NCBI GenBank assembly: GCA_026388545.1
Contig: JAPLJS010000114.1
Coordinates: 94,737-158,736 of the forward strand
Reading direction: 5' to 3'
Source: Deltaproteobacteria bacterium
GTDB taxonomy: Bacteria; Desulfobacterota; Syntrophia; Syntrophales; UBA2185
Length of the DNA: 64,000 nt
Shown: one piece after another, positions 1-64,000 of the stretch
Layout: every line of letters begins with the position of its first letter
How positions within the stretch are numbered: the stretch's first letter is position 1
Program-made: the position numbers and the translations under genes
The notes under the pieces: generated by a model
The model's input: the letters and a program-made list of their open reading frames with translations, nothing else
The model's database searches: none
What the model was told of the DNA's origin: nothing

Positions 1-1
1 C

Positions 2-298
2 CGTTTCCATACCATGAATGAGATTATTGGAACGATCTGCGCTGCCATTGGTCATAAGGTGCCGCGATTGTCGTTGCCTGTCGGAGTCTCGCGCATTGTT
101 GCAGGTATAATAGAAAAAGGTGGCCATTCGATGGGTTTAAAACCCCCGGCAATACGGGCGATGATTGACAAATATACCGAAGATATCGCCATGGACGGCA
201 GCCTCATTCAAAAAGAACTGGGTTTTGTTCCCCACTATGATTTAAAGACGGGTTGGGAAGAGACGGTCAAAGAGATGCGGGAAGGCGGCGCGCTTTGA
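2..298 (+). CDS. NAD-dependent epimerase/dehydratase family protein, C-terminal part (5' end outside window)
   Basis: Frame is open to the left edge. The tail ...ELGFVPHYDLKTGWEETVKEM is typical of SDR sugar epimerase C-termini. Its stop overlaps the next gene's start (TTGA). Confidence 0.6.
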   Translation, partial: RFHTMNEIIGTICAAIGHKVPRLSLPVGVSRIVAGIIEKGGHSMGLKPPAIRAMIDKYTEDIAMDGSLIQKELGFVPHYDLKTGWEETVKEMREGGAL

Positions 299-855
299 AA
301 CGTATCTGTGATGTCTTGTTGAGTCTTCTTCTGTTATGTTTTTTATCCATCCCCATGATTCTTATTGCCTTGTTTGTTAAACTAACTTCCAAAGGCCCGG
401 CACTATACTGGTCCGACCGGGTGGGTATCAACAATACCATATTCAGAATGCCTAAGTTTCGCACGATGAGATTGGATACTCCTGAGATGGCAACCCACCT
501 GATGGATGATCCCAGTCTCTACCTGACATCCGTCGGATCATTACTCAGAAAATTCAGCCTTGACGAACTGCCGCAACTATGGAGTATATTGAAAAGTGAT
601 ATGAGTTTTATTGGGCCGAGGCCGGCCTTGTATAACCAGGATGATCTCGTTGACCTGCGGATGAAAAAAGGAATTCACAAACTTGTTCCCGGTATTACAG
701 GGTGGGCTCAGGTAAACGGCAGGGATGACATTCCGATTCCACTTAAAGTAGAATACGATGAGTATTACATGAAAAATAAAAGTATTATCCTGGATTTAAA
801 AATAGTATGGATGACAACTGTCAATGTTTTAAGAAAAAGAGGAATTAAACACTAA
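295..855 (+). CDS. Small bacterial sugar transferase (phosphoglycosyl transferase, PglC/WbaP C-terminal type)
   Basis: One N-terminal hydrophobic helix, then motifs GPRP, DELPQL and GITGWAQVNGR. The likely TTG start at 295 overlaps the upstream stop; the track ORF starts at 253. Confidence 0.85.
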   Translation: MKRICDVLLSLLLLCFLSIPMILIALFVKLTSKGPALYWSDRVGINNTIFRMPKFRTMRLDTPEMATHLMDDPSLYLTSVGSLLRKFSLDELPQLWSILKSDMSFIGPRPALYNQDDLVDLRMKKGIHKLVPGITGWAQVNGRDDIPIPLKVEYDEYYMKNKSIILDLKIVWMTTVNVLRKRGIKH

Positions 856-870
856 CCATTTGATAAAATT

Positions 871-2781
871 ATGCACCGGCAACTGAAAAATCCTAAATTA
901 TATTTGATGATTTTAAGCGATTCGCTTCTCTTTGCGATTGCGCTTACGGCAGCCTACTTATTTCGGTTTGAATTTAGATTAAGTCTGGAAGAAATCAGTC
1001 AAATTAAAACGATATTGATTTGGCTTATACCACTGAAACTTTTTATTTTCTTCGGCTTTAGTCTCTACAGCGGTATGTGGCGGTATACGAGTGTCCGAGA
1101 TTTCTGGCGATTAGCCCAGGCTTGCTTCATATCTATGCTTTTAATCATGGCGGTGATCCTCTATTTATACCGTTTTCATAATTTTTCTCGGGCTGTATTC
1201 TTAATGGATGGAATTCTGACATTTGTTCTTGCCGGTGGGTTGCGTCTCATGATCCGTGCTTATTTTACTTCCTTCCCGCCAAGCCTTAACTCCGATCGCA
1301 TGGCGGCTTTCCATAAAAGATACAAAAAACGTATCTTGATTGTCGGTGCGGGCGATGCCGGTGAAAAGATGCTTCGAGAAATATTTGAAAATAGAAACCT
1401 TGTTTATGATGTTGTGGGTTTTATTGATGATGACCTGCAGAAACAGGGCCGTTCGATTCATGGCGTTCCGGTACTGGGGATAATTGGGAAACTGCAAGAG
1501 TTGGTGGAGGAAGAAAGGATTGAAGAAATTCTCATTGCCATTCCTTCGGCCAGTGGTGAACAGATGCGGCACATCGTAGAACTCTGCAAGGGATGTGATA
1601 TTACCTACAAAACGCTGCCGGGTATTGGTGAAATTATCGATGGCCGCGTGAGCGTCAAAGTCTTACGTGACGTGAAATACGAAGATTTACTGGGACGGCC
1701 CCCCGTTCATCTGGATAGTGCGGGTATCCGAAACTATATAAGCGGACGTGTCGTGTTAATTACAGGCTGTGGTGGTTCCATCGGGTCGGAACTGTGCCGC
1801 CAGGTAATCAAGTATCAACCCCGTCAACTTATCCTTGTGGATGCGGGTGAGGCGAATCTCTTTCACATTCAGATGGAACTTCACCATGAGCTTGATTATC
1901 AAAACTGCCGGGTCATCCTGGGGCATGTGCAGGATAAGACGCTCATGCAATCGATTTTCCAAGAATTCAACCCTCAAGTAGTGTTTCACGCGGCAGCCTA
2001 CAAGCACGTGCCTATCCTGGAAAAGAATCCCTGGGAGGCAGTCACGAACAATATTATTGGAAGCAGGGTAGTTATGGGGCTGGCTGTTGAACACAACGTG
2101 GAGCGATTCGTGCTGGTTTCAACCGATAAGGCCGTGCGTCCCACAAATGTCATGGGAGCAAGCAAACGCGTAACTGAACTCCTCCTGCAATCATTCCAGG
2201 GAAACGGTACACGTTTTATGGCCGTCCGTTTTGGTAATGTGGTAGGTTCATCAGGTTCGGTGATTCCCCTGTTCCGGCGCCAGATCGAGCAGGGCGGCCC
2301 GGTTACGGTGACCCATCCCGAGGTCAATCGGTATTTTATGACCATACCTGAGGCCGCCCAGATGATCATCCAGGCAGGCGCCCTGGGGAGGGGCGGCGAG
2401 GTTTTTATTCTCAAAATGGGTACTCCTGTGAACATTGCAGACATGGCACGGGACCTGATCCGTTTATCAGGGAAAGAGCCGGATAAAGACATCAAGATCA
2501 TTTTTACCGGCCTCCGGGAGGGAGAAAAACTGTACGAAGAGCTCATTACCGTAGGGGAAGGTATTGTGCCGACGGAGCATGAAAAGATCATGGTGCTTCG
2601 GTCCGATGGGTTTTTAAATGGATTGAGAAGTGCCAGCGCTCTTCAGGAGTGGTTAAATACCGAGCTGATACCGCTTTACGATGCAGCACTGCGGCACGAT
2701 GCAAAGGCCATAAAGCGAAAACTTCAAGAAATTGTCCCCGAGTATACTCCCCACGATACGGAATCCGTCCTCGAAAAATAG
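871..2781 (+). CDS. Membrane-bound polysaccharide biosynthesis protein, CapD/WbpM/PglF-like UDP-sugar 4,6-dehydratase
   Basis: 636 aa with four N-terminal TM helices and two Rossmann motifs (VGAGDAGE, ITGCGGSIGSEL). Also has an SDR catalytic region (YKHVP, STDKAV). Confidence 0.9.
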   Translation: MHRQLKNPKLYLMILSDSLLFAIALTAAYLFRFEFRLSLEEISQIKTILIWLIPLKLFIFFGFSLYSGMWRYTSVRDFWRLAQACFISMLLIMAVILYLYRFHNFSRAVFLMDGILTFVLAGGLRLMIRAYFTSFPPSLNSDRMAAFHKRYKKRILIVGAGDAGEKMLREIFENRNLVYDVVGFIDDDLQKQGRSIHGVPVLGIIGKLQELVEEERIEEILIAIPSASGEQMRHIVELCKGCDITYKTLPGIGEIIDGRVSVKVLRDVKYEDLLGRPPVHLDSAGIRNYISGRVVLITGCGGSIGSELCRQVIKYQPRQLILVDAGEANLFHIQMELHHELDYQNCRVILGHVQDKTLMQSIFQEFNPQVVFHAAAYKHVPILEKNPWEAVTNNIIGSRVVMGLAVEHNVERFVLVSTDKAVRPTNVMGASKRVTELLLQSFQGNGTRFMAVRFGNVVGSSGSVIPLFRRQIEQGGPVTVTHPEVNRYFMTIPEAAQMIIQAGALGRGGEVFILKMGTPVNIADMARDLIRLSGKEPDKDIKIIFTGLREGEKLYEELITVGEGIVPTEHEKIMVLRSDGFLNGLRSASALQEWLNTELIPLYDAALRHDAKAIKRKLQEIVPEYTPHDTESVLEK

Positions 2782-2814
2782 CATATTCAAAAAAAGGGTC
2801 AGCGCCCAATTTTT

Positions 2815-3930
2815 ATGATTATCGGCGATCATCACACGATTAGCACAGATATCCACAACATTCTTATTATTCAATTGGGTGATATAGGGGATGTTGTCTG
2901 GGCAACACCGACACTATGGGCGGTTAAGGAAACCTATCCACAGGCCAATGTATCGGTTCTCCTTCGAGAGGGATTTGGGTGCCTTCTGGAGCCAGATCCG
3001 TCAATCTATAAAACGTTTGAAGTGAAGCGTGATCACGAAGGTCATTTGCATAATACTATTGATCAAGTACGGTTGATCAAAGAGTTGCGCCAGGAGCATT
3101 TTGACCTGGTGTTTGATCTTCGTGCCGGTGATCGCGGTGCAATTGTGGCCCGCTTAACCGGGGCTCCTATGAGGGCGTCGCTCTACTATCATGACGTTCC
3201 CTTCTGGCGAAACATGCTGTTTACCCACCTCTTAGTCGAACCTGCTCCTCCGAAGGAACGGGTCTATGGCGCCGCGGAACAGTCCCTTCGTATAATCCGG
3301 GGTTTTGGCATTGTCGCAAAAACGATGGTCCCCAGTCTCTGGGTTTCAGATCAGGTCATGATGCGGGTTTACCAGCTTTTAACTGAGTGCAACATGAAAC
3401 CTTTATCGTCCGAATCTTCCCATCGGTGGATTACCATAAATCCATTCTCGCGGTGGTCGTACAAGGAATGGGCTTATGATAAATGGGTAAGTGTTATCAA
3501 CTGGTTATGGGATGAGTTTCAATTTCCTACAGCCATTGTCGGAAGTAAAGAGGAAGGGGGAAAGGCATCCGAACTGGAGAACAAATGTTCAGGAACTGTA
3601 TACAACCTTGCCGGCAGAACAACGCTGGCTGAACTGGCCGGTGTGCTCAGTTTGGGCAGTTTTCATATTGGAGTGGATAGTGCTGCACCGCATATCGCCG
3701 CTGCTGTGGGAACGCCGACGATAATTATTTATGGTCCGTCCGATTGGCGTGATTGGGCGCCTGTAGGCAATCAACACCGAGTCGTCGTTCCTGATATGGA
3801 GTGTGTACCGTGTTATAAAAAGGGATGCGATGGGTCAGGACTAAGTCAATGCCTCGAAACCCTCGAAGTCGAAACAGTACAAAAAGTCATCCAGGAACAG
3901 ATTAGAGAGCAGGCCGCAAGTCATTGTTGA
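2815..3930 (+). CDS. Glycosyltransferase family 9 (heptosyltransferase-like)
   Basis: N-terminal ILIIQLGDIGDVVWATP and C-terminal GVDSAAPHIAAAVGTPTIIIYGP resemble RfaF/WaaC-type GT9 proteins. Confidence 0.75.
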   Translation: MIIGDHHTISTDIHNILIIQLGDIGDVVWATPTLWAVKETYPQANVSVLLREGFGCLLEPDPSIYKTFEVKRDHEGHLHNTIDQVRLIKELRQEHFDLVFDLRAGDRGAIVARLTGAPMRASLYYHDVPFWRNMLFTHLLVEPAPPKERVYGAAEQSLRIIRGFGIVAKTMVPSLWVSDQVMMRVYQLLTECNMKPLSSESSHRWITINPFSRWSYKEWAYDKWVSVINWLWDEFQFPTAIVGSKEEGGKASELENKCSGTVYNLAGRTTLAELAGVLSLGSFHIGVDSAAPHIAAAVGTPTIIIYGPSDWRDWAPVGNQHRVVVPDMECVPCYKKGCDGSGLSQCLETLEVETVQKVIQEQIREQAASHC

Positions 3931-4138
3931 AAAGGTATTTATTGTTTTGCATCTGAGCATGATAGAGAAAACGTTTTTTTAATCAAAGCCTTATCGGGCG
4001 AGACCTTTGAAAATCTACACCAAATGTCATTGCGAGGAGCGAAGCGACGTGGCAATCTCGTGGAGCTGACCATGGGGGAGATCAATGAAAGGAATAGACT
4101 GGTAGAGACCATTGAACGGGTTAAACGGTAGGAGGTAA

Positions 4139-4710
<572 letters not shown>

Positions 4711-4819
4711 AGAAATCGGGACAGCGGCCAACAGCCATAATAAATCCGGGAAAATGAGGGACTGCGCCCTTTTCCCCCCATCACCCATAACCTGCCGTGA
4801 CGCATGAGGGAGATGCAAG

Positions 4820-4990
4820 ATGAAACGCATTGTTAAGAAGTCGAATGATTTCAAAGATGCCGAGGAATGGGATATTCTTCAGCACATTAAAATGAGTCCA
4901 GAGGAAAGACAGAAGGCAGCATCGGAACTTCGAATAAGGGTTTATGGGAAAAATGCGCCGGATGTGAAAAAAGGTTGTCGAAAGAAATGA
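4820..4990 (+). CDS. Small hypothetical protein (56 aa), possible partner of the downstream nucleotidyltransferase-fold protein
   Basis: ATG at 4820. Its TGA overlaps the ATG at 4987 (ATGA coupling). Below the ORF-track length cutoff; translated by hand (MKRIVKKSNDFKDAEEWDILQH...). Confidence 0.4.
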   Translation: MKRIVKKSNDFKDAEEWDILQHIKMSPEERQKAASELRIRVYGKNAPDVKKGCRKK

Positions 4991-5496
4991 AAGCGTCCCA
5001 CTTCTCAAAGGACATACAGGATTTCATCAGGCTGCTGAACCAACACCATGTCAGGTACCTCATAGTGGGCGGCGAAGCGGTGATCTATTACGGGTACGCT
5101 CGCCTCACCGGTGACGTGGATTTCTTTTTTGAAACGACAAGAAAAAACGCACTGAATATGTTTGAGGCCCTCAAGGAATTCTGGCAGGGAGATGTTCCGG
5201 GAATCGAAGGTTTTGAAGCGCTAATGGAGCCAGGCGTAATTTTTCAGTTTGGAGTTCCTCCCAATCGCATCGATATTCTTACACATGTTGACGGTGTGAC
5301 CTTCAAAGAAGCATGGCACGGGAGGGCAACAACCAGCATGGAGATTCGCGGAGAGCAAGTCTCCATTTATTTTATCGGATTGGACGAACTCATTGCGAAT
5401 AAGAGGGCGATCAACCGTCCCAAGGATCAGGAAGATTTGAAATATCTTGTGAAGGCAAAAGAGAAATCAGGTCTCCACAGCTCTGCAAAACGCTAA
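4987..5496 (+). CDS. Nucleotidyltransferase-fold protein (toxin-like, family uncertain)
   Basis: LIVGGEAVIYYGYARLTGDVDFFF is a minimal-NTase style G-x-D-x-D region. Coupled to the upstream small ORF. The 3' end lies in the GCAAAACGCTAAATT repeat. Confidence 0.5.
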   Translation: MKASHFSKDIQDFIRLLNQHHVRYLIVGGEAVIYYGYARLTGDVDFFFETTRKNALNMFEALKEFWQGDVPGIEGFEALMEPGVIFQFGVPPNRIDILTHVDGVTFKEAWHGRATTSMEIRGEQVSIYFIGLDELIANKRAINRPKDQEDLKYLVKAKEKSGLHSSAKR

Positions 5497-5621
5497 ATTT
5501 CAAGACCTGTCCCCCAACTTCAATTCGAGGCTGCTCAAGCGGATGACGATCCCCATTGAAGGCGTGCGGCCGCTCCTGCTGTCCCCCTTTATTTCATCTC
5601 TAAAAAAGAGATAGAAATCGA

Positions 5622-5861
5622 TTGCGGTATCTCTCCCATGCTCTGACGACTGTCCTGGAAGCTGAGGGTAATGTGGTGGGGTGCATCACACAACCCGATG
5701 CAGGTATAAACACAGATTATATGCATATTTCCTCAATCTGCAAACTAAAGGGAATACCATTATTTAAGACAAGAGATGTTAACTGCACTGATGCAATGGA
5801 TTGGGCGCGCAATATGAAGCCGGACATAGTGTTAAAGGTTTTGAATAATGACGTTTTTTGA
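5622..5861 (+). pseudogene. Formyltransferase N-terminal domain fragment
   Basis: 79 aa (VVGCITQPD...GIPLFKTRDVN...MKPDIVL) resemble the N-terminal part of Fmt/ArnA-type formyltransferases. It stops about 25 nt before a solo IS end. Confidence 0.5.
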
Positions 5862-5882
5862 TGGAAACCTGTTGCATCGAAT

Positions 5883-5914
5883 ATAAAAACCGTCAGAGGT
5901 TGTGCAAAGGTCTC
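5883..5914 (+). repeat. Solo IS5-family-like terminal repeat (right-end type)
   Basis: ATAAAAACCGTCAGAGGTTGTGCAAAGGTCTC matches 33322..33353 at 31 of 32 nt. It shares the TTGTGCAAAGGTC core with the right end of the intact IS at about 50645. Confidence 0.55.
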
Positions 5915-5922
5915 AGAATGTG

Positions 5923-5966
5923 AATCCACACCTTCTTTAGTAAAAAGGGGGTGTGGATTTTTTTTA
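5923..5966 (+). terminator. Rho-independent terminator-like hairpin
   Basis: AATCCACACC (5923-5932) pairs with GGTGTGGATT (5950-5959) and is followed by a T-run. Confidence 0.6.
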
Positions 5967-6348
5967 AAGCTCTCAAAACATTTTCTAATGCGACTTTGTG
6001 AGCGTTTAAGAGTCAGGCTTAATCCATATTATGAAGCCAAAATAAGATATTTAGAACAAAGGATCAAGTCTTTCCCCGATGGACTAAATAAGTGGGCATT
6101 ATATAAATAATACTAAATATTCGGCAGGTAAATATACAAATTACAGACTTTGTAATTCCGAACGAACATGAAGAATCTTCAAGATCCCTCCTTTCGGTCG
6201 GGACAAGGATTTCTCTTTTCACGCAAAATGACAAAAAAGAGAATTATGGCACAGGCTCTACGCGGGAGTGGCAGGAAGGACGAGTATTTCAGAGGTTTTT
6301 CAATACTTATGTTGACCTAAGGTGGATTTCATTCTGTAAGGAGAAACT

Positions 6349-7047
6349 ATGACATTTAAGATGACTTTGAAGTGGATGGCGTTTTTGGTAGTCGTGCTTA
6401 TGACTGCTCAGGTGTGTGCCGAGGAGCCGCAAGTTCTGAAGACGCAAAAAGACAAGGTGAATTACGGCATCGGAGTCAGTGTAGTGAGAAACTTCAAGCA
6501 GCAGGGATTCGAGATCGACCTCGATGCTGTGGTAAAAGGCATGAAGGACGCACACTCGGGCGTAAAGCTTCTCATGACCGATGCGGAAATCCATAAAACC
6601 ATGGCCTCGTTTCAGAAGGAACTGAGGTTAAAACAGAGGCAGACCAAGATAATAGCGGCGGCTGATAACAAAAAAGAAGGGGACGCCTTTCTGGCTGAGA
6701 ATAAGAAGAAGGTAGGCGTGGTGACCCTACCGAGCGGGCTACAGTATATAGTCCTCAAGGCGGGAGATGGCAAGAAGCCGACAGACGCAGACACGGTAGA
6801 GTGTCACTACCGGGGCACCCTCATCGATGGGACCGAATTCGACAGCTCTGATCGCAGCAAGCAACCCGCAACCTTCACGGTCACAGGGGTCATCCCCGGC
6901 TGGCGGGAAGCGCTGAAGCTCATGCCTATGGGTTCGAAATGGCAGCTCTTCATTCCTCCTCAGCTCGCGTATGGAGAGCGGGGATCTGGCAGTATCGGGC
7001 CGAACGCGACACTCATCTTTGAGCTGGAACTCCTTGCCGTCAAGTGA
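6349..7047 (+). CDS. FKBP-type peptidyl-prolyl cis-trans isomerase (Mip/FkpA-like), secreted
   Basis: Signal peptide, Mip-like N-terminal helix region and an FKBP domain (YRGTLIDGTEFDSS...GVIPGWREAL...IPPQLAYGERG). AGGAG RBS upstream. Confidence 0.9.
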   Translation: MTFKMTLKWMAFLVVVLMTAQVCAEEPQVLKTQKDKVNYGIGVSVVRNFKQQGFEIDLDAVVKGMKDAHSGVKLLMTDAEIHKTMASFQKELRLKQRQTKIIAAADNKKEGDAFLAENKKKVGVVTLPSGLQYIVLKAGDGKKPTDADTVECHYRGTLIDGTEFDSSDRSKQPATFTVTGVIPGWREALKLMPMGSKWQLFIPPQLAYGERGSGSIGPNATLIFELELLAVK

Positions 7048-7190
7048 TGTGAGGTTAGCCGTGCGGCTGTCGGGCGGAATTGCAATTGTAAATTGTTCAT
7101 GCCAAGAAAATGAACGCAAGAGATTCTTCGGTTTTTCAAAAGTCTCAAAATGGGAATAACTTGAGAACGGGAAAAGGCAGGGAGTCAGGG

Positions 7191-7868
7191 ATGTTCGCAA
7201 ATATCATCAAACATATATCGGGGATCACCGTGTTGTTTGGCTTCCTGATCCTCTCTCTCGTGCTGACATCTTCCTCCCTTGCCGATGTGTACAGGTATGT
7301 CGACGAGAATGGGGTCATCCATCTGACCAATGTACTCATGGGCCCCCGGTTCAAGGTCTTGATCAAAGAGAGGCCGGATAATAATTTTAAACAGGGACGT
7401 GATTTAGGGACGTACGATGAACTGATCGCCGGGGCGGCCGGTAAATACGGTGTGGATATCTCCCTGGTGAAAGCTGTCATCAAGGCTGAATCAAATTTCA
7501 ACCATAAAGCAGTTTCGAGAAAAGGCGCCAGAGGACTCATGCAGCTCATGCCTCAGACAGCCATAGCTCTTGGCGTGAGCGACTCCTTCCATCCCGGGGA
7601 TAATATCGACGGTGGTATTCGTTACCTTTCCTCCCTGATCGGTCTCTACAACGGTGACCTGCTGCTGGCGCTTGCTGCCTATAATGCCGGCGAAGGAGCT
7701 GTTGCCAAGTACCGGGGTATTCCGCCTTATGCCGAGACCCGTACCTATGTCCGCTGTGTCCTGGATCATTACAAGCGATACAAAAAAGAGTCAAAGACCA
7801 CGGCTACTGTATTGGTAAAACAGCCTCAATCGGAAGAGAGCCAGACTTATTCTCTTCATTCATTTTGA
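7191..7868 (+). CDS. Lytic transglycosylase (DUF4124-like N-terminus + SLT domain)
   Basis: VYRYVDENGVIHLTN, then the SLT motif AVIKAESNFNHKAVSRKGARGLMQLMP...AYNAG. ATG at 7191 follows GGAG; the track ORF starts at 7110. Confidence 0.85.
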   Translation: MFANIIKHISGITVLFGFLILSLVLTSSSLADVYRYVDENGVIHLTNVLMGPRFKVLIKERPDNNFKQGRDLGTYDELIAGAAGKYGVDISLVKAVIKAESNFNHKAVSRKGARGLMQLMPQTAIALGVSDSFHPGDNIDGGIRYLSSLIGLYNGDLLLALAAYNAGEGAVAKYRGIPPYAETRTYVRCVLDHYKRYKKESKTTATVLVKQPQSEESQTYSLHSF

Positions 7869-7871
7869 TCA

Positions 7872-10142
7872 TCACTTTGCCGACGGCTTGACACCCTCCT
7901 GTTTCTGCTGCTTTTCCTTGATTAGCTCTTCCTTCTTTATCCTACCTTTGCTTGATTCGGACATTTTGTCAACAAGCTCCGAGGATATGTCCTTTGCCTC
8001 TTTCTGGTTTTTAATCACGTGGGGTGTCAGCAGGATAATGATTTCCTGTCTTTTTGTTTCGTCTTCAGTATAACCGAATAGCCACCCGAGGATCGGTATT
8101 TTGGACAGGAGCGGTATACCTGATCTTGATTTTGACGTGTCTTCCCGAATGAGTCCGCCAATAACAATCGTCTGGTTATCCTGTACGACAAGATCCGTTG
8201 TCACATCGGTCTTGTTAAGGAGAATCTGAGATTCACCGGAAAGTGTGATAGTCTCGTAGTTTGAGATTTCCTGATAAAGCTCAAGAGAAACAAGGCCGCC
8301 CGCGTTAATCCGGGGTTTTACCTTCAAAATGATACCGATGTCCCGGTATTGAAAGTTTCGCTGGGGGGAAACACCGGGTGTGCCATAGGTTTCTGAGGTC
8401 ATGAGAGGGACCTGCTGACCGACCTGGATCTTTGCCTCTCTGTTGTCCGAGACGAGTATATGTGGAGCCGCCAATACCTTGGCTTTCGCCTCGGTGGCGA
8501 GGGCTGTGATGAGGGCTCTCACGGCGCCCGCAGCGTCGACGCCGATAAAAGTGAATCCCGTCATAGATAGTTTGTTCGGATCTACATTCAGGGCATTGGG
8601 ATTTAGTATAAACTTAGAGTCAAGATTCAACACATTACCTTTAAAAAGGGCAGAAATGCCGAAGCTGAGGTTGTCCGTGAGCGATACGGAAGCTACCATG
8701 CCCTCGATAACCACCTGCCTCGGAATGACATCGATCTCTTCGATAGTTTTTTTGATGGCGGCATAGTCTTCCGGTGTAGACAGAACTATGACGGTATTCG
8801 TGATTTCATCGGGGATGATTCTCGTGAAATCGGCAACGATGGCTTCTCCGCCGGTCGATATCGTTGAAACCTGTGGCTGTGAAGAAATCGCAGGGAAAGG
8901 AGATGGTGATGATTGAGCGGCTTGAGGCGCCGAGCCTGTTCTGGAAGGGGCGGAGGCCCTTTCCGGCGCAGACGTTTTACTGCCCAGGAATATCTGCTGT
9001 AAAAGCGAGGCGATATCTTTTGCCTTGCTGTTCTGGACTTGATAGACAAATACCTGAGGTTTTCTCTGCTTGAGTTTTTCGTTGTCAAAAATCTCGATAA
9101 GTTTGAGCATACGCTTTACATTGGCATCGGTATCCACGATAATGATCTGATTGCCCTTCGGCACGTCAATGAGGACGGCATTATTCGAAGAAAAGGGTGT
9201 AATAAGTTTGAGGACTTCTGATGACTGGACGTAGGTGATCGGTACCACCTGAAGCAAGGACTTTCCTGTTATCAGGATCTTCTCCGGATCCCGGCCGAAA
9301 CTGACGGGCGAAGGTTCCTTGGAGATGTCACTGATTGGGACAATCCTGTAAAGACCATTGTCCTCAACAATCCCAATGCCGTTGAGCCTCAGGATGACTT
9401 CCATCAAGGGCAGCACATTATCCATGGGAACGGGTGCAACGGCCCTGAAAGTAACTCTTCCTTTCACACGTGGATCAACCACGTAGTTGACCCTCAGCGC
9501 CTCGCCAAAGATAGTCTGGATGATCGTGTACACATCAGCATCATCGAAATTCAAGATGAACTGGCCTCTGCGGGGGACCGGGATAGCCGCGGGTTGCATC
9601 GCAGGAGGAGCAGGTTGCACCACAGGAACCGAAGGTTGCATCGCAGGAAAAGGAGGTTGCCCGGCGGGCGGCTGTCTCATGCCCGGAGGTAACAGTGGAC
9701 TCTGTTGCGGCTGCTGACCTGGTGGCATGGCGGTCTGCGGGGGCTTGCCCACAACGGGTTTGACCGGTTTAATTTGTTTCGGCGGCACTTCATTTTTCAA
9801 TGGCTCCGCAGGCATCTTTGCTGCAGGCTGCGGGAATGTTCCCTGCGGCGTCGAGATAGTTGTTGGCTGGGTCTTTGAAGGTTGTGTATCAGAAGATTTT
9901 GAAGGAATTAATTCCAGCGAAGGGGAAAACGGCTGTTGCCCTGGCTTCACATCGGTCTGATCTGTCTTTTGATCTTGCGATTGCGCCTGCGCCCAACAGC
10001 ATACTTCTGTGCCGGGTATAGGCACGAGTAAGCTTACACTACTTAAGGAAAGAATGAATGCAGTCTGCCAAATCAAGAAGGACTGTCGAGTAAACAAAAT
10101 ACCCCCAAAATTTCTTTCTGTCCAGAGTCTTAAAACCTGCAT
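7872..10142 (-). CDS. gspD: Type II secretion system secretin GspD with long Pro/Gln-rich N-terminal spacer
   Basis: N0/N1-like domains and a C-terminal secretin domain (PHILVSDNREAKIQVGQQVP...IPLLSKIPILGWLF...LLTPHVI). Starts 4 nt after the gspG stop. Confidence 0.9.
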   Translation of the reverse strand: MQVLRLWTERNFGGILFTRQSFLIWQTAFILSLSSVSLLVPIPGTEVCCWAQAQSQDQKTDQTDVKPGQQPFSPSLELIPSKSSDTQPSKTQPTTISTPQGTFPQPAAKMPAEPLKNEVPPKQIKPVKPVVGKPPQTAMPPGQQPQQSPLLPPGMRQPPAGQPPFPAMQPSVPVVQPAPPAMQPAAIPVPRRGQFILNFDDADVYTIIQTIFGEALRVNYVVDPRVKGRVTFRAVAPVPMDNVLPLMEVILRLNGIGIVEDNGLYRIVPISDISKEPSPVSFGRDPEKILITGKSLLQVVPITYVQSSEVLKLITPFSSNNAVLIDVPKGNQIIIVDTDANVKRMLKLIEIFDNEKLKQRKPQVFVYQVQNSKAKDIASLLQQIFLGSKTSAPERASAPSRTGSAPQAAQSSPSPFPAISSQPQVSTISTGGEAIVADFTRIIPDEITNTVIVLSTPEDYAAIKKTIEEIDVIPRQVVIEGMVASVSLTDNLSFGISALFKGNVLNLDSKFILNPNALNVDPNKLSMTGFTFIGVDAAGAVRALITALATEAKAKVLAAPHILVSDNREAKIQVGQQVPLMTSETYGTPGVSPQRNFQYRDIGIILKVKPRINAGGLVSLELYQEISNYETITLSGESQILLNKTDVTTDLVVQDNQTIVIGGLIREDTSKSRSGIPLLSKIPILGWLFGYTEDETKRQEIIILLTPHVIKNQKEAKDISSELVDKMSESSKGRIKKEELIKEKQQKQEGVKPSAK

Positions 10143-10146
10143 TTCA

Positions 10147-10578
10147 TTATTTCCAGCTTACTACGTCCTGGTCCTCTCCCTCGCCACCAAGAGCACCGTC
10201 CCTGCCATAAGAAAAGAGGTCATATTCCCCGTGTGTACCGGGACACTGGTAATTATAGGCTCTTCCCCACGGGTCATTGGGAAGTTCTTTCTTGAGATAA
10301 GGTCCATCCCATTTTTCGACACCGGGATTGACCGTGAGCGCGTTTAACCCCTCCTGTGTTGTAGGATACCTTCCCACATCAAGCCGAAACTGATCCAATG
10401 TCTGACCAAGAAGTTCTATCTGCGCTTTCGTTGCCGACTGCTTGCCTTTGCCGAGTTTCGGAAAAAGGCGGGGTCCAACGAGGGCGGCGATAAGACCGAT
10501 GATCACCATGACGACAAGAATTTCCACAAGCGTGAACCCTTTTTTGTTGGGCTTCCAGTGAATATGGCGCCGGATCAT
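10147..10578 (-). CDS. gspG: Type II secretion major pseudopilin GspG
   Basis: Prepilin motif KG|FTLVEILVV, then the GspG core (QIELLGQTLDQFRLDVGRYPTTQEGLNAL...DPWGRAYNY...LFSYGRDG). ATG at 10578 has an AGGAA RBS. Confidence 0.9.
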   Translation of the reverse strand: MIRRHIHWKPNKKGFTLVEILVVMVIIGLIAALVGPRLFPKLGKGKQSATKAQIELLGQTLDQFRLDVGRYPTTQEGLNALTVNPGVEKWDGPYLKKELPNDPWGRAYNYQCPGTHGEYDLFSYGRDGALGGEGEDQDVVSWK

Positions 10579-10745
10579 AGATATTCCTTGGGTGAATGAA
10601 AATTTCTTTGTCGGGTATTCGATGCAAGTCAAGCAGAGATTCTAATCTACCGCCCTATAAGAATATTTTTTTCTTTTATTTGCAACGAAAAATTTCAATA
10701 TGGATATATTGTATCATATAAATAGCTTATTTGTTTAGTAATATT

Positions 10746-10850
10746 TTACATTTTCCCAGCTTATATTTCCATAGGGAGTAACCTTGATCAACATAGCCAA
10801 ATGTCTTATTTATTCGTCAGGGAATGGATGATAAGTAACAGCGAAGAGAA
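10746..10850. promoter_or_regulatory. Conserved upstream element, copy A (upstream of gspG-gspD)
   Basis: About 100 nt, roughly three-quarters identical by eye to 29242..29345, in the same orientation. Shared blocks: TTACATTT, GCTT, ATAGGGA, CTTGATC, CAAAT, TCTTA, TCAGGGAATGG. Confidence 0.5.
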
Positions 10851-11055
10851 ATGTTGGTTCTATTCCGATCAGAGGGCGCCTGACTAAAAGGCCTTGCGCC
10901 TCTGCAGGCACATGAAGGGCTCACCTCCCCGTACTAGAAATCACGCCTGCCGCTATAAATTAAGGACTTTCGAAGGTATAAATCAGGTTATTCCTGATTG
11001 TGAATCGTTGCATAATTTTGTATTCATGATTACAAGGGCAAGGGAAGGAATAACC

Positions 11056-11295
11056 ATGGAACCTAAAATAGCACAAAAGGGACCTTACTTGATGGAGTTG
11101 AAAGCCGGCAAATATTATTGGTGCAGCTGTGGTCATTCTCAATCGCAGCCATTCTGTAACGGCTTACACGCAAAGCTCAACACAGCCATGACTCCCGTGG
11201 AAACGGTTATCGCTAAAGATACAGTAGTAGCGTGGTGTGGCTGTAAACGGACTGGAGCTCCGCCGTTCTGCGACAGTACGCATAATTATCTATAG
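11056..11295 (+). CDS. CDGSH-type iron-sulfur domain protein
   Basis: Two CDGSH-like motifs: CSCGHSQSQPFCNGLH and CGCKRTGAPPFCDSTH. ATG at 11056; the upstream part of the track ORF looks non-coding. Confidence 0.75.
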   Translation: MEPKIAQKGPYLMELKAGKYYWCSCGHSQSQPFCNGLHAKLNTAMTPVETVIAKDTVVAWCGCKRTGAPPFCDSTHNYL

Positions 11296-11621
11296 AAGAT
11301 CATGGAAGATGATGTCCTTTATGGCAGGCACTGCCATTCGTGCTTCAGATAAAATGGAAAATATCTTCAGTGATTGAGACCTTTCTTAATACTTGCAGAA
11401 CTCCACGACTTCCGGTTCCCCATGAAATACGCAATGTGCGAAAGATTCACTTTCTCTCAGGGCCTTACGCCTGATTGCCATAATCTATAAGGATTTTCAA
11501 AGTCATAAATAAAGATATTCCTGATGGTAAAGCACACCACCATTATGTTTAACTAAACAAGAAAGTTGAGAATGCTGACTTTTGAAGAAACGTACTTTAA
11601 AATGAAAGGGGAAAGTATGGT

Positions 11622-12107
11622 ATGAAAAAATGCATCTTTATTATTATAGTCTTGTTAATTATCTCGATTCTGCCATTACCACTTTATGCTCAAGGGCATA
11701 AGGGGCAAAAATCTATAAGTAAAAAAGATGTAGCATCCGCTTCAGGAAAAGAACAAGCAAAGGCTTATTCTCCAATGCCCGATCCCGGTAAAAAGGTCCC
11801 GATCGGGAGCGGCTATTATTTGATATACAGCTTTGACAAGAAGCCCAAGCTGGGCACATTAATCATGAAGGTCGAGATTTTTACCGATGAGGGCAAAAAA
11901 GACACCTCTTTCGAGGCTAAGGCCGATGCCGGTATGCCTTCCATGAAAGGCGCCCATGAAACAGGAAACCGGACATTTAAACTTTCCAAAAGAGGGGATT
12001 ATCTCCTGCCGATAAGTATTGTCATGCCCGGTGACTGGGAGATAAGGCTCACTATATTAAAGGACGGAAAAGTTATTTTCAGGGGCAGCTGCAACTTCGA
12101 TGTATAG
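11622..12107 (+). CDS. FixH/YtkA-like secreted protein
   Basis: Signal peptide. Pattern ...KPKLGTLIMKVEIF...ADAGMPSMKGAH...LPISIVMPGDWEIRL resembles YtkA/FixH-type domains. Confidence 0.5.
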   Translation: MKKCIFIIIVLLIISILPLPLYAQGHKGQKSISKKDVASASGKEQAKAYSPMPDPGKKVPIGSGYYLIYSFDKKPKLGTLIMKVEIFTDEGKKDTSFEAKADAGMPSMKGAHETGNRTFKLSKRGDYLLPISIVMPGDWEIRLTILKDGKVIFRGSCNFDV

Positions 12108-13101
12108 AACCGTTATCATATGCGTGGCCCTGATATTCATGACCGGTATGGCGCAGGCGGCGAACCAGCTCCTCTATTTCGAAGCGCAGGGAATTGCCGG
12201 TTATTCGTCTGAGATTAAAAAAAAGATCTATTCCTCGATGAACCCGGATGCGGAGATGCAGAAGCCGAGCCTGGGCTTTGATTACTTAAAACGATTTTCC
12301 GGCGAGTCCGGAGATTGGGCTACCTTTGCGCTTCAGGGCCGTCTGGCCCTGACACAGGATCTTGAAAGCAATGAGAATGGGAACGCATATAAGTTAGAGC
12401 CTCAGGTATATAACGCCTATCTGAAAACGAAGACACCCTGGACTTATGTCTGGGTCGGACATAACCGTCCCGCTTTTGGGCTTTCCTCCTATTTCGACAG
12501 CCACGGCCTCATACTGCGGACCCTTGCCATACAGGGTTTCGGTTATGACCGTGACTGGGGAGGCGGGCTCTACAGAGACTTCTCATGGGGGGATGTTTCA
12601 GCCTCCGTCACGACAGGATCAGGGATGCCTGTATATTTCAAAGGGGGCAATTATATGACGGCCGCCAGGGTCTCGTATGGCGTGCAGAGTCAGGATAACT
12701 TCAATTTAGGTTTTTCCCTGGGTTATGGCAGTACGCTTGATACAATGGGGTATACACTGAGGGATCCGGAGCCCCGGGAGATGAGGCTTGCGGGAGCCGA
12801 CCTGACCATCCTCAGGGATAACCTTGAACACCGTTTTGATCTGCTTGCCGGGACTTGGCTCGACAAGGATACATATTCCTTGTTTTACCGTTTCGGCGTG
12901 AACCTGGACCAGGAAGGTCGGCTTAAGATAGAGGCCCAGCCGACATACTGGAAGTTCGGGGAAGAAAATAATTATCAACTGTCACTCTGTTTTTCAAGTC
13001 AGGTGACCTCAAATTTGACGGTTCGTTTAGGTTATACTTACGATCATAACGCTGACGACAACAGGGTACTTTTGCAACTTTATTACTATCGACCGATATG
13101 A
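12100..13101 (+). CDS. Putative outer-membrane beta-barrel protein
   Basis: Signal peptide (MAQA|AN), alternating aromatic/Gly-rich strands and a Tyr-rich C-terminus. Overlaps the upstream gene by 8 nt. Confidence 0.4.
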   Translation: MYRTVIICVALIFMTGMAQAANQLLYFEAQGIAGYSSEIKKKIYSSMNPDAEMQKPSLGFDYLKRFSGESGDWATFALQGRLALTQDLESNENGNAYKLEPQVYNAYLKTKTPWTYVWVGHNRPAFGLSSYFDSHGLILRTLAIQGFGYDRDWGGGLYRDFSWGDVSASVTTGSGMPVYFKGGNYMTAARVSYGVQSQDNFNLGFSLGYGSTLDTMGYTLRDPEPREMRLAGADLTILRDNLEHRFDLLAGTWLDKDTYSLFYRFGVNLDQEGRLKIEAQPTYWKFGEENNYQLSLCFSSQVTSNLTVRLGYTYDHNADDNRVLLQLYYYRPI

Positions 13102-13769
13102 AATCAAGATTACCGGACATTTACAGAATGAGAAAAACAAAGGTTACCCTTTTGATTAGGCACACGATATTAGCAATTTTCCTTGTCCTTGCCGGCTACA
13201 CAGCCCTCTGGGCTGCGGTAGGTTGCGATCTGAATGACCCTGACCGTGATGTGGCAAGGCTCTTCCCGGAATCCACAGGGTATAGGACGGTTTATACCTC
13301 GATTTTGAAAAAGGGCGGAGAAAAGCTCCTGGTGACGGTAGAAACGCGACTTGGGGAGAAATTCCGGGGCATTTTTGAAACCATCGACGTGCCCTATACA
13401 ATCTATGAGATTTTCAATAATAAGAAGAAAATCGGATATATACATGGAGTAAACCAGAAGGGCCAGTTCGGGGGCATCCAGGTATTCGTGGTGCTTGACC
13501 TCGAAGGACGGATAAAAGGTTTTTATATACAGAAAATGACAAGCAAGTATGCCGGGAAATTACGCGATGCGAGATTCGGCAGGCAGTTCATCGGTCTGAC
13601 CCTCAAGGATTTTAACTATTACGATGTTGTTTCAGGAAAGGCATCCGGAAAGGTCGATAGGATAAAGAACCCGGCGCCTGAAGCGGAAGCAGATTTCAGG
13701 GCCGCACTCAGGGCCACGAAAAAGAATCTTATCCTTATGGATGAGTTTGTCTATTCGTCCAAGCCTTAA
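13098..13769 (+). CDS. Membrane-anchored FMN_bind-like (NosR/RnfG-type) domain protein
   Basis: N-terminal TM helix. GYIHGVNQKGQFGGIQVFVVLDLEGRIKGFYIQ and FGRQFIGL resemble FMN_bind domains. The position of the SGAT flavinylation motif reads VSGKASG. ATGA overlap with the upstream gene. Confidence 0.4.
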   Translation: MKSRLPDIYRMRKTKVTLLIRHTILAIFLVLAGYTALWAAVGCDLNDPDRDVARLFPESTGYRTVYTSILKKGGEKLLVTVETRLGEKFRGIFETIDVPYTIYEIFNNKKKIGYIHGVNQKGQFGGIQVFVVLDLEGRIKGFYIQKMTSKYAGKLRDARFGRQFIGLTLKDFNYYDVVSGKASGKVDRIKNPAPEAEADFRAALRATKKNLILMDEFVYSSKP

Positions 13770-13792
13770 TCTTATCCGGGAGGTTCTCAAAA

Positions 13793-14986
13793 ATGATCAC
13801 AAAATTTCAGGTTGCGTATAAAAACCTGCTCAGAAAAAAAATCCGCAGTCTTCTTACCCTGATCGGCATTGCCCTTTCCTCATGGGTGCTTGTAAGCCTG
13901 CTGGGCTTCAATCAGGGCTACGAAGCCTCACTCAATAAAGACATAGACAACATGGGCTTTCAGTTGATGATCATGGCCAAAGGATGCCCGTATGAGGCGG
14001 CCACCATGATGCTGAAGGGAGGAACAGGGCTCCGTTATATGGATGAGTCCATTATGAAGGACATCGTTAAAGAGCCGGAAGTAGATAAGATCACGCCGAT
14101 CCTTATGTCGGCCGTCTTCGATCCGAATAAAGGGGAAAGCGGTGGGATAGCCGGATACTTTGGCATAGAACCAAAGAGCTTTGCCGAAATGAAGCCCTTT
14201 CTCAAATTCAGGCAGGGGGGCTGGTTTGCCGATGAAAATTCCTATGAGACCGTCATGGGGTTCGAGGCGGCCGAGCTTGAGCAGCGAGAGGTAGGCGACA
14301 TGATCCTCATGCCCGAGATGAACGTCGAATTCAAGGTGGTGGGCATACTGGAAAGGACAGGCACACAGGATGATGGGACCATCTTTGTACCCCTCAAGAC
14401 GCTGCAAAAGATATTTAACAGACCCGATGAAATTACCACAATAGGCATCAAATTGAAAAAGGGCGTCGACAGCGGCCCCCTCGAGGAAAAGCTGTATCAG
14501 CTCCCCGATGTGCAGATAGTGAGCCTGGCGCAGGTGAAAGAGACCATCATGAAGCTTATTTCCACAGCCAAGGTAATGGTACTTTCGATCGCCGTCATTG
14601 CTATTTTGATCGCTATGGTCGGCGTCATAAATACGATCCTGACATCGGTATGGGAAAGATTCCAGGAAATCGGCATTCTGAAGACCGTCGGCGCTATGCC
14701 CTGGGACATATTCAAATTGATCTGGATCGAGACCCTGATCCTCTGCACGACGGGAGGCGTCGTTGGTATTATTCTGGCGCTGATACTTGCGCGCGTAACG
14801 GATATAGTGATGCGCAGTCTGCTGCCTTACGCCCCCGGCGGAGGTCTCGTGCTCATAGACCTGAAACTTGTACTGGTCACGTTGGCCGGAATCATTTGTA
14901 TCGGCCTTCTCAGCGGCGTTTATCCCGCCTGGAAGGCCGGAAGGATCAGGCCCTTAGAGGCCATCAGGGGGGAGGCCGGCAGATGA
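13793..14986 (+). CDS. ABC transporter permease, FtsX/MacB/LolE type
   Basis: 397 aa with TM1, a large periplasmic domain and three C-terminal TMs (FtsX-like), ending ...AWKAGRIRPLEAIR. Confidence 0.85.
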   Translation: MITKFQVAYKNLLRKKIRSLLTLIGIALSSWVLVSLLGFNQGYEASLNKDIDNMGFQLMIMAKGCPYEAATMMLKGGTGLRYMDESIMKDIVKEPEVDKITPILMSAVFDPNKGESGGIAGYFGIEPKSFAEMKPFLKFRQGGWFADENSYETVMGFEAAELEQREVGDMILMPEMNVEFKVVGILERTGTQDDGTIFVPLKTLQKIFNRPDEITTIGIKLKKGVDSGPLEEKLYQLPDVQIVSLAQVKETIMKLISTAKVMVLSIAVIAILIAMVGVINTILTSVWERFQEIGILKTVGAMPWDIFKLIWIETLILCTTGGVVGIILALILARVTDIVMRSLLPYAPGGGLVLIDLKLVLVTLAGIICIGLLSGVYPAWKAGRIRPLEAIRGEAGR

Positions 14987-15729
14987 GAGAAAACGGTATA
15001 TCGATCACAGCAACAAACCTGACAAAGGTCTATCCCCGTGGAAATGAAAAAGTCATTTCCGTCAATAATGTTTCATTCGAGATACTCAAAGGGGATTTCG
15101 TATCTATCATCGGTCCATCGGGGTCTGGCAAAACCACACTGATCAATCTTCTGGGCTGCCTCGACAATCCGACGGCCGGAGAACTTTACCTCGGAGGCCG
15201 GTCGATCTTCGGCAACGGGAAACGTCTTTCGGAACGGGAACTGACGAAAATAAGGAGGGAGACATTCGGATATATTTTCCAGAATTTCTATCTCATCCCC
15301 ACCCTGACCGTCATGGAGAACGTCATGCTGCCGCTCACATTCTACCGAAAACCCGGTACGGAGCATGAGGCGATCAAACTATTGAAACTCCTCGGGCTGG
15401 ACCACCGGCTGGACCACCTCCCGGACCAGATCTCGGGTGGTGAGATGCAGCGGGTCGCCATAGCCAGGGCCATGGTGAATATGCCTGAAATCCTTCTCGC
15501 CGATGAGCCTACGGGAAACCTGGATACGAAACGGTCAGAAGAAATTGTGAATGTCCTAAAGGGGCTTAACAGGGATGTGGGATTGACAATCATCATGGTC
15601 ACACACAACCAGAAATGGGCCCGGTATGCAGACCGGATGTTCGAGATGCGAGATGGCCAGATTTATCAGATTGATCGTGAATCAAACAAATATATTGAAA
15701 CAGAGCAACAGCGGGCCTGTAGTGAATAG
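14983..15729 (+). CDS. ABC transporter ATP-binding protein (MacB/LolD type)
   Basis: Walker A GPSGSGKTT, signature LSGGEMQRVAIARA, Walker B ILLADEPTGNLD. The ATG at 14983 overlaps the permease stop (ATGA); the track's longer ORF is an out-of-gene extension. Confidence 0.9.
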   Translation: MRENGISITATNLTKVYPRGNEKVISVNNVSFEILKGDFVSIIGPSGSGKTTLINLLGCLDNPTAGELYLGGRSIFGNGKRLSERELTKIRRETFGYIFQNFYLIPTLTVMENVMLPLTFYRKPGTEHEAIKLLKLLGLDHRLDHLPDQISGGEMQRVAIARAMVNMPEILLADEPTGNLDTKRSEEIVNVLKGLNRDVGLTIIMVTHNQKWARYADRMFEMRDGQIYQIDRESNKYIETEQQRACSE

Positions 15730-15784
15730 GCCATTAAGATACATCGACATATTATTACTCCGGCAACAAAATATCTAAAATTCC

Positions 15785-15848
15785 GTCATTCCGGCGAAAG
15801 CCTGAATCTACTGAAAAGACTGGATGCCGGATCAAGTCCGGCATGACA
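15785..15848. repeat. Bipartite REP-like element (GTCATTCC...GAATC / CTGGAT...CATGACA family)
   Basis: Same family as 31987..32011, 38225..38294, 57556..57604 and 59343..59414. Variants at 4026..4060 and about 6150..6240. Confidence 0.6.
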
Positions 15849-15883
15849 ATCTTTGACATGTTTACTTGCCGGAGGAATAAAAA

Positions 15884-16429
15884 ATGAGGAGGAATACGAT
15901 GAAAAAAATGTATATTCCGAGTATTGTATTGGTTGTCTGTTTCATCTTCGGAGGAATGGCCTATGCCCAGACAAATGATGACGTCAATCTTCATAAAGCA
16001 TGCTGCTATTGCGGTATGGACAGGGGCAGTTTCAATTTTTCCCGCATGGTGATCGAATATAATGATGGAACTGTCAATGGCATATGCAGCATCCATTGTG
16101 CTGCCATAGACCTGGCAAACAACATCGATAAGACGCCGAAATCGATTAAGGTCGGCGATTTTAATGGAAGACAGCTTATCGATGCAGAAAAAGCCTTTTG
16201 GGTTATTGGAGGTAAGAAGCCCGGGGTTATGTCCAAGAGGGGAAAATGGGCCTTTGAAAAAAAGGATGATGCAGAGAACTTCGTGAAGACAAACGAGGGG
16301 AAGCTCGCCTCCTTTGAAGAGGCAATGAAAGCGGCCTATGAAGATATGTACGCAGACACTAAAATGATAAGGGAAAAAAGGAAAGCGAAGCGGATGAAGA
16401 TGATGGAGCACAAACCTGATGCTCGCTGA
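15884..16429 (+). CDS. NosL-family (copper-chaperone-like) lipoprotein/secreted protein, copy 1
   Basis: Signal peptide, CCYCGMDR metal-site-like motif, NosL-like core and a Lys/Met-rich tail. Confidence 0.65.
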   Translation: MRRNTMKKMYIPSIVLVVCFIFGGMAYAQTNDDVNLHKACCYCGMDRGSFNFSRMVIEYNDGTVNGICSIHCAAIDLANNIDKTPKSIKVGDFNGRQLIDAEKAFWVIGGKKPGVMSKRGKWAFEKKDDAENFVKTNEGKLASFEEAMKAAYEDMYADTKMIREKRKAKRMKMMEHKPDAR

Positions 16430-16448
16430 CAGTGGGGCAGGAGGTCAA

Positions 16449-16925
16449 ATGAAAAGAGTCATGTCTTGGGTAATCATTCTTTGTCTTGTTGCCGTTTCAT
16501 TGGCAGAGGGATCTGATACTACAACTCTTCCACCAAAAGATAAATGCCCTGTCTGCGGAATGTTCGTTTCAATGTTTGCCGACTGGAATGCCCGGATCGC
16601 GTTTAAAGACTCAACACGTGCAATATTTGACGGATCCAAGGATATGTTTAAGTATTACTTGGATATAAAAAAATATAATCCGTCAAAAAGTAAAGAAGAA
16701 GTGACTGCAATTATTGTGAAGGATTACTATTCCAAAACGGATATCGACGCTCTGCAGGCATTTTTTGTGATTTGGAGCGATGTGTATGGTCCAATGGGTC
16801 ATGAACCCATACCTTTTGAAAAAGAAGTCGATGCGAAGAAGTTCCTGTGCGAGCATAAAGGTAAAGACATTCTCAGGTTCAAGGATATCAGCACAGATAT
16901 GATTACATCACTCGATAATCCCTGA
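16449..16925 (+). CDS. NosL-family protein, copy 2
   Basis: Signal peptide, CPVCGMFV motif and ...FDGSKDMFKYY...GPMGHEPIPF, typical of the NosL family. ATG at 16449. Confidence 0.7.
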   Translation: MKRVMSWVIILCLVAVSLAEGSDTTTLPPKDKCPVCGMFVSMFADWNARIAFKDSTRAIFDGSKDMFKYYLDIKKYNPSKSKEEVTAIIVKDYYSKTDIDALQAFFVIWSDVYGPMGHEPIPFEKEVDAKKFLCEHKGKDILRFKDISTDMITSLDNP

Positions 16926-16967
16926 AGACAAGATCTTACTGGAATGGAGCTTCCTGACGTGCATACA

Positions 16968-17621
16968 TCAATCATCGAGTGTAACCAATCCCTCTCGAAT
17001 GGCGTGTTTCGTAATCTCAGCGATGCTATACATATTCAGTTTCTCCATGATATTCCGTCGATGGGTTTCGACGGTCTTGATGCTCAGATATAAATGAGCG
17101 GCGATTTCCTTCGCTGTCATACCCTCCGCAATCAGTTGCAGGACTTCGCGTTCCCTCGGACTCAGTATGGAATGTGTTTTCAGGGAAGAAGTATGCACTT
17201 TGTTGAGATATCCCTTCACAACCACGTCTGCAATGCTTGGGCTCAGATAGGTATGTCCCGTTGTAACCTGACGAATGGCAGTGGCAAGCTCACTAAAGGC
17301 GCAATCCTTCAGCAGGTAGCCCGATGCGCCGGCTTCCAGCATACCGAGTACAAACCGGCGGTCCGAGTGCATGGAGAGACCAATCACCTTTACATTAGAC
17401 AATCCGGCCATGATTTTTCGAGTGGCATCTATCCCATTCATATCCGGCATGCTTACATCCATAACGATGACGTTGGGCGCCAGCTTCTCAGCCAGCTTGA
17501 CTGCTTTTCTGCCGTTTTCCGCTTCGGCAACAACCTCCATCCCTGCTTCTTTTTCTATCAGGGTGCGCAGGCCATCGCGAATAATCTTGTGATCATCGGC
17601 AAGAAGAACTCTGATGGTCAT
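16968..17621 (-). CDS. NarL/LuxR-family response regulator
   Basis: REC domain (VLLADDH...VMDVSMPDMNG) plus a LuxR-type HTH (LSPREREVLQLIAEGMTAKEIA). Overlaps the kinase stop by 4 nt. Confidence 0.9.
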   Translation of the reverse strand: MTIRVLLADDHKIIRDGLRTLIEKEAGMEVVAEAENGRKAVKLAEKLAPNVIVMDVSMPDMNGIDATRKIMAGLSNVKVIGLSMHSDRRFVLGMLEAGASGYLLKDCAFSELATAIRQVTTGHTYLSPSIADVVVKGYLNKVHTSSLKTHSILSPREREVLQLIAEGMTAKEIAAHLYLSIKTVETHRRNIMEKLNMYSIAEITKHAIREGLVTLDD

Positions 17622-20122
17622 TTTTTATACCTCCTTTTTTTCGGGTTTTTCCGTGGCGCCACGAGTGTGACACAGGTACCATATCCCCTGCCGCTTCTGA
17701 TCTCTACGAGGCCACCGATATGTTTAATGCGCTCCTTTATGCTGAGAAGACCAAAACCCCCGGTTTCTTTTGTTGTCTCATCGATAGTGGAGATATCAAA
17801 GCCAATCCCTTTATCTTTAACGGTAATCCGGATGTTTTTGCCTGCCGTCTGAAGAGTGAGATAAGCTGTGCTTGCCCTCGCATGTTTGACAACATTCAGG
17901 AGCAGTTCTCTCACGGCCCTATAGAGGAGCACCTGAACTTCTTCATCGATATCGCGCTTTTTAAGATCATCATTCAGGATAATCTGAAGACCGTAGTCGG
18001 CCTCCATCTGTTCGCTCAGCCAATCGATGGCTTCGGTGAATCCAAGCTCATAGAGAATGGAAGGACTGAGTTCTGTCATCAGCGACCTTGCCTGTTGAAT
18101 GGATTGGTTGACGAGATCCCCGATTTGATCCAGGATGATCGTGAATTCATGCTTTGAAGCCAGCTGCTTTAGGGATTCCAATTTGATTTTGGTCAGGGCC
18201 AGGGTTTGCCCGATATTGTCATGGAGATCAATAGAGATTTTCCGCCGTTCCCGCTCCTCCGTCATAATTAGTTCCGTCGTAAGCAATCCAAGCTGTTCAT
18301 TGATATCTTTGAGATTCTTTTCCGCATCCACCAGCTCGGAAATATCGACCATGGTTCCCTCAATCATTATCAGATCACCCTTATATTTACGGGCACTTGC
18401 ATTTAAGAGGACCCATATGCGTTTTCCATCCTTGTGCTGGAGAGAAAGCTTATAATTTCTGAGGATTTTCTTTTCCAGAAGATCATGGATATAATTTTTA
18501 AACTCGTGACCAGAAGAGAAAATATCTTTTATATCGAGGCCTGACGCATCTTCCCGCCTGTCGTAGCCCAGCATCCTCGCGTGGGCTTCGTTGCAGTCGA
18601 TACGCCGGGCATCTCTGGTGGACGGATTATAAATGGTGCGAAAACTTCCGGCTACGCTGTTTTGAAAGAACTGGTGGTATAGAGTCTCCGATTCATGAAT
18701 GGCCTCTTCCATTTTTATATGGTCTGTCATGTCGCGGGCGGCGGCTAAGATACCCTTGATGTCCCCTGACTCGTTTCGGTACAACGATGCATTGTAAAGC
18801 ACCTCCATCACCCTTCCCGAAACATTCCGGATAGCCAGCGGATAATCGCGGACAAAACCTTTTGAGAAAACCTCCTGGTATCCCTTCCGCGCCATGTCCG
18901 GTTCTGTGAAATAATCAGCAAAATCGCTACCGATCAATCGTTCACGGGACAGACCTGTTGCGTTCTCTGTCGCTTTGTTAACGTCCATGATCTTGCCGTC
19001 AGAACTGATCGTCACAAGGGGGTCGAGGCTAGCCTCGATGAGACTGCGGGCATAGAGGGCATCATCGAGACGCTTCCGTTCGGCCCGCTTGAGCTCCGTT
19101 ATATCCTGGTTGACGACTATGGCGCCTGTAACGTTGCCCTCTTCATTGATCAGAGGCACCGCTGAGTGAAGAATAAATTTGTGGGACCCGTCAAAACACT
19201 CAATTTCGATCTCTTCATTGAGGGAGATCTCCCCTTTCGTTACAGCCCTCGCTGCTCTCCACTCATGTGGTTTTATCAGCTTTCCCGTGTCAATCCACCA
19301 ACACTTATACTCGCCGTAGCGCTCGATATCCACATACCTGGCTCCGCCCCAGATTTCCTGACTTGCACGATTTCCCGAGATGATTTTCCCATTGTGGTCT
19401 ACTATCAAGACACCGACTGGCAGATTTTCCATTATTTTCTGCAGGAGTGTCTCGCTCTTTTTTAATGACCCCTCAATAGATATCCTTTCAGTGGTTTCTT
19501 GTTTGACCTTATCTTTTACCTTATCCAGCTCCCGTGTCCGCTCCTGCACTCGTTGATCCAGTTCTTCGTTTAGCTTGCGGATTTCGTCCTCAGCCCATTT
19601 GCGTTCGGTTATGTCATAATTGATCCCTGTCATGCGCAGGGGCCTGCCCTCTGAATCCCGAATAACCAATCCATGAGCCTTAAGAATCCTTATAGTGCCA
19701 TCCGGCCAAAGGATCCGAAACTCGGTATTGTATTCTTTCTCACCGCGCAATGCCTGCTTTGAAATCTCATGACTAGCGGCACGGTCATCAGGGTGGACTC
19801 CTTTGAGCCAGGCCTCATATGCGCCAGAAAAGTCTTCCTTGCTGATGCCATAGAGCCCATACATCCGATCATCCCAGATCAACTCATTCTTCTGGATGTC
19901 CCAGTCCCAGACTCCAATGTTAGCAGCATCGACAGCCAGGTTAAATCTTTCGTACATCCGGCTCAGCTCTTCGTTCTGCTTTTCGAGTTCAATCCGGTAA
20001 ACCTGCAATTCATGGACATGCTTGTGGATATCTTCATCAGGTTTCTTTTGTGATGTCTTCTTCCGGGAAATAAGCTTTGCTTCTGTCTTTCCGCGGAGTT
20101 CGTTAGATCGTCTTGTTTCCAT
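17618..20122 (-). CDS. Cytoplasmic multi-PAS sensor histidine kinase (HisKA_3/NarX-type)
   Basis: 834 aa with an N-terminal coiled coil, several PAS/PAC repeats, an H-box ISIDLHDNIGQTL and a HATPase_c domain. No TM segment seen. Starts 39 nt after the T2SS gspC-like gene. Confidence 0.85.
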   Translation of the reverse strand: METRRSNELRGKTEAKLISRKKTSQKKPDEDIHKHVHELQVYRIELEKQNEELSRMYERFNLAVDAANIGVWDWDIQKNELIWDDRMYGLYGISKEDFSGAYEAWLKGVHPDDRAASHEISKQALRGEKEYNTEFRILWPDGTIRILKAHGLVIRDSEGRPLRMTGINYDITERKWAEDEIRKLNEELDQRVQERTRELDKVKDKVKQETTERISIEGSLKKSETLLQKIMENLPVGVLIVDHNGKIISGNRASQEIWGGARYVDIERYGEYKCWWIDTGKLIKPHEWRAARAVTKGEISLNEEIEIECFDGSHKFILHSAVPLINEEGNVTGAIVVNQDITELKRAERKRLDDALYARSLIEASLDPLVTISSDGKIMDVNKATENATGLSRERLIGSDFADYFTEPDMARKGYQEVFSKGFVRDYPLAIRNVSGRVMEVLYNASLYRNESGDIKGILAAARDMTDHIKMEEAIHESETLYHQFFQNSVAGSFRTIYNPSTRDARRIDCNEAHARMLGYDRREDASGLDIKDIFSSGHEFKNYIHDLLEKKILRNYKLSLQHKDGKRIWVLLNASARKYKGDLIMIEGTMVDISELVDAEKNLKDINEQLGLLTTELIMTEERERRKISIDLHDNIGQTLALTKIKLESLKQLASKHEFTIILDQIGDLVNQSIQQARSLMTELSPSILYELGFTEAIDWLSEQMEADYGLQIILNDDLKKRDIDEEVQVLLYRAVRELLLNVVKHARASTAYLTLQTAGKNIRITVKDKGIGFDISTIDETTKETGGFGLLSIKERIKHIGGLVEIRSGRGYGTCVTLVAPRKNPKKRRYKK

Positions 20123-20160
20123 TGTTCAAACCCATTTTGATTATTTTCCAAGGCGGAGGT

Positions 20161-20910
20161 TTAAGGTTGTTGCATTCGCAGTGCCTCTCTCCGCATTTGT
20201 TGTCCCTCTTTGCTCCTCATTAACAGCGCCTCTCTCCTCGATGTCGGCGTTCTACCGGGAACTACAACCCCCGGTGCAGGAGAAGTTGCCGCCTGTGGAA
20301 GGGATGGCGCCGCCGGAAGAGATGAAGGGACAATAGCAGGCTGAGAGCCACCTGACGGCAATGTGGAAGTTGCCTGCGGAGCGGGGGCTGCGCCGGCTTT
20401 TCTTTTTTCCCCATCGTTCAGCATCACCACGATTTTATCCTCCCCTTTGACCAGGACAATGCGGTTTGCCTCTACCTCTCGGAGGATGTAACCGTTGAGG
20501 TTATCCCCTTTTTTAAGGGCGATTTGCCTTTCCCCTCTCCCCGGTGTTGAGTAAGGCGCTTTCTTGTTTTCGATGAACGCGATACTCATATCGTCCATGA
20601 TCAGAGTTCCGTGAAGGATGACTTCCGGTCTCGGTATTGCTTTTTCGTCTTTCTTCTCCGGCGGAATCTTTCTTTCAGGGTGAAAAAGATTTTGTTCGCT
20701 GATTACGGCATAATCGACAGGAGAATAATTCTGCGGCAGTGCGGGTTTTTCTCCGGACCGCTCAACTGTCTCCTTCGCTGCAGGGAGGGACATCTGAATA
20801 TCCGGATTCAGAAAAGGGATCACGGTAAAATACGCGACTGTTGCAACGGCAACTGTCAGCAGGCCGTTCAGAACATTCATACTTTGAAAAAGATATTTCA
20901 TCCCGGCCAT
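20161..20910 (-). CDS. T2SS-associated inner-membrane protein, GspC/PilP-like
   Basis: One N-terminal TM helix. LHGTLIMDDMSIAFIENKK...GYILREVEANRIVLVKGEDKIVV resembles an HR/PilP-like beta domain. Ala/Pro-rich tail. Assigned by position in the operon. Confidence 0.45.
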   Translation of the reverse strand: MAGMKYLFQSMNVLNGLLTVAVATVAYFTVIPFLNPDIQMSLPAAKETVERSGEKPALPQNYSPVDYAVISEQNLFHPERKIPPEKKDEKAIPRPEVILHGTLIMDDMSIAFIENKKAPYSTPGRGERQIALKKGDNLNGYILREVEANRIVLVKGEDKIVVMLNDGEKRKAGAAPAPQATSTLPSGGSQPAIVPSSLPAAPSLPQAATSPAPGVVVPGRTPTSRREALLMRSKEGQQMRREALRMQQP

Positions 20911-20911
20911 G

Positions 20912-21466
20912 TCATTTCCCTCCTGTCAGTCCCGACACTTTCAGTTTCACTATCAAATCCCTCGGTTCCCTGAAATTCCTTATTCTTGTGTCCAGCTCCC
21001 GAACAACAAGATAAGGGGTTTGTGTCTCAATGGCGTACAGGGTGTCGCCGAGGGCCCTCGTATCGGGAAGCACCGCATCAATCGTGACGGTAATCATTTT
21101 GAACTTTCCGGTATCCTCCGGTTTTTCTGCCCTCTCGCTGGAGATGGTTCCTCCCCTCGCGGTGATCATAACCTTGATGGTATTCTGAAGGGCAGCGGCT
21201 GCGAGGGAGGGGGTCTGCCCCTCGATCATTTTGGAATTTTCAGCCTTTCTGGTCTCCCTCAGAGCGTTCAATTTCTCTTCGATTCGGGGTTTATCGGCAA
21301 TCAGAGTTATATATTTCTCAAGGGTCTTCGACTTGACAGACCTTGTGTCTTCCATGGCGGTCAATTCCGTCTGGGCTCTCAAATAACCATATTGGTATAT
21401 GACAGCACCGAGGAGGATGATCATGAGAGGGATGGCGACAACAAGAATCTTACTCTTTTTTTTCAT
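20912..21466 (-). CDS. GspM/PilO-like T2SS assembly protein
   Basis: Short cytoplasmic N-terminus, one TM helix and a periplasmic coiled-coil/ferredoxin-like region. Starts at MKKKSKILVV. Sits between the L-like and C-like genes. Confidence 0.5.
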   Translation of the reverse strand: MKKKSKILVVAIPLMIILLGAVIYQYGYLRAQTELTAMEDTRSVKSKTLEKYITLIADKPRIEEKLNALRETRKAENSKMIEGQTPSLAAAALQNTIKVMITARGGTISSERAEKPEDTGKFKMITVTIDAVLPDTRALGDTLYAIETQTPYLVVRELDTRIRNFREPRDLIVKLKVSGLTGGK

Positions 21467-22988
21467 TCCTTGCCTTTTCCTCCGGTGAAGTTTCAATTTC
21501 CATTTTAATGATGAACCGGTCTGCATTTATTCTGGTATCTCTGAAGGTAGGAGATGAAAACTCTGCTTTTTTGAAATACCCGGAAGCCTCCAGCTTCGGC
21601 AGTATTTCTGTTGCTGAGGCAGAATAACCTTCTATTTCTACGGTCGAATCGGTAATTCTGAGTCTGGAAAGCCAGGTGTTCTTCGGCAAAACCCTGGTCA
21701 TTTCCTTGAGCAGGTTCAGCACCATGGGCCGGGATGACTTGAAAGAATTGATCGTGTATATCTCTTTTTCTACCCCTTCCAAATCCTTTTTCAGGGCCTC
21801 GGCCTTTTTAACCTCGTCTTTGCGAGCCATAATTTCCCGGTCGATGGCTTCGATCTTCTTTTCCTCGATCTGAAGAGGAGATGTGAGCCAGAACACGCAC
21901 AATGCGGCAAGAATGGAAAGTAAGACAATCGTTGCAGCGAAGGGGGTCTTTTGAGGTTTATGAATACCTTTGTCAAGGAGGTTCATTCCCTCTGCGTTGT
22001 ACCACAGGGACTCCAAAACTCCCCCTATGGCAGTATAGGGAACCTCCGTCACGTTTCCCCTATTCAATAATTGAAGCTTGAGATCCATCTCCCCGATGAA
22101 CCTGACCGGTACGCTTATCCTTTCCTGAAGAATGGTCTTCCATTTTCCGGACACTTGATTATTGACGAATACCTCAGGTACCTCCCCTTTTTCTTTCACC
22201 ATTCCGACAAGTGAATTGATCTCTTCAATGAGAGAATTGATTATTGATTGCTCGTCCCCTGGCTCAAAATTTCCCGTGAAAGAGGTCTTCAGTTTACCGT
22301 TGTGGATGAGCCCGCCCTCGTATCCATTGGAATGGATTTCCACAAAGATGGTATTCCCTCTCCTATGAACGTAATGGCTGAGCGTGCCTATTGCTGAGAG
22401 GCTGACAACAACCCGACTGACGGTAATACCTTTTTCCCTGAGGGCCTCCACATAGGGCTGAAGTACATCGGTCTTCATCGCCGCGAGCATGATCTGAAGG
22501 CGGTTTTCATCCTCTGCGATAATCCGGAAGTCATAGAAAGCCCTTTCGGAGGAGAGTGGGGTCAGCCTGTCCAGTTCAAAGGAAATGACATCGGAGAGGT
22601 TGTCTTTGACGGTGAGAGGCAACTCGGCAGTCTTCATAATGGCCCAGGCCTTGGGGATGATGAGCAGGACTTGAGCCCTGGCAGCCTTGAGATCGTTTAC
22701 CGCCAGCGCCACAGCAGAGGAGAGGCTTTCCGGTGTCGGATACTTTCCTTCCTCAAAGAAGTATCTCCTGATTCCCCGGATTTTCATTCGGGAAAATAAC
22801 CGGGAACCGTACGCAACAGAAATGCCGCCTCTTTCAATCAGAACAGACAGACATTGCCTGGGCGCAATACGGTCATCGGCGATACTGAAGGAGAGTACCT
22901 TCCACAAGGGCTCGCCCCATTTGGACATTTTTGCCACTGTGTCCGTAATAAAAAATGTGGTTTTCCTCATCACTTCAGCGGTCTTCAT
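21450..22988 (-). CDS. GspL-like protein (PilM-like actin-fold domain fused to PilN-like TM/periplasmic domain)
   Basis: 512 aa with a central TM helix (FAATIVLLSILAALCVFWL). The ATG at 22988 overlaps the gspK stop (ATGA). Confidence 0.6.
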   Translation of the reverse strand: MKTAEVMRKTTFFITDTVAKMSKWGEPLWKVLSFSIADDRIAPRQCLSVLIERGGISVAYGSRLFSRMKIRGIRRYFFEEGKYPTPESLSSAVALAVNDLKAARAQVLLIIPKAWAIMKTAELPLTVKDNLSDVISFELDRLTPLSSERAFYDFRIIAEDENRLQIMLAAMKTDVLQPYVEALREKGITVSRVVVSLSAIGTLSHYVHRRGNTIFVEIHSNGYEGGLIHNGKLKTSFTGNFEPGDEQSIINSLIEEINSLVGMVKEKGEVPEVFVNNQVSGKWKTILQERISVPVRFIGEMDLKLQLLNRGNVTEVPYTAIGGVLESLWYNAEGMNLLDKGIHKPQKTPFAATIVLLSILAALCVFWLTSPLQIEEKKIEAIDREIMARKDEVKKAEALKKDLEGVEKEIYTINSFKSSRPMVLNLLKEMTRVLPKNTWLSRLRITDSTVEIEGYSASATEILPKLEASGYFKKAEFSSPTFRDTRINADRFIIKMEIETSPEEKARNEKKE

Positions 22989-23953
22989 TGTACAATTTCC
23001 ACGGGGCACTTGTAGTAAACATATCTATACTGCTGCAGACTGTCGAAGGTTATCGTCGCGAGGATGGAATAACCCTTTTTCTGATCACCCTTATAACCGG
23101 TAGACTCCACGGTGTATGCCCCCGATGTGCTCCCCGGAGCGAAGCTCATAGTGGGCGCCGTCTGGGAGTAACTGCTGCCGATTATATCCTTGATATCCTC
23201 ACCCCCCCGGATCTCTGATGATGCCCTTAATTCCATGATCCGGTCTGCCATTTCGGCAGTCATCCCCGGAAGGGCCGCCAGGATTTCTTTTGGCGCCGCA
23301 TTGATATTTATCTGGCTCATAGTAATGTAGAGTGTCAGGAAATGAATAATCCCTTTCTTCTTATCCGTACCATAGAGAATTTCAGGGGTGACGCCCTTGA
23401 CAAGAATCAGCATCTCCAGGGTCTCGAAGGGGGCATTTCTTGCCTTGTAAGGGTTCGGGAGCGACAGGTAATAATCACTTTCGGCCCCGTGGAGGCGGTG
23501 CAGGTCATCGGCATCCTTCCAGTCCAGGATGGAATCGACGATGATATCTGCGTTTTCAGGCGATACACCCTGGTTGATCAGGAGATTTTTCACAATGATG
23601 CCGGAGGTATCGGTCAGGCTGTTCAGCGATATTTTTCCCGATTCATCGATGACTCGCACAATGGCGCCGCTTCCTCCCATGTCAACGGTATACGCAGTGC
23701 TGTCGAGCTTCCACACCTCTTTCCCCACCAGCGTCACCGTCTGATTCTGGTTGACGGACCGGTAAATAATCTCCATTATGCCCCTTTCAATCCCGGCTTC
23801 AGCTAAAAACTTTTTCTCCATGCCCTCTTTAAAAGCCAGAGTACCATAAGTTTCGGCCCTTGTCATCACGGAGAAGGAAAATACCGTCACCATGAGGATC
23901 GTCATGACCCACAATACAATAAGAAGGGCGATGCCTTTCTGAGAGTTTTTCAT
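22985..23953 (-). CDS. gspK: Type II secretion minor pseudopilin GspK
   Basis: N-terminus KGIALLIVLWVMTILMV, a GspK-like body and a helix-hairpin-helix-like region (INAAPKEILAALPGMT). Confidence 0.8.
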   Translation of the reverse strand: MKNSQKGIALLIVLWVMTILMVTVFSFSVMTRAETYGTLAFKEGMEKKFLAEAGIERGIMEIIYRSVNQNQTVTLVGKEVWKLDSTAYTVDMGGSGAIVRVIDESGKISLNSLTDTSGIIVKNLLINQGVSPENADIIVDSILDWKDADDLHRLHGAESDYYLSLPNPYKARNAPFETLEMLILVKGVTPEILYGTDKKKGIIHFLTLYITMSQININAAPKEILAALPGMTAEMADRIMELRASSEIRGGEDIKDIIGSSYSQTAPTMSFAPGSTSGAYTVESTGYKGDQKKGYSILATITFDSLQQYRYVYYKCPVEIVQ

Positions 23954-23989
23954 GGTATTCTTGTTCCGCCTTCTTTCATTTTCATTTCG

Positions 23990-24110
23990 TTATTTACTAC
24001 AAAAATAGATTCCACGTATCCCTCCCTTTAGAAAGTAGATTCCATGTATTCCCCCCTTTTCTAAAGGTTGATCCCCAGTTCCCCCCTTTTTTAAAGGGGG
24101 GTCAGGGGGG
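23990..24110. repeat. Degenerate tandem CCCC(C)TTT..AAAGG(GGG) units flanking the DUF559 gene (3' side)
   Basis: Three units of about 30 nt (AGATTCCACGTATCCCTCCCTTTAGAAAGT and variants), ending in CCCCCCTTTTTTAAAGGGGGGTCAGGGGGG. Confidence 0.6.
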
Positions 24111-24459
24111 ATTTTAAATGTTCATGGATTCTTTCAACTACTCCATCAATGTTTTTGAGCACGTCTATGTCGGAAAAGCGCAGCACAGTAAATCCACGCA
24201 TCTTAAGATATCGATCCCTTGCTCGATCTTTCTTCATCCCATCATTCTCATAATGTTGCCCACCATCTATCTCCACGATGAGTTTTCCCTTTGGGCAGTA
24301 AAAGTCCACGATGTAATGACCGATATTTTTCTGCCGGTAGAATTGTAAATCGCCTATCTGTTTCCTCCTGATCTTCGACCAGATAAGCTGTTCGGCATCG
24401 GTCATGTTGCTTCTTAAATTCCGGGCGAATGGTTTGAGTTTCTTGTTGAAGGGCAGCAT
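24091..24459 (-). CDS. DUF559 / Vsr-like endonuclease-fold protein
   Basis: NLRSNMTDAEQLIWSKIRRKQ...FYRQKNIGHYIVDFYCPKGKLIVEIDGGQH...DRARDRYLKMRGFTVLRF is the classic DUF559 pattern. Confidence 0.8.
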   Translation of the reverse strand: MLPFNKKLKPFARNLRSNMTDAEQLIWSKIRRKQIGDLQFYRQKNIGHYIVDFYCPKGKLIVEIDGGQHYENDGMKKDRARDRYLKMRGFTVLRFSDIDVLKNIDGVVERIHEHLKSPLTPL

Positions 24460-24464
24460 TAAAA

Positions 24465-24580
24465 AATCCCCCTCAATCCCCCTTTACGAAAGGGGGACTT
24501 GATGTTATTCCCCTTTTAAAAAAGGGGGACTTGGCATTTCAAGAAGTTTATTCCCCCTTTTGCAAAGGGGGACCTATCAG
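24465..24580. repeat. CCCCCTTT-N-AAAGGGGG hairpin cluster flanking the DUF559 gene (5' side)
   Basis: Three hairpins: ATCCCCCTTTACGAAAGGGGGAC, TTCCCCTTTTAAAAAAGGGGGAC and TTCCCCCTTTTGCAAAGGGGGAC. Confidence 0.65.
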
Positions 24581-24668
24581 GCATTCATCCTGGTTCCCCG
24601 CCTTCGTGGCGCCCCACGGGGCATGTAGTTTCCTGACATCAAGGCGGGGCCGGGATATTCTGCATACC

Positions 24669-25346
24669 TTAGAGACCTGCCGGAATGGGAACATCACTTT
24701 TTACTGTCATCATTTCGCCGCCAACCCTTACAGGGAATACAAGAAAAAGTTTTTTTGTACCTTCCACAATATGTACCTTTACTTTTTCAGGAATAAATGA
24801 CTCTCCGGACAGCATTTCCAGCCACTTTCCCTGTTCCTCTGCCCGGTCCTTGTGAAAATATTCGAATGATATTCCCGTCGCTTCAATGAGCCGGATGTCA
24901 CGACGTCCTTCGATACCCGGAACCTGCTCACCGGCATAGAGCACCTCTTTCCCTGTGTTGTCGGCCTTTACTGTGTAATCAACAATGACGTAACCCCTCT
25001 GCCCGCCCCAGATGGAGTAATTCGTCGAAAAGCGGAGGGTCTTCCCGTCGCCACTGAAATAGTATCTCTTTTTTCCATCCTCTTCATAGGTAAGAGGAAC
25101 CTGCGATTGTATTTGAGCGTCCATGAAAGAAAGGACTGTTCTGAACCTCTCCTGTGCATCCATCTTTCTTTCTCCGGATGCCACTGACCGGGAGCCCAGC
25201 CTCATGGCGCCCATTGTGATGGCTACAATCACAACGAGCAGGGTAATGGAGATAAGGAGCTCAAGGAGTGTAAAGCCCCCGTCGGAGACGGCGAATCGCC
25301 GTTGCCCCGCTCTCTCTGCTACATATATATGTGCCGGGTTATTCAT
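24669..25346 (-). CDS. Minor pseudopilin, GspJ-like
   Basis: Prepilin N-methylation motif G|FTLLELLISITLLVV. Size and operon position fit GspJ. Confidence 0.65.
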   Translation of the reverse strand: MNNPAHIYVAERAGQRRFAVSDGGFTLLELLISITLLVVIVAITMGAMRLGSRSVASGERKMDAQERFRTVLSFMDAQIQSQVPLTYEEDGKKRYYFSGDGKTLRFSTNYSIWGGQRGYVIVDYTVKADNTGKEVLYAGEQVPGIEGRRDIRLIEATGISFEYFHKDRAEEQGKWLEMLSGESFIPEKVKVHIVEGTKKLFLVFPVRVGGEMMTVKSDVPIPAGL

Positions 25347-25365
25347 TTTTTACTTCTTCTTCCCT

Positions 25366-25408
25366 TCACTCGAATCCTCGACCCCTTGACCCCTTGAACC
25401 CTTACAAC
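25366..25408. repeat. TCACTCGAATCCTYGA + TTGACCCC/TTGAACCC short-repeat element
   Basis: A second copy is at about 26358..26385. An inverted relative (GGGTCAAGGTTCAAGGGGCAAGGGGTC) is at 58548..58575. Confidence 0.5.
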
Positions 25409-25414
25409 AGTCCT

Positions 25415-25861
25415 CTACACAATCGATGGGGAACTGCTTTCCGCAGGTTTTATCTTGTCGATCATTTTTACCGTCTTCAATTGGATGTTTCTTTCCTTCC
25501 TTCCCTCATTCCATCGGACGACGAGCGTGACCTCCATCATCTTGACCGGCAGATTGTCCGTTCTTTCCTTCAGCACCTCACCTATGGAAACTTCTATGCG
25601 GTAACCATCATCCGTAATCTCTCTCCATGCTTTCTCCGTCAACGAAGGATCCGCCAGGATTTCCCTGATCTTAGCATCAGACCAGGCTACGGCCGAGGAC
25701 ATATTGCCGGAGATGGAAACGGATTGTAAATTAGCAGAATAGAGCTGTATGATCAGCGATAGAGCAATTGACAATATGGCGAGGGCTACGAGGACTTCCA
25801 GAAGGGTGAAACCGCTGTCTCTGTCAATTCCCTTTGCCCTTATGTAATTTACATTTTGCAT
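25415..25861 (-). CDS. Minor pseudopilin, GspI-like
   Basis: G|FTLLEVLVALAILSIAL prepilin motif. About 130-aa mature protein. Confidence 0.65.
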   Translation of the reverse strand: MQNVNYIRAKGIDRDSGFTLLEVLVALAILSIALSLIIQLYSANLQSVSISGNMSSAVAWSDAKIREILADPSLTEKAWREITDDGYRIEVSIGEVLKERTDNLPVKMMEVTLVVRWNEGRKERNIQLKTVKMIDKIKPAESSSPSIV

Positions 25862-25881
25862 TTTTACTTTTACATTTTGCC

Positions 25882-26328
25882 TTATTTTATTACCACCGCC
25901 CCTGAAATCGGGTCTGTTTCTATCCTCATAACTTTTCTGCCGCTGGACAGGATAATTGTTCCGCCTTCCACACCACCGGTAGGATGGAACACGATAGGGT
26001 ATTTCCCCCGGTACATCTCGCCGGACACCGGGTCAAGTACCGTAATCTTCATTTCCGGCGGGAAACTTTTTGTAATCAGGCCTTCGATGCCGTACACCCG
26101 GCTGTCTAAATCAATGACTACGGTCTTTTTTTCCATGTTCATGCGGGCCAGAGACCGGGCGTGGCGGATAACTCCAGACATTTCCCTTCCTGCCGCACTG
26201 AACCTGGCCGAAGGGAGAAAACCGGCAAAAAAGATCGTGGACATGCCCAGTATCAGGGTCATGAGAAAAATTACAATGATGACCTCGAGAAGCGTGAAAC
26301 CGTTTTTCTTCCTGATTTTCTTACGCAT
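25882..26328 (-). CDS. Minor pseudopilin, GspH/FimT-like
   Basis: MRKKIRKKNG|FTLLEVIIVIFLM. The start at 26328 is preferred because the longer track ORF translates a REP element. Confidence 0.65.
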   Translation of the reverse strand: MRKKIRKKNGFTLLEVIIVIFLMTLILGMSTIFFAGFLPSARFSAAGREMSGVIRHARSLARMNMEKKTVVIDLDSRVYGIEGLITKSFPPEMKITVLDPVSGEMYRGKYPIVFHPTGGVEGGTIILSSGRKVMRIETDPISGAVVIK

Positions 26329-26394
26329 TAACCTTGCATCCTTGAACTTTCTGCACATCTCACTCGAATCCTTGAATCCCACTTACCCTCTTTC

Positions 26395-27591
26395 TCAGAA
26401 CGGGATCTCGGTGATACTGAATATGGCCAGAAGCACCGAAATAACGATAAAGCCGATGACCAACCCCATAATGAGTATCAAGACTGGTTCCAGGAAGCCC
26501 ATGAAACGCTTGATGGCTTGCCTGAGGCTTTTTTCATAGGTAACGGCGATCCGAATCAGCATCTGTTCAAGCTGCCCTGTCTCCTCGCCGACTTTGATCA
26601 TAGAGAGGGCCAGGGGGGGGAAGATGCCTGCCTGAGAGAGAGGACCGGAAATTCCCTTTCCTTCTTTTGCTCCCTTGGATACGGTTTCGATTGCCGAGGC
26701 AATGACCTGATTGCTGATGACTTCCTTGGCATTATTCAGGGCTTGCAGGAGAGAGACACCGCTGGCCAGGAGCGTTCCCAGGGTTCTGCAGAAACGCGCC
26801 GTTTCCAATTTTATGATAACATCACCCATAAGTCGAAGCTTTATGGCGTCCCATTTGTATTTCCCCCCGTCAGTACTGATGTAATTTTTGAACGCGAGCC
26901 ATGCGGCAACGATGAGAATGAGAAGAATCCAGCCGTATGACTTCAACGCGTTACTTACCACAAGAAGGATCTGCGTCGACAAAGGGAGGGAACTTCCAAG
27001 CTCGGCAAAAATTACGGAAAACCTGGGCAAGACGAAAGTGAGGAGAAGAATAATGGAAAGCCCGCCGGTGATGAAGAGTATTGTGGGATAGATCATGGCG
27101 GAAAACACATGATCTTTCAATTCTTTCGATGATTCGAGGAATTCATTGAGGCGCTCCAGGATCACATCAAGAAATCCCCCGGCCTCACCGGCCCTGACCA
27201 TATTGACATAAAGCCGGGAAAATTCCTCCGGATGCTTCTGGAGTGCTTCAGAAAAAGAGCCCCCTTCCCGGATGGACTTAAGGAGGGATTGAACAACCTC
27301 TTTCATCTTCCGGTGCTCCGATATTTCCGCCAGAATATTGAGGCATCTGTCGAGGGGGAGCCCCGCCCCCAATAGAGCGGAGAGCTCGGCCGTAAAAGTC
27401 ACCAGGTCCAATCTTCTGGTTTTCAGTCTTAGTTTTGCTTTGAGGCCACCCTCACGGGGCGCCCTGACCTCCAGGGGGATCACCCCCGTATTCTTGAGCC
27501 TTTCGATGGCAGATTTTTCATCAGCGGCTTCGATTACGCCCTCCGCAACGATTCCTTCCATAGTAGTTGAACGGTATGCAAAGATGGGCAT
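26395..27591 (-). CDS. gspF: Type II secretion inner-membrane platform protein GspF
   Basis: 398 aa with a duplicated GspF/PilC domain and three TM helices. The start abuts the gspE stop. Confidence 0.92.
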   Translation of the reverse strand: MPIFAYRSTTMEGIVAEGVIEAADEKSAIERLKNTGVIPLEVRAPREGGLKAKLRLKTRRLDLVTFTAELSALLGAGLPLDRCLNILAEISEHRKMKEVVQSLLKSIREGGSFSEALQKHPEEFSRLYVNMVRAGEAGGFLDVILERLNEFLESSKELKDHVFSAMIYPTILFITGGLSIILLLTFVLPRFSVIFAELGSSLPLSTQILLVVSNALKSYGWILLILIVAAWLAFKNYISTDGGKYKWDAIKLRLMGDVIIKLETARFCRTLGTLLASGVSLLQALNNAKEVISNQVIASAIETVSKGAKEGKGISGPLSQAGIFPPLALSMIKVGEETGQLEQMLIRIAVTYEKSLRQAIKRFMGFLEPVLILIMGLVIGFIVISVLLAIFSITEIPF

Positions 27592-29115
27592 TTACGCCTC
27601 CTGTGTCACCCGAAATACTTCGCTTAAGGTTGTCAGGCCATTCCTGACCTTTGCAGCGCCGTCCTCAAGAAGGGTCTTCATACCGAGCTTTCTCGCCATA
27701 TTTCTGAGCTCGTTTGCATCCGTGTGCCGGAGTATCAGCCTGCGGATGTCGTCATCAACGACAAGCAGTTCGAAGACACCTGTTCTGCCTAAGTAGCCTG
27801 TGAAAGTACATTTTTCACACCCTCTCCCCCGGTAGAGATCAACTTCAGCGCCGATATCAAAAGGGGCCAGTTCTTCCAGGCTAATCACTGAAGTATCTTT
27901 TTCCTTGCAGTACGGACATATGATCCTGACCAGCCTCTGTGCCAGGATTCCCCTGATAGTGGAAGACAGGAGAAAACTCTCCACACCAATATCGAGGAGT
28001 CTTGTAATGGCGCTTGGGGCATCATTCGTATGAAGTGTCGAAAAGACCAGGTGCCCTGTGAGGGCCGACTGCACGGCAATCTCCGCTGTTTCCAGGTCCC
28101 GGATCTCACCGATCATAATCACGTCGGGATCCTGACGGACAATATGGCGAAGGGTGTTCGCAAAACTGAGGCCGATCTGGGGTTTCACCTGAATCTGGTT
28201 CACGCCTTTGAGCTGATACTCAACAGGGTCCTCGACCGTGATGATTTTTCTATCCGGCAAATTGATCTTGTCCAGGGCGCCGTAAAGGGTAGTGGTTTTC
28301 CCGCTCCCCGTGGGACCGGTGACGAGGATGATACCGTTAGGTTTATTGATGAGTTTTTGGAACGGCAAGAGGATATCTTCGGAGAATCCCAGTTGATCCA
28401 GATCAATGACGATCCCTTCCTTGTCGAGGATCCTCATGACCACACTTTCACCGTAAATGATGGGGATACTCGATACGCGGAGGTCGATTTCCTTCTCGCC
28501 CACTTTAAGCCGGATGCGGCCGTCCTGGGGAAGCCTCCTCTCGGCAATGTTCAGTTTCGCCATGATCTTGATCCGTGAAACGAGAGCCGCCTGAAGTTTT
28601 TTGGCGAAGGTCTCGATATTGTGGAGAACGCCGTCAATACGGTAGCGAACTTTTAAACCATCTTCGAAGGGTTCTATGTGGATGTCGCTGGCTCTGCTTT
28701 CTACTGCCCTGCTGATAAGCACATTGACGAGCCTGATGATGGGAGCTTCCGACGCCAGATCTTTCAGATGCCCGACATCCTCCCCTTCTTCACTGGCGAA
28801 CCCGAGTCCATTCTCGTCGATATTCTCGATGATCTTATTGATATCCTGTGTCTCCTGGCTATAGTAACGGGAAATGTAATCGTCGATCATCTTCCCGTCC
28901 CCGCTGTATACCTGTATATCGGCAGACAGGGCGACCCGAAGGGCATCGACAACTTCCCTGTTTCCCGGATCGGCCATGAGAACCTTGATCTGGTTATTTT
29001 TCATCTCCAGGGGGATGATCCGGTTTTCACGGATGAATCTTGAAGACACACCATCGAGCACAATGGGAACCTTGGGGAGATCTTCGATTTTGATGGCCCG
29101 TGCAGCCTGACTCAT
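27592..29115 (-). CDS. gspE: Type II secretion ATPase GspE
   Basis: Walker A GPTGSGKTT, Asp box, Walker B DPDVIMIGEIRD, His box TGHLVFSTLHTN, and a tetracysteine motif CPYC...CEKC. Confidence 0.95.
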   Translation of the reverse strand: MSQAARAIKIEDLPKVPIVLDGVSSRFIRENRIIPLEMKNNQIKVLMADPGNREVVDALRVALSADIQVYSGDGKMIDDYISRYYSQETQDINKIIENIDENGLGFASEEGEDVGHLKDLASEAPIIRLVNVLISRAVESRASDIHIEPFEDGLKVRYRIDGVLHNIETFAKKLQAALVSRIKIMAKLNIAERRLPQDGRIRLKVGEKEIDLRVSSIPIIYGESVVMRILDKEGIVIDLDQLGFSEDILLPFQKLINKPNGIILVTGPTGSGKTTTLYGALDKINLPDRKIITVEDPVEYQLKGVNQIQVKPQIGLSFANTLRHIVRQDPDVIMIGEIRDLETAEIAVQSALTGHLVFSTLHTNDAPSAITRLLDIGVESFLLSSTIRGILAQRLVRIICPYCKEKDTSVISLEELAPFDIGAEVDLYRGRGCEKCTFTGYLGRTGVFELLVVDDDIRRLILRHTDANELRNMARKLGMKTLLEDGAAKVRNGLTTLSEVFRVTQEA

Positions 29116-29241
29116 AGTGTATTCCTCATAGCTGTTCCTGAACTAAAATCTAAGAAAATCTTCACATAATGTCATGGAGAGCAACTGACCCCGTACCTCA
29201 TTATGCCTCAGGAATATTGACACCCTCCTGCTTATCAAATT

Positions 29242-29345
29242 GTTACATTTCCCCGGCTTGTTTTCTATAGGGAATAAACTTGATCCAAACGGGCAAATCT
29301 CTTAATTATCAATCAGGGAATGGCTGAAAAACATTCCCGAAGAGG
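29242..29345. promoter_or_regulatory. Conserved upstream element, copy B (upstream of gspE operon)
   Basis: Paralogous to 10746..10850 in the same orientation. It begins 127 nt from the gspE ATG. Confidence 0.5.
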
Positions 29346-29681
29346 GGAAACCATTTCTGAACAAAAGAGTAAGCCTCTTCCCTATTGAAGTAGTATTTAT
29401 TTTCTGTTAGAATTTGCCGACGGAAATGAAGTATCTCATCATTTTGGATAGAAAAGCAAGTACTTATCAAAAATTAAAGGAGGCGTATGACATGGATTTT
29501 GGGGATAGAGGGCATAATAAGCGGGTAAGTAAGATCCCTATATTCCAGCATACTTTCCGGAATCTCCTGGGGCCCAATGTGAGCAGGGCAACCAAGATAA
29601 TCCTTGACGAAATAAAGAATTTGTGAATACTTAATCAACATCTAACACATTAACATCAAAAGAAAAATTAGATTATGTCTG

Positions 29682-29744
29682 GGTAATTGGGGACAGCCAC
29701 TAATTAAAAGAATGTCTGGTAATTAGTGGCTGTCCCCAATTACC
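29682..29744. repeat. Perfect palindrome GGTAATTGGGGACAGCCACTAATT / AATTAGTGGCTGTCCCCAATTACC (24-bp arms, 15-nt loop)
   Basis: Read directly from the sequence. Same family as 61431..61479, 62328..62376 and the truncated copy at the window end. Confidence 0.85.
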
Positions 29745-29804
29745 AATTACCAGTAATAAAAATGCCTACATGTAACTTAGAGGGCGGAGCTGTATCAAGG
29801 CGAG

Positions 29805-29882
29805 ACCTTTCCCATGCAAAACGGTAAATTGAGGGGACCCAATCCCGGATTGACGCTTTGCTTAATACATGACCTGACCCCA
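29805..29882 (+). repeat. ~75-nt intergenic repeat (GCAAAACGGTAAATTGAGGGGACCCAATCCCGGATTGACGCTTYGCTTAATAC..GACCTGACCCC), copy 1
   Basis: Three same-orientation copies are at about 29.81, 30.41 and 31.40 kb. An internally deleted copy is at 5484..5516. Confidence 0.8.
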
Positions 29883-29905
29883 AAAAATGATGGAGGACTC
29901 GTAAC

Positions 29906-30175
29906 ATGAAAATAAAAGTAACTGAAGAAATCTGGAAAGAGGGCGGCATGTATGTGGCCTATTGCCCGGAGCTTGACATGGCGTCATGCGGTGAATCTAT
30001 CGAGGATGCAAAAAATAACTTGAAGGAAGTCATCTCGATCAATTTTGTAGAATGTAAAAAAATGGGAACTCTTGACCAATTGCTGCAAGAAGCCGGATTT
30101 TCCGAAGACCAGGGCAGTGTCCTGCTGGTCAGAAAAGAATTGGTTGGCTTTTCTGCTTTGGAAATCGGTATTTGA
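29906..30175 (+). CDS. hicB: HicB-like antitoxin
   Basis: IWKEGGMYVAYCPELDMASCGESIEDAKNNLKEVI is a HicB/UPF0150 pattern. Overlaps the next gene by 4 nt. Confidence 0.7.
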   Translation: MKIKVTEEIWKEGGMYVAYCPELDMASCGESIEDAKNNLKEVISINFVECKKMGTLDQLLQEAGFSEDQGSVLLVRKELVGFSALEIGI

Positions 30176-30405
30176 TGTCAGTTATCAGGCCTACGACGTA
30201 TCAGGTTCAGGTCAAAATTTTCGAAGCTGCCGGCTGTCGGTATGTTCGAACTCAGGGCGATCATCTTGTCTATTCATATCCCGGTGCATTACGGCCCGTC
30301 GTGATCCCCAAATATCAGGAAGTCCCAGCCTTTATCATCAAAAACAATATGAAGGTCATCGGAATGACAAGAGATCAATACTTTCAGTTTCTAAAAAATA
30401 TTTAA
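30172..30405 (+). CDS. hicA: HicA-like mRNA interferase toxin
   Basis: 77 aa. KIFEAAGCRYVRTQGDHLVYSYPGALRPVVIPKYQEVP is a YcfA/HicA pattern. Confidence 0.7.
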   Translation: MMSVIRPTTYQVQVKIFEAAGCRYVRTQGDHLVYSYPGALRPVVIPKYQEVPAFIIKNNMKVIGMTRDQYFQFLKNI

Positions 30406-30407
30406 AT

Positions 30408-30482
30408 CTGTCCCCCGCAAAACGGTAAATTGAGGGGACCCAACCCCGGATTGACGCTTCGCTTAATGCAAGACATGACCCG
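30408..30482 (+). repeat. ~75-nt intergenic repeat, copy 2
   Basis: See copy 1. Point changes within this copy create the ATG used by the next ORF. Confidence 0.8.
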
Positions 30483-30753
30483 ATCACATTTACTGAAAGC
30501 CGTTTACTGGGATGCGGATGTAGCTCCGGCGCAACTCAACCGACTGCTCCGCGGCGATATCGACCGGATCGGACATATCGACCGGATCAACCTGTATCGC
30601 CGGCTGCTGATGACCTATGACTGGTACACCCTTCTCGCCCTCATCCCCCCGGACCGTCTCGCGGAGGCATTGAGCGCGCCGGTGCTGGATCGCCTCTATC
30701 CCGAAAGCCTCAAGGAGCGCTATCGCTATGCCAGAAGCGTATTATTCGGCTAA
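30475..30753 (+). CDS. Small protein, putative cognate antitoxin of the AbiEii-like nucleotidyltransferase
   Basis: Overlaps the downstream NTase by 26 nt. A YWDAD...L...-type small partner is commonly seen upstream of AbiEii-like genes. The N-terminus of the track ORF is translated repeat. Confidence 0.4.
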   Translation: MTRSHLLKAVYWDADVAPAQLNRLLRGDIDRIGHIDRINLYRRLLMTYDWYTLLALIPPDRLAEALSAPVLDRLYPESLKERYRYARSVLFG

Positions 30754-31414
30754 ACTCTACCCTTTCATGGACAGAGTCTTGGCTCTGATCCGGCAGGCGG
30801 ATACGGGATTTTATCTCACCGGTGGAACTGCCCTCGGTCGGCATTACCTCCACCATCGCCATTCTGACGACCTCGATTTTTTCGTCAACGCGGCGGGGGA
30901 TTTCCGGGAGCAGGTCAAAAAAGTCCTGGAAACTCTGCATCGCGGCGGAATAGCGTTCGAACCGGGGACCGCTGCGGACACCTTTGTACGGATCATGGCC
31001 CGCGAGGAGGAAACGCTCCTGAAGATCGACTTCATCAATGACGTGGCGTTTCACTACGGCGATTTTCAGGAAGCGCCGTTTTATCCCCGCATCGACCACT
31101 GGCGAAACATCCTGTCGAACAAGCTCTGCGCTCTCTCCCGACGGGAACCGAAGGACATGGCCGATATCCTCGCCATCGCCGGGCGCTACTCCTTTGCATG
31201 GCCGGAGATCTTCAGCGAAGCCCGACAGAAGGATCTCTGGGTCGAACCAATTGAAATATCCAGAATCATTCATGAGTTTCCCGTGGAGCTGCTAAAGGCC
31301 GTGAAATGGGAGCGACCTTTCGATCCCGTCGTCTTCACCGCCGCCCTCAAGGCGGTGCATCGGGATATCTTTCATGGCCTCGATAACTCACTCCAGTCCC
31401 CCGCAAAACGCTAA
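30728..31414 (+). CDS. AbiEii/AbiGii-like nucleotidyltransferase toxin family protein
   Basis: FYLTGGTALGRHYLHHRHSDDLDFF is the NTase motif. About 228 aa. The 3' end (..SPAKR*) lies inside repeat copy 3. Confidence 0.65.
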   Translation: MPEAYYSAKLYPFMDRVLALIRQADTGFYLTGGTALGRHYLHHRHSDDLDFFVNAAGDFREQVKKVLETLHRGGIAFEPGTAADTFVRIMAREEETLLKIDFINDVAFHYGDFQEAPFYPRIDHWRNILSNKLCALSRREPKDMADILAIAGRYSFAWPEIFSEARQKDLWVEPIEISRIIHEFPVELLKAVKWERPFDPVVFTAALKAVHRDIFHGLDNSLQSPAKR

Positions 31415-31472
31415 ATTGAGGGGCCCCAATCCCGGATTGACGCTTCGCTTAATACAAGACCTGACCCCCGAC
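31397..31472 (+). repeat. ~75-nt intergenic repeat, copy 3
   Basis: See copy 1. It abuts the truncated Fic gene. Confidence 0.8.
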
Positions 31473-31473
31473 T

Positions 31474-32058
31474 CACTGGGACGCAGGAAAGTACAAGGAA
31501 AAAGACGGGGATATCATCGAACGGTATCCGGATGGCCGGGAGCGTATCCGCTTCAAGACAGTGGCCGCATCCAATGCCCCCGAATATCTGGAGGCTCTCG
31601 TTTCATTATGGTTCCGCGCTCTTGAGGAAAGATGGGTTCACCCTCTCATCGCGCTGGCGGCATTCAATCTCGACTTTCTGTGCATCCATCCGTTTCGCGA
31701 TGGAAACGGCAGGGTTTCCCGTCTCTTGCTTTTACTGCAAAGTTATCATCTGGGATACGAGGTGGGAAGGTACATCAGCCTGGAACGCCTGATCGAACAG
31801 AATAAGGAGCGATACTACGAAACCCTTGAACAGAGTTCCCAAGGATGGCACGAAGGAAAGCATGACCCCTGGCCGTATATCAACTACCTGCTGTTTATCC
31901 TCAAAACGGCTTATCGCGAATTCGAAAGCCGCCTGGACATAACGGAAAGCCCCCTGGACATAACGGAAAGCCCCCGCGCCCCTAATGTCATTCCCGCGCA
32001 GGCGGGAATCCAGGAAGCTCTCAAAAAATTGGTTGACAATCGTCCGCAAAGTGGTTAA
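31474..32058 (+). pseudogene. Fic/DOC family protein remnant (truncated at both ends)
   Basis: Fic motif HPFRDGNGRVSR is present. The frame is open back to 31474 with no start and no N-terminal domain. The C-terminus runs into a 21-bp tandem duplication and a REP element (VIPAQAGIQ). Confidence 0.7.
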
Positions 32059-32067
32059 TATTCGTCC

Positions 32068-33297
32068 ATGATTAAAAGGTATATCATCAATAATATTCAG
32101 GAAGCTCTTTCCGACACCCCAGTTGTGCTGTTGAGTGGTGCGAGGCAGACAGGCAAGAGCACCCTGGTAAAATGGCTGGCGGAGGGCTCCCATCCGGCGC
32201 GGTACGTCACCCTCGATGACGCCGCGGTTTTTGCCTCGATCAAGCAGGACCCTGTCGGTTTCATCCAGGGTCTCGACGGTGCGGTGGTGATTGACGAGGT
32301 TCAACGGGTCCCGGAGCTGTTTTCCGCTATCAAGCTGTCTGTTGACCGGGAGCGAGATCCGGGGCGTTTCCTGTTGACGGGTTCGGCCAATGTTTTGCTC
32401 CTCCCCCGCCTTTCCGATTCCCTGGCGGGCCGTATGGAAATCCTGACCCTCTGGCCGTTTTCGCAGGGTGAGTGGGAAGGCGGCGGCGATGCTTTTGTCG
32501 ATAACGTCTTTCATGATCAGGTTCCGTTTGTAAAAAGTTCAGAGAATCGTTCCGATCTGATGCAGCGCCTGCTCACGGGCGGCTATCCGGAGATGCTTAA
32601 CCGGGTGAAACCGGCCCGGCGCCGAGCTTGGTTTTCCGCATATACAACTACCATCCTGCAACGGGATGTGAAAGATCTGGCCCAAATTGACGGATTGACG
32701 GCCTTCCCGAGGCTGTTCTCGCTGCTGGCGGCCAGGACGGGGACGATTCTGAACATTGCCGAATTGTCACGGAGCGTCGGCCTGCCGCAAACGACGTTGA
32801 AACGGTACCTGGCGCTGTTGGAGACGACCTTCTTCACGGTTCTGCTGCCGCCGTGGTCGGGGAATTTCAGCAAGCGCCTGGTAAAGACGCCCAAGCTTTA
32901 CCTGAATGACACGGGATTGGCGGCCCATCTTCTTGGCGTCTATTCGGAAGAGATGCTGGGGGAGGGCCGACTTCTGGGCCCGTTGCTGGAAAATTTCGTC
33001 CTTCTGGAGCTGCTGAAACAGGCGTCATGGAGTGAAACCCAGCCACGACTTTTCTATTTCCGCACCCAGGCGGGACAGGAAATCGATGTGGTGATGGAGG
33101 ACCCGGCGGGACGCATCGTCGGCATCGAAATCAAGGCGGCGGCCACTCTGACGAGGAGAGACTTTGCAGCCTTGAAGGATTTTTCCGAAAGCATGGGCGA
33201 CGCCTTTCACCGCGGCATCATTCTCTATACAGGCAGCGAACCGGTATCTTTCGGCAAGAATTTACATGCCCTGCCCGTATCAACCCTCTGGAAATAA
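32068..33297 (+). CDS. AAA-type ATPase with DUF4143-like C-terminal domain
   Basis: Walker A GARQTGKST and Walker B VVIDEVQ. The C-terminal region is typical of AAA_14/DUF4143 proteins. Confidence 0.8.
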   Translation: MIKRYIINNIQEALSDTPVVLLSGARQTGKSTLVKWLAEGSHPARYVTLDDAAVFASIKQDPVGFIQGLDGAVVIDEVQRVPELFSAIKLSVDRERDPGRFLLTGSANVLLLPRLSDSLAGRMEILTLWPFSQGEWEGGGDAFVDNVFHDQVPFVKSSENRSDLMQRLLTGGYPEMLNRVKPARRRAWFSAYTTTILQRDVKDLAQIDGLTAFPRLFSLLAARTGTILNIAELSRSVGLPQTTLKRYLALLETTFFTVLLPPWSGNFSKRLVKTPKLYLNDTGLAAHLLGVYSEEMLGEGRLLGPLLENFVLLELLKQASWSETQPRLFYFRTQAGQEIDVVMEDPAGRIVGIEIKAAATLTRRDFAALKDFSESMGDAFHRGIILYTGSEPVSFGKNLHALPVSTLWK

Positions 33298-33321
33298 ATA
33301 TGGAAACCTTTTACATCAAAC

Positions 33322-33353
33322 ATAAAAACCGCCAGAGGTTGTGCAAAGGTCTC
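33322..33353 (+). repeat. Solo IS5-family-like terminal repeat (right-end type)
   Basis: 31 of 32 nt identical to 5883..5914. Lies 140 nt upstream of the multicopper oxidase start. Confidence 0.55.
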
Positions 33354-33490
33354 TAAGTGAACCCCTTGCCCGGCTAATCCCTTTCCTTATTTCAATTTAA
33401 GATATTTTTGCAGTAAAGATCATGTTTCTCCTGATTGTAATGATGTCATTAATAAGGGAAAATGCGGCAAAACAATACAGGAGGTGTGAG

Positions 33491-36400
33491 ATGAATAAAC
33501 GGAAATTTTTGATATATATAACTTTACTATTGACAGTTACCGTCCTTTCCTGGGGGGTCGGCCAGGGGTGGGCCAGGCCATTGACCTCCCCCGGCGGCCA
33601 GCCGGATTATTTCGAAACCCCCAACTGGGCCAACAGCCCGCCGCTGCCGAAGTTTGTCGACCCTCTTCCCGGGTTGTGGGATCCCAGAAATGGCGCCGCC
33701 CCCGCCAAGAGTATCCCTCTTGCCGTTCCGGACACACTTACCTATCCGGGATCTGATTACTACGAGATCGAACTGCGAGAGTACTCCGAGGTGATGCATT
33801 CATCCATGCCCGCCACCAGGCTGCGGGGCTATGTGCAGGTCAACAACGGCACCAACATTGCCGGCACCGCCAATGATGTCGTCCCGGCAGGAGTGCGTTA
33901 CCTGGGACCCCTGATCGTTGCCACAAAAAACCGGCCGGTGCGCATCAAGTTTACCAACAAGCTGCCCACAGGAGCCAGCGGCAATCTCTTCATACCGGTG
34001 GACACCACCGTTATGGGGTCCGGGGCATATGAGATCAATTACGATCCCGTGACCAAGGCGCCCAGCACGACGAAAACCGGCACTTTCTCTCAGAACCGGG
34101 CAGACCTCCATCTCCACGGCGGCCGCACCCCCTGGATCAGCGACGGGACGCCCCACCAGTGGATCACCCCGAACGGAGAAGTCACCGACTACGCCAAGGG
34201 TGTTAGCGTGGCCTATGTGCCCGATATGTGGTTTACCGCAACAGGGGTGCACATCACCGATCCCGCCTGTGCGGGTAAGACCACCTGCGCCACTGCGGGT
34301 GCGACGAACAATCCCGGCGCCGGATCGCAGACCTACTATTATACAAATCAACAGAGCGCCCGGCTGATGTTCTACCACGACCATGCCTGGGGAATCACGC
34401 GCCTCAACGTCTATGTCGGCATGGCCGCGGGATACATGATTCAGGACGCAGTTGAGCAGGCCTTGATTGCCCCCGGAAAGATTCCCTCCACCCAGATTCC
34501 TCTGATCATTCAGGACAAAACCTTCGTGAACGCCGATACCATCCACAACACTGTCGCTAACGGCAACACCGGCACCGACCCAACCTGGAACTGGGGATCG
34601 ACCCCCGGGACGGCGGTTACCGGCGACCTCTGGTGGCCCCATGTCTACATGCCCGCGGAGAATCCCTATAATCCTGACATGACCGGCTCAAACCCGATGG
34701 GCCGGTGGTTCTACGGCCCCTGGTTCTTCCCGGCGACCCCGTTGTGCGGATCATCCCCCAACGCAGTGCCGCCTTTATGCATCACCCACGGACCAGTCAC
34801 GAATGCCTGGTACGATCCGGCATGCGTTCCCGATCCCACGGGAGTATTGAACAACAACTTCTGCCAGCCGCCGGAAATGCCGGGCACTCCCAATGTTTCC
34901 TGGGGGGCGGAAGCCTTCTTGGACACCATGATGGTCAACGGCGCCGCCTATCCCACCCTTACGGTGGATCCAAAGGAATACCGATTCCGGGTCCTGAACG
35001 CCGCCCATGACCGGTTCCTCAACCTGCAACTGTACCAGGCCGTCAACAAGATTGGTTATACCAATCCGACAAATTCGCTTAACTTCGCAGGTGCTTTGAC
35101 GGATCTGACGGAAGTCGCAATGGTTCCTGCGGCTCCAAACGTGCTCTTCCCGGCTACCTGGCCAACAGATGGCAGGGAGGGCGGTGTGCCCAATCCGAAC
35201 ACGCGGGGTCCCGCAATGATCCAGATTGGCACCGAAGGCGGCTTCCTGCCGACGCCGGTGGTGCTGCCCAACCAGCCGATCACCTGGAACTACGACCCGA
35301 CAACCTTCAATTTCGGGAATGTCAACGGAGGCACGCTCATCCTGGGACCGGCTGAACGGGCCGACGTGATCGTCGATTTCACCAAGTTCGCCGGCCAGAC
35401 CCTTATTCTCTACAACGATGCTCCCACGGCGTTCCCGGCGCTCGTCCCGCAATATGACTATTATACGGGCGCCCCGGATCGTCGAGACATGGGCGGCGCA
35501 AATACAATACTGCCGGGCGTTGGTCCCAACATCAGGACGGTCATGCAGATCGTGGTGACGGGAAGCGGCGGCGCCGCCACCCCCGATGACTACAACGTGA
35601 CTACCCTGGCCAACCTGCAGACGGCGATTGCCGCCCCGACCACGGGCGCCTTCGCAGTGGGGCAGGAGCCGATCGTGGTGGGGCAGACCGCCTACAATTC
35701 CAACTACGGAAGGACGTTCCCCAGGACCTGGCCGAACTGGGGTATTTCAAGGATTTCCGACACCTCCTTGAGCTTCCAGAGGGTTGACGGCACGGCAGTG
35801 ACCAATTTCCCGATGCAACCCAAGGCCATTCATGACGAAATGGGCGCGAGCTTCGACGACTACGGACGGATGGCCGCCAAACTGGGGCTGGAAGTTCCGT
35901 TTACCAACGCCGCCATCGCGAACTTCGTCCTTCAGAACTTCGTCGATCCGGCTACCGAGATTGTGAGACCGAACCAGGTCCAGATCTGGAAGATCACGCA
36001 CAATGGCGTGGACACGCACCCCATCCACTTCCACCTGTTCGACGTGCAGGTGATCAACCGGGCTGGCTGGGACGGGCTGATCAGACTGCCCGACGCCAAC
36101 GAACTAGGCTGGAAGGACACGGTCCGGATCAGTCCGCTGGAGGATACGATCGTTGCCTTCAAGCCGATTATGCCGACGTTTCCCTTCGCTGTTCCCGATA
36201 GCGTCCGTCCGCTGAACCCGGCGTCTCCGATAGGCTCCACCGAGGGGTTTTCGCAGATCGACACGCTCACAGGAGGCCCCATAGCGGTGCCAACCACCAA
36301 TCAGATGACCAACTTTGGCAACGAGTACGTGTGGCACTGCCACATCCTCAGCCATGAAGAGAACGACATGATGCGGCCGATTGTATTAGTGCCGGAGGTG

Positions 36401-36826
36401 CCCAGGCTCCTTTGGGTCCATACGACCGGGCGGGCCAATCTTTGGAAATTGGATTCCACGGATAACCTTGTCAGTCAAAAGCTTTATGGTCCCTTCGCGG
36501 GATGGACGCCGGTAGGCTATTATCCGAACACGGACAGCACGGGAGGGGGCAGGCTCCTTTGGGTCCATACGTCCGGGCAGGCCAATCTTTGGAAATTGGA
36601 TGCCACGGATAACCTTGTCAATCAAAAGCTTTATGGTCCCTTCGCGGGATGGACGCCGGTAGGTTTTTCCCCGAGATCGGACGGCACGGGCAGGCTCCTC
36701 TGGAAAGATACATCCGGGCAGGCCCAAATTCGGAAATTGGATGCCACGGATACCTATGTCAGTTTAAAGTCTTATGGCCCCTTCGCGGGATGGACGCCAC
36801 TGAACTTCGAGCAGCCAATCGAGTGA
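33491..36826 (+). CDS. Large secreted multicopper oxidase with triple C-terminal repeat
   Basis: All four MCO copper motifs are present: HLHG, YHDHAWG, HPIHFH and HCHILSHEENDMM. N-terminal signal peptide. AGGAGG RBS before the ATG at 33491. Confidence 0.9.
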   Translation: MNKRKFLIYITLLLTVTVLSWGVGQGWARPLTSPGGQPDYFETPNWANSPPLPKFVDPLPGLWDPRNGAAPAKSIPLAVPDTLTYPGSDYYEIELREYSEVMHSSMPATRLRGYVQVNNGTNIAGTANDVVPAGVRYLGPLIVATKNRPVRIKFTNKLPTGASGNLFIPVDTTVMGSGAYEINYDPVTKAPSTTKTGTFSQNRADLHLHGGRTPWISDGTPHQWITPNGEVTDYAKGVSVAYVPDMWFTATGVHITDPACAGKTTCATAGATNNPGAGSQTYYYTNQQSARLMFYHDHAWGITRLNVYVGMAAGYMIQDAVEQALIAPGKIPSTQIPLIIQDKTFVNADTIHNTVANGNTGTDPTWNWGSTPGTAVTGDLWWPHVYMPAENPYNPDMTGSNPMGRWFYGPWFFPATPLCGSSPNAVPPLCITHGPVTNAWYDPACVPDPTGVLNNNFCQPPEMPGTPNVSWGAEAFLDTMMVNGAAYPTLTVDPKEYRFRVLNAAHDRFLNLQLYQAVNKIGYTNPTNSLNFAGALTDLTEVAMVPAAPNVLFPATWPTDGREGGVPNPNTRGPAMIQIGTEGGFLPTPVVLPNQPITWNYDPTTFNFGNVNGGTLILGPAERADVIVDFTKFAGQTLILYNDAPTAFPALVPQYDYYTGAPDRRDMGGANTILPGVGPNIRTVMQIVVTGSGGAATPDDYNVTTLANLQTAIAAPTTGAFAVGQEPIVVGQTAYNSNYGRTFPRTWPNWGISRISDTSLSFQRVDGTAVTNFPMQPKAIHDEMGASFDDYGRMAAKLGLEVPFTNAAIANFVLQNFVDPATEIVRPNQVQIWKITHNGVDTHPIHFHLFDVQVINRAGWDGLIRLPDANELGWKDTVRISPLEDTIVAFKPIMPTFPFAVPDSVRPLNPASPIGSTEGFSQIDTLTGGPIAVPTTNQMTNFGNEYVWHCHILSHEENDMMRPIVLVPEVPRLLWVHTTGRANLWKLDSTDNLVSQKLYGPFAGWTPVGYYPNTDSTGGGRLLWVHTSGQANLWKLDATDNLVNQKLYGPFAGWTPVGFSPRSDGTGRLLWKDTSGQAQIRKLDATDTYVSLKSYGPFAGWTPLNFEQPIE
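36404..36823 (+). repeat. Three in-frame tandem repeats (~141-147 nt) encoding RLLW..T.G.A..WKLD.TDN.V..K.YGPFAGWTP
   Basis: Units at 36404-36550, 36551-36691 and 36692-36823. Units 1 and 2 are nearly identical at the DNA level. Confidence 0.9.
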
Positions 36827-36855
36827 ATAAGATTTTCGAATCCATCTGAACCATT

Positions 36856-36896
36856 CAGGGAGGAGACCAGGTTCATCGATCTCCTCCCTGATTATT
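36856..36896 (+). terminator. Terminator-like hairpin after the multicopper oxidase gene
   Basis: CAGGGAGGAGA (36856-36866) pairs perfectly with TCTCCTCCCTG (36880-36890) and is followed by A/T-rich sequence. Confidence 0.55.
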
Positions 36897-36966
36897 GACA
36901 AGGAGAACGAATAAAACTGAAGATGACATTGAAGTGAGAGCTTTATCTTAGGAAATAAGTAAAGCG

Positions 36967-37109
36967 CCAAAATCTTTGCACAAGTCCCGTTGGTAAATCC
37001 AAACAAATTCTAGATAATATTCATTTAACATATTGATAGTACTTTACAATAATAGATATTTATGGTAGTTTTCCGGTCAAATTCATCTTTGAAGGATACC
37101 GACATGGCA
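36967..37109 (+). mobile_element. IS5-family left-end remnant (IRL + 5' UTR + start codon only)
   Basis: Collinear with 49273..49414 of the intact IS: AAATCTTTGCACAAGTCC, ATTTAACATATTGATA, TTCCGGTCAAATTCATCTTTGAAGGATACCGACATGGC. Similarity ends just after the ATG. Confidence 0.65.
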
Positions 37110-37167
37110 TATCTATGTGAGACACAGCGCCGAATAATAAGCGATAAAATAATAAAAGAAAAATACT

Positions 37168-38196
37168 TTGGTTAAAAAAGATATGGTTTCAATCAAAAAG
37201 ACATTCAAAGTTTTTACAATCCTTTTGTTGTTATCACTTCTTTGCATCGTCGGATGCGATCAAGGCGGCGAAAACCTCGTCGAAACTTCAAACACTCAAC
37301 AAAGCATCAATCGAAGCATCACTCCTGTTTCGCTGTTTAATTCATCGGCGTCTTTGAATTGGACAATGATTAATGTCGGTTTTGGGGATGCACACCTCAT
37401 CCAGATAAAAGACGGCAAGACAATTTTAATTGATACAGGACTTGTTTCTAATGCTCAAAGCTACCTAATTCCCTATATAGGAGTTATCCCTATTAATAAA
37501 ATTGATTATGTTTTTATAACCCATCCTCATTCCGACCACTACGAAGGATTGACTGCACTTATTTCCAGTAACATATCAATTGGCGCCGTTTATTTTAATG
37601 TTCCCACCGATGATAGATGTGAGGCTGAATCTTGGGGATGCAATGCACAAGATATTGCGGATATAATAAAATTATTGGAAGAGAAAAATGTACCTCTTAA
37701 TAAAGCGGAAGCAGGGATGAGTTTTGATATAGGCGATGATAGCAGTTTAGACATTTTATATGCATTCAATGTAACTAATTCACCTGTCGGCAGCATCGAT
37801 TTGAATGATGAATCTTTGGTTACGCTTGTGCGGCACAAAAATCATCGCTTTCTTTTAACCGGAGATCTCAACTCTAAAATAGGAACATATCTCGCCGCAA
37901 ACGGTCAAGATTTGCAAGCTGATGTTCTAAAATTTCCTCATCACGGAACAGCAGGAATAGCGCCCAACAGCTTTTTTGATAAAATCAATCCACAGTATGT
38001 TATAATTACATCTCCATCTGATCTGTGGTGTTCCGATCGCAGTACACAAGCACGCAGTTGGCTAAAAGAAAAAAACATTCCTGCCTACATTACCGGTTTT
38101 CACGGCAATGTAAACATCGGCGTCGTCAACGACAAATTGACATTTGCAACGCAATACGATTATCAAACTACTAATTTGTGCAATGAAACCAAGTAA
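37168..38196 (+). CDS. MBL-fold metallo-hydrolase lipoprotein (ComEC C-terminal-like)
   Basis: Lipobox LLCIVGC. Metallo-beta-lactamase motif FITHPHSDHYEG and downstream HHG. AT-rich gene. Confidence 0.7.
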   Translation: MVKKDMVSIKKTFKVFTILLLLSLLCIVGCDQGGENLVETSNTQQSINRSITPVSLFNSSASLNWTMINVGFGDAHLIQIKDGKTILIDTGLVSNAQSYLIPYIGVIPINKIDYVFITHPHSDHYEGLTALISSNISIGAVYFNVPTDDRCEAESWGCNAQDIADIIKLLEEKNVPLNKAEAGMSFDIGDDSSLDILYAFNVTNSPVGSIDLNDESLVTLVRHKNHRFLLTGDLNSKIGTYLAANGQDLQADVLKFPHHGTAGIAPNSFFDKINPQYVIITSPSDLWCSDRSTQARSWLKEKNIPAYITGFHGNVNIGVVNDKLTFATQYDYQTTNLCNETK

Positions 38197-38224
38197 TGAG
38201 AGCTTTGAGAAATGCAGAATACCT

Positions 38225-38294
38225 GTCATTCCCGTGGAGACGGGAATCCATATGCTATAAACAATGCTGGGCACCCGCCTGCGCGGGAGTGACA
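38225..38294. repeat. Bipartite REP-like element (GTCATTCCCG-N6-CGGGAATCC ... CTGGGCACCCGCCTGCGCGGGAGTGACA)
   Basis: Read directly from the sequence. See the family listed at 15785. Confidence 0.6.
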
Positions 38295-38350
38295 AAGAAG
38301 GAGAATTTCTAATAAAATAAAAAGATCTCGTAATGCATTTCTAAAGATTC

Positions 38351-39688
38351 ATGATTTCAGCGGAGGATAGAAAGAATATGACTTCTAAAAAGCCCAAGAG
38401 AAAAAAAGTATATGTGGCCATGAGTGCTGATCTGATCCACCCGGGCCATCTGAATATTATTTCCGTAGCCCGGCAGTATGGTGATGTGATTATCGGTCTT
38501 TTGACAGATAGCGCCATAGCAAGTTATAAACGCCTGCCTTATCTTTCTTTCGAACAGCGCAAAGTAATAGTAGAAAACATCGTTGGCGTTGCAGAAGTTA
38601 TTCCACAAGAAACTTTAGATTATGTTCCTAATCTATTGAAGATAAAGCCGCAATACGTTGTACATGGTGATGACTGGCGAACCGGAGTGCAACAAGAAAC
38701 GAGAAAGCGGGTCATCGAAACTCTTCAAAAATGGGGCGGCGAACTTATAGAGCCACCCTACACACCGGGAGTATCATCGACGAACCTAAGCAAAGCTGTA
38801 TGCGAAATTGGAACTACTCCTGATATCAGAGGGAAGCGCCTGAGACGGCTTCTCACAGCCAAACCATTGTCTCGTTTTCTTGAAGTACACAATGGTCTAT
38901 GCGGGTTGATTGTAGAAAATGTTTATATAAATAAAAATGATGTCCGTCACGAATTTGATGGCATGTGGATAAGCAGCCTTACCGATTCCACGGCTAAGGG
39001 TAAACCTGATATTGAGTGTGTCGATCTGACTTCCCGAACACGCACACTTAACGATATCTTAGAAGTGACAACCAAACCGATCATTTTTGACGGAGACACC
39101 GGCGGCATCGCTGAACATTTCGTGTTCATGGTTCGAACACTGGAGCGCTTAGGGGTTTCCGCCGTGATTATTGAAGATAAGATTGGCCTGAAAAGAAATT
39201 CACTCTTTGGTATCGAGGTACAACAACAGCAGGACAGTATAGAAAATTTTTCGCAAAAGATAAGTTTAGGAAAGCGGGCCCAGATTACTGATGACTTTAT
39301 GATTATTGCCCGTATCGAAAGTTTGATACTAAAAGCGGGGATTACCGACGCTGTTGAAAGGGCAAAGGCATATATAGACGCGGGCTGCGATGGTATAATG
39401 ATTCACAGCAGAGAAAAAACACCGGACGAAGTTTTGGAATTTTGCCGGCATTACAATAAATTAAAATCAAGAGTTCCTCTCGTTGTTATTCCGACCACTT
39501 ATTCTCAAGTTACCGAAAGAGAACTCGCCGAAGCTGGAGTAAGGATTGTTATTTATGCCAACCATATGTTGCGAAGCGCTTATCCCGGCATGCTCAAAGC
39601 GGCAAAGATAATCCTCGAGAGCGAGCGCGCCCTTGAAGCGGAAGCTTTGTGCATGCCTATAAATGAGATTATAAATCTGATTAAGTAA
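38351..39688 (+). CDS. pepM: Cytidylyltransferase-like domain fused to phosphoenolpyruvate mutase (PepM)
   Basis: N-terminal about 130 aa carry an HxGH motif ([10 protein letters not shown]) of TagD-type cytidylyltransferases. The C-terminal part is an ICL/PEPM fold with the PepM signature [10 protein letters not shown]. Confidence 0.88.
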
Positions 39689-39716
39689 AGGGTACTTTGA
39701 TGAGAGGAGACCCGGT

Positions 39717-40844
39717 ATGATCAAATGCAGTACATTTTATGAAATGCTGATAACCCGCGGCATTTCTTTTTTTACCGGTGTACCCGATTCCCTTCTCAAG
39801 GATTTTTGCGCCTATATAACCGATCATGTACCCGACAATCAGCATGTCATTGCCGCCAATGAAGGCGGCGCCGTCGCTCTGGCCGCCGGTCACTATCTGG
39901 CAACAGGCCATATCGGGCTTGTTTATATGCAGAATTCCGGACAGGGCAACGCCGTTAATCCATTAACCTCACTGGCTGATCCTGATGTTTACGGCATTCC
40001 CATACTTTTGTTGATCGGCTGGCGCGGCGAACCGGGAGTAAAGGACGAACCGCAACATGCCAAGCAGGGGAAAATTACACTGCAAATTTTGCAAACATTG
40101 GATATTCCATACCGCATCCTGCCAGAGAATGTTGAAGAAGCCGATCTCTGTTTAGAGGATTTGTTTGCGGAAATATCCACACATAAATGCCCTGCCGCCC
40201 TTATAGTAAAAAAGGGCGTTTTTGATTCCTATAAGTTAAAACAAACGGCAAAAGATATTTCACTTCTCTCTCGTGAATACGCCATACAGAAAATTGTCGA
40301 TTCGTTAAGGCCGACAGACATTCTTGTTTCAACTACCGGAATGATTTCCCGGGAACTTTACGAATATCGAGATGCGATTGACGGCAATCATAGCAGTGAC
40401 TTCCTTACGGTCGGATCCATGGGCCACGCCTCACAAATCGCCATGGGAATCGCCTTGGCAAAACCGGACAGACAGGTTTTTTGTCTCGACGGAGATGGGG
40501 CGGCTTTAATGCACTTAGGCGCCATGGCCATTATCGGATCACGAAACCTTAATAATTTTAAACATATCATTCTTAATAACGCCGCCCATGATTCGGTCGG
40601 CGGCCAGCCAACGGCAGGCAAAGACGTCGCCTTTACAAAGATAGCCATCGCCTGCGGCTATAAATCGACCTTGGTTGTGGAGTCACAGGAAGAACTCAGA
40701 GACCTGCTGCCGCCATTGCTGGCGACGCAAGGCCCTGCTCTGCTGGAAATTCGCGTAAGAAAAGGCGCGAGAGCAGATTTAGGCCGCCCGAAAACGACGC
40801 CACATGAAAATAAGGCGGCATTTATGGAATTCCTTTCGAAATGA
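39717..40844 (+). CDS. ppd: Phosphonopyruvate decarboxylase (TPP-dependent)
   Basis: 375 aa. TPP motif GDGAALMHLGAMA...NN. It immediately follows pepM, which is the classic pairing. Confidence 0.88.
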   Translation: MIKCSTFYEMLITRGISFFTGVPDSLLKDFCAYITDHVPDNQHVIAANEGGAVALAAGHYLATGHIGLVYMQNSGQGNAVNPLTSLADPDVYGIPILLLIGWRGEPGVKDEPQHAKQGKITLQILQTLDIPYRILPENVEEADLCLEDLFAEISTHKCPAALIVKKGVFDSYKLKQTAKDISLLSREYAIQKIVDSLRPTDILVSTTGMISRELYEYRDAIDGNHSSDFLTVGSMGHASQIAMGIALAKPDRQVFCLDGDGAALMHLGAMAIIGSRNLNNFKHIILNNAAHDSVGGQPTAGKDVAFTKIAIACGYKSTLVVESQEELRDLLPPLLATQGPALLEIRVRKGARADLGRPKTTPHENKAAFMEFLSK

Positions 40845-42010
40845 ATCAGCAAGAATATATCGGGTTTGACAGCATCAGTTACTTAGCGACGATCCTTTTA
40901 AAACTTTCTCCTAAAAATATTTTCCTCGTTACGGGCCGGCAATCCTTTGAGGTTTCGGGTGCAAAAAATATATTGGACCCTTTGCTCAAAGGCTTTTCAA
41001 TTGTACCTTACCCATATAATGAACCTAATCCAAAAATTGCAGATATTGAGCGCGGCTTGGAAACGTATAAGAAAGAAAAGCCGGATGTCGTTATTGCCGT
41101 CGGCGGCGGCAGTGTTATCGACACAGCCAAACTGATTAACTTCTTTGCTGCAAACGACATCAAACCGAAAGACTGGTTTAATGAAAAAAAACCTGAAATA
41201 AGGAAAAGCGCCCCTCTGATCGCTATCCCCACAACCTCAGGTTCCGGCAGCGAGGCAACGCATTTTGCTGTGCTCTATATCGGAAAAGAAAAACACTCCG
41301 TGGAGCATGAAACGATGCTTCCGGCTATTGCAATCATTGATCAGGCTTTCTCAATGAATTTGCCACCCTATATCACAGCATCTTCAGGGATGGACGCCCT
41401 ATCCCAGGCCATTGAATCATACTGGAGCATCCATGCCACAGAGCAATCTAAAAAATTGGCCGCAAGTGCAATCGAACTGATCTATCCCGGAATTATCGAC
41501 TGTGTAAATAATCCCACACCAGAGCACCGCCTGTCTATGGCACAGGGCGCCCATTTGGCCGGCAAAGCGATAAGATTAACCAAAACCACCGCCGTCCACG
41601 CCATTTCATATCCCATGACATCATACTTCGGCATACCTCACGGGCATGCATGCGGTTTGATTTTGCCCGGCATGTTTCATTTTATATCCGGCGTTACGGA
41701 AAACAGTCTCACAGATAAACGGGGCCGGGAATATGTGATTAAGACATTAAAAGAAATCGCCGTCTTTCTGGGTGAGAAGAATCATAAAAATGCACCAAAA
41801 AGACTTGAAATGTTGATGAAGGAAATCGGCCTGGAGACAAATTTGAACGCCCTTGGAATAAAATCGAATGATGATATAGAGACCATTATCACTCACGGCT
41901 TTAATCCCGATCGTGTCAAAAACAATCCCCGATATCTAAACAAAAGCGCTTTAAGACATATTTTGAATAAGGCCGCCGCAATGTCGGCCTTTGCAAACCC
42001 TCAAAGCTGA
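40841..42010 (+). CDS. Iron-containing alcohol dehydrogenase (probable phosphonoacetaldehyde reductase giving 2-hydroxyethylphosphonate)
   Basis: Fe-ADH motifs GGGSVIDTAK and the metal-binding His region (HAISYP...HGHACG). Overlaps the ppd stop by 4 nt. No AEP transaminase is present in the cluster. Confidence 0.75.
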   Translation: MNQQEYIGFDSISYLATILLKLSPKNIFLVTGRQSFEVSGAKNILDPLLKGFSIVPYPYNEPNPKIADIERGLETYKKEKPDVVIAVGGGSVIDTAKLINFFAANDIKPKDWFNEKKPEIRKSAPLIAIPTTSGSGSEATHFAVLYIGKEKHSVEHETMLPAIAIIDQAFSMNLPPYITASSGMDALSQAIESYWSIHATEQSKKLAASAIELIYPGIIDCVNNPTPEHRLSMAQGAHLAGKAIRLTKTTAVHAISYPMTSYFGIPHGHACGLILPGMFHFISGVTENSLTDKRGREYVIKTLKEIAVFLGEKNHKNAPKRLEMLMKEIGLETNLNALGIKSNDDIETIITHGFNPDRVKNNPRYLNKSALRHILNKAAAMSAFANPQS

Positions 42011-42013
42011 ACC

Positions 42014-43435
42014 ATGATCAGAAACACCCTCTTCATGTTTACATCGACTATTCTGCGCTTTATCAACGGCGTCCTGCTCTTTATCATCATGGCGCGTTTT
42101 TGGGGTCCTCAAACCTTCGGTGTTTTCATGTATCCGTTCACTCTGGCGGCCATCATCGTCATATTAGTTGACTACGGTTTCAATCTCCAACTGGTCAGGG
42201 ACGTAGGGAAAAAAACCCAGGAAGCACATAGGCTGACCTGTCAGGCGGTGGCGATAAAAACGATTTTAACCGCAATAGTAGCCGTTTTTGGCTTGCCGTT
42301 GATCCTTCTATTAAAGTCACTTGAGGGGTATCGCCTTATCCTTGGTTTGCTTCTATTCTCAAATATTCTGAATTCCTACGGCTTGCTTTTTAACTTGAGT
42401 TTTCGGGGTATGGGCCTGTTCGATAGAGAGGTGAAGACTGTATTTTGGTCAAGCATAGTTACTTTTCTCTTAGTCGGAGGGCTTGTATTATCTGGTCAGG
42501 GTCCTGAAGTCATCGCCATAGGATTTGTTCTTTCCAAGGCTTTTTTTCTGATTCTTTCTTGGGCGGTTTACCGGCATCTTATTGGCGGGACCAAGTTTAT
42601 ATATCCTAACCGACGTAGCGCGCTTACGGCGCTGAGTAGTGGATTCCCTTTTGCGGCCCATGTAGCTTTAGGCACACTTTATTTTTCCGTTGATACGATC
42701 ATTATTCAACACTTTCTCGGTGCAGAAAATGTCGGCATTTATCAGGCCGGATTGAGGATAATGGTCGGCGGATTGATATTGACTGATGTACTTTCCAACA
42801 TTTACCTGAGTCGTATGGCCAAAGACAGTTATGATCGCAAGGCATTGATCAGTCTGTCTACACGCATGACGCGCCATTGCTTGATGATAGGCGTGTTTGG
42901 CTTTATTTGTATGATTGGTTTCTCGGATCTGATTGTGAAATTAATTTATGGCAGTAATGGTTTCAGCAAGGTCATTCCTCTATTTCCTCTTTTTGGCATA
43001 GTTCTTCTATTGCGTTATTTAGGAGCTTCCTATGGTATTCTTTTGACGGTTGATAATCGCCAGGTTGTGCGTATGGTTGGTGTAGGTTTATCCGTTATCG
43101 TCAGTATCGCTCTCAACATTCTCTTGATTCCAAGATTCAATTTAAACGGCGCCCTCTTTGCGTCGATTATCACCCATGTTTTCTTGACGGCCATCTATAT
43201 CTTTTTCGCATGGCGGCAAGTTCAGAGTTGGCTTATAGAGAAGCGCTCATGGATTTTAATTTCAATTGCCGTTTTGACAGGATTGTTTCAACTGTTCATT
43301 ATTCCTGATCATAATATAATGCGTTACACAGTTATGACCGGCGCTCTTTTGTTTGTCGGTCTCATTGGCATAACCTCAACTGAATATTCTAACCTCGTGA
43401 AGCGCTTGCAAAGATATGCATCAAACGCTGCCTGA
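42014..43435 (+). CDS. Polysaccharide flippase (Wzx/MOP superfamily)
   Basis: 473 aa with about 12-14 predicted TM helices. Typical polysaccharide-biosynthesis-protein N-terminus. Confidence 0.8.
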   Translation: MIRNTLFMFTSTILRFINGVLLFIIMARFWGPQTFGVFMYPFTLAAIIVILVDYGFNLQLVRDVGKKTQEAHRLTCQAVAIKTILTAIVAVFGLPLILLLKSLEGYRLILGLLLFSNILNSYGLLFNLSFRGMGLFDREVKTVFWSSIVTFLLVGGLVLSGQGPEVIAIGFVLSKAFFLILSWAVYRHLIGGTKFIYPNRRSALTALSSGFPFAAHVALGTLYFSVDTIIIQHFLGAENVGIYQAGLRIMVGGLILTDVLSNIYLSRMAKDSYDRKALISLSTRMTRHCLMIGVFGFICMIGFSDLIVKLIYGSNGFSKVIPLFPLFGIVLLLRYLGASYGILLTVDNRQVVRMVGVGLSVIVSIALNILLIPRFNLNGALFASIITHVFLTAIYIFFAWRQVQSWLIEKRSWILISIAVLTGLFQLFIIPDHNIMRYTVMTGALLFVGLIGITSTEYSNLVKRLQRYASNAA

Positions 43436-43447
43436 TTTGGAGGTAAG

Positions 43448-44671
43448 GTGTACCAGAGAATCCGGGCGCTCATTATAAATCTGATTTCACTACCTCTTTA
43501 CTGGATTAGTTTTTTTACCCCGCGCAATAAAAATATCTGGGTATTCGGCGCATGGCTTGGCCGTAGTTACACGGACAACAGTAAATGGCTCTTTGAAAGT
43601 GTTTGTAAAAATGAGCCCCAAATCAGGGCAATCTGGCTGACCCGTGAACGTAAAGTTGTAAATGAAATGCACAGGTATGGGTTTGAAGTGTACATGATTA
43701 AGTCCTGGAAAGGCTACTGGCTTACCTGCCGGGCCGGTCTCGCGATAGCCTGTTGGGGTAACGCTGATGTAAACAGGATAGCTATTTCGCGAGCCAAGAA
43801 GCTCCAGTTATGGCATGGTTCACCCATGAAACAAATCGTAATGGATGACAAATATGCTCAGATAGATACTTCAAGCTTATTAGGATTATTGCAAAAGATT
43901 TGGCAGGCTTTTTTCCCGTTTACTGTGGAACGGTGGGATGTGGTCATCGCTTGCAGTGAAGTTTTCAAGAGATATATGGCAAGCGCTTTCGGGGTAAGCC
44001 CGCTGCAAGTCAAAGTCACCGGTTATCCAAGAAACGATGTTCTGCTTGATCCCAATCCACCGATTATTCCTTTTATTGAGGAACTCAAAAAGTCCCTTGT
44101 GGTTAAGTATGTGCTTATTTATGCACCAACCTTTCGAAATGATCCAAAAGATATGGACAAGTTGTTTCATACTTTCGAAGTGGAGAAGTTTGAAAGTTTT
44201 TTGACGGATCATGAGGCTGTTTTATTAATCAAGATGCATTACGTTTACCTTAATTCACCCCAAGTGATCAATTTGAAAGAGCGAATTTCGCGCATTTGTT
44301 GGCTTGATGAGAAGTCGGTTCCGGAGATCAATCCGTTACTTAATTTTACTGACATACTTATTACCGATTATTCCGGTGTATACTTCGATTACTTGCTTTT
44401 GGACAGGCCAGTGGTGTTCGCTCCCTTTGATCTTGAAAACTACCTTGCGGGCGATCGTGAAATGTATGAAGATTACAACCACGTCGCAATGGCCGGCCCA
44501 AAATGTCGAGATTGGAACGATGTAATGAAGGCCTGCCAAGAAATATTAAATGGCAATGATAAATGCCGCGTGGAGCGAAAGGCGGCGCAAAGAAAATACA
44601 ATAGCTTCGTTGATGCAAATAGTTGCTCACGAGTTATAGAGGTGGGGAAAAATATGGTTGGGATTCAATAG
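43448..44671 (+). CDS. CDP-glycerol glycerophosphotransferase (TagB/TagF) family protein
   Basis: GTG start. Motifs QLWHGSPMK, VTGYPRND, LIYAPTFRND and ITDYSGVYFDYLLLDRP are typical of TagF-family enzymes. Confidence 0.8.
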   Translation: MYQRIRALIINLISLPLYWISFFTPRNKNIWVFGAWLGRSYTDNSKWLFESVCKNEPQIRAIWLTRERKVVNEMHRYGFEVYMIKSWKGYWLTCRAGLAIACWGNADVNRIAISRAKKLQLWHGSPMKQIVMDDKYAQIDTSSLLGLLQKIWQAFFPFTVERWDVVIACSEVFKRYMASAFGVSPLQVKVTGYPRNDVLLDPNPPIIPFIEELKKSLVVKYVLIYAPTFRNDPKDMDKLFHTFEVEKFESFLTDHEAVLLIKMHYVYLNSPQVINLKERISRICWLDEKSVPEINPLLNFTDILITDYSGVYFDYLLLDRPVVFAPFDLENYLAGDREMYEDYNHVAMAGPKCRDWNDVMKACQEILNGNDKCRVERKAAQRKYNSFVDANSCSRVIEVGKNMVGIQ

Positions 44672-44684
44672 GTTGAATTAGAGT

Positions 44685-45659
44685 ATGAAAAAAATCAACA
44701 TATTAATGGCTACTTTTAATGGTGGCCGATATTTGAGCGAACAACTTGATAGCTTATTAGAACAGACGTATGAATACTGGACTCTTTATATTCGTGATGA
44801 CGGTTCGTCCGATGACTCAATGAAGATAGTTAAAAGTTACTCAAAAAGAGATAAACGTATTCAACTCTTACCATCTTCTGGTCAAAACGTTGGGGCATGC
44901 CAAAATTTTGCACAACTGATGGAAAATACAGACGGACCTTATGTGATGTTCTGTGATCAAGATGATATCTGGTTGCCTGATAAGACTGAAACAACATTGA
45001 AGGTTATGAAAGACAGTGAGAAGCGCTTTGGAACAGGTATGCCGATCTTGGTGCATACGGATTGCGCAGTTGTCAATTCATCTTGCCAAGTTATTCATCC
45101 ATCATTCATGCGTTATCAGAAGATGAATCACGTAGATGATAACCCTCTTCGAATCTTATTAACTCAAAATTTTGTTACAGGCTGCACTGTTATGATTAAT
45201 CGTGCGCTTCTATCAAAATGTCTGCCGGTACCAAATACTGCCTTGATGTACGATTGGTGGATAGCGCTGGTCGCTGCAGCACTTGGTAAATTAGTATTTA
45301 TTCCTCATTCAACACTCTTATATAGACAACATACTGATAATGTGGCAGGTGCTAAGAAAATTATCTCCAGGAGAAATTTGCGTCGCTTAGTCAATTTTGA
45401 AGAACTCGATAAATCGATGATTAAGCTAATGTTGCAGAATTGTGCTCTGTTGAAACACATAAATAGTCAAAATGATGTTAAAAATAATTATATGCTTGAA
45501 GAGTTTATATCATCAATAAAGACGAGAGGGACGGCCGCATTCACTTGTAGCCTCAAATATCGCATAGTAAAACAAGGGATTCTACGTAATTTACTTTTTT
45601 TCTTTCAACTAGCTAAGGGTTCATATACTCACGCAATACGTTCTGAATATACTAAATGA
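44685..45659 (+). CDS. Glycosyltransferase family 2
   Basis: INILMATFNGGRYLSEQLDSLLEQTY...IRDDGSSDDS and DQDDIW (DxD motif). Confidence 0.85.
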   Translation: MKKINILMATFNGGRYLSEQLDSLLEQTYEYWTLYIRDDGSSDDSMKIVKSYSKRDKRIQLLPSSGQNVGACQNFAQLMENTDGPYVMFCDQDDIWLPDKTETTLKVMKDSEKRFGTGMPILVHTDCAVVNSSCQVIHPSFMRYQKMNHVDDNPLRILLTQNFVTGCTVMINRALLSKCLPVPNTALMYDWWIALVAAALGKLVFIPHSTLLYRQHTDNVAGAKKIISRRNLRRLVNFEELDKSMIKLMLQNCALLKHINSQNDVKNNYMLEEFISSIKTRGTAAFTCSLKYRIVKQGILRNLLFFFQLAKGSYTHAIRSEYTK

Positions 45660-47005
45660 TAAAGAGAATAATATTAAGTATTCCCTTTTTATTTCTTGTA
45701 GAATTAATTTTAGGAGGGCCTGGTTTTTGGAAAATAACTGAAGCAATTACTGTTAGAAAGATTTTATTTATTTTTTCCTTTATTATCCTGTATTCATATG
45801 CGTTTATTAGGGGGCGATGGCGCATCACAATATTTGATTTTGGTTTGCTGATATTCATATTTGCTAATATACTTATATGGATTTTCTGGATTCCTATCAT
45901 ACATAATACTGAGTTAAGTTGGGCATTTGGTGATGGCGGGTCGATTTTTATGTTGTTGCTTTATTTCCCATTGGTTGCTTTAATGCGGACAGCAAATATT
46001 AATTGGGGGATCGTTAGGGTTATATTTGTTGTTTTGGCATTTATTGTTGCTCTTATTCATGTTGCGATATGGGCTGTCGTATATATTCTACCAGATTTCG
46101 GCACAACAATGGGAATGATCGCCAAAATCTTTTTCTGTGCAGAAGATTATAGAGGCATATATATTGGTTATATGCCGGACGGCTACTATAGGGTTATGTG
46201 GATTTCCTCACTATATTTAATTCCAGCATTATTCATCGCCCTACAATTAGTTAGGCGTAATCAGTTATATTTTATCGTAATATTTTTTATATTATTTGCT
46301 ATTATATTTACCTACACGCGTTCTTTTTGGTTGGGTGTAGCTATAGGTTTTCTCTCTTTGAGCATGATTCCTTTAGTTCGCTTGGCTAATTCTTGTTGTG
46401 TAGGACGTATTAGTTTTTCTGGCCCTTCGATCGCATTCAGTAGTTTTTTTATCCTTATGGGCGTAATTTTACTTTTTTGGAATTATGACCCAATAGCCCC
46501 TATTTTTTCACGCTTTTTTAGCCTGTTTGCAGGCGATGAGGGCGTTCAGATCAGGCTAAATCAAAGTCAGGCATTGATGGAAACATGGTCTAATTATCCG
46601 CTCTTTGGTACCGGTTTCGGCGGTGTTGCGAAACACTTGATACGCTCAGAAAGTGCGGCATTTTCTTACGAGATGTTTCTTCCGATGCTCTTAATGAAGA
46701 TTGGGCTTTGTGGTATATTTTTGTGGGCTGTTACCGTCTTTAATCTTTTTTTTAATGCGTGGAGAATAGCAAAAATGACAAAGGGGAGTCATTGGCTAAG
46801 ATATTGGTTGGCAAGTTGGCTAGCGTTTATAATTCCGTGCATGACTAATCCATATTTATTCAATTTTGTAGGTATGTCTATCGTGTTGTTTTTACTTTTA
46901 GAAATGGAATGGCAAAAACTTGCAAAACTAGCAGAAAAACAGAAGCTTCATGAATGCACAAATATTCCGTTAGATGCTTCTCAACAGCCTGCAATTTCTC
47001 TCTAA
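45656..47005 (+). CDS. O-antigen polymerase/ligase-like (Wzy-type) integral membrane protein
   Basis: About 12 TM helices with a periplasmic loop (...FTYTRSFWLG...). Overlaps the GT2 stop. AT-rich. Confidence 0.6.
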   Translation: MIKRIILSIPFLFLVELILGGPGFWKITEAITVRKILFIFSFIILYSYAFIRGRWRITIFDFGLLIFIFANILIWIFWIPIIHNTELSWAFGDGGSIFMLLLYFPLVALMRTANINWGIVRVIFVVLAFIVALIHVAIWAVVYILPDFGTTMGMIAKIFFCAEDYRGIYIGYMPDGYYRVMWISSLYLIPALFIALQLVRRNQLYFIVIFFILFAIIFTYTRSFWLGVAIGFLSLSMIPLVRLANSCCVGRISFSGPSIAFSSFFILMGVILLFWNYDPIAPIFSRFFSLFAGDEGVQIRLNQSQALMETWSNYPLFGTGFGGVAKHLIRSESAAFSYEMFLPMLLMKIGLCGIFLWAVTVFNLFFNAWRIAKMTKGSHWLRYWLASWLAFIIPCMTNPYLFNFVGMSIVLFLLLEMEWQKLAKLAEKQKLHECTNIPLDASQQPAISL

Positions 47006-47010
47006 AATAA

Positions 47011-48783
47011 TTGAAAATGTTAGTAAATAGATACGGAATAATGGTTGTTATCCTTTTCCTGTTCATGCCACAAAATGGCTATAGCATGCTATTAGTTCAG
47101 GACAGGAAGCCTCAGGCCACCATTATCATTGCTGAAGACTGTCCCGACTCAGTTTGGTTTGCAGCGTCGGAATTTCAAAAATATGTGCAGAAGACAACCG
47201 GCGCGTTGCTTTCCATAAAACATAAGATGCCTGTCACAGATAAGTCAACAGGGTACGTATTGATAGGCGAGAGCGATTATACTCGACAAAAAGGTATAAA
47301 TGTCGGACTCAAAAAACCCGATGAATTCCGAATAGTCAGTCGCGACAATTGGCTGGTAATTATGGGAAAGGATTATAAAGGAAAGCCAATTGTTGGTATG
47401 AGGAGTCCTTGGCGTAGTAAAGAGGTATATAATGCAAAGTTGAAGCTTAATGCATTCGGAGAAACAGGCACGTTGTATGGCGTCTATTATTTCTTGCATC
47501 GCTTCTGTGGTGTACGGTGGTATATGCCGGGAGAGTTAGGGGAAGTAATCCAGCCCAAAAACACTTTGCAAGTTTCCAATGTTGACATTAAAAAAGCTCC
47601 TGATTTTGAATATCGATATGTATGGCTGTGTGATTTCGCTGATGATGTAGATGCCGCCCTTTGGTACAAAAGAACTGGTTTCGGCGCGGCCGCACCTGTA
47701 CAAATAATAGACTCATTCCATTTTTTCCTGAAGTACAAAGATACGCATCCTGAATACTTTGCCTTAATCAATGGACGTCGTGATTTTACTGACTTATCTT
47801 CAAAACGAGGTGGCGGCAATCTTGACCTATCCAATGGAGATGTATTCAAACAATGGATTGCAGATATAAGAAAATATTTTGATGAGCATCCGGAGCAAAG
47901 GTTCTATCCGCTAGCACCCAATGATGGTATGTTCAAAATATGTGAATGCAAAGACTGTCAATCTCAGATTAACGAAAAAATGGGCGAGGAGGGTAAGTAT
48001 TCAGATTATATCTGGGGTTTTATAGACAGGGTGGCGAAAGAGATATACAAATCGCATCCTGATAAGTTTATAGGCTGCATGGCATACGAACATTACCAAT
48101 ATCCCCCCAGCAAACTGAAAAGGTTAAATCCCAATGTTGCTGTGATGATCGCTAAATGGAGGATGTTCTATAATGATCCCGAATACCACAAAAAGATGGA
48201 CCGCTTTATAGAAGGCTGGCGCGTGAAAAGTAACCATATCTACATATGGGAATACTATTTAAATTCATGGGGAGTTTTGCGAGGGCACCCTGTATTTTTC
48301 CCGCATACCATAGCCGACGACCTTAGATACTTAAAGAAATTCAGCAAGGGTGAGTTTATTGAAGCTGAAACTTGGCAAGGATCTGAACCACAAAAGATGG
48401 GCTTCTATGGTATGTCACACCTGAATCTATACCTCACTGGGAAGCTTTTCTGGAATGTCAACGAAAACCTGGATGATATTTTAAACGAGTACTACAGAGT
48501 GTTCTATGGTCCAGCAAAAGAGGAAATGAGGATGTTTTGGAATTTGGCCGAGGCGGCTTGGATGAAGAAAATTAACATAAAAGAAAAAAGCTTTACACGC
48601 TTTCTAAGGTCTAAATCTCTTATAGATAGTCGATATGACAAAGAGACATTGGGGCAAATGCACTCTCTGCTCCAGAACGGGTTGCACAAGTTACATGAAG
48701 GATCAATTTATCACAAAAGAGTTAAATTGATTTATTCTGAAATATTTGACGATAGGCTTTTCCCCATGGTTCAGTCATGGTAA
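47011..48783 (+). CDS. DUF4838-like secreted protein (glycoside-hydrolase-like)
   Basis: Signal peptide. The N-terminal ATIIIAEDCPDSVWFAASEFQKYVQK pattern and overall length resemble DUF4838 proteins. Low certainty. Confidence 0.5.
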   Translation: MKMLVNRYGIMVVILFLFMPQNGYSMLLVQDRKPQATIIIAEDCPDSVWFAASEFQKYVQKTTGALLSIKHKMPVTDKSTGYVLIGESDYTRQKGINVGLKKPDEFRIVSRDNWLVIMGKDYKGKPIVGMRSPWRSKEVYNAKLKLNAFGETGTLYGVYYFLHRFCGVRWYMPGELGEVIQPKNTLQVSNVDIKKAPDFEYRYVWLCDFADDVDAALWYKRTGFGAAAPVQIIDSFHFFLKYKDTHPEYFALINGRRDFTDLSSKRGGGNLDLSNGDVFKQWIADIRKYFDEHPEQRFYPLAPNDGMFKICECKDCQSQINEKMGEEGKYSDYIWGFIDRVAKEIYKSHPDKFIGCMAYEHYQYPPSKLKRLNPNVAVMIAKWRMFYNDPEYHKKMDRFIEGWRVKSNHIYIWEYYLNSWGVLRGHPVFFPHTIADDLRYLKKFSKGEFIEAETWQGSEPQKMGFYGMSHLNLYLTGKLFWNVNENLDDILNEYYRVFYGPAKEEMRMFWNLAEAAWMKKINIKEKSFTRFLRSKSLIDSRYDKETLGQMHSLLQNGLHKLHEGSIYHKRVKLIYSEIFDDRLFPMVQSW

Positions 48784-49272
48784 GCACTAATTTGAGCTGT
48801 GATATTTGTCCATGTCAAAATATCCAATGAATGCATCAAAACGCGGCGATTAGATTGGCAGTAAGGGAAAAATTAAACAAAAAGCGGTTCATCCGGGTTA
48901 ACCCATCTACCGCAGTTCTAAAGTTTGGAAGTAGTAATATCAAGTAGTTACGATAAAAATCAGGTCATTTTCGTCACTACATTTCAATGATCTTTGGTTT
49001 ATTTGGAAGCAAAATCTTCATTCTTTGAATCAGTACTTTGAGTTCCTTTGGCGGCGTTGCCACAACCCTGAGTCTGATTTTTCTGTCCCGTATAGAGACC
49101 TTTGAATTTTCTCATTTCGAGGAGCATTGAGAGCTGTGAATTTTCAAAATTTCATTAGAGTTTATTTTTCTATCCGTTTTTTCAGAAAATTGGACATTGG
49201 TTAAGGATATTACTGATTCATCCGGTTCTTGCGTACTTGCATGTATGGTAATGATATTATTCAGTTTAATAT

Positions 49273-50662
49273 GAGAAACCTTTGCACAACTCCTGTTAAA
49301 ATTTGAGTAGAAAAATAGAGAAAAAGTGATTTAACATATTAATATCACTTGACATATTACGATTTTCATGATAATTTTCGGTCAAATTCAACGTTGAAGG
49401 AGACCGCCATGGCTTTCAAAGAATACGATCGAAAACCGACTTTCCTCGATATGGAACTCCAGAGAGCATTCGGACAGGCACAATCACGGACCCAACAATC
49501 ACTTACGGAAATCGATAAGATCATCAACTGGACATCCATAGAGAAGATCGTAACAGAGAACTATCCTGTGGGGCAATCGGAATACGGGAACAAAGCATAC
49601 CCGCCCATGTTGCTGTTGAAAGCCAGCCTGATCCAGAAGTGGTTCGGGATCCACTCCGATCCGGAGCTGGAGATCCAGATCAATGATCGTTTATCCTTCA
49701 AGGCCTTCATCGGTTTGCCCTTCAGCGAACCTTCTCCTGACCATTCCATCATCTGCCGGTTCAGGGAACGGATTGGGAAAGATACCCTGGAGAAGATACA
49801 CCATGAGCTTCTGGAGCAGTTCAGTGCCCTGGGTTTCTCCCTTGAATCCGGCATGGCCGTAGATGCCAGGGTGATCAGATCAGCAAGCCGTCCTGTGAGT
49901 ACAAACAATCTCGATGCCCTGAGAGAGAAGAGGAAGGCCAGGGCAAAGATGAGGAATAAGACACAGAAGGCCATGCGCTTCCAGAGGGATATTGACTCCG
50001 ACTGGACGGTGAAGAACAAGCAGCCCGTTTTCGGAATGAAGGAGCATGCCTCCGTTGATGTGGAAAGCGGTCTGGTTTTATCCACCTGTGTATTCAAGGC
50101 CTCTGAGCATGACACGACCTATTTCTCCTATGTGGTGACGAAGGGCATTCATGGTAACGGTCTTCCTGAAACGGTTTATGCCGACAAGGGCTACTGTGGA
50201 AAAGCCAATCGGGAATTCCTGAGCATGAACGGCATCGGTGACGGAATCATGAGAAAGAACCAGATCAATGCATCTCTGACGGAAACCGAAATCCACAGAA
50301 ACAAAACCATTGCCAAGGTCAGGTACAAGATTGAGCAATATTTTGGCTTAACCCATAAATATCATGGCGCGGGAAAAGCGAGGTTCACTACCCTTCTCAA
50401 GGAGAATTGGGATCATCTCTGCGGAGCGATGGCCTTCAATATCAAGCGTGTTGTTCTGAATCTGAGAAAACGGAAGATGATTGCCGCAACGTAGGGGGAA
50501 GCATCCCCCATGCCCCCTCCCCGGGGTTATCCGGGGGAAACCAAGATTGTCAAAGAGCGTTTTTCGGTATCAAAACTTAGAAACCGATAAAAAATCTGAA
50601 AAAGTGAGCATCCAAACAGAGGAAAATTTAATATCGAAATTGTGCAAAGGTCTTTTATAGGA
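49273..50662 (+). mobile_element. Intact IS5-family insertion sequence
   Basis: Imperfect terminal inverted repeats: GAGAAACCTTTGCACAACTCC (left) versus AAAAGACCTTTGCACAATTTC (reverse complement of the right end). Single DDE transposase gene. Confidence 0.8.
49409..50494 (+). CDS. IS5-family DDE transposase (InsH-like, N-terminal DUF772-type domain)
   Basis: YPPMLLLKASLIQKWFGIHSDPELE..., ...AVDARVIRSA..., ...YADKGYCG..., ...VRYKIEQYFG... ATG at 49409 after GAAGGAG. Confidence 0.9.
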   Translation: MAFKEYDRKPTFLDMELQRAFGQAQSRTQQSLTEIDKIINWTSIEKIVTENYPVGQSEYGNKAYPPMLLLKASLIQKWFGIHSDPELEIQINDRLSFKAFIGLPFSEPSPDHSIICRFRERIGKDTLEKIHHELLEQFSALGFSLESGMAVDARVIRSASRPVSTNNLDALREKRKARAKMRNKTQKAMRFQRDIDSDWTVKNKQPVFGMKEHASVDVESGLVLSTCVFKASEHDTTYFSYVVTKGIHGNGLPETVYADKGYCGKANREFLSMNGIGDGIMRKNQINASLTETEIHRNKTIAKVRYKIEQYFGLTHKYHGAGKARFTTLLKENWDHLCGAMAFNIKRVVLNLRKRKMIAAT

Positions 50663-50752
50663 AAAGCGCTTTTTTTCTACCTTTATGAATTTACACAAAA
50701 GATTTTACACTGCTGAATAATTTTAACAAACATGTCAAAGTAAAATAAAAAA

Positions 50753-51556
50753 ATGGAGGTTGCCATGGAATTTAAACAGTTTACTTTAATTGTTTTAAGA
50801 AAACTACATCTTTTGCCTATTGTTACAAGAGGAATTTTATTTCAAAAGGTTTTGATGTGTCACGCAAAAAATAATGCTTATTCCAAAGCACATAATATAA
50901 AAATACCACCCTACTCACTCATGATAGATGCTTATGGTCATTGCATGCTAAAAGAATATCACGAAACAGGATTAATACACGCCAATTTCATTAACGATAT
51001 TATTTTGCAGCATAAACCTGCTGAAAACATTACAGTATGCGAGTGGGGTTGCGGCGCAGCTAGAATATTACAACACCTTAAATCAATTAATAGTAACATT
51101 ATTGAGCTTATAGGAACAGATTATAATCCTAAAACAATACTCTGGTGCAAAAATAATATAAATAACATAACTTTTGTTAAAAATGATTTAAAGCCTCCAT
51201 TTCTTTTAAAAGATAAATCTATAGATGTATTATATTGTATATCTGTATTTACTCATTTATCCGAAGTTCAAAACCACTTATGGATAAACGAAATAAAAAG
51301 AGTCTTAAAGGAAAACGGTCTATTTATTGGTTCCTTTCATGGAGAAAAAACCTTCCATAAATTAACACAAAATGAACTTAAACAAATACAAAAAAGTGGT
51401 ATTGTTGAAAGAGGTAATGTTAAAGAGGGTTCCGGATTTTATGTGGCATACCATAGTGATAATTTTATCAAAAACAAATTATTAAATTATATTAAAAATA
51501 TTAATAAAATTAAGTGCGATTTTATGCTTCAAGATGTATGGTGTGCCATGAAATAG
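50753..51556 (+). CDS. Class I SAM-dependent methyltransferase
   Basis: Motif I VCEWGCGAARIL and post-I GTDYN. Very AT-rich compared with its neighbours. Confidence 0.7.
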   Translation: MEVAMEFKQFTLIVLRKLHLLPIVTRGILFQKVLMCHAKNNAYSKAHNIKIPPYSLMIDAYGHCMLKEYHETGLIHANFINDIILQHKPAENITVCEWGCGAARILQHLKSINSNIIELIGTDYNPKTILWCKNNINNITFVKNDLKPPFLLKDKSIDVLYCISVFTHLSEVQNHLWINEIKRVLKENGLFIGSFHGEKTFHKLTQNELKQIQKSGIVERGNVKEGSGFYVAYHSDNFIKNKLLNYIKNINKIKCDFMLQDVWCAMK

Positions 51557-51559
51557 CAC

Positions 51560-51910
51560 ACCATCAGAGGTTAAGCGGTTGACAACTGAGCAGTACAGTG
51601 CAGTACCGATGGAAGATGTGATCCGGAAAGTTAATGAAGTCGTCAGAGGATGGGTAGGTTACTTTCGATATGGCAATTGTACAAAGGCCCTAACAACTCT
51701 GAAAAGATACCCGGTCTATAGGATTCGAATATGCCTGCGCCGGAAACACCATTACCGTAGTTTTGGATATAAGGCGTGTCCGGACAGATATTATTTTGAT
51801 TCCTTTAGGTCTATACGAAGTTCCAACCAAGGCTCCTTGGTCTCAGTCGGCGAAATCATCCGGATGAAGAACATCGGAAAGCCGTGTGCGGGAGAATCGC
51901 ATGCACGGTT
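51560..51910 (+). mobile_element. 5'-truncated group II intron remnant (maturase C-terminal fragment + domain V)
   Basis: The translation VIRKVNEVVRGWVGYFRYGN is an X/maturase-domain motif. AGCCGUGUGCGGGAGAAUCGCAUGCACGGUU (51880-51910) folds as domain V with an AGC triad and a 2-nt bulge. Confidence 0.6.
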
Positions 51911-53821
51911 GTGTGTCCAGCGAAGGCTGGTCTGTTCAGCAGGAGTCAAACCTGCCAGGGTAAAAGCCAGAGCCCTGTAGCTTGGATAGCAAGGTGGAGG
52001 GAAACCAAAATCTTGGAGCCTATTGACACACCCATCAAAAGGAAGGGAGCGAGTTACCAGGCCGTAACGAGAGTGAACGCAGAGGTGGCCTCGAGAATTC
52101 GAAGTTCCGGAAGCCGAGCCAGCAACCGTAGGGCGAAGGCAAGATGAACAGACGAAAACTGGATGATACGTTTGATTCGTTCCGGCGGGGTGATAGCGAC
52201 AGCATGGTAACAAGGACAAACCAAGCAACTGGAGAAACCCTCCTCGTCCCAGGGAGAAATTTCTGGAGCAAGGTAGGTCTTATAACCGGCAACACCGGGA
52301 AGTGGATCGAAGGCGAGAGGGTGGCGGATGGGTTCGTAAGAGCGATGAACTGGAGTAATATCCGGGGAGCAAAGGAGCCCTGCTGTTAATAATCTTCTGA
52401 CAACACTGGGAGGTAAGGGCGAGATGATAAAGGCGCCCATCAGTTTACAGAACCTGAGGAGGAAGATATACTTAAAGGCGAAGTCTGAAAAGGCATGGCG
52501 ATTCTGGGGACTGTATGTTCATGTCTGTAAGATGGAGACGCTCCGAGAGGCCTACAAGATGGCCAAGAAGAATAATGGTGCACCGGGAATAGACGGGGTA
52601 ACATTTGAGGCCATTGAGGAATCGGGTCTGGAAGCTTTTCTTGAGCAGATAAGAGAAGAACTGGTCTCAGGCACGTATCGACCGATGAGGAATCGAAGGA
52701 AGGAGATACCCAAAGACAAAAATAAGGTCAGGATTTTGGGGATTCCTTGCATTCGAGACCGTGTGGTTCAAGGAGCATTGAAGCTAATCTTTGAACCGAT
52801 CTTTGAAGCCGATTTCCAGGAAGGGTCATATGGATATCGACCCAAGCGGACAGCCCATGCGGCTGTAGGACGTGTGGCAGAAGCAGTGGTGAAAAACAAA
52901 ACACGGGTCATCGATGTAGACCTTAAGGCCTACTTTGATAATGTTCGGCATGATATCATTCTTAGGAAGATTGCCGAACGAGTGGACGATGGCGATGTGA
53001 TGCGACTGCTGAAGCTGATTCTGGAAGCTAATGGTAAGCGGGGAGTACCACAAGGGGGAGTAATTTCGCCATTGCTCAGTAATCTCTATCTCAACGAAGT
53101 GGATAAGATGCTGGAACGGGCAAAAGAAGTCACCCGTCATGGCAAATATACATACATTGAGTATGCAAGATTTGCCGATGATCTGGTTATCCTTGTAGAC
53201 GGCTTCCGGAAATGGAATTGGCTTGAAAAGGCGGCCTATCGAAGACTTCTTGAGGAGTTGAACAAGCTTGACGTTCAAGTAAATCAGGAGAAGACTCGGA
53301 TAGTGGATCTTACTAAAGACGAGACATTCAGTTTTCTTGGGTTTGACTTTAGGCGGATGAAAACCCGCCAGGGCAAGTGGGGAGTGCGAATCACACCGAG
53401 AATGAAGGCACGAACTACTCTGCTGCGAAAACTTAAAGAAGTGTTTCGCCGCCACAACTCGCAACCCGTAGATAGGGTCATATACCTGATTAATCCAATT
53501 CTCAGAGGATGGGTTAACTATTTTAGGGTTGGACATGCCAGTGGATGTTTTGGATACATCAAGGACTGGGTGGAGAAGAAGATTCGGCGACATCAGATGC
53601 GGGCAAGGAAACGCTGTGGTTTCGGCTGGAACAGGTGGAATAGGGACTGGTTCTATAAGAACCTTGGGGTATATAATGATTACAAGGTCAGATATTATCA
53701 GGCCTGAAAGCGCTGCCAGACTGATAGGTCACATAAACCTTTAGAAGAAGTTAACAGGAAAGCGTAGTGCGGGAAATCCGCACGCTACGTTTGACGTGGC
53801 GGGGGCTGGAAACGTACTGAT
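51911..53821 (+). mobile_element. Full-length group II intron (boundaries approximate)
   Basis: GUGUG at 51911, then about 510 nt of structured 5' RNA and the RT/maturase ORF. Domain V is AGCGUAGUGCGGGAAAUCCGCACGCUACGUU at 53761-53792. A possible domain VI with a bulged A near 53816 ends ...GAU. Confidence 0.65.
52424..53707 (+). CDS. Group II intron reverse transcriptase/maturase
   Basis: RT blocks 0-7 including YADD (YARFADDLVILV). X domain LINPILRGWVNYFRVGHAS. Confidence 0.92.
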   Translation: MIKAPISLQNLRRKIYLKAKSEKAWRFWGLYVHVCKMETLREAYKMAKKNNGAPGIDGVTFEAIEESGLEAFLEQIREELVSGTYRPMRNRRKEIPKDKNKVRILGIPCIRDRVVQGALKLIFEPIFEADFQEGSYGYRPKRTAHAAVGRVAEAVVKNKTRVIDVDLKAYFDNVRHDIILRKIAERVDDGDVMRLLKLILEANGKRGVPQGGVISPLLSNLYLNEVDKMLERAKEVTRHGKYTYIEYARFADDLVILVDGFRKWNWLEKAAYRRLLEELNKLDVQVNQEKTRIVDLTKDETFSFLGFDFRRMKTRQGKWGVRITPRMKARTTLLRKLKEVFRRHNSQPVDRVIYLINPILRGWVNYFRVGHASGCFGYIKDWVEKKIRRHQMRARKRCGFGWNRWNRDWFYKNLGVYNDYKVRYYQA

Positions 53822-53943
53822 AGTGCTCAGTGGCGCGCCAGTCCTCGACCCTACTGATGAGGGGAAGCTGGAGATAGAACCATTCGGCTACTACGCCAGC
53901 TCTCTACTCTACTGAGCGAGAGAGAAGTACGCAAGAACCGGAT

Positions 53944-55170
53944 AAACCCAAAAAGATAACCGTATGGGTTATCTCCCCCTTCTCGGATCCCACGAGCCCG
54001 GATTCAGCGGACAGATATCGCTACATTTGCCAAGAGCTTACCAAAAAGGGAGCATCCGTTTGCCAATTCATCAGCATGTTCGACCACGCACGGAAGCAAC
54101 ATCGCCGATTAGACATGCTTCCTTGGCGTTGTGTCGCGGTCGTCGAGCCTGGATATAGAAGTAATGTGAGCTTCCGGCGGTTGCTCTCACATGCCGTGTT
54201 TGATATATTGATATTATTTTATTTCATTCGCGAAAGCTTGAGACGGGGACGACCCGACACGATTTTTTCTGTATTACCGCACAACGGGGCAGCTTGTGTT
54301 GCCACCATATTTGCCAGGGTAATTGGCGCGCGGTTTATCGTGGATATTCACGACACTTGGCCGGAATCGATCCTCAGCGTTACAAAACTTAATTTTATAA
54401 CAAAAGTAGGCTACTACGTATGGAAAGCCTGTGCTGATTTTCCTCTTCGCTACGCAGATTATGTGTTTAGTGAATCGGTTCAATATGCAGAACGCGCAAA
54501 TTCTATTCGGAAATCCAGCGAACAGTCTCGTGCTCAAGCAATTTATCTTGGTGGTGATCCTGATTATTATCGTAGCATCCTCCCTGCGGAACGGTTACCA
54601 GAAAAACTGCAGAGTGCAAAGTTTATTGTGGCCTATGCAGGAACCCTTGGAGAGAACTACGATCTCGATTGTTTGATTGATGCATTTGCCAATTTCGAAA
54701 GTGAATGTCCGGAAGCGGGCTTGCTGATACTCGGTGGTGGAGAAAGAGAGATGGCTATCAGAACGAAGATCGCTGACGTATCCATAAAAGCATGGGTTTC
54801 CGGAAGGCTTCCGTATCGCATACTTCTTGGTTATCTCAAACGTTCTCATATCGGGCTCAATTGTTTCAAGGCGGGAGGAAATGTTGCCTATTCCTATAAA
54901 CTAAATGATTATCTTCTTTTAGGGTTGCCAGTCATAAATAGCTTGGAAGGAGAATCAGCGCATCTTATCTCCACGCAAGACCTTGGAGTGAATTACCAAG
55001 CAGGGAATCCTGAGAGTTTGTTGAATGCCTTGAGGGCTTGTTACAATCGTTTTTTGGCGAACGGGCAATCTTGGACAGAGAAAGTTGTGGACTTTTCTTC
55101 ACAGATGTTAGACCGTAAAGTGAACTATAGGCCATTAATTGAAAGATGTTTATACTCAAAAAGTAAATAA
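53944..55170 (+). CDS. Glycosyltransferase family 4 (WbuB-like), 5'-disrupted: no start codon for the conserved N-terminus
   Basis: GT4 homology (KKITVWVISPFSDP...DIHDTWPES...) starts at about 53944. The frame is open from 53878, but there is no ATG, GTG or TTG before the ATG at 54076 used by the track ORF. Confidence 0.65.
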   Translation, partial: KPKKITVWVISPFSDPTSPDSADRYRYICQELTKKGASVCQFISMFDHARKQHRRLDMLPWRCVAVVEPGYRSNVSFRRLLSHAVFDILILFYFIRESLRRGRPDTIFSVLPHNGAACVATIFARVIGARFIVDIHDTWPESILSVTKLNFITKVGYYVWKACADFPLRYADYVFSESVQYAERANSIRKSSEQSRAQAIYLGGDPDYYRSILPAERLPEKLQSAKFIVAYAGTLGENYDLDCLIDAFANFESECPEAGLLILGGGEREMAIRTKIADVSIKAWVSGRLPYRILLGYLKRSHIGLNCFKAGGNVAYSYKLNDYLLLGLPVINSLEGESAHLISTQDLGVNYQAGNPESLLNALRACYNRFLANGQSWTEKVVDFSSQMLDRKVNYRPLIERCLYSKSK

Positions 55171-55303
55171 TATTGTGTCTTTCCGGTAAGGCTGCGTGAA
55201 AAATTTGGGGCGGGCTGGTATGATCGGTATGTCGTTCAATCAGGGCGTACAACAGTTTGAAACGCCCATGTCAGAGCTTTTGTGAAAAGCGGCCTAAATT
55301 AAT

Positions 55304-55450
55304 ATGATGGCAAGCAAAAGGGTTCTCGATCTGGTTTTGGTGATTCCGGGTCTTGCGGTGTTACTTCCTTTTATGCTTTGAATCGCTTTGGTGGTTCGCT
55401 TCAAGCTCGGGTCGCCGGTTCTTTTCAGCCAGGACAGTGAGAAAAATACG
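55304..55450 (+). pseudogene. Sugar transferase (PGT) N-terminal remnant with in-frame stop
   Basis: My translation reads MMASKRVLDLVLVIPGLAVLLPFML*IALVVRFKLGSPVLFSQD. Similarity is lost after that. Confidence 0.6.
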
Positions 55451-55576
55451 CAAAACTGATGTTGAACAGGTTGCCATGTTTAATCAAACCTCTATGGACA
55501 GGTGGTTTCTGACCACATTGGGGTCAGGCTTCATAGTCAAACTCTATGCATCGATCGGTTCTGAAAGTGGTGATTT

Positions 55577-56347
55577 ATGATATACGATAAGCGACTCATT
55601 GATCACATGATAGATTTGAAAGTTGGTAAGGGTGAAACTGTACCCGGATCGTATCGTGTTATAAGATCTTTTTTTTCAAATAGCATATTTTGTTTTTTTC
55701 TAAGAATTACTGAATTGATTCTTGGATTTATCTTAACCCTCCCTGTTCCCATTTATAGAGATATTGTTTTGACACTCTTAACATATTTGCCTGGTTCTCC
55801 ATTTTTCTTGGGTAATTATTTAAGGGGCATTTATTGGTGCAGACGGCTTAAATGCATGAAAAGCAATGTCATCATTGAGCAAGGGGTTATTTTCAGAAAT
55901 CCCCATAATGTGGAATTGGATGAATTTATCTTATTGGATAAAAATGTTCTGCTTGAGGCAGGGTCAGTGAGGATAGGGAAAAGAGTGCATATCGCAGAAA
56001 ACTGCGTTATCAGTGGTGGTGGTGAATTCATCATGGAAGATTATTCATGCATGGCCCACTCATCTGCAGTTGTAACCGCATCGGATACACCGAACTATGG
56101 ATTCAGGGGGTCGGGTCCCATGGTTCCGTGGGAGCAGCGAAGCGTTAAGTTTGGGAAGGTAATCATTCGGAAGGATGCCTTTGTGGGTATGGGTGTGCGA
56201 ATTTTACCTGATGTTACAATAAATAGCGGCGCTGTTATTGCGGCAGGTGCTGTAGTTAACAAAGATGTAGCTGCCTGGAAAATCGTTGCCGGTGTTCCGG
56301 CGAAGGAAATTGGAAATAGAGAATCTGTTAAGTTTCCAGATATTTGA
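55577..56347 (+). CDS. Hexapeptide-repeat (LbH) acyl/acetyltransferase with N-terminal membrane segment
   Basis: Hexapeptide repeats in the C-terminal half (VIIRKDAFVGMGVRILPDVTINSGAVIAAGAVV). Confidence 0.75.
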   Translation: MIYDKRLIDHMIDLKVGKGETVPGSYRVIRSFFSNSIFCFFLRITELILGFILTLPVPIYRDIVLTLLTYLPGSPFFLGNYLRGIYWCRRLKCMKSNVIIEQGVIFRNPHNVELDEFILLDKNVLLEAGSVRIGKRVHIAENCVISGGGEFIMEDYSCMAHSSAVVTASDTPNYGFRGSGPMVPWEQRSVKFGKVIIRKDAFVGMGVRILPDVTINSGAVIAAGAVVNKDVAAWKIVAGVPAKEIGNRESVKFPDI

Positions 56348-56387
56348 ATTGTACATACGGCCTGCGCAAAGATAAGAAAGGCTACGG

Positions 56388-57551
56388 ATGGCTGATCTTG
56401 CAACTGAAGTATTGAACACAATCAAGAAGGTGATCAATCGTGAGGCTTCCTTTACGCCGCTGCATATCCCAATCTTTGAGGGCAATGAAAAGCGCTATCT
56501 CGCGGAATGCGTGGACAGCAATTTCGTTTCCTCTATAGGGGAATTTGTGGATCGTTTTGAAGGGATGCTGGCGGCGTTTACCGGTGTAAAAAAAGCGGTA
56601 CTCTGTGTCAACGGGACGGCCGCTTTGCATATCTGCTTGAAGATGACGGGCGTGGAGCAGGATGATGAAGTCCTGATGCCGGCGTTGTCCTTTGTCGCCA
56701 CGGCAAACGCGGTAAGCTACTGTGGGGCTGTGCCGCATTTCATCGATATCGAGGAAAGAACTTTAGGAACAGATCCGGGGAAGCTTGATGAATATCTGAG
56801 AGAAATCGTAGAGATGCGGGATGGCATCTGTGTCAATAAGCTTTCGGGGCGAAATATCAGGGCAATCCTGCCTATGCATACCTTCGGCCATCCAGTGGAT
56901 ATGGAGCCGCTCCTTGAGACAGCCCGCAGACATCATCTACCCGTGATCGAAGACGCAGCGGAGTCCCTGGGTTCATATTACAGGGGCGTGCATACGGGGG
57001 GATTAGGGAAGCTGGGGGTCCTGAGCTTCAACGGGAATAAGATCATCACGACCGGGGGCGGCGGGGCGATCCTCACAAACGATGAAGAGATGGCCACGCT
57101 ACTCAAGCATGTGACCACCACGGCGAAGGTCCCTCACCCCTGGGAATTTTATCACGACATGCTTGGTTACAACTATCGTATGCCTGCCCTCAATGCCGCT
57201 CTGGGGTGCGCGCAAATGGAGAAGCTGCCGGAGTTTCTTGAGAAGAAAAGATTGCTTGCGGAGCGCTACGCAGAGGCTTTTGCGGATGTCAAAGGGGTCC
57301 GGTTTTTTACCGAACCGGCGTTTGCGAAAAGCAACTACTGGCTGAACACGCTCATTCTCGACAGAGAATATGTGGATCAAAGGGACGACATCCTGAAAGT
57401 GACCAACGGAAACGGCATCATGACGCGCCCCGCCTGGACGTTGATGCCGCACCTTCCCATGTACAGCGACTGCCCCCGGATGAATCTGGACGTTGCTGAG
57501 GACCTGGTGAGACGGATCATCAATATTCCAAGTAGTGCGGATCTTGTTTGA
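56388..57551 (+). CDS. DegT/DnrJ/EryC1/StrS-family sugar aminotransferase (PglE-like)
   Basis: 387 aa. PLP-lysine region SFNGNKIITTGGGGAI. Typical family N-terminus. Confidence 0.9.
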   Translation: MADLATEVLNTIKKVINREASFTPLHIPIFEGNEKRYLAECVDSNFVSSIGEFVDRFEGMLAAFTGVKKAVLCVNGTAALHICLKMTGVEQDDEVLMPALSFVATANAVSYCGAVPHFIDIEERTLGTDPGKLDEYLREIVEMRDGICVNKLSGRNIRAILPMHTFGHPVDMEPLLETARRHHLPVIEDAAESLGSYYRGVHTGGLGKLGVLSFNGNKIITTGGGGAILTNDEEMATLLKHVTTTAKVPHPWEFYHDMLGYNYRMPALNAALGCAQMEKLPEFLEKKRLLAERYAEAFADVKGVRFFTEPAFAKSNYWLNTLILDREYVDQRDDILKVTNGNGIMTRPAWTLMPHLPMYSDCPRMNLDVAEDLVRRIINIPSSADLV

Positions 57552-57555
57552 AATA

Positions 57556-57604
57556 CTGGATTCCCGTCTGCACGGGAATGACATAGAAAAAGACGGGAAT
57601 GACA
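57556..57604. repeat. REP-like element (CTGGATTCCCGTCTGCACGGGAATGACA + partial repeat)
   Basis: Read directly from the sequence. See the family listed at 15785. Confidence 0.6.
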
Positions 57605-57614
57605 TAGAGGTTCG

Positions 57615-58310
57615 ATGCGCAACGATCTCATGATGAAAAGGCTCTTTGACCTTTTCCTTGCTGTTCCGGCCTTTCTGATTTTCTTCCCTTTCGGCCTGGT
57701 CATTGCCCTGATTCTGAAGTTCACCGGCGAGGGGTGGATTTTTTTTGTCCAGGAACGGGTGGGTTTGGGCGATTCCCGGTTTGGCCTGCTGAAGTTTGCC
57801 ACGATGCTGCGGGACAGCCCCAAGTCCGGCACGATCACGGAGAAGAACGATCCGCGCATTCTGCCTTTCGGGCGGTATCTGCGGGCGACGAAGATTAACG
57901 AACTTCCGCAGATTCTAAATGTGATAAAGAGTGATATGTCTATCGTCGGGCCGCGGCCCCTGGCGGAAGGGGAGTTTATATATTATCCTGACGACATCAA
58001 AAAAATCATTTTGCAAATGAAGCCGGGGCTTACGGGGATGGGCAGCCTTTTTTTGCGCAACGAAGAAGTCATATTGTTTGAATCGAAGAAGGAGAAGACG
58101 CGCTGCTATATCGAGGATGTGATCCCTTTGAAGGGCGCCTTGGAGAAGTGGTATTTCGAGCATCGGAGTTTCTGTGTGGATCTGAAGATTATCATGGCGA
58201 CGGCCCTGGCGATTGTGGCGCCGGGGGCGCGGTTTTATCTGGGCTGGTTTGATGTTGAGGGGTTGGTGAGGGAGTCGACGTTGAGTGTTTACTTTGTAAG
58301 CGGTAAATAG
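57615..58310 (+). CDS. Bacterial sugar transferase (PglC-like phosphoglycosyl transferase)
   Basis: KRLFDLFLAVPAFLIFFP..., DPRILPFGRYLRATKINELPQILNV..., MSIVGPRP. Confidence 0.85.
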   Translation: MRNDLMMKRLFDLFLAVPAFLIFFPFGLVIALILKFTGEGWIFFVQERVGLGDSRFGLLKFATMLRDSPKSGTITEKNDPRILPFGRYLRATKINELPQILNVIKSDMSIVGPRPLAEGEFIYYPDDIKKIILQMKPGLTGMGSLFLRNEEVILFESKKEKTRCYIEDVIPLKGALEKWYFEHRSFCVDLKIIMATALAIVAPGARFYLGWFDVEGLVRESTLSVYFVSGK

Positions 58311-58577
58311 TGAATAGTGAATGGTTAACAGGGGACAGCGACGAATAAGCGGAAGGAATGTAAACATGTTGCAAGGATTGTTTTTCAAAGGTTTCCAAGA
58401 CGTGACACAGTGAGTATTTAACTTATGCCGCTTTATTTTCCCAAAAAACAGCTTATGATATTAAGAGGCGATTTTATAATAAGGGATAGCATTATCTATG
58501 GTTGATCAGGTTATTGGTGCAGATAAATCGGTTAACAATAAGAGGTGAAAGGGTCAAGGTTCAAGGGGCAAGGGGTC

Positions 58578-58997
58578 TCAGATGAAGGGATTATCGATAA
58601 GTATACCCTCGATTAGCTGCCCATGATTCAGATCTTCAGTCAAAATTTTTTCTGCTTTTTCTCGATAGGCCGCCGCGATAATTAATGAATCCCAGAAGGA
58701 TAGATGATATCTGTTCTCAATTTCAGACGCTTCCAGAATCATTTTCCCATCATTCAATGCGATCGTCCAAGACAGGTAGCTTTGTATCAAACCCCGTGCA
58801 ACCACGTGTGAAAGAGGCTGTAATATTTTTCGGGTAATTGTGATATAAAATTCCTGGAGTACCTGTACACTGATAATGCCGGTCTTCTCATGCCACATTC
58901 TTTCCACTATGCCCATAGCGATGTCATGTTTTACGCCTGCGTCCAGATCATAAGCATAGACCAATATGTTCGTATCCAGAAAAATGCTATCTTTCAT
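58578..58997 (-). CDS. vapC: PIN-domain toxin VapC
   Basis: IFLDTNILVYAYD...QVLQEFY...SFWDSLIIAAA gives the PIN acidic residues. Overlaps the upstream antitoxin. Confidence 0.8.
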   Translation of the reverse strand: MKDSIFLDTNILVYAYDLDAGVKHDIAMGIVERMWHEKTGIISVQVLQEFYITITRKILQPLSHVVARGLIQSYLSWTIALNDGKMILEASEIENRYHLSFWDSLIIAAAYREKAEKILTEDLNHGQLIEGILIDNPFI

Positions 58998-59220
58998 GGA
59001 GTTCCTCACGGGTTGCCATTATTTTACCTCCTAGGTGAAAACCAGCTTTGAGATCGGAAAGAGCTTTTCTTTTTGAGAATTCATATTGTTCCTCTTCCCT
59101 GGTCATCCTGGCTAATTCTTCGCCGAGGATTTTACTGATAGACATCCTTCTCTGGGCAGCAATGATCCGGGCCTTTCGGATTAGATCCTTGTCGAGACTT
59201 AGTGTGATGTTTTGTTTCAT
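58987..59220 (-). CDS. VapB-type antitoxin (RHH-like)
   Basis: MKQNITLSLDKDLIRKARIIAAQRRMSISKILGEEL. GGAGG RBS before the ATG at 59220; the longer track ORF is not supported. Confidence 0.6.
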   Translation of the reverse strand: MKQNITLSLDKDLIRKARIIAAQRRMSISKILGEELARMTREEEQYEFSKRKALSDLKAGFHLGGKIMATREELHER

Positions 59221-59342
59221 GGTGTCCTCCGTGATAGTTAATGCACGTATATTACGTGTACCATGGGAAGTATCATATCTGCAAGAGTTATTTTTTGATT
59301 CCCCCTGTTGGAAAAAACGAGCTGTGAAAAACAATCCTTCCT

Positions 59343-59414
59343 GTCATTCCCGTGCAAACGGGAATCCAGGAAGTATCTGGAAATACTGGATTCCTGATTT
59401 CGGAGGGAGGGACA
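59343..59414. repeat. Bipartite REP-like element (GTCATTCCCGTGCAAACGGGAATCC ... CTGGATTCCTGATTTCGGAGGGAGGGACA)
   Basis: Read directly from the sequence. Confidence 0.6.
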
Positions 59415-59521
59415 AGACGAGTGGTTTTATGGTAATCTAAACGGTTGTGGCAAAGCTTGACATGTTGCTGCATAACTGTGATCAAATTATTGTAAAGTGT
59501 AATCATTGACGGGAGGGATAT

Positions 59522-59640
59522 ATGGTAAGAACGCAGATACAGTTGCCGGAAGAACAGGTAGCTATGCTGAAAAAAATGGCCGCAGCCCAGCATAAATCAA
59601 TGGCTGAGATTATCAGGCAGGCTATTCCTCATTGCCGCGT
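59522..59640 (+). pseudogene. Orphan RHH antitoxin N-terminal fragment
   Basis: MVRTQIQLPEEQVAMLKKMAAAQHKSMAEIIRQAI is a CopG/RHH pattern. The remainder of the ORF is unrelated and no toxin gene follows. Confidence 0.4.
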
Positions 59641-59738
59641 CCACCTTCTCCATGAGTTCGTCAGGTACAGCGCCGAGTTTAAGGCAGTATTTTGTATGAA
59701 AGGCACCGGATACCGGTTTTCACCGGTATGACGACGGA

Positions 59739-59815
59739 GGAAATCCCCCTGCATCCCCCTTTACAAAAGGGGGAATTTAAATGGTAAAGAAATGGAGGGA
59801 CAGCGACTCATTTTT
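59739..59815 (+). repeat. ~75-nt repeat GGAAATCCCCCTGCATCCCCCTTTACAAAAGGGGGAATTTAAATGGTAA..GACAGCG.., copy 1
   Basis: The first 50 nt or so are identical to 61487... Contains the hairpin TCCCCCTTT-ACAA-AAGGGGGA. Confidence 0.8.
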
Positions 59816-60012
59816 TCTGCATTATTCCTTATTGAGACAAGGTTCCTTAACACGGAATCCGAAAAATAAATATTCGACAAATTAAAACAATTGCGGTAAA
59901 TTTTACACATAAATTGACAAGGCGAGTTGGACATAATTAATAGGTAAAAAGTTCTTCAACTAAGGTAAGTATTATTAATAATCGGCCACAGTCGAAAAGA
60001 AGGAGGCCAAAA

Positions 60013-60324
60013 ATGCACGAAGAAATCTTAAGAAAAGTCAAAGAAGCCGTTTTGAAACTGGAGCCATCCGCCGAAGTAATTCTTTACGGCTCACGTGCGC
60101 GAGATGATTATCGCGAATACTCGGATTGGGATTTTCTAATCCTATTGGACGGTCATATAGATACCAAGCGAACTGACAGAATACGTTATGCGCTTTATGA
60201 GATAGAATTGGACACAGATCAAATAATCAGCTCCATTGTTCGCAGTCGTCAAGAATGGGACAGCCCCAGGTATTCAGTTGTGCCATTGCACAGTAATGTT
60301 GAAAGAGAAGGAATTCATATATGA
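60013..60324 (+). CDS. Minimal nucleotidyltransferase (MNT) antitoxin of a HEPN-MNT module
   Basis: LYGSRARDDYREYSDWDFLILLD is the GS-x-D-x-D NTase motif. 4-nt overlap with the HEPN gene. Confidence 0.8.
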   Translation: MHEEILRKVKEAVLKLEPSAEVILYGSRARDDYREYSDWDFLILLDGHIDTKRTDRIRYALYEIELDTDQIISSIVRSRQEWDSPRYSVVPLHSNVEREGIHI

Positions 60325-60722
60325 ACAAGGAATTGAACGATCTCATACAATATCGTATCGCCAGGGCACGAGAATCTTTGGATGAAGCAGAAATTCTCGC
60401 CGATTCCGGACATTGGAATGCCTGTGTCAACAGGCTTTACTACGCTTGCTTTTATGCGGTATCAGCATTGTTAAGCAAACATGATCTTTCTTCTTCAAAG
60501 CATTCCGGGTTACGGTCTTTTTTTAACCATAATTTCGTGAAGGCCGGCATTATTCCCAAAGAGACGGCGATAATTTATAATTCTCTTTTCGAGAGAAGGC
60601 AGGAAGGTGATTATGACGTATTTGTCACATTCAAAGAAACCGATGTTAAGCCATGGCATAAAGAGGCGGCAGTGTTTGTTGATACTGTAATAAAGTTGAT
60701 TAAGAAAGATTTGAGGAAATAG
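60321..60722 (+). CDS. HEPN-domain toxin
   Basis: 133 aa. NRLYYACFYAVSALL... and ...FERRQEGDYD (HEPN RX4-6H-like region). Paired with the MNT gene. Confidence 0.75.
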   Translation: MNKELNDLIQYRIARARESLDEAEILADSGHWNACVNRLYYACFYAVSALLSKHDLSSSKHSGLRSFFNHNFVKAGIIPKETAIIYNSLFERRQEGDYDVFVTFKETDVKPWHKEAAVFVDTVIKLIKKDLRK

Positions 60723-60816
60723 GGGGCCAGCGCCCCATTTTCTAAAAACTCATTGCATCAAGGATTCACATGCTGTATATTTATGACTGCATATTACGCA
60801 GTCAAGAGGTGATTTC

Positions 60817-61062
60817 ATGAAAAGACAGGTAGCTTTTACGCTGCGATTTGATCCGGCCTTTTACGAGCGGGTCAAGGCGGTTTCAGCAAGTCGAGGCAGG
60901 AGCGTGACCTCTTTTGTACAGGAGGCCGTGGCCAGAAAGTTGGACGAGGAGGCTGCCGCCTCCCTGTTTCAAGCCTTTACCCTTGTCGGAGAAGATATGG
61001 CGGAAACGAGCGTCGAGTTTGCACGCAATGCCCAACGGGAGGTGGCGCTGAAAGATGTATAA
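60817..61062 (+). CDS. RHH-type antitoxin (MazE/PemI-position)
   Basis: ...FYERVKAVSASRGRSVTSFVQEAVARKL. Overlaps the mazF-like gene by 8 nt. Confidence 0.6.
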   Translation: MKRQVAFTLRFDPAFYERVKAVSASRGRSVTSFVQEAVARKLDEEAAASLFQAFTLVGEDMAETSVEFARNAQREVALKDV

Positions 61063-61405
61063 AGAAGTGCACCGAGGCGACATCTGGTTTGTGGAGTGGT
61101 CACCAGGCCGGGGATCGGAACAGGCCGGCATGAGAACGGCGGTGATCATTCAGACGGACGCGGCGAATCGGAACCCCCATTATCCGAACACGATTGTTCT
61201 GACCATCAGCACAAAAGGCAAGGCGGTTCCCTTCCATGTGTCCGTGAATCCATCTGAGGAAAACGGTCTTAAGGAGACCTCTTTCGTTAAGTGCGAACAG
61301 ATCCTGACCATATCGAAGGAGCGTCTGATTCGCTGCGTGGGACGTCTTGAAAACGAACGACTGGAAACGGTGGCGGCAGCGATTCGCCGTGTGTTGGAAG
61401 TATAG
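61055..61405 (+). CDS. mazF: MazF/PemK-family endoribonuclease toxin, copy 1
   Basis: RGDIWFVEWSPGRGSEQAGMRTAVIIQTD...TIVLTISTKG...SFVKCEQILTISKERL. Confidence 0.85.
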   Translation: MYKEVHRGDIWFVEWSPGRGSEQAGMRTAVIIQTDAANRNPHYPNTIVLTISTKGKAVPFHVSVNPSEENGLKETSFVKCEQILTISKERLIRCVGRLENERLETVAAAIRRVLEV

Positions 61406-61415
61406 GGAAAAATAG

Positions 61416-61480
61416 GGGTTATTGGGGGTTATTGGGGACAGCCACTAATTTGCCAGGAAAATTAGTGGCTGTCCCCAATT
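61416..61480. repeat. GGGGTTATTGGGGGTTATT + perfect palindrome ATTGGGGACAGCCACTAATT-TGCCAGGAA-AATTAGTGGCTGTCCCCAAT
   Basis: 20-bp perfect arms with a 9-nt loop. Arms and loop are identical in the copy at 62328..62376. Confidence 0.85.
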
Positions 61481-61486
61481 AACAGA

Positions 61487-61575
61487 GGAAATCCCCCTGC
61501 ATCCCCCTTTACAAAAGGGGGAATTTAAATGGTAAGAAATGGAAAAAACCGGGATAGCGCCCCTATTTGTTTTTT
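61487..61575 (+). repeat. ~75-nt CCCCCTTTACAAAAGGGGG repeat, copy 2
   Basis: See 59739..59815. Confidence 0.8.
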
Positions 61576-61581
61576 TCCTTC

Positions 61582-61610
61582 TTGACATATCGTATAACGA
61601 TTGTTATACT
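61582..61610 (+). promoter_or_regulatory. Sigma-70-type promoter with embedded palindromic operator upstream of the second mazEF-like pair
   Basis: TTGACA (61582-87), a 17-nt spacer, then TATACT (61605-10). The palindrome GTATAAC-GATT-GTTATAC (61592-61609) spans the spacer and the -10 box. Confidence 0.55.
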
Positions 61611-61667
61611 TTCGCAGGATGTCTAAATTATTGAGCGTTGCCCCTATGTATTACGGAGGTGAATTGT

Positions 61668-61913
61668 ATGAGGAATTTGAAAACGGCCATTTCAATCCCG
61701 GAGAATCTTTTTCTTCAGGCCGACGAAACGGCAAAAGTGCTGGGATTGAATCGCAGTCGATTATATACGGCAGCAATTGCTGAATTTCTGGAGAAGCATC
61801 GGGAAGACAGCATCAAGGCAAAGTTAAACGAGATCTATGCCGATGAGAGTTCTCGGGTCGATCCGATATTTAATAACGCTCAAATGGTGGGGTTAGCAAA
61901 GGAGGACTGGTGA
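61668..61913 (+). CDS. RHH/MazE-position antitoxin
   Basis: MRNLKTAISIPENLFLQADETAKVLGLNRSRLYTAAIAEFL. 4-nt overlap with the toxin gene. ATG at 61668 preferred over the track start. Confidence 0.6.
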   Translation: MRNLKTAISIPENLFLQADETAKVLGLNRSRLYTAAIAEFLEKHREDSIKAKLNEIYADESSRVDPIFNNAQMVGLAKEDW

Positions 61914-62245
61914 AACGGGGTGAGATCTGGTGGGCGGAGCTGCCTGACCCGGCCAGATCTGGACCGGGATTTCGCAGACCTGTGCTGGTGGTTCAGAAAG
62001 ACGCTTTCAATGATAGCGCCATATCAACGGTTGTAGTTGTCGTCATCACCCGAAATCTCCATTTGGCTGAGGCGCCGGGAAATGTCATGCTGCCGAAGAG
62101 AAGCACCGGTCTTCCCCACGATTCGGTGGCAAATATCTCGCAAATTGTCACCATCGACAAACATTTTCTGACAGATTGTGTCAGCATCCTACCTCGCAAC
62201 CTTTTCGATAAGGTTAAAGCAGGTCTCATTCTTATCCTGGGATAA
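61910..62245 (+). CDS. mazF: MazF/PemK (CcdB-fold) family toxin, copy 2
   Basis: RGEIWWAELPDPARSGPGFRRPVLVVQKDAFN...VVVVITRN...SVANISQIVTIDKHFL. Confidence 0.8.
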   Translation: MKRGEIWWAELPDPARSGPGFRRPVLVVQKDAFNDSAISTVVVVVITRNLHLAEAPGNVMLPKRSTGLPHDSVANISQIVTIDKHFLTDCVSILPRNLFDKVKAGLILILG

Positions 62246-62317
62246 TAGGGGGACAGCGCCCCTATTTACGAAAATTCCGTTGACAGTCATGGTCATTTCC
62301 TTGATCTTATCGAAAAG

Positions 62318-62378
62318 GTATTGGGTTATTGGGGACAGCCACTAATTTGCCAGGAAAATTAGTGGCTGTCCCCAATTA
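62318..62378. repeat. GGTATTGGGTTATT + perfect palindrome ATTGGGGACAGCCACTAATT-TGCCAGGAA-AATTAGTGGCTGTCCCCAAT
   Basis: Read directly from the sequence. Confidence 0.85.
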
Positions 62379-62521
62379 ATATGAGGGGATATTTTGAACG
62401 CTAAAAGGCTAAGCACACCATCAAGACCCGACCCCATTTATGTTTTTATTTATGTTGACATTGTGCAGAATCCTACCTATGATGCACAAAAATTAAATGT
62501 TATGTGCATTATGGGTGACAT

Positions 62522-63778
62522 ATGTTGAGAGATATCGTTCTTGTTCAAAAAAGAGAGATGGAAGACCGCCCGCAGGAAAGGTATGTCGAACGGAAGGTAT
62601 TGGTCTCCTGGGACCTCGGCGATGATCTGATCAAGGTCATCACCGGTCCTCGGCGAGCGGGGAAATCATTTTATGCCGTTCACCTTATTCAACAGACAGG
62701 CTCTTACGGCTATGTCAACTTCGATGATGAAAGGTTGGCCGCTGTCGGAGATTACGATGAGATCATCGGGGCCGTAAACACGGTTTACGGAAATCCGCGT
62801 TACCTGCTTTTTGATGAGATTCAGAATCTTCCCCGCTGGGAAATGTTTGTCAATCGCTTGCAGAGGCAGGGGTTCCGGCTTCTGATCACCGGCAGCAACG
62901 CCAATCTGCTCAGTTCGGAGCTGGCCACGCATCTGACGGGTCGTCATACCGCGCGTGCACTGTTTCCCTTTTCTTTCAGCGAGTTCCTGGCAGCGTCGGG
63001 CGATGAGGCTGCCGAGCGGACGGCGGTGGAGAAAATGGCCTCGCTGGATGCCTATGCAGAGCAGGGAGGCTATCCGGAACCCCTACTCAAGAAGATTGAC
63101 CGGCGCGACTACCTGCGCACCCTGCTGCAATCCACCCTGTACAAGGACATCGTCAAACGGTTCAAGATCAGGTCGGTTCAAGGGATCGAAGACCTAACTC
63201 TGTATCTGATGTCGAACATCGCCCGGGAGTATTCCTTGAATGCCGTCTCCGGGGTGACGAAGTGCCGCAGCGTTCATACCGTCGATAAATATATCCGCTA
63301 TCTGCATGAAGCCTACCTGGTTTTTTCGATTCCGCGCTTCTCCTTCAAGGTGAAGGAGCAAGCAGGTCGCAACAGGAAAATCTACTGCACCGATAACGGG
63401 CTGGCGGCATCGGGGGGCTTCCGTTTCAGTGCGGACCGGGGGGCGCTCTATGAAAATCTCGTGGCTGTTGCTCTGAAAAAAGAGGAGATCGCCGGTCGGA
63501 TTTCCCTGTTCTACTGGAAGAGTCCGCAGCATGAGGAAGTGGATTTTGTCGTCAAGGAGGGCCTGCAGGTAGCGAGATTGATCCAGGTCTGCTCCGACAT
63601 TTCGAACCCAAAGACCCTGAAGCGGGAAATGCGGGCGCTGGTCAAGGCTTCGCAGGAATTGCAGTGCGATGAGTTGTTGCTGCTCAACGACCGCGTCGAC
63701 CGGACGGAGACATTTACCTGGCAGGGCGCCGAACGCCCCATCCGGCTGATGCCGCTCTGGAGCTTCTTGGAAAAATAG
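62522..63778 (+). CDS. AAA-type ATPase with DUF4143-like C-terminal domain (second paralogue)
   Basis: Walker A GPRRAGKS and Walker B LLFDEIQ. Same architecture as 32068..33297 but divergent in sequence. Confidence 0.8.
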   Translation: MLRDIVLVQKREMEDRPQERYVERKVLVSWDLGDDLIKVITGPRRAGKSFYAVHLIQQTGSYGYVNFDDERLAAVGDYDEIIGAVNTVYGNPRYLLFDEIQNLPRWEMFVNRLQRQGFRLLITGSNANLLSSELATHLTGRHTARALFPFSFSEFLAASGDEAAERTAVEKMASLDAYAEQGGYPEPLLKKIDRRDYLRTLLQSTLYKDIVKRFKIRSVQGIEDLTLYLMSNIAREYSLNAVSGVTKCRSVHTVDKYIRYLHEAYLVFSIPRFSFKVKEQAGRNRKIYCTDNGLAASGGFRFSADRGALYENLVAVALKKEEIAGRISLFYWKSPQHEEVDFVVKEGLQVARLIQVCSDISNPKTLKREMRALVKASQELQCDELLLLNDRVDRTETFTWQGAERPIRLMPLWSFLEK

Positions 63779-63810
63779 GGGGAAAATCCTGTTTTACGTT
63801 TGGAGAATGG

Positions 63811-63975
63811 ATGTACTTATTTTTTAAGAGGGTCTTTGATTTTGTTGTATCTCTGATTGCGCTGATTCTGGTCTCGCTCGCCTGTTTTTATTGTCGTTAT
63901 GCCCATCCTGAAATTTACTGGTGAAGGATGGGTTTTTTAAATGATCCGCGAATTCTGCCGGTGGGGTGCTTCCTG
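63811..63975 (+). pseudogene. Degenerate sugar transferase (PGT) remnant
   Basis: MYLFFKRVFDFVVSLIALILVS..., ..PILKFTGEGWVF*, ..NDPRILPVGCFLR are pieces collinear with 57615..58310. They carry deletions and stops and are cut off by the GGGGTTATTGGGG repeat. Confidence 0.5.
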
Positions 63976-63976
63976 C

Positions 63977-64000
63977 GGGGTTATTGGGGGTTATTGGGGA
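63977..64000. repeat. Start of a fourth GGGGTTATTGGGGGTTATTGGGGA(CAGCC...) palindrome-family copy, truncated by the window edge
   Basis: Identical to 61416..61439. Confidence 0.7.

Follow-up and report, generated by a model that had tools for sequence, protein, structure and literature searches.

The operators of LuxR-family activators, the lux-box and the tra-box, are palindromes of 18-20 bp centred near -42.5, and the activators that read them are acyl-homoserine-lactone receptors, not phosphorylated response regulators. At the Bordetella fha and ptx promoters, BvgA occupies an array that extends from about -100 down to -35, and the differing affinities of its sites, some high and some low, determine the firing order of virulence and secretion genes. 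To our knowledge, the regulation of T2SS genes is poorly known beyond a few proteobacterial pathogens and unknown in syntrophic anaerobes. In Escherichia coli, NarL acts from a single site at yeaR, at -43.5, and from two sites at ogt, at -44.5 and -77.5, both of which are required (PMC10853779). The Pul/Oxp T2SS of Geobacter secretes the multicopper oxidase OmpB (PMC3543383, citing Mehta et al. 2006); that work concerns secretion function, and we came across no account of a cis-element common to its genes, or of a two-component regulator dedicated to the system.

Here we describe a family of control regions, referred to as boxes, from a 64,000-nucleotide stretch of DNA (the window) that carries a T2SS cluster, and from related loci. 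The boxes resemble NarL promoters in several respects: their candidate reader is a NarL/FixJ regulator with a GerE-type HTH, their dyads lie at or just upstream of a weak -35, and the division into short and full boxes mirrors the division of NarL promoters into one-site and two-site classes. They differ from NarL promoters in half-site (AATCAGG versus TACYYMT), in spacing (7-5-7 or 7-6-7 versus 7-2-7), in the distance from distal to proximal site (about 45 bp versus 33 bp at ogt), and in the genes served, which are those of secretion and a copper oxidase versus those of nitrate respiration. The TACYYMT 7-2-7 arrangement did not occur in the boxes, where we saw just a loose resemblance to it (TACTCCC in copy A), and the box, different in both half-site and spacing, is not a NarL box.

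With the lux-box the family shares a palindrome of about 19 bp that overlaps the -35 of a poor promoter and, in its candidate reader, a dimer with a GerE-type HTH, but a distal second site with a fixed 70-bp geometry is present here and is not known from lux-box and tra-box promoters. The likeness to BvgA lies in the NarL/FixJ family of the candidate regulator, in the array of sites, and in a C-rich heptad (TTTCCTA for BvgA, TTyCCTG here); organism, motif and regulon differ, and our comparisons gave no sign of cooperative spreading along the DNA. As in the Geobacter Pul/Oxp-OmpB case, T2SS genes are linked to a large multicopper oxidase of the laccase family, and the lineage is a related deltaproteobacterial one. 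We found no published description of this motif or regulon.

The box and its copies in the window

The preliminary description of this DNA had reported two similar blocks of about 100 nt, collinear, in the same orientation and roughly three-quarters identical by eye, upstream of two T2SS operons. That pair is real. The best local alignment between the two intergenic regions joins 10743-10848 to 29239-29344, both read in one orientation, and scores 83, about 24 standard deviations above the scores of 300 shuffles (20.2 +/- 2.6, maximum 36), and the exact alignment that had been proposed gives copies A and B a global identity of 84 in 110 columns (76%; 82% over ungapped columns, with 8 gap columns). 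As a separate check, a BLAST search of the window against itself matched 29243-29330 to 10746-10834 (78.7% over 89 nt, E = 1e-12), and comparison of the two regions confirmed that the sequence flanking copies A and B is unrelated on both sides, as had been stated.

Other parts of that account needed revision. The blocks are not just two, since the window holds four full and two short boxes (Table 1), and although the two copies do share an orientation as described, the working strand is the reverse complement of the one that had been written, which for copies A and B is the minus strand. The idea that the T2SS operons are the common denominator stands insofar as boxes precede both gspG-gspD and the gspE operon, but with at least four full and two short copies in the window the regulon is wider than these two operons. 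The CDGSH gene, which had been taken for an unrelated bystander, has a related short box of its own. The 100-base blocks are copies of a DNA control region, composed of putative regulator sites and a likely promoter, that stands before each unit of a set of type II secretion and copper-oxidase genes in one group of syntrophic bacteria.

Table 1. Boxes, dyads, candidate promoters and associated genes in the window.
Feature	Position	Strand	Evidence and context
Full box, copy A (70-column core)	10765..10834	-	Upstream of gspG-gspD; nhmmer E = 9e-20, gapless alignment with 26 relatives
Copy A dyads	distal 10815-10833, proximal 10770-10789	-	Similarity to copy B spans 10743-10848
Candidate sigma70-type promoter of gspG-gspD	10743..10771	-	-35 TGGAAA (10766-10771), 17-nt spacer, -10 TAAAAT (10743-10748)
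Copy A predicted start	near 10736	-	Leader of about 158 nt to gspG ATG at 10578; predicted from the hexamers
Full box, copy B	29261..29330	-	Upstream of the gspE-gspF...HK-RR operon; nhmmer E = 1.2e-19
Copy B candidate promoter	-35 TAGAAA 29262-29267, -10 AACAAT 29239-29244	-	8/12, below tool threshold
Full box, copy C, more diverged	6017..6086	+	Upstream of fkbP (6349-7047) and slt (7191-7868); E = 1.8e-12; orthologous copy in L063
Full box, copy D, most diverged	33372..33441	+	Precedes the multicopper oxidase gene (33491-36826) by about 50 nt
Copy D proximal dyad, GATCATG-N5-CCTGATT	33418-33436	+	Motif scan
Copy D candidate promoter	-35 TTGTAA 33435-33440, -10 GAAAAT 33458-33463	+	Below tool threshold
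Short box	10964..11006	+	Upstream of the CDGSH gene; E = 2.7e-12
Perfect palindrome, AATCAGG-TTATT-CCTGATT	10981-10999	+	Inside the CDGSH short box; sole 0-mismatch match in 64 kb
Short box, degenerate left arm	11491..11533	+	Upstream of the 11622-15729 operon; E = 1.4e-9
Operon behind second short box	11622-15729	+	Proteins of unknown function, FtsX/MacB permease, ABC ATPase
NarL/FixJ-type response regulator (REC + GerE HTH)	16968..17621	-	Pfam; final gene of the gspE operon; candidate box binder
Multi-PAS HisKA_3 histidine kinase	17618..20122	-	Pfam; the regulator's partner
gspG (10147-10578) and gspD (7872-10142)	7872..10578	-	Pfam; pseudopilin and secretin operon, behind copy A
gspE (27592-29115), gspF (26395-27591) and downstream pseudopilin/assembly genes	20161..29115	-	Pfam; operon behind copy B, running on into HK and RR
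CDGSH gene	11056-11295	+	Pfam

The cluster in the window is rearranged and broken up by toxin-antitoxin and DUF4143 insertions, and each of its units still keeps its box. Copy D, which precedes a gene for a multicopper oxidase of 1111 amino acids, gave a profile match that on its own reaches E = 0.035; it is backed by a homologous copy in a relative (L056), where it stands before that genome's Cu-oxidase gene.

Twenty-seven copies align over a 70-column core without an indel, the lone MAFFT gap in the alignment (in L056_gspG) being equally readable as substitutions. The information profile of the core is ...TcATCC.TTcCCTGA...a.AAAtaAGa.ATTT....a...ggatc.agt.tTcccCC.AT.Ga.a., and read toward the gene it consists of a distal dyad (tATCAtC-N5-CCTGAtA), an A/T block (AAG..ATTT), a proximal dyad, and a promoter-like part. 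The distal dyad occupies columns 2-20, with a near-perfect right arm (CCTGAt) and a weaker left arm (ATCA). The strongest conservation in the core falls on this distal block, its 'spacer' included (ATCC.TT.CCTGA), an appearance that is inflated because a pattern fixing the distal block had brought in roughly half of the copies in the alignment. In full boxes the proximal dyad is a degenerate form of AATCAGG-N5/6-CCTGATT, quite degenerate in the gspE and gspG copies, and the arm nearer the promoter shares bases with a weak hexamer of -35 type, T(T/A/G)G(T/A)AA (TAGAAA, TGGAAA or TTGTAA). The centres of the two dyads are about 45 bp apart and are not placed on the same helical face.

Short boxes correspond to the downstream two-thirds of the full box only. 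Their proximal dyad is AATCAGG-N5-CCTGATT, and a TTCGAA palindrome lies about 18.5 bp upstream of this main palindrome. Allowing up to 3 mismatches, the main palindrome has 11 sites in the window, where 4.2 +/- 2.0 are expected, and none of 100 shuffles reached 11. Near the CDGSH gene we also noted TTGTGAATCGTTGCATAA at 10997-11014 (+), which overlaps the -35 region of that gene and by eye is loosely like a Rex operator (TTGTGAA-N4-TTCACAA).

Distribution in relatives and metagenomes

The nearest homologues of the window's GspE, at up to 93% identity, are annotated as Syntrophaceae, Syntrophales or Smithella, which points to an uncultured syntroph as the origin of the window. Orthologous loci were gathered through exact-protein look-ups and searched with a profile made from copies A and B, and later with an improved profile. 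In two relatives whose GspE is 87% identical (L055 and L056), the two-copy profile matched upstream of gspE and upstream of gspG, and a third copy appeared upstream of a lytic transglycosylase gene (slt). Since the matches were always on the strand opposite to the orientation first described, the box is co-oriented with its downstream gene. It was also found in the more distant L076/L077, with a GspE identity of 77%, in L078 and in L080. Across genomes with GspE 77-87% identical, position and orientation are kept and the flanks are unrelated.

Gene order varies among these loci. The L055 and L056 clusters are compact, running from slt through gspE to gspN and then to a convergent gspD-gspG pair; the window and L063 have tandem or split arrangements, and in L076 the kinase and regulator genes lie inside the cluster. 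The preliminary description had proposed an operator or promoter that the T2SS operons share, for example for the NarL-type regulator encoded in one of them. The comparisons support this, with an element that is conserved and co-oriented before gspE, gspG and slt despite the differing gene orders, that contains dyad-symmetric sites, and that co-occurs with orthologues of that regulator. Profile search did not find the full box in the T2SS loci L057 and L072-L075.

Relatives also extend the list of genes behind the box. Short boxes precede tatA (L056, L058, L059), multicopper oxidase genes (L076, L081) and a MamX-like gene (L078), and a short box or palindrome lies upstream of the regulator gene itself in L081 and L078. 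A full-type box stands before Cus-like efflux genes in L081. Several clade T2SS clusters (L057, L072/L073, L081/L082) are flanked by copper and oxidative-stress genes, the set comprising a Cus-like MFP with a YHS domain and an RND pump, a CopA-like P-type ATPase, AhpC/redoxin, DsbD, and GspA/GspB-like genes. This flanking set suggests a copper or oxygen theme for the regulon.

A strict pattern, drawn from the conserved part of the box and fixing the distal block, was scanned over 241 million metagenome records and matched 14 contigs. In at least 9 of these the motif neighbours gspG, gspE or slt, with its orientation to the gene unchanged. The remaining matches lie before a NiFe-hydrogenase small subunit gene, a DUF2284/ADH/AOR operon, hsp20-cydA, and a gene for a small coiled-coil protein. 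The copy at the DUF2284/ADH/AOR operon (L067), which is not a T2SS locus, is directly 3' of a GerE-HTH gene whose HTH is 65-69% identical to that of the cluster regulator. Because some metagenome copies precede non-T2SS genes, the box family is strongly but not exclusively tied to T2SS. There was no box match in 50 unrelated loci from other phyla that had been found by their PAS kinase paralogues; the kinase-based genome scan behind them yielded such paralogues alone and no orthologous locus.

The preliminary description had named a generic REP or MITE as the outcome that would undo its proposal, and the metagenome scan speaks to this directly, with few matches in a very large collection and most of those at T2SS genes. 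A dispersed repeat of this kind, or a duplication remnant with no specific regulatory role, would sit well with the several unrelated short repeat families in the window and with the few motif matches at unrelated genes. We regard it as exceedingly improbable, given just six copies in 64 kb, all of them upstream of and co-oriented with functionally linked genes, the conservation of position and orientation across genomes, and the scarcity of matches in the metagenome records and their absence from the 50 unrelated loci. By eye, the ends of the block are not inverted copies of each other.

RNA structure and promoter signals

The hairpins on the plus strand that the preliminary description had noted beside both copies lie outside the conserved core, upstream of it in the functional orientation, and differ in every relative. 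The structured RNA that it had considered conceivable is likewise unsupported. At the gathering threshold Rfam returned nothing at the boxes, the only match being a group II intron elsewhere in the window, and at E values up to 10 both regions gave noise only. RNAalifold predicted 0 consensus pairs in either sense or antisense, the mean folding z-scores were -0.2 and -0.6, with energies no better than those of shuffles, and by eye the hairpin registers around TCA..TGA were not maintained across copies. Across 12 proximal dyads we counted 17 arm mismatches against the half-site consensus, none of them compensated in the other arm; the pattern fits two independent protein half-sites and not a hairpin.

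A block that is transcribed and acts as RNA, whether as a riboswitch, a leader, a protein-binding 5' UTR or a plus-strand small RNA, could still appeal to the long leaders (about 115-300 nt) between block and start codons, to the gspE copy in relatives that lies directly after slt, where co-transcription is possible, to a palindrome able to fold as a 7-bp hairpin, and to the promoter-like TTGATC-N17-TAtTTA of copies A and B in the orientation first described. Against it stand, besides the folding results, the uncompensated mismatches and the unconserved hairpins, the mere 50 nt or so between the oxidase copy and its ATG, plus-strand hexamers that neither the slt copies nor the L056 gspE copy retain, and the lack of a common target for such transcripts. 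The RNA reading is largely refuted, and we consider it very unlikely; judged from the sequences, the box is an element that acts at the level of DNA.

Within this DNA element, the -35-like hexamer occupies columns 64-69, and in most copies a -10-like hexamer follows 16-18 nt on. The copy A hexamers, TGGAAA-17-TAAAAT, agree with the consensus at 9/12 positions and are alone in exceeding the promoter-scan threshold, copies B, C and D falling below it, and across the 27 copies the -10 signal at a spacing of 16-18 nt forms a weak peak in AT-rich sequence. The best geometric support for the predicted promoter comes from the oxidase copy, with about 50 nt from core to ATG, where the stretch after TTGTAA-17-GAAAAT is just long enough to fit a start site and an AGGAGG ribosome-binding site ahead of the ATG at 33491. 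Besides the start near 10736 for copy A, starts are predicted near 29232 (-), 33470 (+) and 11030 (+). If the candidate promoter is right, the proximal dyad would be centred near -43 and the distal dyad near -88; in class II-type activator-dependent sigma70 promoters the activator site is centred near -41.5 to -44.5.

Other promoter classes and features were considered. A sigma54 promoter of the GG-N10-GC type (TGGCAC-N5-TTGCA, at least 8/11 consensus) was found in 0/27 copies between -30 and +140 nt of the core start, and by Pfam the cluster regulator is without a sigma54-activation domain. We rejected a plus-strand sigma70 promoter, TTGATC-N17-TAWTTA, with a divergent start at TCAGGGAATGG, the hexamers of which are not kept in the slt copies or in the L055 and L056 gspE copies; the divergent plus-strand transcript has no common downstream target. 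For ECF-like, sigma28, sigma32, sigmaH and Bacteroidetes-type promoters, and for an IHF site, spacing or key bases fail by eye. A small ORF from an ATGG in the block was set aside, since the frame differs between copies, reading MDDK* in copy A and running for 22 aa in copy B, and so was a coding reading of the sense strand, as TGATAGATAAATAAG has stops in all three frames.

The candidate reader and the proposed circuit

Where a T2SS cluster carries the box, the regulators encoded next to it are orthologous to one another, with 71-81% identity between those of the window, L055 and L076, and many homologues of 72-94% identity occur in Syntrophales. All 3 of the orthologue loci that were fetched (L078/L079, L080 and L081/L082) place the regulator gene within a cluster of gspE-gspF-gspH, multicopper oxidase, FKBP and Cus-like genes. 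The box occurs in 6/6 loci with the regulator versus 0/3 T2SS loci without it (Fisher p = 0.012; 9 loci, 10-kb flanks), the negatives having been taken from the T2SS loci L057 and L072-L075. In the window and in L076, the kinase and regulator genes belong to the gspE operon that the box would drive. The kinase does not contain the NreB-like oxygen-sensing CxxC..CxxC motif, and we found no second regulator gene consistently linked to the box.

Orthologous linkage, the 6/6 versus 0/3 co-occurrence, the palindrome upstream of its own gene, membership in the gspE operon, and the similar HTH gene next to the L067 copy all lead us to regard the NarL/FixJ response regulator of the cluster as the leading candidate reader of the boxes. 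Conservation, fixed geometry, dyad symmetry, co-orientation, regulon membership and regulator co-occurrence are all observed features of the family. On balance it seems rather likely, from sequence comparison, that the box is a DNA cis-regulatory module, an operator array with an activator-dependent promoter, that is read by the cluster regulator before each unit of the regulon. Weighing against it are promoter hexamers short of consensus, dyads that depart from the 7-2-7 NarL arrangement and lie off a common helical face, the strong conservation of the distal block, and family members outside the T2SS theme. The identity of the binding protein, the direction of regulation and the point where transcription starts are inferred.

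The regulon so defined would include the T2SS machine (the gspE operon and gspG-gspD), the assembly helpers slt and fkbP, and a presumed cargo, the large multicopper oxidase. Its short-box members would be tatA, the CDGSH gene, the ABC/FtsX operon and the regulator's own gene, with the Cus-like efflux genes also belonging to it. The adjacent PAS kinase would phosphorylate the regulator, dimers of which, seated on the proximal site near -43, would bring in RNA polymerase, in the manner of NarL at yeaR. At the T2SS structural operons, because their proximal sites are degenerate, a second dimer would be required at the distal site near -88, as with NarL at ogt. With the kinase and regulator genes themselves part of the gspE operon, the circuit would reinforce its own expression by positive autoregulation.

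The same operator and promoter might instead be read, wholly or at the distal site, by another factor, such as a global redox, oxygen or metal regulator, in which case the cluster response regulator would be a mere passenger or co-regulator. Consistent with such a factor, the distal block (TCATCC.TTyCCTGA...AA..A...ATTT) is the best conserved part of the box and recurs in metagenome contigs before the NiFe hydrogenase, before the AOR/ADH operon and before hsp20-cydA, several genes of the clusters hint at copper and oxidative stress (Cus-like RND, CopA-like ATPase, AhpC, DsbD), and the short boxes carry their TTCGAA palindrome upstream of the main one. These points are countered by the linkage data, in which the regulator orthologue is present in 6/6 loci and no second regulator gene is consistently linked, by the palindrome before the regulator gene itself, by the similar HTH gene that abuts the L067 copy, and by the fact that the non-T2SS matches were chosen by a pattern imposing the distal block. 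We judge a different reader unlikely.

Keeping the cluster regulator as the candidate reader, a broader and decidedly tentative proposal is that one pair of PAS kinase and NarL-type regulator runs a 'make, export, secrete' programme with two-tier promoters in uncultured syntrophic Deltaproteobacteria. The programme might cover tatA, folding by FKBP, a cell-wall gap made by SLT, the T2SS machine, the oxidase cargo, Cus-like efflux and the iron-sulfur CDGSH protein. The first tier would rest on one perfect palindrome, for cargo, Tat and regulator, and the second on two degenerate sites with a fixed 45-bp geometry, for the machine, so that affinity would decide which promoters fire first, as with Bvg. 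Promoters of hydrogenase, AOR and cytochrome bd genes also have the distal block, through which the regulon of these strict anaerobes might in addition be coupled to a global response to oxygen or redox state.

The box provides a concrete and testable operator sequence together with a candidate regulator. The regulon list names a probable T2SS cargo, the giant multicopper oxidase, and its likely helpers (Tat, FKBP, SLT and Cus), and the box could be used as a search motif for predicting secreted substrates in metagenome-assembled genomes. A secretion cluster that has been split and rearranged would by means of its boxes stay one regulatory unit.

The window contains further repeated sequences. 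A 54-nt block, 91% identical between 5861-5914 and 33300-33353, lies immediately upstream of the fkbP and oxidase boxes; it is readable as a tiny ORF (METxxIxxKNRQRLCKGL) and is missing from L063 and L056 at the corresponding places. Three copies of a 72-nt repeat, the length being approximate, lie at 29807-29881, 30408-30481 and 31396-31468 (89-93% identical), inside the toxin-antitoxin/AbiEii/DUF4143 insertion between gspE and the multicopper oxidase gene. A self-complementary family of about 60 nt (29682-29744, 61426-61484 and 62322-62379, 80-100% identical), which may be REP-like or a terminator, has one of its palindromic copies just beyond the gspE upstream region. Short dispersed repeats of 82-97% identity pair 59734-59796 with 61482-61543 and 37023-37108 with 49329-49413, and link 24464-24500, 59741-59777 and 61489-61525. 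Near the 3' end of the multicopper oxidase gene, at 36403-36798, there are internal tandem repeats that are 80-85% identical with a period of about 147 nt. The group II intron match, to domain D1-D4 (RF02003), is at 51937-52072 (+) with 109.5 bits and E = 1.4e-23.

Follow-up and report, generated by a model that had tools for sequence, protein, structure and literature searches.

What is the function of a compact run of seven genes that, in the 64,000-nucleotide stretch of DNA analyzed here (the window), is lodged between the two halves of a type II secretion system (T2SS) locus? A preliminary description had seen in it a copper-handling module dedicated to metal insertion into an exported multicopper oxidase (MCO). 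Its parts list and copper theme hold, and most of its domain calls are confirmed, while the extent of the conserved unit and the place of the oxidase have to be revised. The features concerned are:

7872-10632: T2SS half 1, GspD/G
g1, 11622-12107, + strand: secreted CrdA/YtkA-like Ig-fold protein, proposed periplasmic Cu(I) chaperone
g2, 12100-13101, + strand: predicted outer-membrane beta-barrel of no defined family, with a signal peptide
g3, 13098-13769, + strand: membrane- or lipid-anchored periplasmic protein with an RnfG/NqrC (FMN_bind) fold
g4, 13793-14986, + strand: MacB-type (type VII ABC) permease with a large periplasmic domain
g5, 14983-15729, + strand: ABC ATPase of the LolD/MacB/FtsE type
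g6, 15884-16429, + strand: NosL-family protein (CCYCGM) with a signal peptide and a C-terminal charged helix
g7, 16419-16925, + strand: NosL-family protein (CPVCGM and GPMG), second accessory chaperone
20161-29115: T2SS half 2, GspE-F-pseudopilins-K-L-M
33422-36826: MCO, 16.5 kb downstream of the module (about 17 kb in the preliminary description), with all four copper motifs found

All seven ORFs were recovered as co-directional genes at these positions, the g5 start at 14983 being taken from the reading of the sequence, with GspD/G on one side and GspE-F through M on the other, as previously described. Translational coupling had been proposed for the first five genes: the overlaps stand, with 8 nt shared by g1 and g2 and an ATGA overlap read from the sequence at g2/g3 and again at g4/g5, which couples g4 to g5, but the g3–g4 gap is 23 nt rather than 24. 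A gap of 154 nt separates g5 from g6, which overlaps g7 by 11 nt. Among the window ORFs of at least 120 aa we found no nosZ, nosD, nosR or membrane-fusion protein gene, which bears out the earlier statement that these, including a full-length nosR, are missing here.

Comparison of 80 related loci, covering Thermodesulfobacteriota, Geobacterales, Nitrospirota, NC10, Aminicenantes, Spirochaetota and Acidobacteriota, shows that the conserved unit is a five-gene core coding for the CrdA-like protein, the barrel, the FMN_bind-fold protein, the permease and the ATPase. The genes g1–g5 are colinear in 63 of these loci; 14 more are broken by contig ends, leaving 3 real exceptions. The earlier view of seven genes as one unit is not sustained, since NosL genes adjoin the core in only 16 of the 80 loci, in arrangements that vary between orders. 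NosL is thus a lineage-specific accessory, even though it is the sole family to recur there, and g6 orthologues adjoin the core in Syntrophales-like and Geobacterales loci. The family assignment itself is secure: both tandem proteins exceed the Pfam NosL cut-off of 24 bits (g6, 44.7; g7, 103.9), both bear the CxxCGM motif, and g7 aligns to the solved NosL structures 7og7/7osf (E 5e-6) with CxxCGM and GxMG in register. A literature search found no paper on this architecture, in agreement with the preliminary description, which knew of no such system.

The FixH/YtkA call for g1 survives in part: in a profile search the window protein scores 17.5 bits against Pfam YtkA, below the cut-off of 25.9, whereas many of its homologues have precomputed PF13115 matches, and the g1 family profile retrieves CrdA at the sequence level (E 0.0064). 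Likewise, the best Foldseek matches of the g1 AF2 model (pLDDT 81.5) are Helicobacter pylori CrdA (9ll2/9ll4, E 1e-5), followed by FetP/P19/FtrA (E ~1e-4). The invariant residues of the family are M52, M105-P106, M108, H112, M135-P136 and W139, and the g1 stretch GMPSMKGAH aligns on the Met-rich loop of CrdA with the invariant MPxM..H in register. Thus, g1 and CrdA, a copper-resistance protein of H. pylori, are distantly related; g1 has a Met-rich loop at the same place and a Met/His site. The Cu(I)/Ag(I) motif in the Met-rich loop of CrdA has been described (PMC9182242), and YtkA-type proteins are copper chaperones able to substitute for NosL in a nos cluster (PMC12362106, PMC13068155).

The 333-aa g2 protein, always encoded between g1 and g3 in the related loci, has invariant residues that include H121, H135 and M176-P177. 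A domain search with 34 homologues gave sub-threshold matches only (DUF7840, Toluene_X, DUF2490, OmpA_membrane, Porin_4 and OMP_b-brl), and a sequence search of the PDB gave none; in neither did g2 match CopB/PcoB or fall within any defined barrel family. As its matches to outer-membrane barrel families are weak, we treat it as a predicted barrel.

The g3 protein is the best-conserved part of the module (61-93% identity across phyla), with relatives in 273 species genomes. It has no Pfam match; however, its AF2 model (pLDDT 73) matches RnfG (7zc6_G, E 1.6e-6) and next NqrC, and a sequence link connects it with a protein containing four FMN_bind domains, in keeping with the FMN_bind-like label it had been given. 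The reported VSGKASG is present at the flavinylation-type position, which among relatives is A, S, G or T with no conserved Thr; g3 is probably flavin-free. Its N-terminus bears an invariant [AG]AVGC[DS]L, in which AVGC resembles a lipobox with Asp at +2.

The MacB/FtsX-type permease and its ATPase were correctly recognized: g4 matches MacB_PCD (78.5 bits) and FtsX (63.5 bits) in Pfam and g5 matches ABC_tran (E 3.5e-31). The closest solved chain to g4 is MacB 5nik (E 4e-23); the alignment spans the whole protein and takes in the periplasmic domain. The g4 subfamily has a periplasmic signature, KGCPYEAATMM, of which GCP[YM]EAA is retained even at 34% identity. For g5, the LolD model (231 bits) and the ATPase part of MacB (212 bits) both score below their equivalog cut-offs.

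We propose, with a probability of roughly 0.45, that this module is an ATP-driven periplasmic Cu(I) relay, most likely expelling Cu(I), built on a MacB-type pump. Secreted g1 would capture periplasmic Cu(I) at its Met/His site and pass it to the periplasmic domain of g4, with its invariant Cys/Met motif, beside which g3, with its FMN_bind fold and invariant N-terminal Cys, might act as an anchored adaptor or partner. Through ATP hydrolysis on the cytoplasmic side, g5 would then bring about a conformational change on the periplasmic side, by the mechanotransmission known for MacB-type transporters, upon which the metal could reach the predicted barrel g2 and leave through it. In the window and its closest relatives, g6 and g7 would be extra Cu(I) chaperones supplying the relay. 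Also in favor of this reading are the recurrence of NosL beside the core, the MCOs that flank some loci, the TlpA-like thioredoxins paired with NosL in Geobacterales and, in other loci, Cys/His-rich or His-rich secreted proteins encoded directly beside the operon. We infer the metal from homology and neighboring genes only, and the protein–protein contacts and direction of flow are likewise proposals.

As to direction, expulsion or tolerance is favored at least as much as insertion, and in our estimate slightly more, because of the CrdA homology, the layout of chaperone, outer-membrane protein and pump, and an ArsR-controlled plasmid copy. The latter is a distant version (barrel, g3-like protein, FtsX and ABC) downstream of an ArsR/SmtB metalloregulator gene. 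Its carrier is a mobilizable plasmid of Massilia from the tailings of a tungsten mine, and this plasmid also has a DmeF cassette; transposase and recombinase genes flank the module copy, which looks like a resistance cassette. The regulators adjoining the module vary by lineage (HspR/MerR-like, Rrf2, ArsR and Fur) and we found no operator shared across lineages; thus, regulation does not inform the direction of flow.

Several observations sit uneasily with the Cu(I) relay. With neither a membrane-fusion protein nor a TolC-like channel, the module has no evident means of coupling so small a barrel to the pump, and g2 lies outside CopB/PcoB and all other defined barrel families. The window g1 falls below the Pfam YtkA threshold, and about 60 of the 80 loci have no copper-related neighbor at all.

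The resemblances to known systems are correspondingly partial. Like H. pylori CrdAB-CzcBA and Escherichia coli CusCFBA, which carry out periplasmic Cu(I)/Ag(I) efflux, the module co-encodes a secreted Met-rich chaperone, an outer-membrane protein and an energized inner-membrane pump, with g1 and CrdA being distant homologs by both fold and sequence. However, its pump is an ATP-driven MacB-type ABC transporter rather than an RND antiporter, it has neither a membrane-fusion protein nor a TolC/CusC-type channel, its outer-membrane part is a small barrel of no defined family, and neither of those systems contains an equivalent of its FMN_bind-fold protein. The Pco/Cop system (the MCO PcoA, barrel PcoB, chaperone PcoC/CopC and PcoD) similarly brings together a barrel of about 300 aa in the outer membrane, a Met-rich, CopC-like protein of Ig fold and a component in the inner membrane, and an MCO adjoins the module in some loci; yet g2 has no CopB/PcoB match, g1 has no CopC match in a Pfam search, an ABC transporter replaces CopD, and the MCO is missing from most module loci. 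The NosL-NosDFY system of nitrous oxide reductase offers a possible analogy, in that NosL adjoins an ABC ATPase and permease that would do periplasmic mechanical work rather than inner-membrane transport, with an FMN_bind domain in the same neighborhood (cf. NosR). Unlike it, the module has no NosD, NosY, NosZ or full NosR, its permease is of the FtsX/MacB class, NosL is optional and g3 lacks the flavinylation Thr.

Were scarce Cu(I) instead taken up via the g2 barrel and loaded in an ATP-driven step onto Sec-/T2SS-exported MCOs and other periplasmic cuproenzymes, the module would be a functional analog of NosL-NosDFY made from unrelated parts. This generalized form of the earlier idea, which we consider rather unlikely, yet still a serious rival, draws on NosL and YtkA-type proteins being known copper-delivery chaperones and on the MCO. 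The window MCO carries a Sec-type signal, so its copper must be acquired outside the cytoplasm. Elsewhere, an MCO with full copper motifs occurs within 10 kb of the module in 5 of the 80 loci, from at least three lineages, and directly upstream on the same strand in two of them (L015 and L041); as only ~0.2-0.8 such loci are expected by chance, the association is enriched, real but minor. In a Syntrophorhabdaceae chromosome (L025), a module remnant again adjoins an MCO and GspE/F (72% and 67% identity). Further, in 6 Geobacterales loci NosL is paired with TlpA-like thioredoxins, as in ScoI/TlpA CuA assembly. Against this, an MCO within 10 kb is lacking in 75 of the 80 loci, the core has no conserved client enzyme, and the sole constant partner is the outer-membrane barrel. 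Moreover, CrdA, the closest characterized relative of g1, is a resistance determinant, the plasmid copy resembles a resistance cassette, and MCOs also serve detoxification systems (e.g., CueO and PcoA), so that adjacency is no proof of a chaperone–client relation. Nor is the T2SS setting conserved: L025 is the only locus with a close GspE/F match nearby, L045 and L057 having distant GspE-like matches (44-49%), and the position between T2SS halves is peculiar to the window's lineage. Thus, dedicated insertion of copper into an exported oxidase is weakly supported as one possible role in some lineages only and does not stand as the defining function.

It is also conceivable, though doubtful, that the substrate is a different thiophilic one, such as another soft metal or metalloid (Ag, Zn, Cd, Hg or Ni), reactive sulfur or selenium species or a metal-thiolate complex, with the copper neighbors being secondary. 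The invariant periplasmic Cys of g3 and g4 would suit such a substrate, as would the thiol-reductant partners nearby (TlpA-like in Geobacterales; a DsbD-N-domain gene following the Massilia copy), the Cys pairs of the Massilia ArsR/SmtB regulator and the majority of loci with no copper-specific neighbor. CysK, sulfhydrylase and Rrf2 genes occur no more than 5 kb from the module in 7 loci drawn from different lineages, pointing to a sulfur chemistry that the copper reading leaves unexplained, and distant relatives of g3 are fusions with DUF3179, whose members include selenoproteins (PMC9312934). Nevertheless, the Met-rich site of g1 (MPxM..H/MPG-W) and its kinship with CrdA are characteristic of Cu(I)/Ag(I) and not of Zn, Cd or sulfur species, the recurrent metal-specific neighbors are NosL and MCO, and mer, czc, znt and ars genes are not among the recurrent neighbors in the 80 loci.

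A generic MacB-type function unrelated to metals, be it peptide, lipid or antibiotic export or a Lol-like extraction of lipoprotein g3 or of NosL to the outer membrane via g2, appears quite improbable. The best scores of g4 and g5 are indeed to MacB, LolCDE and LolD models, g3 has its lipobox-like AVGC, and Pfam detects no classical metal-binding domain (HMA, CopC or CusF) in the core. However, all these scores fall well short of the equivalog cut-offs for Lol and MacB, and the Massilia g3-like protein retains the Cys and not the lipobox. Compared with MacAB-TolC, LolCDE and FtsEX, the module has neither MacA nor TolC, and its g4 subfamily has its own periplasmic motif and its own partners g1–g3; the Met/His site and CrdA homology of g1 and the recurrent NosL, MCO and metalloregulator neighbors would also go unexplained. 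Finally, kinship with the P19/FetMP-FetABCDEF systems of redox-assisted iron uptake, which combine a copper-dependent Ig-fold protein with FtsX-type ABC genes (FetBCD) and with thioredoxins or, in Gram-positives, an FMN-binding gene (PMC10783030, PMC8238504), is highly improbable: despite the FetP/P19/FtrA matches of g1 and a Fur-family gene upstream in two loci (L001/L010), no FTR1 permease, DUF2318/YHS or P19-family (PF10634) protein occurs in the window or among recurrent neighbors, the module includes an outer-membrane barrel, and g1, with one invariant His and several Met, departs from the His-rich P19 site and is nearer to CrdA.

The module is found in hundreds of anaerobic bacterial species, in which g1–g5 most likely constitute a self-contained envelope-spanning machine for a thiophilic metal, with Cu(I) being favored.

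The five colinear genes g1 to g5 constitute a MacB-type module, probably Cu(I)-handling, that is best regarded as a five-gene form of known envelope metal systems. In the window, they head a row of seven co-directional open reading frames located exactly where the preliminary description had placed them and flanked, as it had also claimed, by the two halves of a type II secretion system (T2SS):

7872-10632: GspD/GspG, first T2SS half.
11622-16925, + strand: g1 (CrdA/YtkA-like), g2 (predicted barrel), g3 (FMN_bind-fold), g4 (MacB/FtsX-type permease), g5 (ATPase), g6 and g7 (both NosL).
20161-29115: GspE, F, pseudopilins, K, L and M, second T2SS half.
33422-36826: multicopper oxidase (MCO), 1134 aa, in which the four canonical copper motifs are all present and a Sec-type signal follows an internal Met.

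An 8-nt overlap joins g1 to g2, ATGA is common to the g2/g3 and g4/g5 junctions (the latter read directly from the sequence), and g3 is separated from g4 by a gap that had been correctly noted but measures 23 nt instead of 24. Downstream, g5 and g6 are spaced by 154 nt, and g6 and g7 overlap by 11 nt. Between the T2SS halves, the seven genes are accompanied by a gene for a CDGSH protein (10894-11295) and a two-component pair of a PAS-kinase and a NarL-type regulator (16968-20122), both of which we ruled out as parts of the module because they are not kept beside it elsewhere. Rfam searches recovered no credible RNA leader or riboswitch 5′ of g1 (10600-11700), and a promoter and terminator scan yielded nothing informative.

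The rest of the window is given over to glycan and phosphonate biosynthesis and to mobile elements. In a low-GC stretch (38351-45659), genes for a PEP-mutase/cytidylyltransferase fusion, a TPP-dependent decarboxylase and an Fe-alcohol dehydrogenase precede those for a flippase, a glycerophosphotransferase and a GT2 enzyme; together they have the look of a gene set for making a surface glycan decorated with phosphonate. The only Rfam match at gathering score in the whole window is a group II intron (51937-53707) within the glycan-biosynthesis region, whose domains D1-D4 (RF02003, 109.5 bits) are followed by a reverse-transcriptase/maturase reading frame (52424-53707). An AbiEii toxin, two DUF4143/AAA_14 ATPases and a DDE transposase are encoded at 30728-33297, 49349-50494 and 62522-63778; the presence of such mobile and defence-type genes between the T2SS and the oxidase, as well as farther along, suggests that this region has undergone rearrangement.

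To delineate the conserved unit, one genome per species was scanned with g3: 273 genomes, spanning at least seven phylum-level groups, carry a relative, and the best 80 loci were fetched (loci are cited below as L0xx). In metagenomes, relatives make up more than 3,000 sequence clusters. The module is carried by, among others, Syntrophales, Syntrophorhabdia, Desulfobacterales, cable bacteria, Geobacterales, Thermodesulfovibrionia, NC10, Aminicenantes, Spirochaetota and Acidobacteriota. Of the 80 loci, 63 have g1 to g5 colinear, a further 14 are cut by contig ends and just three are true exceptions; g3 retains 61-93% identity across carrier groups and 61-84% across these loci, where g1 and g2 drop to 40-50%. 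The flanks are otherwise heterogeneous, with NosL being the sole recurrent neighbour family (16/80 loci): it follows the core as a tandem pair in Syntrophales-like loci and lies on either or both sides of it in Geobacterales. Thus, the conserved unit comprises five genes, to which certain lineages have added the two NosL genes, and the original view of all seven as one unit does not survive. Its claim of novelty fared better: full-text literature searches gave no published description of this architecture.

The T2SS position is likewise not conserved. Only in a Syntrophorhabdaceae chromosome (L025) does a module-MCO-GspE/F neighbourhood recur, around a remnant consisting of g3, g5 and NosL; elsewhere, nothing beyond distant GspE-like matches was seen, and we therefore ruled out the T2SS as a general functional partner. 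Just upstream of the L025 remnant is a second, divergent set (4710-8860) coding for two NosL proteins, a 102-aa protein, an FtsX-type permease, an ABC ATPase and a 335-aa protein, which indicates that NosL has become tied to FtsX-type ABC pairs more than once. In Geobacterales, a further sub-cluster adjoins the module (9867-14197 in L027; also in L031, L033, L036, L040 and L043) and encodes a Cys/His-rich 162-aa protein, a 532-aa lipoprotein, a 326-aa putative barrel with a “CCGGG” N-terminus, a TlpA-like thioredoxin and NosL.

The energy-coupling component is the most readily recognized. The identification of g4 and g5 as a MacB-type permease paired with an ABC ATPase was borne out by Pfam matches of g4 to MacB_PCD (E 1e-21) and FtsX (E 2e-17) and of g5 to ABC_tran (E 3.5e-31); the closest solved relative of g4 is MacB (5nik; full-length alignment, E 4e-23), and g5 matches profiles of LolD/MacB-type ATPases. 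A predicted periplasmic motif of g4, GCP[YM]EAA, is invariant and still present at 34% identity.

The g1 protein scores 17.5 bits against the Pfam YtkA model (PF13115), below its cut-off of 25.9; about half of its listed homologues (62-73% identity) carry a precomputed PF13115 match. The predicted structure of g1 (pLDDT 81.5) is an Ig-like beta-sandwich carrying a Met-rich metal loop, and its top Foldseek match is Helicobacter pylori CrdA (target-normalised TM 0.71-0.73), with FetP, P19 and FtrA ranking thereafter. CrdA is also the sole significant match of the g1-family profile to PDB sequences (E 0.0064), in an alignment pairing MPSMKGAH of g1 with MMPEMPGM of CrdA, and MPGDW with MNGTW. Residues M105, M108, H112, M135 and W139 are invariant in g1 homologues, and the M105-P-x-M108...H112 signature falls on the Met-rich loop of CrdA, a proposed Cu(I) site common to CopC and PcoC (PMC9182242).

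The g2 protein has a signal peptide, its matches are limited to sub-threshold ones to six outer-membrane barrel families, and we infer from its sequence that it is an outer-membrane barrel. Neither the g2 nor the g3 profile has a significant match among PDB sequences. For g3, the earlier FMN_bind-like designation is justified at the level of fold but not of sequence-profile membership: it matches no Pfam model, FMN_bind (PF04205) included, scores 16.4 bits against the rnfG TIGRFAM model (cut-off 102), and its sole sequence link to FMN_bind is a weak and indirect one via a protein with four FMN_bind domains. The g3 model (pLDDT 73), predicted to comprise an N-terminal membrane anchor and an FMN_bind fold, retrieves RnfG (7zc6_G; E 1.6e-6, probability 1.0) and then NqrC chains in Foldseek. 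The flavinylation motif [S/T]GA[T/S] reads SGKA in the g3 of the window, and the acceptor position in about 130 homologues is mostly A, with S in ~20%, rarely T, and also G; hence, covalent flavin is not a feature of the family. Moreover, no ApbE (by family listing) or Rnf/Nqr subunits occur among the recurrent neighbours of the module. The N-terminal helix of g3 is followed by an invariant [AG]AVGC[DS]L, which is compatible with a lipobox having Asp at +2, and given that its Cys is retained in a distant lipobox-less copy, this residue may be a ligand instead of a lipid site.

A set of distant g3 relatives (proteins P0293, P0303, P0304 and P0308) have a fused C-terminal DUF3179 domain, a family counted among selenoprotein families in reviews (PMC9312934). 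One such gene adjoins those for a MacB-type permease, an ATPase and a DUF4920-like protein (L085, 8001-11839), implying that the pairing of g3-like proteins with MacB-type transporters predates this module.

Canonical NosL proteins occur in a nos context (nosZ, nosDFY) and bear a lipoprotein anchor. In the window there is no such context, and inspection of the N-termini of g6 and g7 by eye revealed no lipobox. Their NosL membership (PF05573, cut-off 24) is nonetheless confirmed at 44.7 bits for g6, which bears a CCYCGM motif, and 103.9 bits for g7, whose CPVCGM and GPMG are in register with CHLCGM/CHVCGM and GAMG of solved NosL structures (7og7/7osf; E 5e-6). NosL is a known Cu(I) chaperone, which YtkA-type copper chaperones are able to replace (PMC12362106, PMC13068155).

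Five loci have MCOs with the full set of copper motifs no farther than 10 kb from the module, namely L007 (two copies), L011 (fragmented), L015, L025 and L041, against a chance expectation of ~0.2-0.8 loci over 854 kb of flanks; in L015 and L041 the MCO is upstream on the same strand, at 251 and 651 nt, respectively. The C-terminal end of the MCO in the window consists of three ~38-aa repeats (GRLLWVHTSGQANLWKLDATDNLVxQKLYGPFAGWTP). With an MCO beside the module in just 5/80 loci, the proposed dedication to an exported oxidase does not generalise, but the copper theme holds. Six Geobacterales loci contain pairs of a TlpA-like thioredoxin and NosL, and in three of these a Cys/His-rich protein directly follows g5. 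Two Desulfobacterales-type loci (L066, 7848-8393; L082, 4743-5285) encode secreted ~180-aa proteins on the same strand as g1 and 119-135 nt ahead of it; these have an exceptionally high content of His, Asp, Arg and Tyr and may bind metal. A “CopA-like” ATPase right after g5 in L047 proved to be a P2-type pump (PEGLP, no CPC) and was discarded as copper evidence. Genes for cysteine synthase, O-acetylhomoserine-sulfhydrylase-like enzymes and Rrf2 occur within 5 kb in seven loci of different lineages (L023, L024, L047, L053, L061, L069 and L081), an association that exceeds chance and is unaccounted for by the copper reading.

Adjacent regulators vary by lineage and include Rrf2, ArsR, Fur and HspR/MerR-like proteins with a Cys-rich tail. 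The last, with eight C-terminal cysteines, are encoded 66-67 nt upstream of g1 in the two closest seven-gene relatives of the window (L007, 7911-8318; L012, 7702-8130), and no remnant of this regulator was found in the window itself. Across 61 loci, neither inverted repeats nor 8-mers 5′ of g1 rose above shuffled controls as a common operator. A plasmid search with g3 returned a single distant copy of the system, on a mobilizable plasmid of Massilia putida from tungsten-mine tailings; it encodes a barrel (24% identical to g2), a g3-like protein (29%), a permease (34%) and an ATPase, preceded by an ArsR/SmtB metalloregulator, followed by a DsbD-N-domain gene, with transposase and recombinase genes bounding the set. 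The same plasmid also carries a DmeF/RcnR cassette.

Taken together, six lines of evidence, independent of one another, point to a thiophilic metal, with copper as the best candidate: the g1/CrdA site, the NosL/YtkA connection, the MCOs, the metal-type neighbours, the g4 motif and the Massilia copy. MacB-type transporters, such as MacB, LolCDE and FtsEX, do not move their substrate across the inner membrane, but use cytoplasmic ATP hydrolysis to drive periplasmic movement. Given the constant partners, namely a chaperone-like g1, an anchored g3 and an outer-membrane g2, the simplest model would be a periplasmic relay ending at the outer membrane, following the logic of CrdAB-CzcBA/CusCFBA with the RND pump swapped; such a model does not account for the missing membrane-fusion protein. 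As to direction, we favour Cu(I) expulsion, based on the resistance-type g1 homologue, the plasmid cassette and the MacB export paradigm. Operating in the opposite direction, the system would capture copper for exported cuproenzymes, as do NosL and NosDFY. The core would then be a new class of metal-trafficking machine for acquisition and metallation in anoxic sulfidic habitats, supplying copper to exported MCOs and other cuproenzymes: the MacB-type ABC would couple cytoplasmic ATP to a relay in which thiolate and Met ligands pass on Cu(I) in the periplasm with the help of a flavin-less FMN_bind-fold adaptor, and which is linked to the dedicated outer-membrane barrel, thereby resembling NosDFY-NosL while being built from unrelated parts. 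We regard this version as unlikely.

The module shares parts or logic with each of several known systems but is identical to none. As had been claimed, nosZ, nosD, nosR and membrane-fusion proteins are absent from the window (reading frames of at least 120 aa scanned), and so is nosY. The lack of NosD, NosY, NosZ and NosR sets the module apart from a nos cluster, and that of a MacA-type membrane-fusion protein and a TolC-type channel, in both the window and the recurrent neighbours, from MacAB-TolC. It is not a Pco/Cop system because g1-g4 have no CopB, CopC or CopD Pfam matches, the likeness being one of fold only, via CrdA. Nor is it FetMP-FetABCDEF (P19), as there are no Pfam matches to FTR1 or P19 in the window or among recurrent neighbours and no DUF2318, and g1 resembles P19 at the fold level only.

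To our knowledge, Cu(I) management in strict and facultative anaerobes is poorly understood. In the absence of oxygen, copper is present chiefly as Cu(I), its most toxic species, which is also almost unavailable in the presence of sulfide. The Cu(I)-handling module proposed here is widespread, strongly conserved and previously undescribed, with Geobacter relatives, syntrophs, cable bacteria and NC10 among its carriers. If our reading is true, it would add a third type of energy coupling for periplasmic copper, the MacB-type ABC, to RND pumps and NosDFY, while providing a function for a protein family lacking a Pfam model and a non-flavin role for the FMN_bind fold. The module also offers a testable handle on copper supply to, and copper tolerance of, the extracellular multicopper oxidases of metal-reducing bacteria.

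Follow-up and report, generated by a model that had tools for sequence, protein, structure and literature searches.

Which phosphonate does the three-gene cassette at 38351-42010 make, and what becomes of it? Within the window, by which we mean the whole 64-kb stretch of DNA analysed, this segment holds three close-set genes, coding for a cytidylyltransferase-PEP mutase (CT-PepM) fusion, phosphonopyruvate decarboxylase (Ppd) and a group III (Fe/Zn) alcohol dehydrogenase (ADH). Our sequence comparisons give good support to a cassette that makes 2-hydroxyethylphosphonate (HEP), which is probably activated with CMP for linkage to a cell-surface sugar polymer. Overall, we think it likely, though by no means certain, that the operon puts 2-HEP onto a Wzx/Wzy-dependent surface polysaccharide, with a TagF-like enzyme as the transferase.

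The cassette and its predicted product

38351..39688, + strand: Fom1-type CT-PEP mutase fusion, 445 aa (PF01467, PF13714, TIGR02320)
39717..40844, + strand: TPP-dependent phosphonopyruvate decarboxylase, Ppd/AepY (TIGR03297, TPP_enzyme_N, TPP_enzyme_C)
40841..42010, + strand: group III (Fe/Zn) ADH, predicted phosphonoacetaldehyde reductase (PF00465, PF25137, PhpC residues)

The E-values put a chance origin of the domain matches in the three ORFs out of question. In the first ORF, the Pfam search placed PF01467 (CTP_transf_like) at aa 26-146 (E 1.3e-12) and PF13714 (PEP_mutase) at aa 164-421 (E 3.7e-52), and TIGR02320, the PEP mutase family, reached 399 bits (cutoff 319.6). Translation probably begins with the ATG at 38378 (MTSKKPK...), which lies 10 nt 3' of a GGAGGA and was chosen by the gene caller on an identical contig (L001). 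The second ORF matched both Pfam TPP_enzyme_N and TPP_enzyme_C and reached 507 bits for TIGR03297 (cutoff 312.5). The first-pass annotation had relied on the PepM signature and the TPP motif of Ppd, and both are in place: the former, ten residues of the EDKxxxxxNS type, at aa 275-284 (nt 39173-39202), the latter, GDG-x25-NN, at aa 259-288 (nt 40491-40580). The PepM domain would convert PEP to phosphonopyruvate, and Ppd would take this on to phosphonoacetaldehyde and so draw the unfavourable mutase equilibrium forward; equivalog-level family membership is the basis for both predicted steps.

The ADH is translationally coupled to Ppd through an ATGA at 40841-44, where the Ppd stop overlaps the ADH start. 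It matches PF00465 (Fe-ADH, E 1.3e-40) as well as PF25137, so that a coupled Fe-ADH does stand where an AEP transaminase might have been expected. Its best NCBIfam match is TIGR03405 (Phn_Fe-ADH), at 199 bits under the curated cutoff of 424, and only 28-41% identity links it to other cassette-linked ADH lineages. The residues K151, D185, Q189, T249, H253, Y257 and H267 correspond to K157, D191, H195, T256, H260, Y264 and H274 of PhpC, whose metal-binding and HEP-binding residues have been described (PMC13576164). All seven positions are family-invariant with identical spacing, and E. coli FucO departs from the family at T249, Y257 and R358. The Asp/Gln/His/His metal site agrees with that of the top PDB match, 6JKO. 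In some relatives, a PF01467 cytidylyltransferase is fused directly to the ADH. The prediction of 2-HEP rather than 2-AEP is supported by the conserved PhpC residues, by the name "phosphonoacetaldehyde reductase" that NCBI gives to the identical protein, and by the failure to find a class V AEP transaminase in any ORF scanned within the window. The coupled Zn/Fe alcohol dehydrogenase would convert phosphonoacetaldehyde to HEP.

The cytidylyltransferase domain covers approximately aa 16-153 of the fusion, with HPGH at aa 30-33 (nt 38438-38449). Classification by HMM, which had been recommended for this domain, assigns it to PF01467. It is 64.5% identical to the Fom1 cytidylyltransferase domain (PDB 5X3D) over 138 aa (E 1.4e-58) and only ~31% identical to a true TagD, which agrees with the proposal that the fused HxGH domain activates the phosphonate with CMP. 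Fom1 is a characterised HEP cytidylyltransferase and the type example of the PF01467-Ppm fusion, an architecture found in 23.6% of all Ppm proteins (PMC6697681). AEP clusters, for example that of Bacteroides fragilis, also hold such fusions (PMC8942020), and similarity to Fom1 is therefore no proof of HEP specificity; we found no AEP-type locus to serve as a control for the cassette. The Fom1-type domain would form CMP-HEP, a C-P analogue of CDP-alcohols such as CDP-glycerol, from HEP and CTP. For the formation of both HEP and CMP-HEP, the prediction draws on strong homology to characterised enzymes together with conserved active-site residues.

A candidate transferase in the adjoining glycan locus

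The cassette lies inside a Wzx/Wzy-type glycan locus, in line with the O-antigen-like setting noted before:

42014..43435, + strand: Wzx-type oligosaccharide flippase (PF01943, PF13440)
43448..44671, + strand: TagF-like polyol-phosphate transferase, GT-B domain only (PF04464, E 3.1e-63)
44685..45659, + strand: GT2 glycosyltransferase (PF00535, E 3.6e-21)
45656..47005, + strand: Wzy-like polymerase or ligase-type membrane protein (weak match to PF04932, 26.7 bits, under the cutoff of 31.7)
47011..48783, + strand: DUF4838 protein (PF16126, E 3.5e-49)
49349..53707, + strand: mobile-element interruption of the glycan locus, with
49349-50494: DDE transposase
50753-51556: class I methyltransferase
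51579-51980: group II intron maturase fragment
52424-53707: reverse transcriptase
54076..58310, + strand: remainder of the glycan locus, with
54076-55170: GT4-like transferase
55577-56347: hexapeptide acyltransferase
56388-57551: DegT-type sugar aminotransferase
57615-58310: initiating Bac_transf sugar-phosphate transferase

The locus is interrupted by an IS element and by a group II intron, and it is therefore uncertain whether the entire pathway is expressed at present. Elsewhere in the window, a GT9 heptosyltransferase and secretin/T2SS genes fit a diderm host. The identical proteins at NCBI bear the organism label 'MAG: Deltaproteobacteria bacterium' and not that of a Bacteroidete.

The TagF-like gene, two genes 3' of the ADH and 1.4 kb away, is packed into one operon with the cassette, and its product is likely, judging from sequence and context, to be a CMP-HEP:glycan phosphonotransferase. 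The AF2 model (pLDDT 86.7) matched TagF (3L7I-M) in Foldseek with a TM of ~0.70, and H444 and H584 of TagF align to H123 and H264, the predicted catalytic residues. Among curated families, the glycerol-phosphate transferase TarF comes nearest. Among the best 80 of 334 loci with ADH relatives, a TagF-like gene stands beside the cassette in ten, from Planctomycetota, CPR, Asgard archaea and Bacteroidota. In the window and in four further loci (L022, L026, L075, L079), the surroundings of the TagF-like gene yielded neither TagD nor another separate cytidylyltransferase. Behind the HEP cassette in L086 and L091/L092 stand relatives of 57-82% identity, while one of 63% identity follows a bona fide TagD (TIGR01518, 195 bits; cutoff 165), with the same Wzx, in L088-90/L093. 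The flippase is 62-80% identical to those adjoining TagF-like genes in L086, L088 and L091, and the two genes travel together. L086 also has its Wzy-like slot filled and carries a DUF4838 gene.

Two donor-site motifs, WHGSPM (nt 43811-43828) and TDYSG (nt 44363-44377), vary with linkage among the TagF-like proteins. In HEP-linked members, TDYS is followed by Gly and WHGxP by Met or Ile; in TagD-linked members, these positions hold Ser and Leu (Fisher p ~1e-4 and ~1e-3, respectively, uncorrected for phylogeny; the TagF-like tree is a neighbour-joining tree that carries no support values). Exceptions are four HEP-linked members from Promethearchaeota, which keep Ser, and Gly beside a TagD-like gene in L114 and L126. 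It has been shown that the 'PL' motif builds the glycerol pocket and that the dipole of TarL helix alpha17 points towards the donor pyrophosphate (PMC10901376). In our model, G310 stands at the start of helix 310-316, which we infer to be the equivalent of alpha17, and both signature positions plausibly line the donor site.

From gene context and this signature, we suggest that H123 of the GT-B enzyme would act as the base, so that a hydroxyl of the lipid-linked repeat unit attacks the phosphonate phosphorus; CMP would be released and HEP would remain in phosphonoester linkage. The decorated unit would then be flipped by Wzx and polymerised by the Wzy-like protein, as is generic for loci of this type. 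The transferase is not fixed, since a LicD-family protein fills the slot after Wzx in the close relative L002. Phosphonate transfer by the PF04464 family was not reported in the searchable literature.

Relatives and alternative explanations

A scan of genome contigs yielded 334 stretches encoding ADH relatives. Among the best 80, PepM was present in 67 and Ppd, within the fetched flanks and mostly directly 5' of the ADH, in 71; half of them (40/80) share the compact CT-PepM/Ppd/ADH order. Related loci come from many bacterial and archaeal phyla, and the cassette occurs on viral contigs too. In Segatella copri DSM 18205 (NZ_CP085933.1, RefSeq annotation), a gut anaerobe in culture, the same order of genes recurs in a capsule/O-antigen-type locus: aepX, aepY, phosphonoacetaldehyde reductase, a CDP-glycerol glycerophosphotransferase family protein, O-antigen polymerase, flippase and GTs. 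Its TagF-like protein likewise has DYSG and WHGNPI, but its Ppm joins three domains (PF12804 + PF01467 + Ppm), unlike the double fusion in the window. Fulvitalea axinellae pFA2 (NZ_AP025316.1) carries aepX, aepY and phosphonoacetaldehyde reductase together with LicD. Identity to these two loci is moderate (PepM 52-63%, ADH 34-41%, TagF-like 26%), and no product of either was reported in the searchable literature. PhpC-type neighbourhoods in Gram-negatives such as Helicobacter cinaedi and Campylobacter jejuni had already been inventoried (PMC8942020). The number of ADH relatives, the frequency of the fusion among Ppm proteins, these Gram-negative neighbourhoods and the S. copri locus speak against the first-pass view that the arrangement is unusual. 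Its statement that HEP-glycans are known mainly from actinomycetes stands, whereas the rarity of the arrangement in Gram-negatives does not. To our knowledge, two actinomycetes and marine dissolved organic matter are the only sources of HEP-glycans with a proven structure. The cassette is real, yet common and already annotated; the only fresh lead is the adjoining TagF-like transferase, outside 38351-42010, as the probable HEP attachment enzyme.

It would be possible, though rather unlikely, that CMP-HEP is made while the TagF-like protein is an ordinary glycerol-phosphate transferase using CDP-glycerol from a TagD encoded elsewhere; HEP would then be attached by a LicD-type or unrecognised transferase or released as a small molecule. 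PF04464 membership with TarF as nearest family, the 63% identical relative beside true TagD, the LicD genes in place of TagF-like ones in L002 and Fulvitalea, and the Gly-type enzymes beside TagD-like genes in L114 and L126 would suit such a role. However, the parts of the window that were scanned yielded no TagD, TarI/TarJ or other CDP-alcohol-forming gene, the TagF-like gene shares an operon with the ADH, its pairing with the HEP cassette recurs without TagD in distant phyla, and the donor-site signature tracks the cassette.

There is little probability that the ADH is not a phosphonoacetaldehyde reductase and that 2-AEP or another phosphonate arises via a transaminase or tailoring enzymes encoded outside the window. 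The subthreshold TIGR03405 score, the low identity to other cassette-linked ADHs, the AEP clusters with PF01467-Ppm fusions and a visible genome of 64 kb leave room for it, but the ATGA coupling, the synteny with Ppd in 71 of those best 80 loci, the PhpC substrate residues, the NCBI name and the CTase-ADH fusions all point to the reductase, and the DegT-type sugar aminotransferase is the sole aminotransferase found in the window. Least probable of all is that the cassette is a recently acquired, now inactive passenger in a low-GC island, with no phosphonoglycan made at present. GC content is 37-46% over 38-52 kb compared with 53-60% just upstream, the transposase, intron RT and maturase fragment sit between the locus halves, and the closest relatives of several genes have Bacteroidota-type features (DUF4838, Paludibacter ADH). 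Nevertheless, between 38351 and 48783 all eight genes are intact and tightly spaced or overlapping, the 3' glycan genes are intact ORFs as well, and the insertions lie between genes and never within one.

Comparison with known systems

A phosphonoglycan study of Glycomyces sp. from 2014 reportedly found that a polysaccharide cluster contains a pepM-ppd-ADH head pathway and that HEP is esterified to sugar hydroxyls of the exopolysaccharide. A 2-HEP mono(2,3-dihydroxypropyl) ester is said to have been recovered, a hint of some connection with glycerol chemistry. The producers of these phosphonoglycans are Gram-positive actinomycetes, whereas the window belongs to the MAG of a diderm and has Wzx/Wzy machinery.

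In the fosfomycin route, CMP-HEP is transient: the B12 radical-SAM enzyme Fom3 C-methylates it, and hydrolysis follows. Unlike the fosfomycin cluster, our locus holds no radical-SAM, FomD-type or epoxidase genes. Genes of the HEPD/MpnS type did not appear in it either. Since the cassette lies in a glycan locus with flippase, polymerase and TagF-like gene, CMP-HEP is presumably a cell-surface donor and not a step towards an antibiotic. In Streptomyces wedmorensis, Fom1 is the bifunctional CyTase-PEP mutase of fosfomycin biosynthesis, Fom2 the phosphonopyruvate decarboxylase and FomC the phosphonoacetaldehyde reductase. This system has the same fusion architecture, PF01467 followed by PEP mutase, and the same chemistry from PEP via PnPy, PnAA and HEP to CMP-HEP (PMC6697681).

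The Pnt pathway for AEP (Rice et al. 2019, PMC6697681) shares the logic of a phosphonate that is turned into a CMP conjugate and passed to a cell-surface glycan, and its cytidylyltransferase is commonly fused to Ppm. PntC enzymes, however, belong to PF12804 (LicC-like) and prefer AEP (PMC6697681), in contrast to the PF01467 domain found here; moreover, the window has a reductase instead of the AEP transaminase and a PF04464 candidate instead of a LicD-like transferase.

TagF-like enzymes are known from capsule loci of Gram-negative pathogens, such as Cps3D and Bcs3 (PMC10901376, PMC5974469). With TagF, TarF and TagB, the TagF-like protein of the window shares the GT-B fold, both catalytic histidines and the small-polyol 'P-L-type' loop. 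Where they have Ser after TDYS and Leu after WHGxP, it has Gly and Met, and no partner TagD accompanies it in the window, where the only nearby cytidylyltransferase is the Fom1-type domain. It does not have the extra N-terminal domain of TagF-like polymerases and therefore probably adds only one or a few units.

Biosynthetic genes of the phosphonate cassette

The region 38351-42010 is filled by three ORFs on the same strand, which head a compact operon. The genes of this operon and of the insertion behind it are:

38351-39688 (+), Fom1-type cytidylyltransferase domain (CT) fused to PEP mutase (CT-PepM)
39717-40844 (+), phosphonopyruvate decarboxylase (Ppd)
40841-42010 (+), alcohol dehydrogenase (ADH)
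42014-43435, Wzx flippase
43448-44671, PF04464 TagF-like protein
44685-45659, GT2 glycosyltransferase
45656-47005, Wzy-like protein (weak match, 26.7 bits, cutoff 31.7)
47011-48783, DUF4838 protein
start of the insertion 49349-53707, insertion sequence: DDE transposase with DUF772, then a class I SAM methyltransferase
51579-51980, group II intron maturase fragment
52424-53707, complete group II intron reverse transcriptase/maturase

The first ORF encodes a protein of 445 aa, in which Pfam places PF01467 (CTP_transf_like) at aa 26-146 and PF13714 (PEP_mutase) at aa 164-421. [quoted passage not shown] The PF01467 match (48.5 bits, cutoff 21) includes an HxGH motif, HPGH, at aa 30-33. Both the PepM signature and the N-terminal cytidylyltransferase-like domain had been recognized in the first-pass annotation, which proposed to classify this domain as TagD-like or LicC/PntC-like. 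We found that it is TagD/Fom1-like, since PF01467 matches and no PF12804/NTP_transf_3 match is present on the protein in Pfam. It is 64.5% identical over 138 residues (E 1.4e-58) to the crystallised CyTase domain (PDB 5X3D) of Fom1, the enzyme that has been shown to turn 2-hydroxyethylphosphonate (HEP) and CTP into CMP-HEP (PMC6697681). With the TagD equivalog TIGR01518 it scores 45.8 bits, below the cutoff of 165.4, which the stand-alone cytidylyltransferase of the related locus L088 passes with 195.1 bits. The true start of the gene lies more probably at 38378, judging from a GGAGGA 10 nt upstream and from an identical contig, on which the gene has been called from this start.

The second ORF scores 507 bits with the phosphonopyruvate decarboxylase model TIGR03297 (cutoff 312.5) and shows the thiamine-diphosphate motif GDG-x25-NN at aa 259-288, as expected from the earlier assignment to Ppd. 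The ATG of the third ORF overlaps the Ppd stop codon as ATGA, and the encoded protein is a group III alcohol dehydrogenase matching PF00465 and PF25137, so that the proposed ADH with a 4-nt overlap is indeed the third gene. NCBI names the exact sequence phosphonoacetaldehyde reductase. Its best-scoring NCBIfam family is TIGR03405 (Phn_Fe-ADH/PsrA), yet the score of 198.9 bits remains below the cutoff of 423.7. This model is the only curated one for PhpC-type reductases and derives from the PsrA/degradative clade of Proteobacteria.

PhpC-type enzymes share as little as 26.8% identity with one another (PMC13576164), and the ADHs linked to the cassette form several deeply separated lineages with 25-41% identity between them. 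The ADH was compared with PhpC residue by residue, using the description in a 2026 study, and by context statistics. In PhpC, D191, H195, H260 and H274 are predicted metal ligands, and K157, T256, Y264 and R349 are predicted to bind HEP (PMC13576164). The window ADH has K151, D185, Q189, T249, H253, Y257 and H267 at identical spacing, and these seven residues are invariant in 17 family members with 50-77% identity to it. The second ligand of the metal site, His in PhpC, is Gln (Q189) here, as in the related Zn sulfoacetaldehyde reductase with its Asp/Gln/His/His site (PMC13576164); the top PDB match, 6JKO, also has an Asp/Gln/His/His site. R358 is the probable, not exact, counterpart of PhpC R349. 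In E. coli FucO, Leu, His and Cys take the places of T249, Y257 and R358. The residues of the window ADH line up with identical ones in four other lineages of cassette-linked ADHs; in one of these, the TIGR03405-like ADH of locus L092, the residue numbers differ from those of PhpC by 8 throughout. No PsrA/PhpC homologue for exact numbering was present among the top 40 matches of the plasmid collection.

We rejected a catabolic, HEP-degrading role of the ADH, given that PepM and Ppd are encoded alongside it and that phnX, phnY and phnA are missing. Pfam revealed no class V aminotransferase, the type of the 2-aminoethylphosphonate (AEP) transaminase, in the 38 larger ORFs of the window, where the only aminotransferase is a DegT-type sugar aminotransferase; small and overlapping ORFs were scanned in part. 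The prediction of 2-HEP as the product, activated with CMP by the fused domain, is sound in the light of the Fom1-like CT domain, the PhpC-type residues and the lack of an AEP transaminase among the scanned ORFs. The predicted specificity of the CT domain for HEP as the acceptor is supported by gene co-occurrence: the CT-PepM fusion occurs together with the ADH in 45 of the best 80 of 334 stretches that encode ADH relatives. A caveat on HEP specificity comes from Bacteroides fragilis, in which a PF01467-Ppm fusion stands alongside an AEP transaminase (PMC8942020). We found no AEP-type control locus of this kind among the plasmid matches, where just two were CT-fused, both with a reductase, and none among the viral contigs, where the sole locus without ADH (L192) also lacks a transaminase.

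The surface-glycan locus

Behind the operon, the glycan locus is split in two by the insertion 49349-53707. Its second part, which ends at 58310, encodes a GT4-like transferase, a hexapeptide acyltransferase, the DegT sugar aminotransferase and an initiating Bac_transf protein. Wzx, GT2, the GT4-like protein and Bac_transf all match, and the locus is of the Wzx/Wzy type for a surface glycan (O-antigen, capsule or EPS). The O-antigen-like setting described from the sequence alone is therefore borne out by the flippase, the glycosyltransferases and the initiating transferase, with a weak match for the polymerase. Other parts of the window encode a GT9 heptosyltransferase and secretin/T2SS components, in keeping with a diderm host. 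Proteins identical to the ADH and the TagF-like protein are NCBI entries of a 'Deltaproteobacteria bacterium' MAG.

The GC content of the glycan locus is 37-46% versus 53-60% just upstream, which suggests that the locus was acquired by transfer. A related Syntrophales locus (L003) is also peppered with DUF772/DDE transposase copies. Just upstream of the low-GC island, an ORF for a multicopper-oxidase-like protein of 1134 aa (33422-36826, GC about 60%) adjoins AAA/DUF4143 and AbiEii genes, with no apparent connection to the phosphonate cassette. A scan for promoters and terminators gave counts below the shuffle expectation, and a single plausible -35/-10 pair at 38289-38318 was not taken as evidence. 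A DUF4838 protein of about 590-630 aa ends the operon in the window as well as in the related locus L086 (14431-16320), with 25% identity between the two; a role in processing or anchoring of the polymer is possible.

Distribution and variants of the cassette

When one genome of each GTDB species was scanned, the 334 stretches with ADH relatives were found in taxa that include bacteria (Syntrophales, Pirellulales and other Planctomycetota, Omnitrophota, Latescibacterota, Myxococcota, Bacteroidota, Patescibacteria) and archaea (Woese-, Nano- and Pacearchaeota, Promethearchaeota). Among the best 80, PepM is encoded in 67, Ppd in 71 and a CT domain fused to PepM in 45, and 40 keep the same compact order. 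IMG/VR contains 31 contigs with relatives of CT-PepM or its CT domain; 21 of these carry the full fusion, and about 20 of the 31 have Ppd and a distant Fe-ADH match alongside. Several other contigs of this set (L175-L195) pair a stand-alone Fom1-like cytidylyltransferase with LicD. These contigs point to a HEP-type surface modification encoded by phages or giant viruses.

The cassette is also annotated in RefSeq. In Segatella copri DSM 18205, aepX, aepY and a phosphonoacetaldehyde reductase occur with a CDP-glycerol glycerophosphotransferase family protein, an O-antigen polymerase and a flippase, and in Fulvitalea axinellae aepX, aepY and the reductase occur with LicD. DSM 18205 is the type strain of this major species of the human gut, and its locus (L174, NZ_CP085933.1, 8299-16424) encodes a Ppm triple fusion of PF12804, PF01467 and Ppm (669 aa), Ppd, the reductase and a TagF-like protein with DYSG within a capsule/O-antigen-type locus. 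No mention of phosphonates in S. copri was found in the literature searched. PF01467 has been reported for 23.6% of the Ppm proteins (PMC6697681), and ten PhpC-containing gene-cluster families have been described, including Helicobacter cinaedi and Campylobacter jejuni (PMC8942020). The first-pass annotation had considered this arrangement unusual for a Gram-negative anaerobe. Given its spread over many phyla, the existing annotation and the PhpC clusters already inventoried, this view does not hold; the arrangement is ordinary at the genomic level and the cassette is of a known kind. The product itself has still rarely been proven structurally.

Variants of the cassette were observed as well. 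CT-PepM followed directly by Fe-ADH recurs in L086 (3603-6084), L048, L050, L080 and L189, with no Ppd anywhere within the fetched flanks. The hosts are a JGI metagenome contig, a Myxococcota MAG, a MAG labelled Methanosarcinales, a Nanoarchaeia MAG and a viral contig; in the JGI contig, Wzx and the TagF-like protein are 80% and 82% identical to those of the window. Either Ppd is encoded elsewhere, or the ADH reduces phosphonopyruvate itself; phosphonolactate would then be the product, and the pathway would have a branch point not described before. In two further loci (L004, 4574-9903; L005, 2564-5360), a PF01467 cytidylyltransferase is fused to an ADH with 57% identity to the window ADH (512 aa in total). 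Inside a polysaccharide locus, this fusion adjoins a second PF01467 cytidylyltransferase, a PF12804 nucleotidyltransferase, methyltransferases and a B12-binding radical-SAM enzyme, possibly Fom3-like. These genes may lead to the decoration of a glycan with C-methylated HEP, perhaps 2-hydroxypropylphosphonate.

The TagF-like protein as a candidate phosphonyl transferase

In the best-supported account, PEP would be converted via phosphonopyruvate and phosphonoacetaldehyde to HEP and then to CMP-HEP, from which the TagF-like enzyme would move HEP onto a lipid-linked repeat unit before Wzx/Wzy export. Judged by family membership, the steps from PEP to phosphonoacetaldehyde are secure, and strong homology speaks for reduction and cytidylylation. 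The transfer step we infer from the following observations.

The TagF-like protein matches PF04464 with 214 bits (cutoff 22), and the catalytic H444 and H584 of TagF align with its H123 and H264, so that both are kept. Its model (pLDDT 86.7; Foldseek TM about 0.70 to TagF 3L7I-M) predicts the GT-B TagF fold. The protein consists of the GT-B domain alone, without the extra N-terminal domain that was associated with polymerases in a study of TarL (PMC10901376). It stays below the cutoffs of the TarF, TagB and TarL equivalogs NF041712, NF041711 and NF041713 (137 against 550, 33 against 500 and 95 against 1000 bits). TagF-like relatives occupy the same position behind a CT-PepM cassette in L086 (82% identical) and L091/L092 (57%). 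In L088-90 and L093, a TagF-like protein and a Wzx with 63% and 69% identity to the window pair stand behind TagD; in L088 (7970-11221) this TagD has 132 aa (TIGR01518, 195 bits, cutoff 165) and is followed by Wzx and the TagF-like gene. Since the two types of loci share the Wzx/TagF-like pair, it appears that the donor-making module, TagD or CT-PepM/Ppd/ADH, has been exchanged behind it.

We scored the donor site across 87 TagF-like sequences, grouped by the neighbouring donor module. Gly follows the invariant TDYS in 9 of 13 HEP-linked members and in S. copri, and Ser in 20 of 21 TagD-linked members and in authentic TagF. After WHGxP, Met or Ile is found in 11 of the 13 HEP-linked and Leu in 16 of the 21 TagD-linked members (Fisher p about 1e-4 for TDYS and 1e-3 for WHGxP, uncorrected for shared ancestry). 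The window protein, with G310 and M127, deviates from the TagD-linked type at both positions. The L088 sequence, nested among the Gly-type HEP-linked ones, has Ser. Exceptions are four HEP-linked Promethearchaeota sequences with Ser, and L114 and L126, which have Gly beside a TagD-like gene. In TagF a 'PL' motif forms the glycerol pocket, and in TarL the dipole of helix alpha17 is directed at the donor pyrophosphate (PMC10901376). Helix 310-316 of our model begins exactly at G310 and would be the equivalent of alpha17.

The main competing explanation is that the TagF-like protein is an ordinary glycerophosphate transferase fed by a TagD encoded elsewhere, and that HEP is attached in another way. 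In its favour, the transferase slot is variable: the relatives L002 and Fulvitalea carry LicD. PF04464 transferases normally draw on CDP-glycerol or CDP-ribitol and have TagD or TarI/J as a partner. In the scanned parts of the window there is no TagD, the sole cytidylyltransferase near the TagF-like gene is the Fom1-type domain, and an HMM search of the best 80 of the 334 loci found a TagF-like gene in 10 and LicD in 4; this gene context points to CMP-HEP as the donor. It is less likely that the ADH acts on another substrate, considering its coupling to Ppd and the synteny, and less likely that the island is inactive, as its ORFs are intact. CMP-HEP as the donor of the TagF-like enzyme remains our preferred reading. 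We give about even chances that the subgroup with Gly after TDYS and Met/Ile in the WHGxP loop is the missing phosphonyl transferase of HEP-glycan biosynthesis. These enzymes may use CMP-HEP in place of CDP-glycerol and may produce a C-P-linked, phosphatase-resistant, 'teichoic-acid-like' substituent of surface glycans in diderms, CPR bacteria and archaea. That the substituent is a short oligo(HEP) chain is conceivable because HEP keeps a free hydroxyl, but is improbable, as the N-terminal domain present in the polymerases is missing here.

HEP esters belong to the major phosphonates of marine high-molecular-weight organic matter, and their producers are poorly known. The breadth of the cassette in bacteria, archaea and viral contigs fits this abundance. 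Taken alone, the cassette adds little, being another case of a widespread and annotated route to cell-surface HEP. In the literature searched, no enzyme is assigned to the movement of a CMP-activated phosphonate onto a glycan, and no paper linking PF04464 to phosphonates was found. Context and signature nominate the TagF-like subgroup as a testable candidate for this step, and Segatella copri DSM 18205 offers a culturable test organism. If confirmed, the signature would serve as a sequence marker to predict HEP-decorated glycans from genomes, including that of a major human gut bacterium, and the enzymology known from teichoic acids would extend to phosphonate donors.
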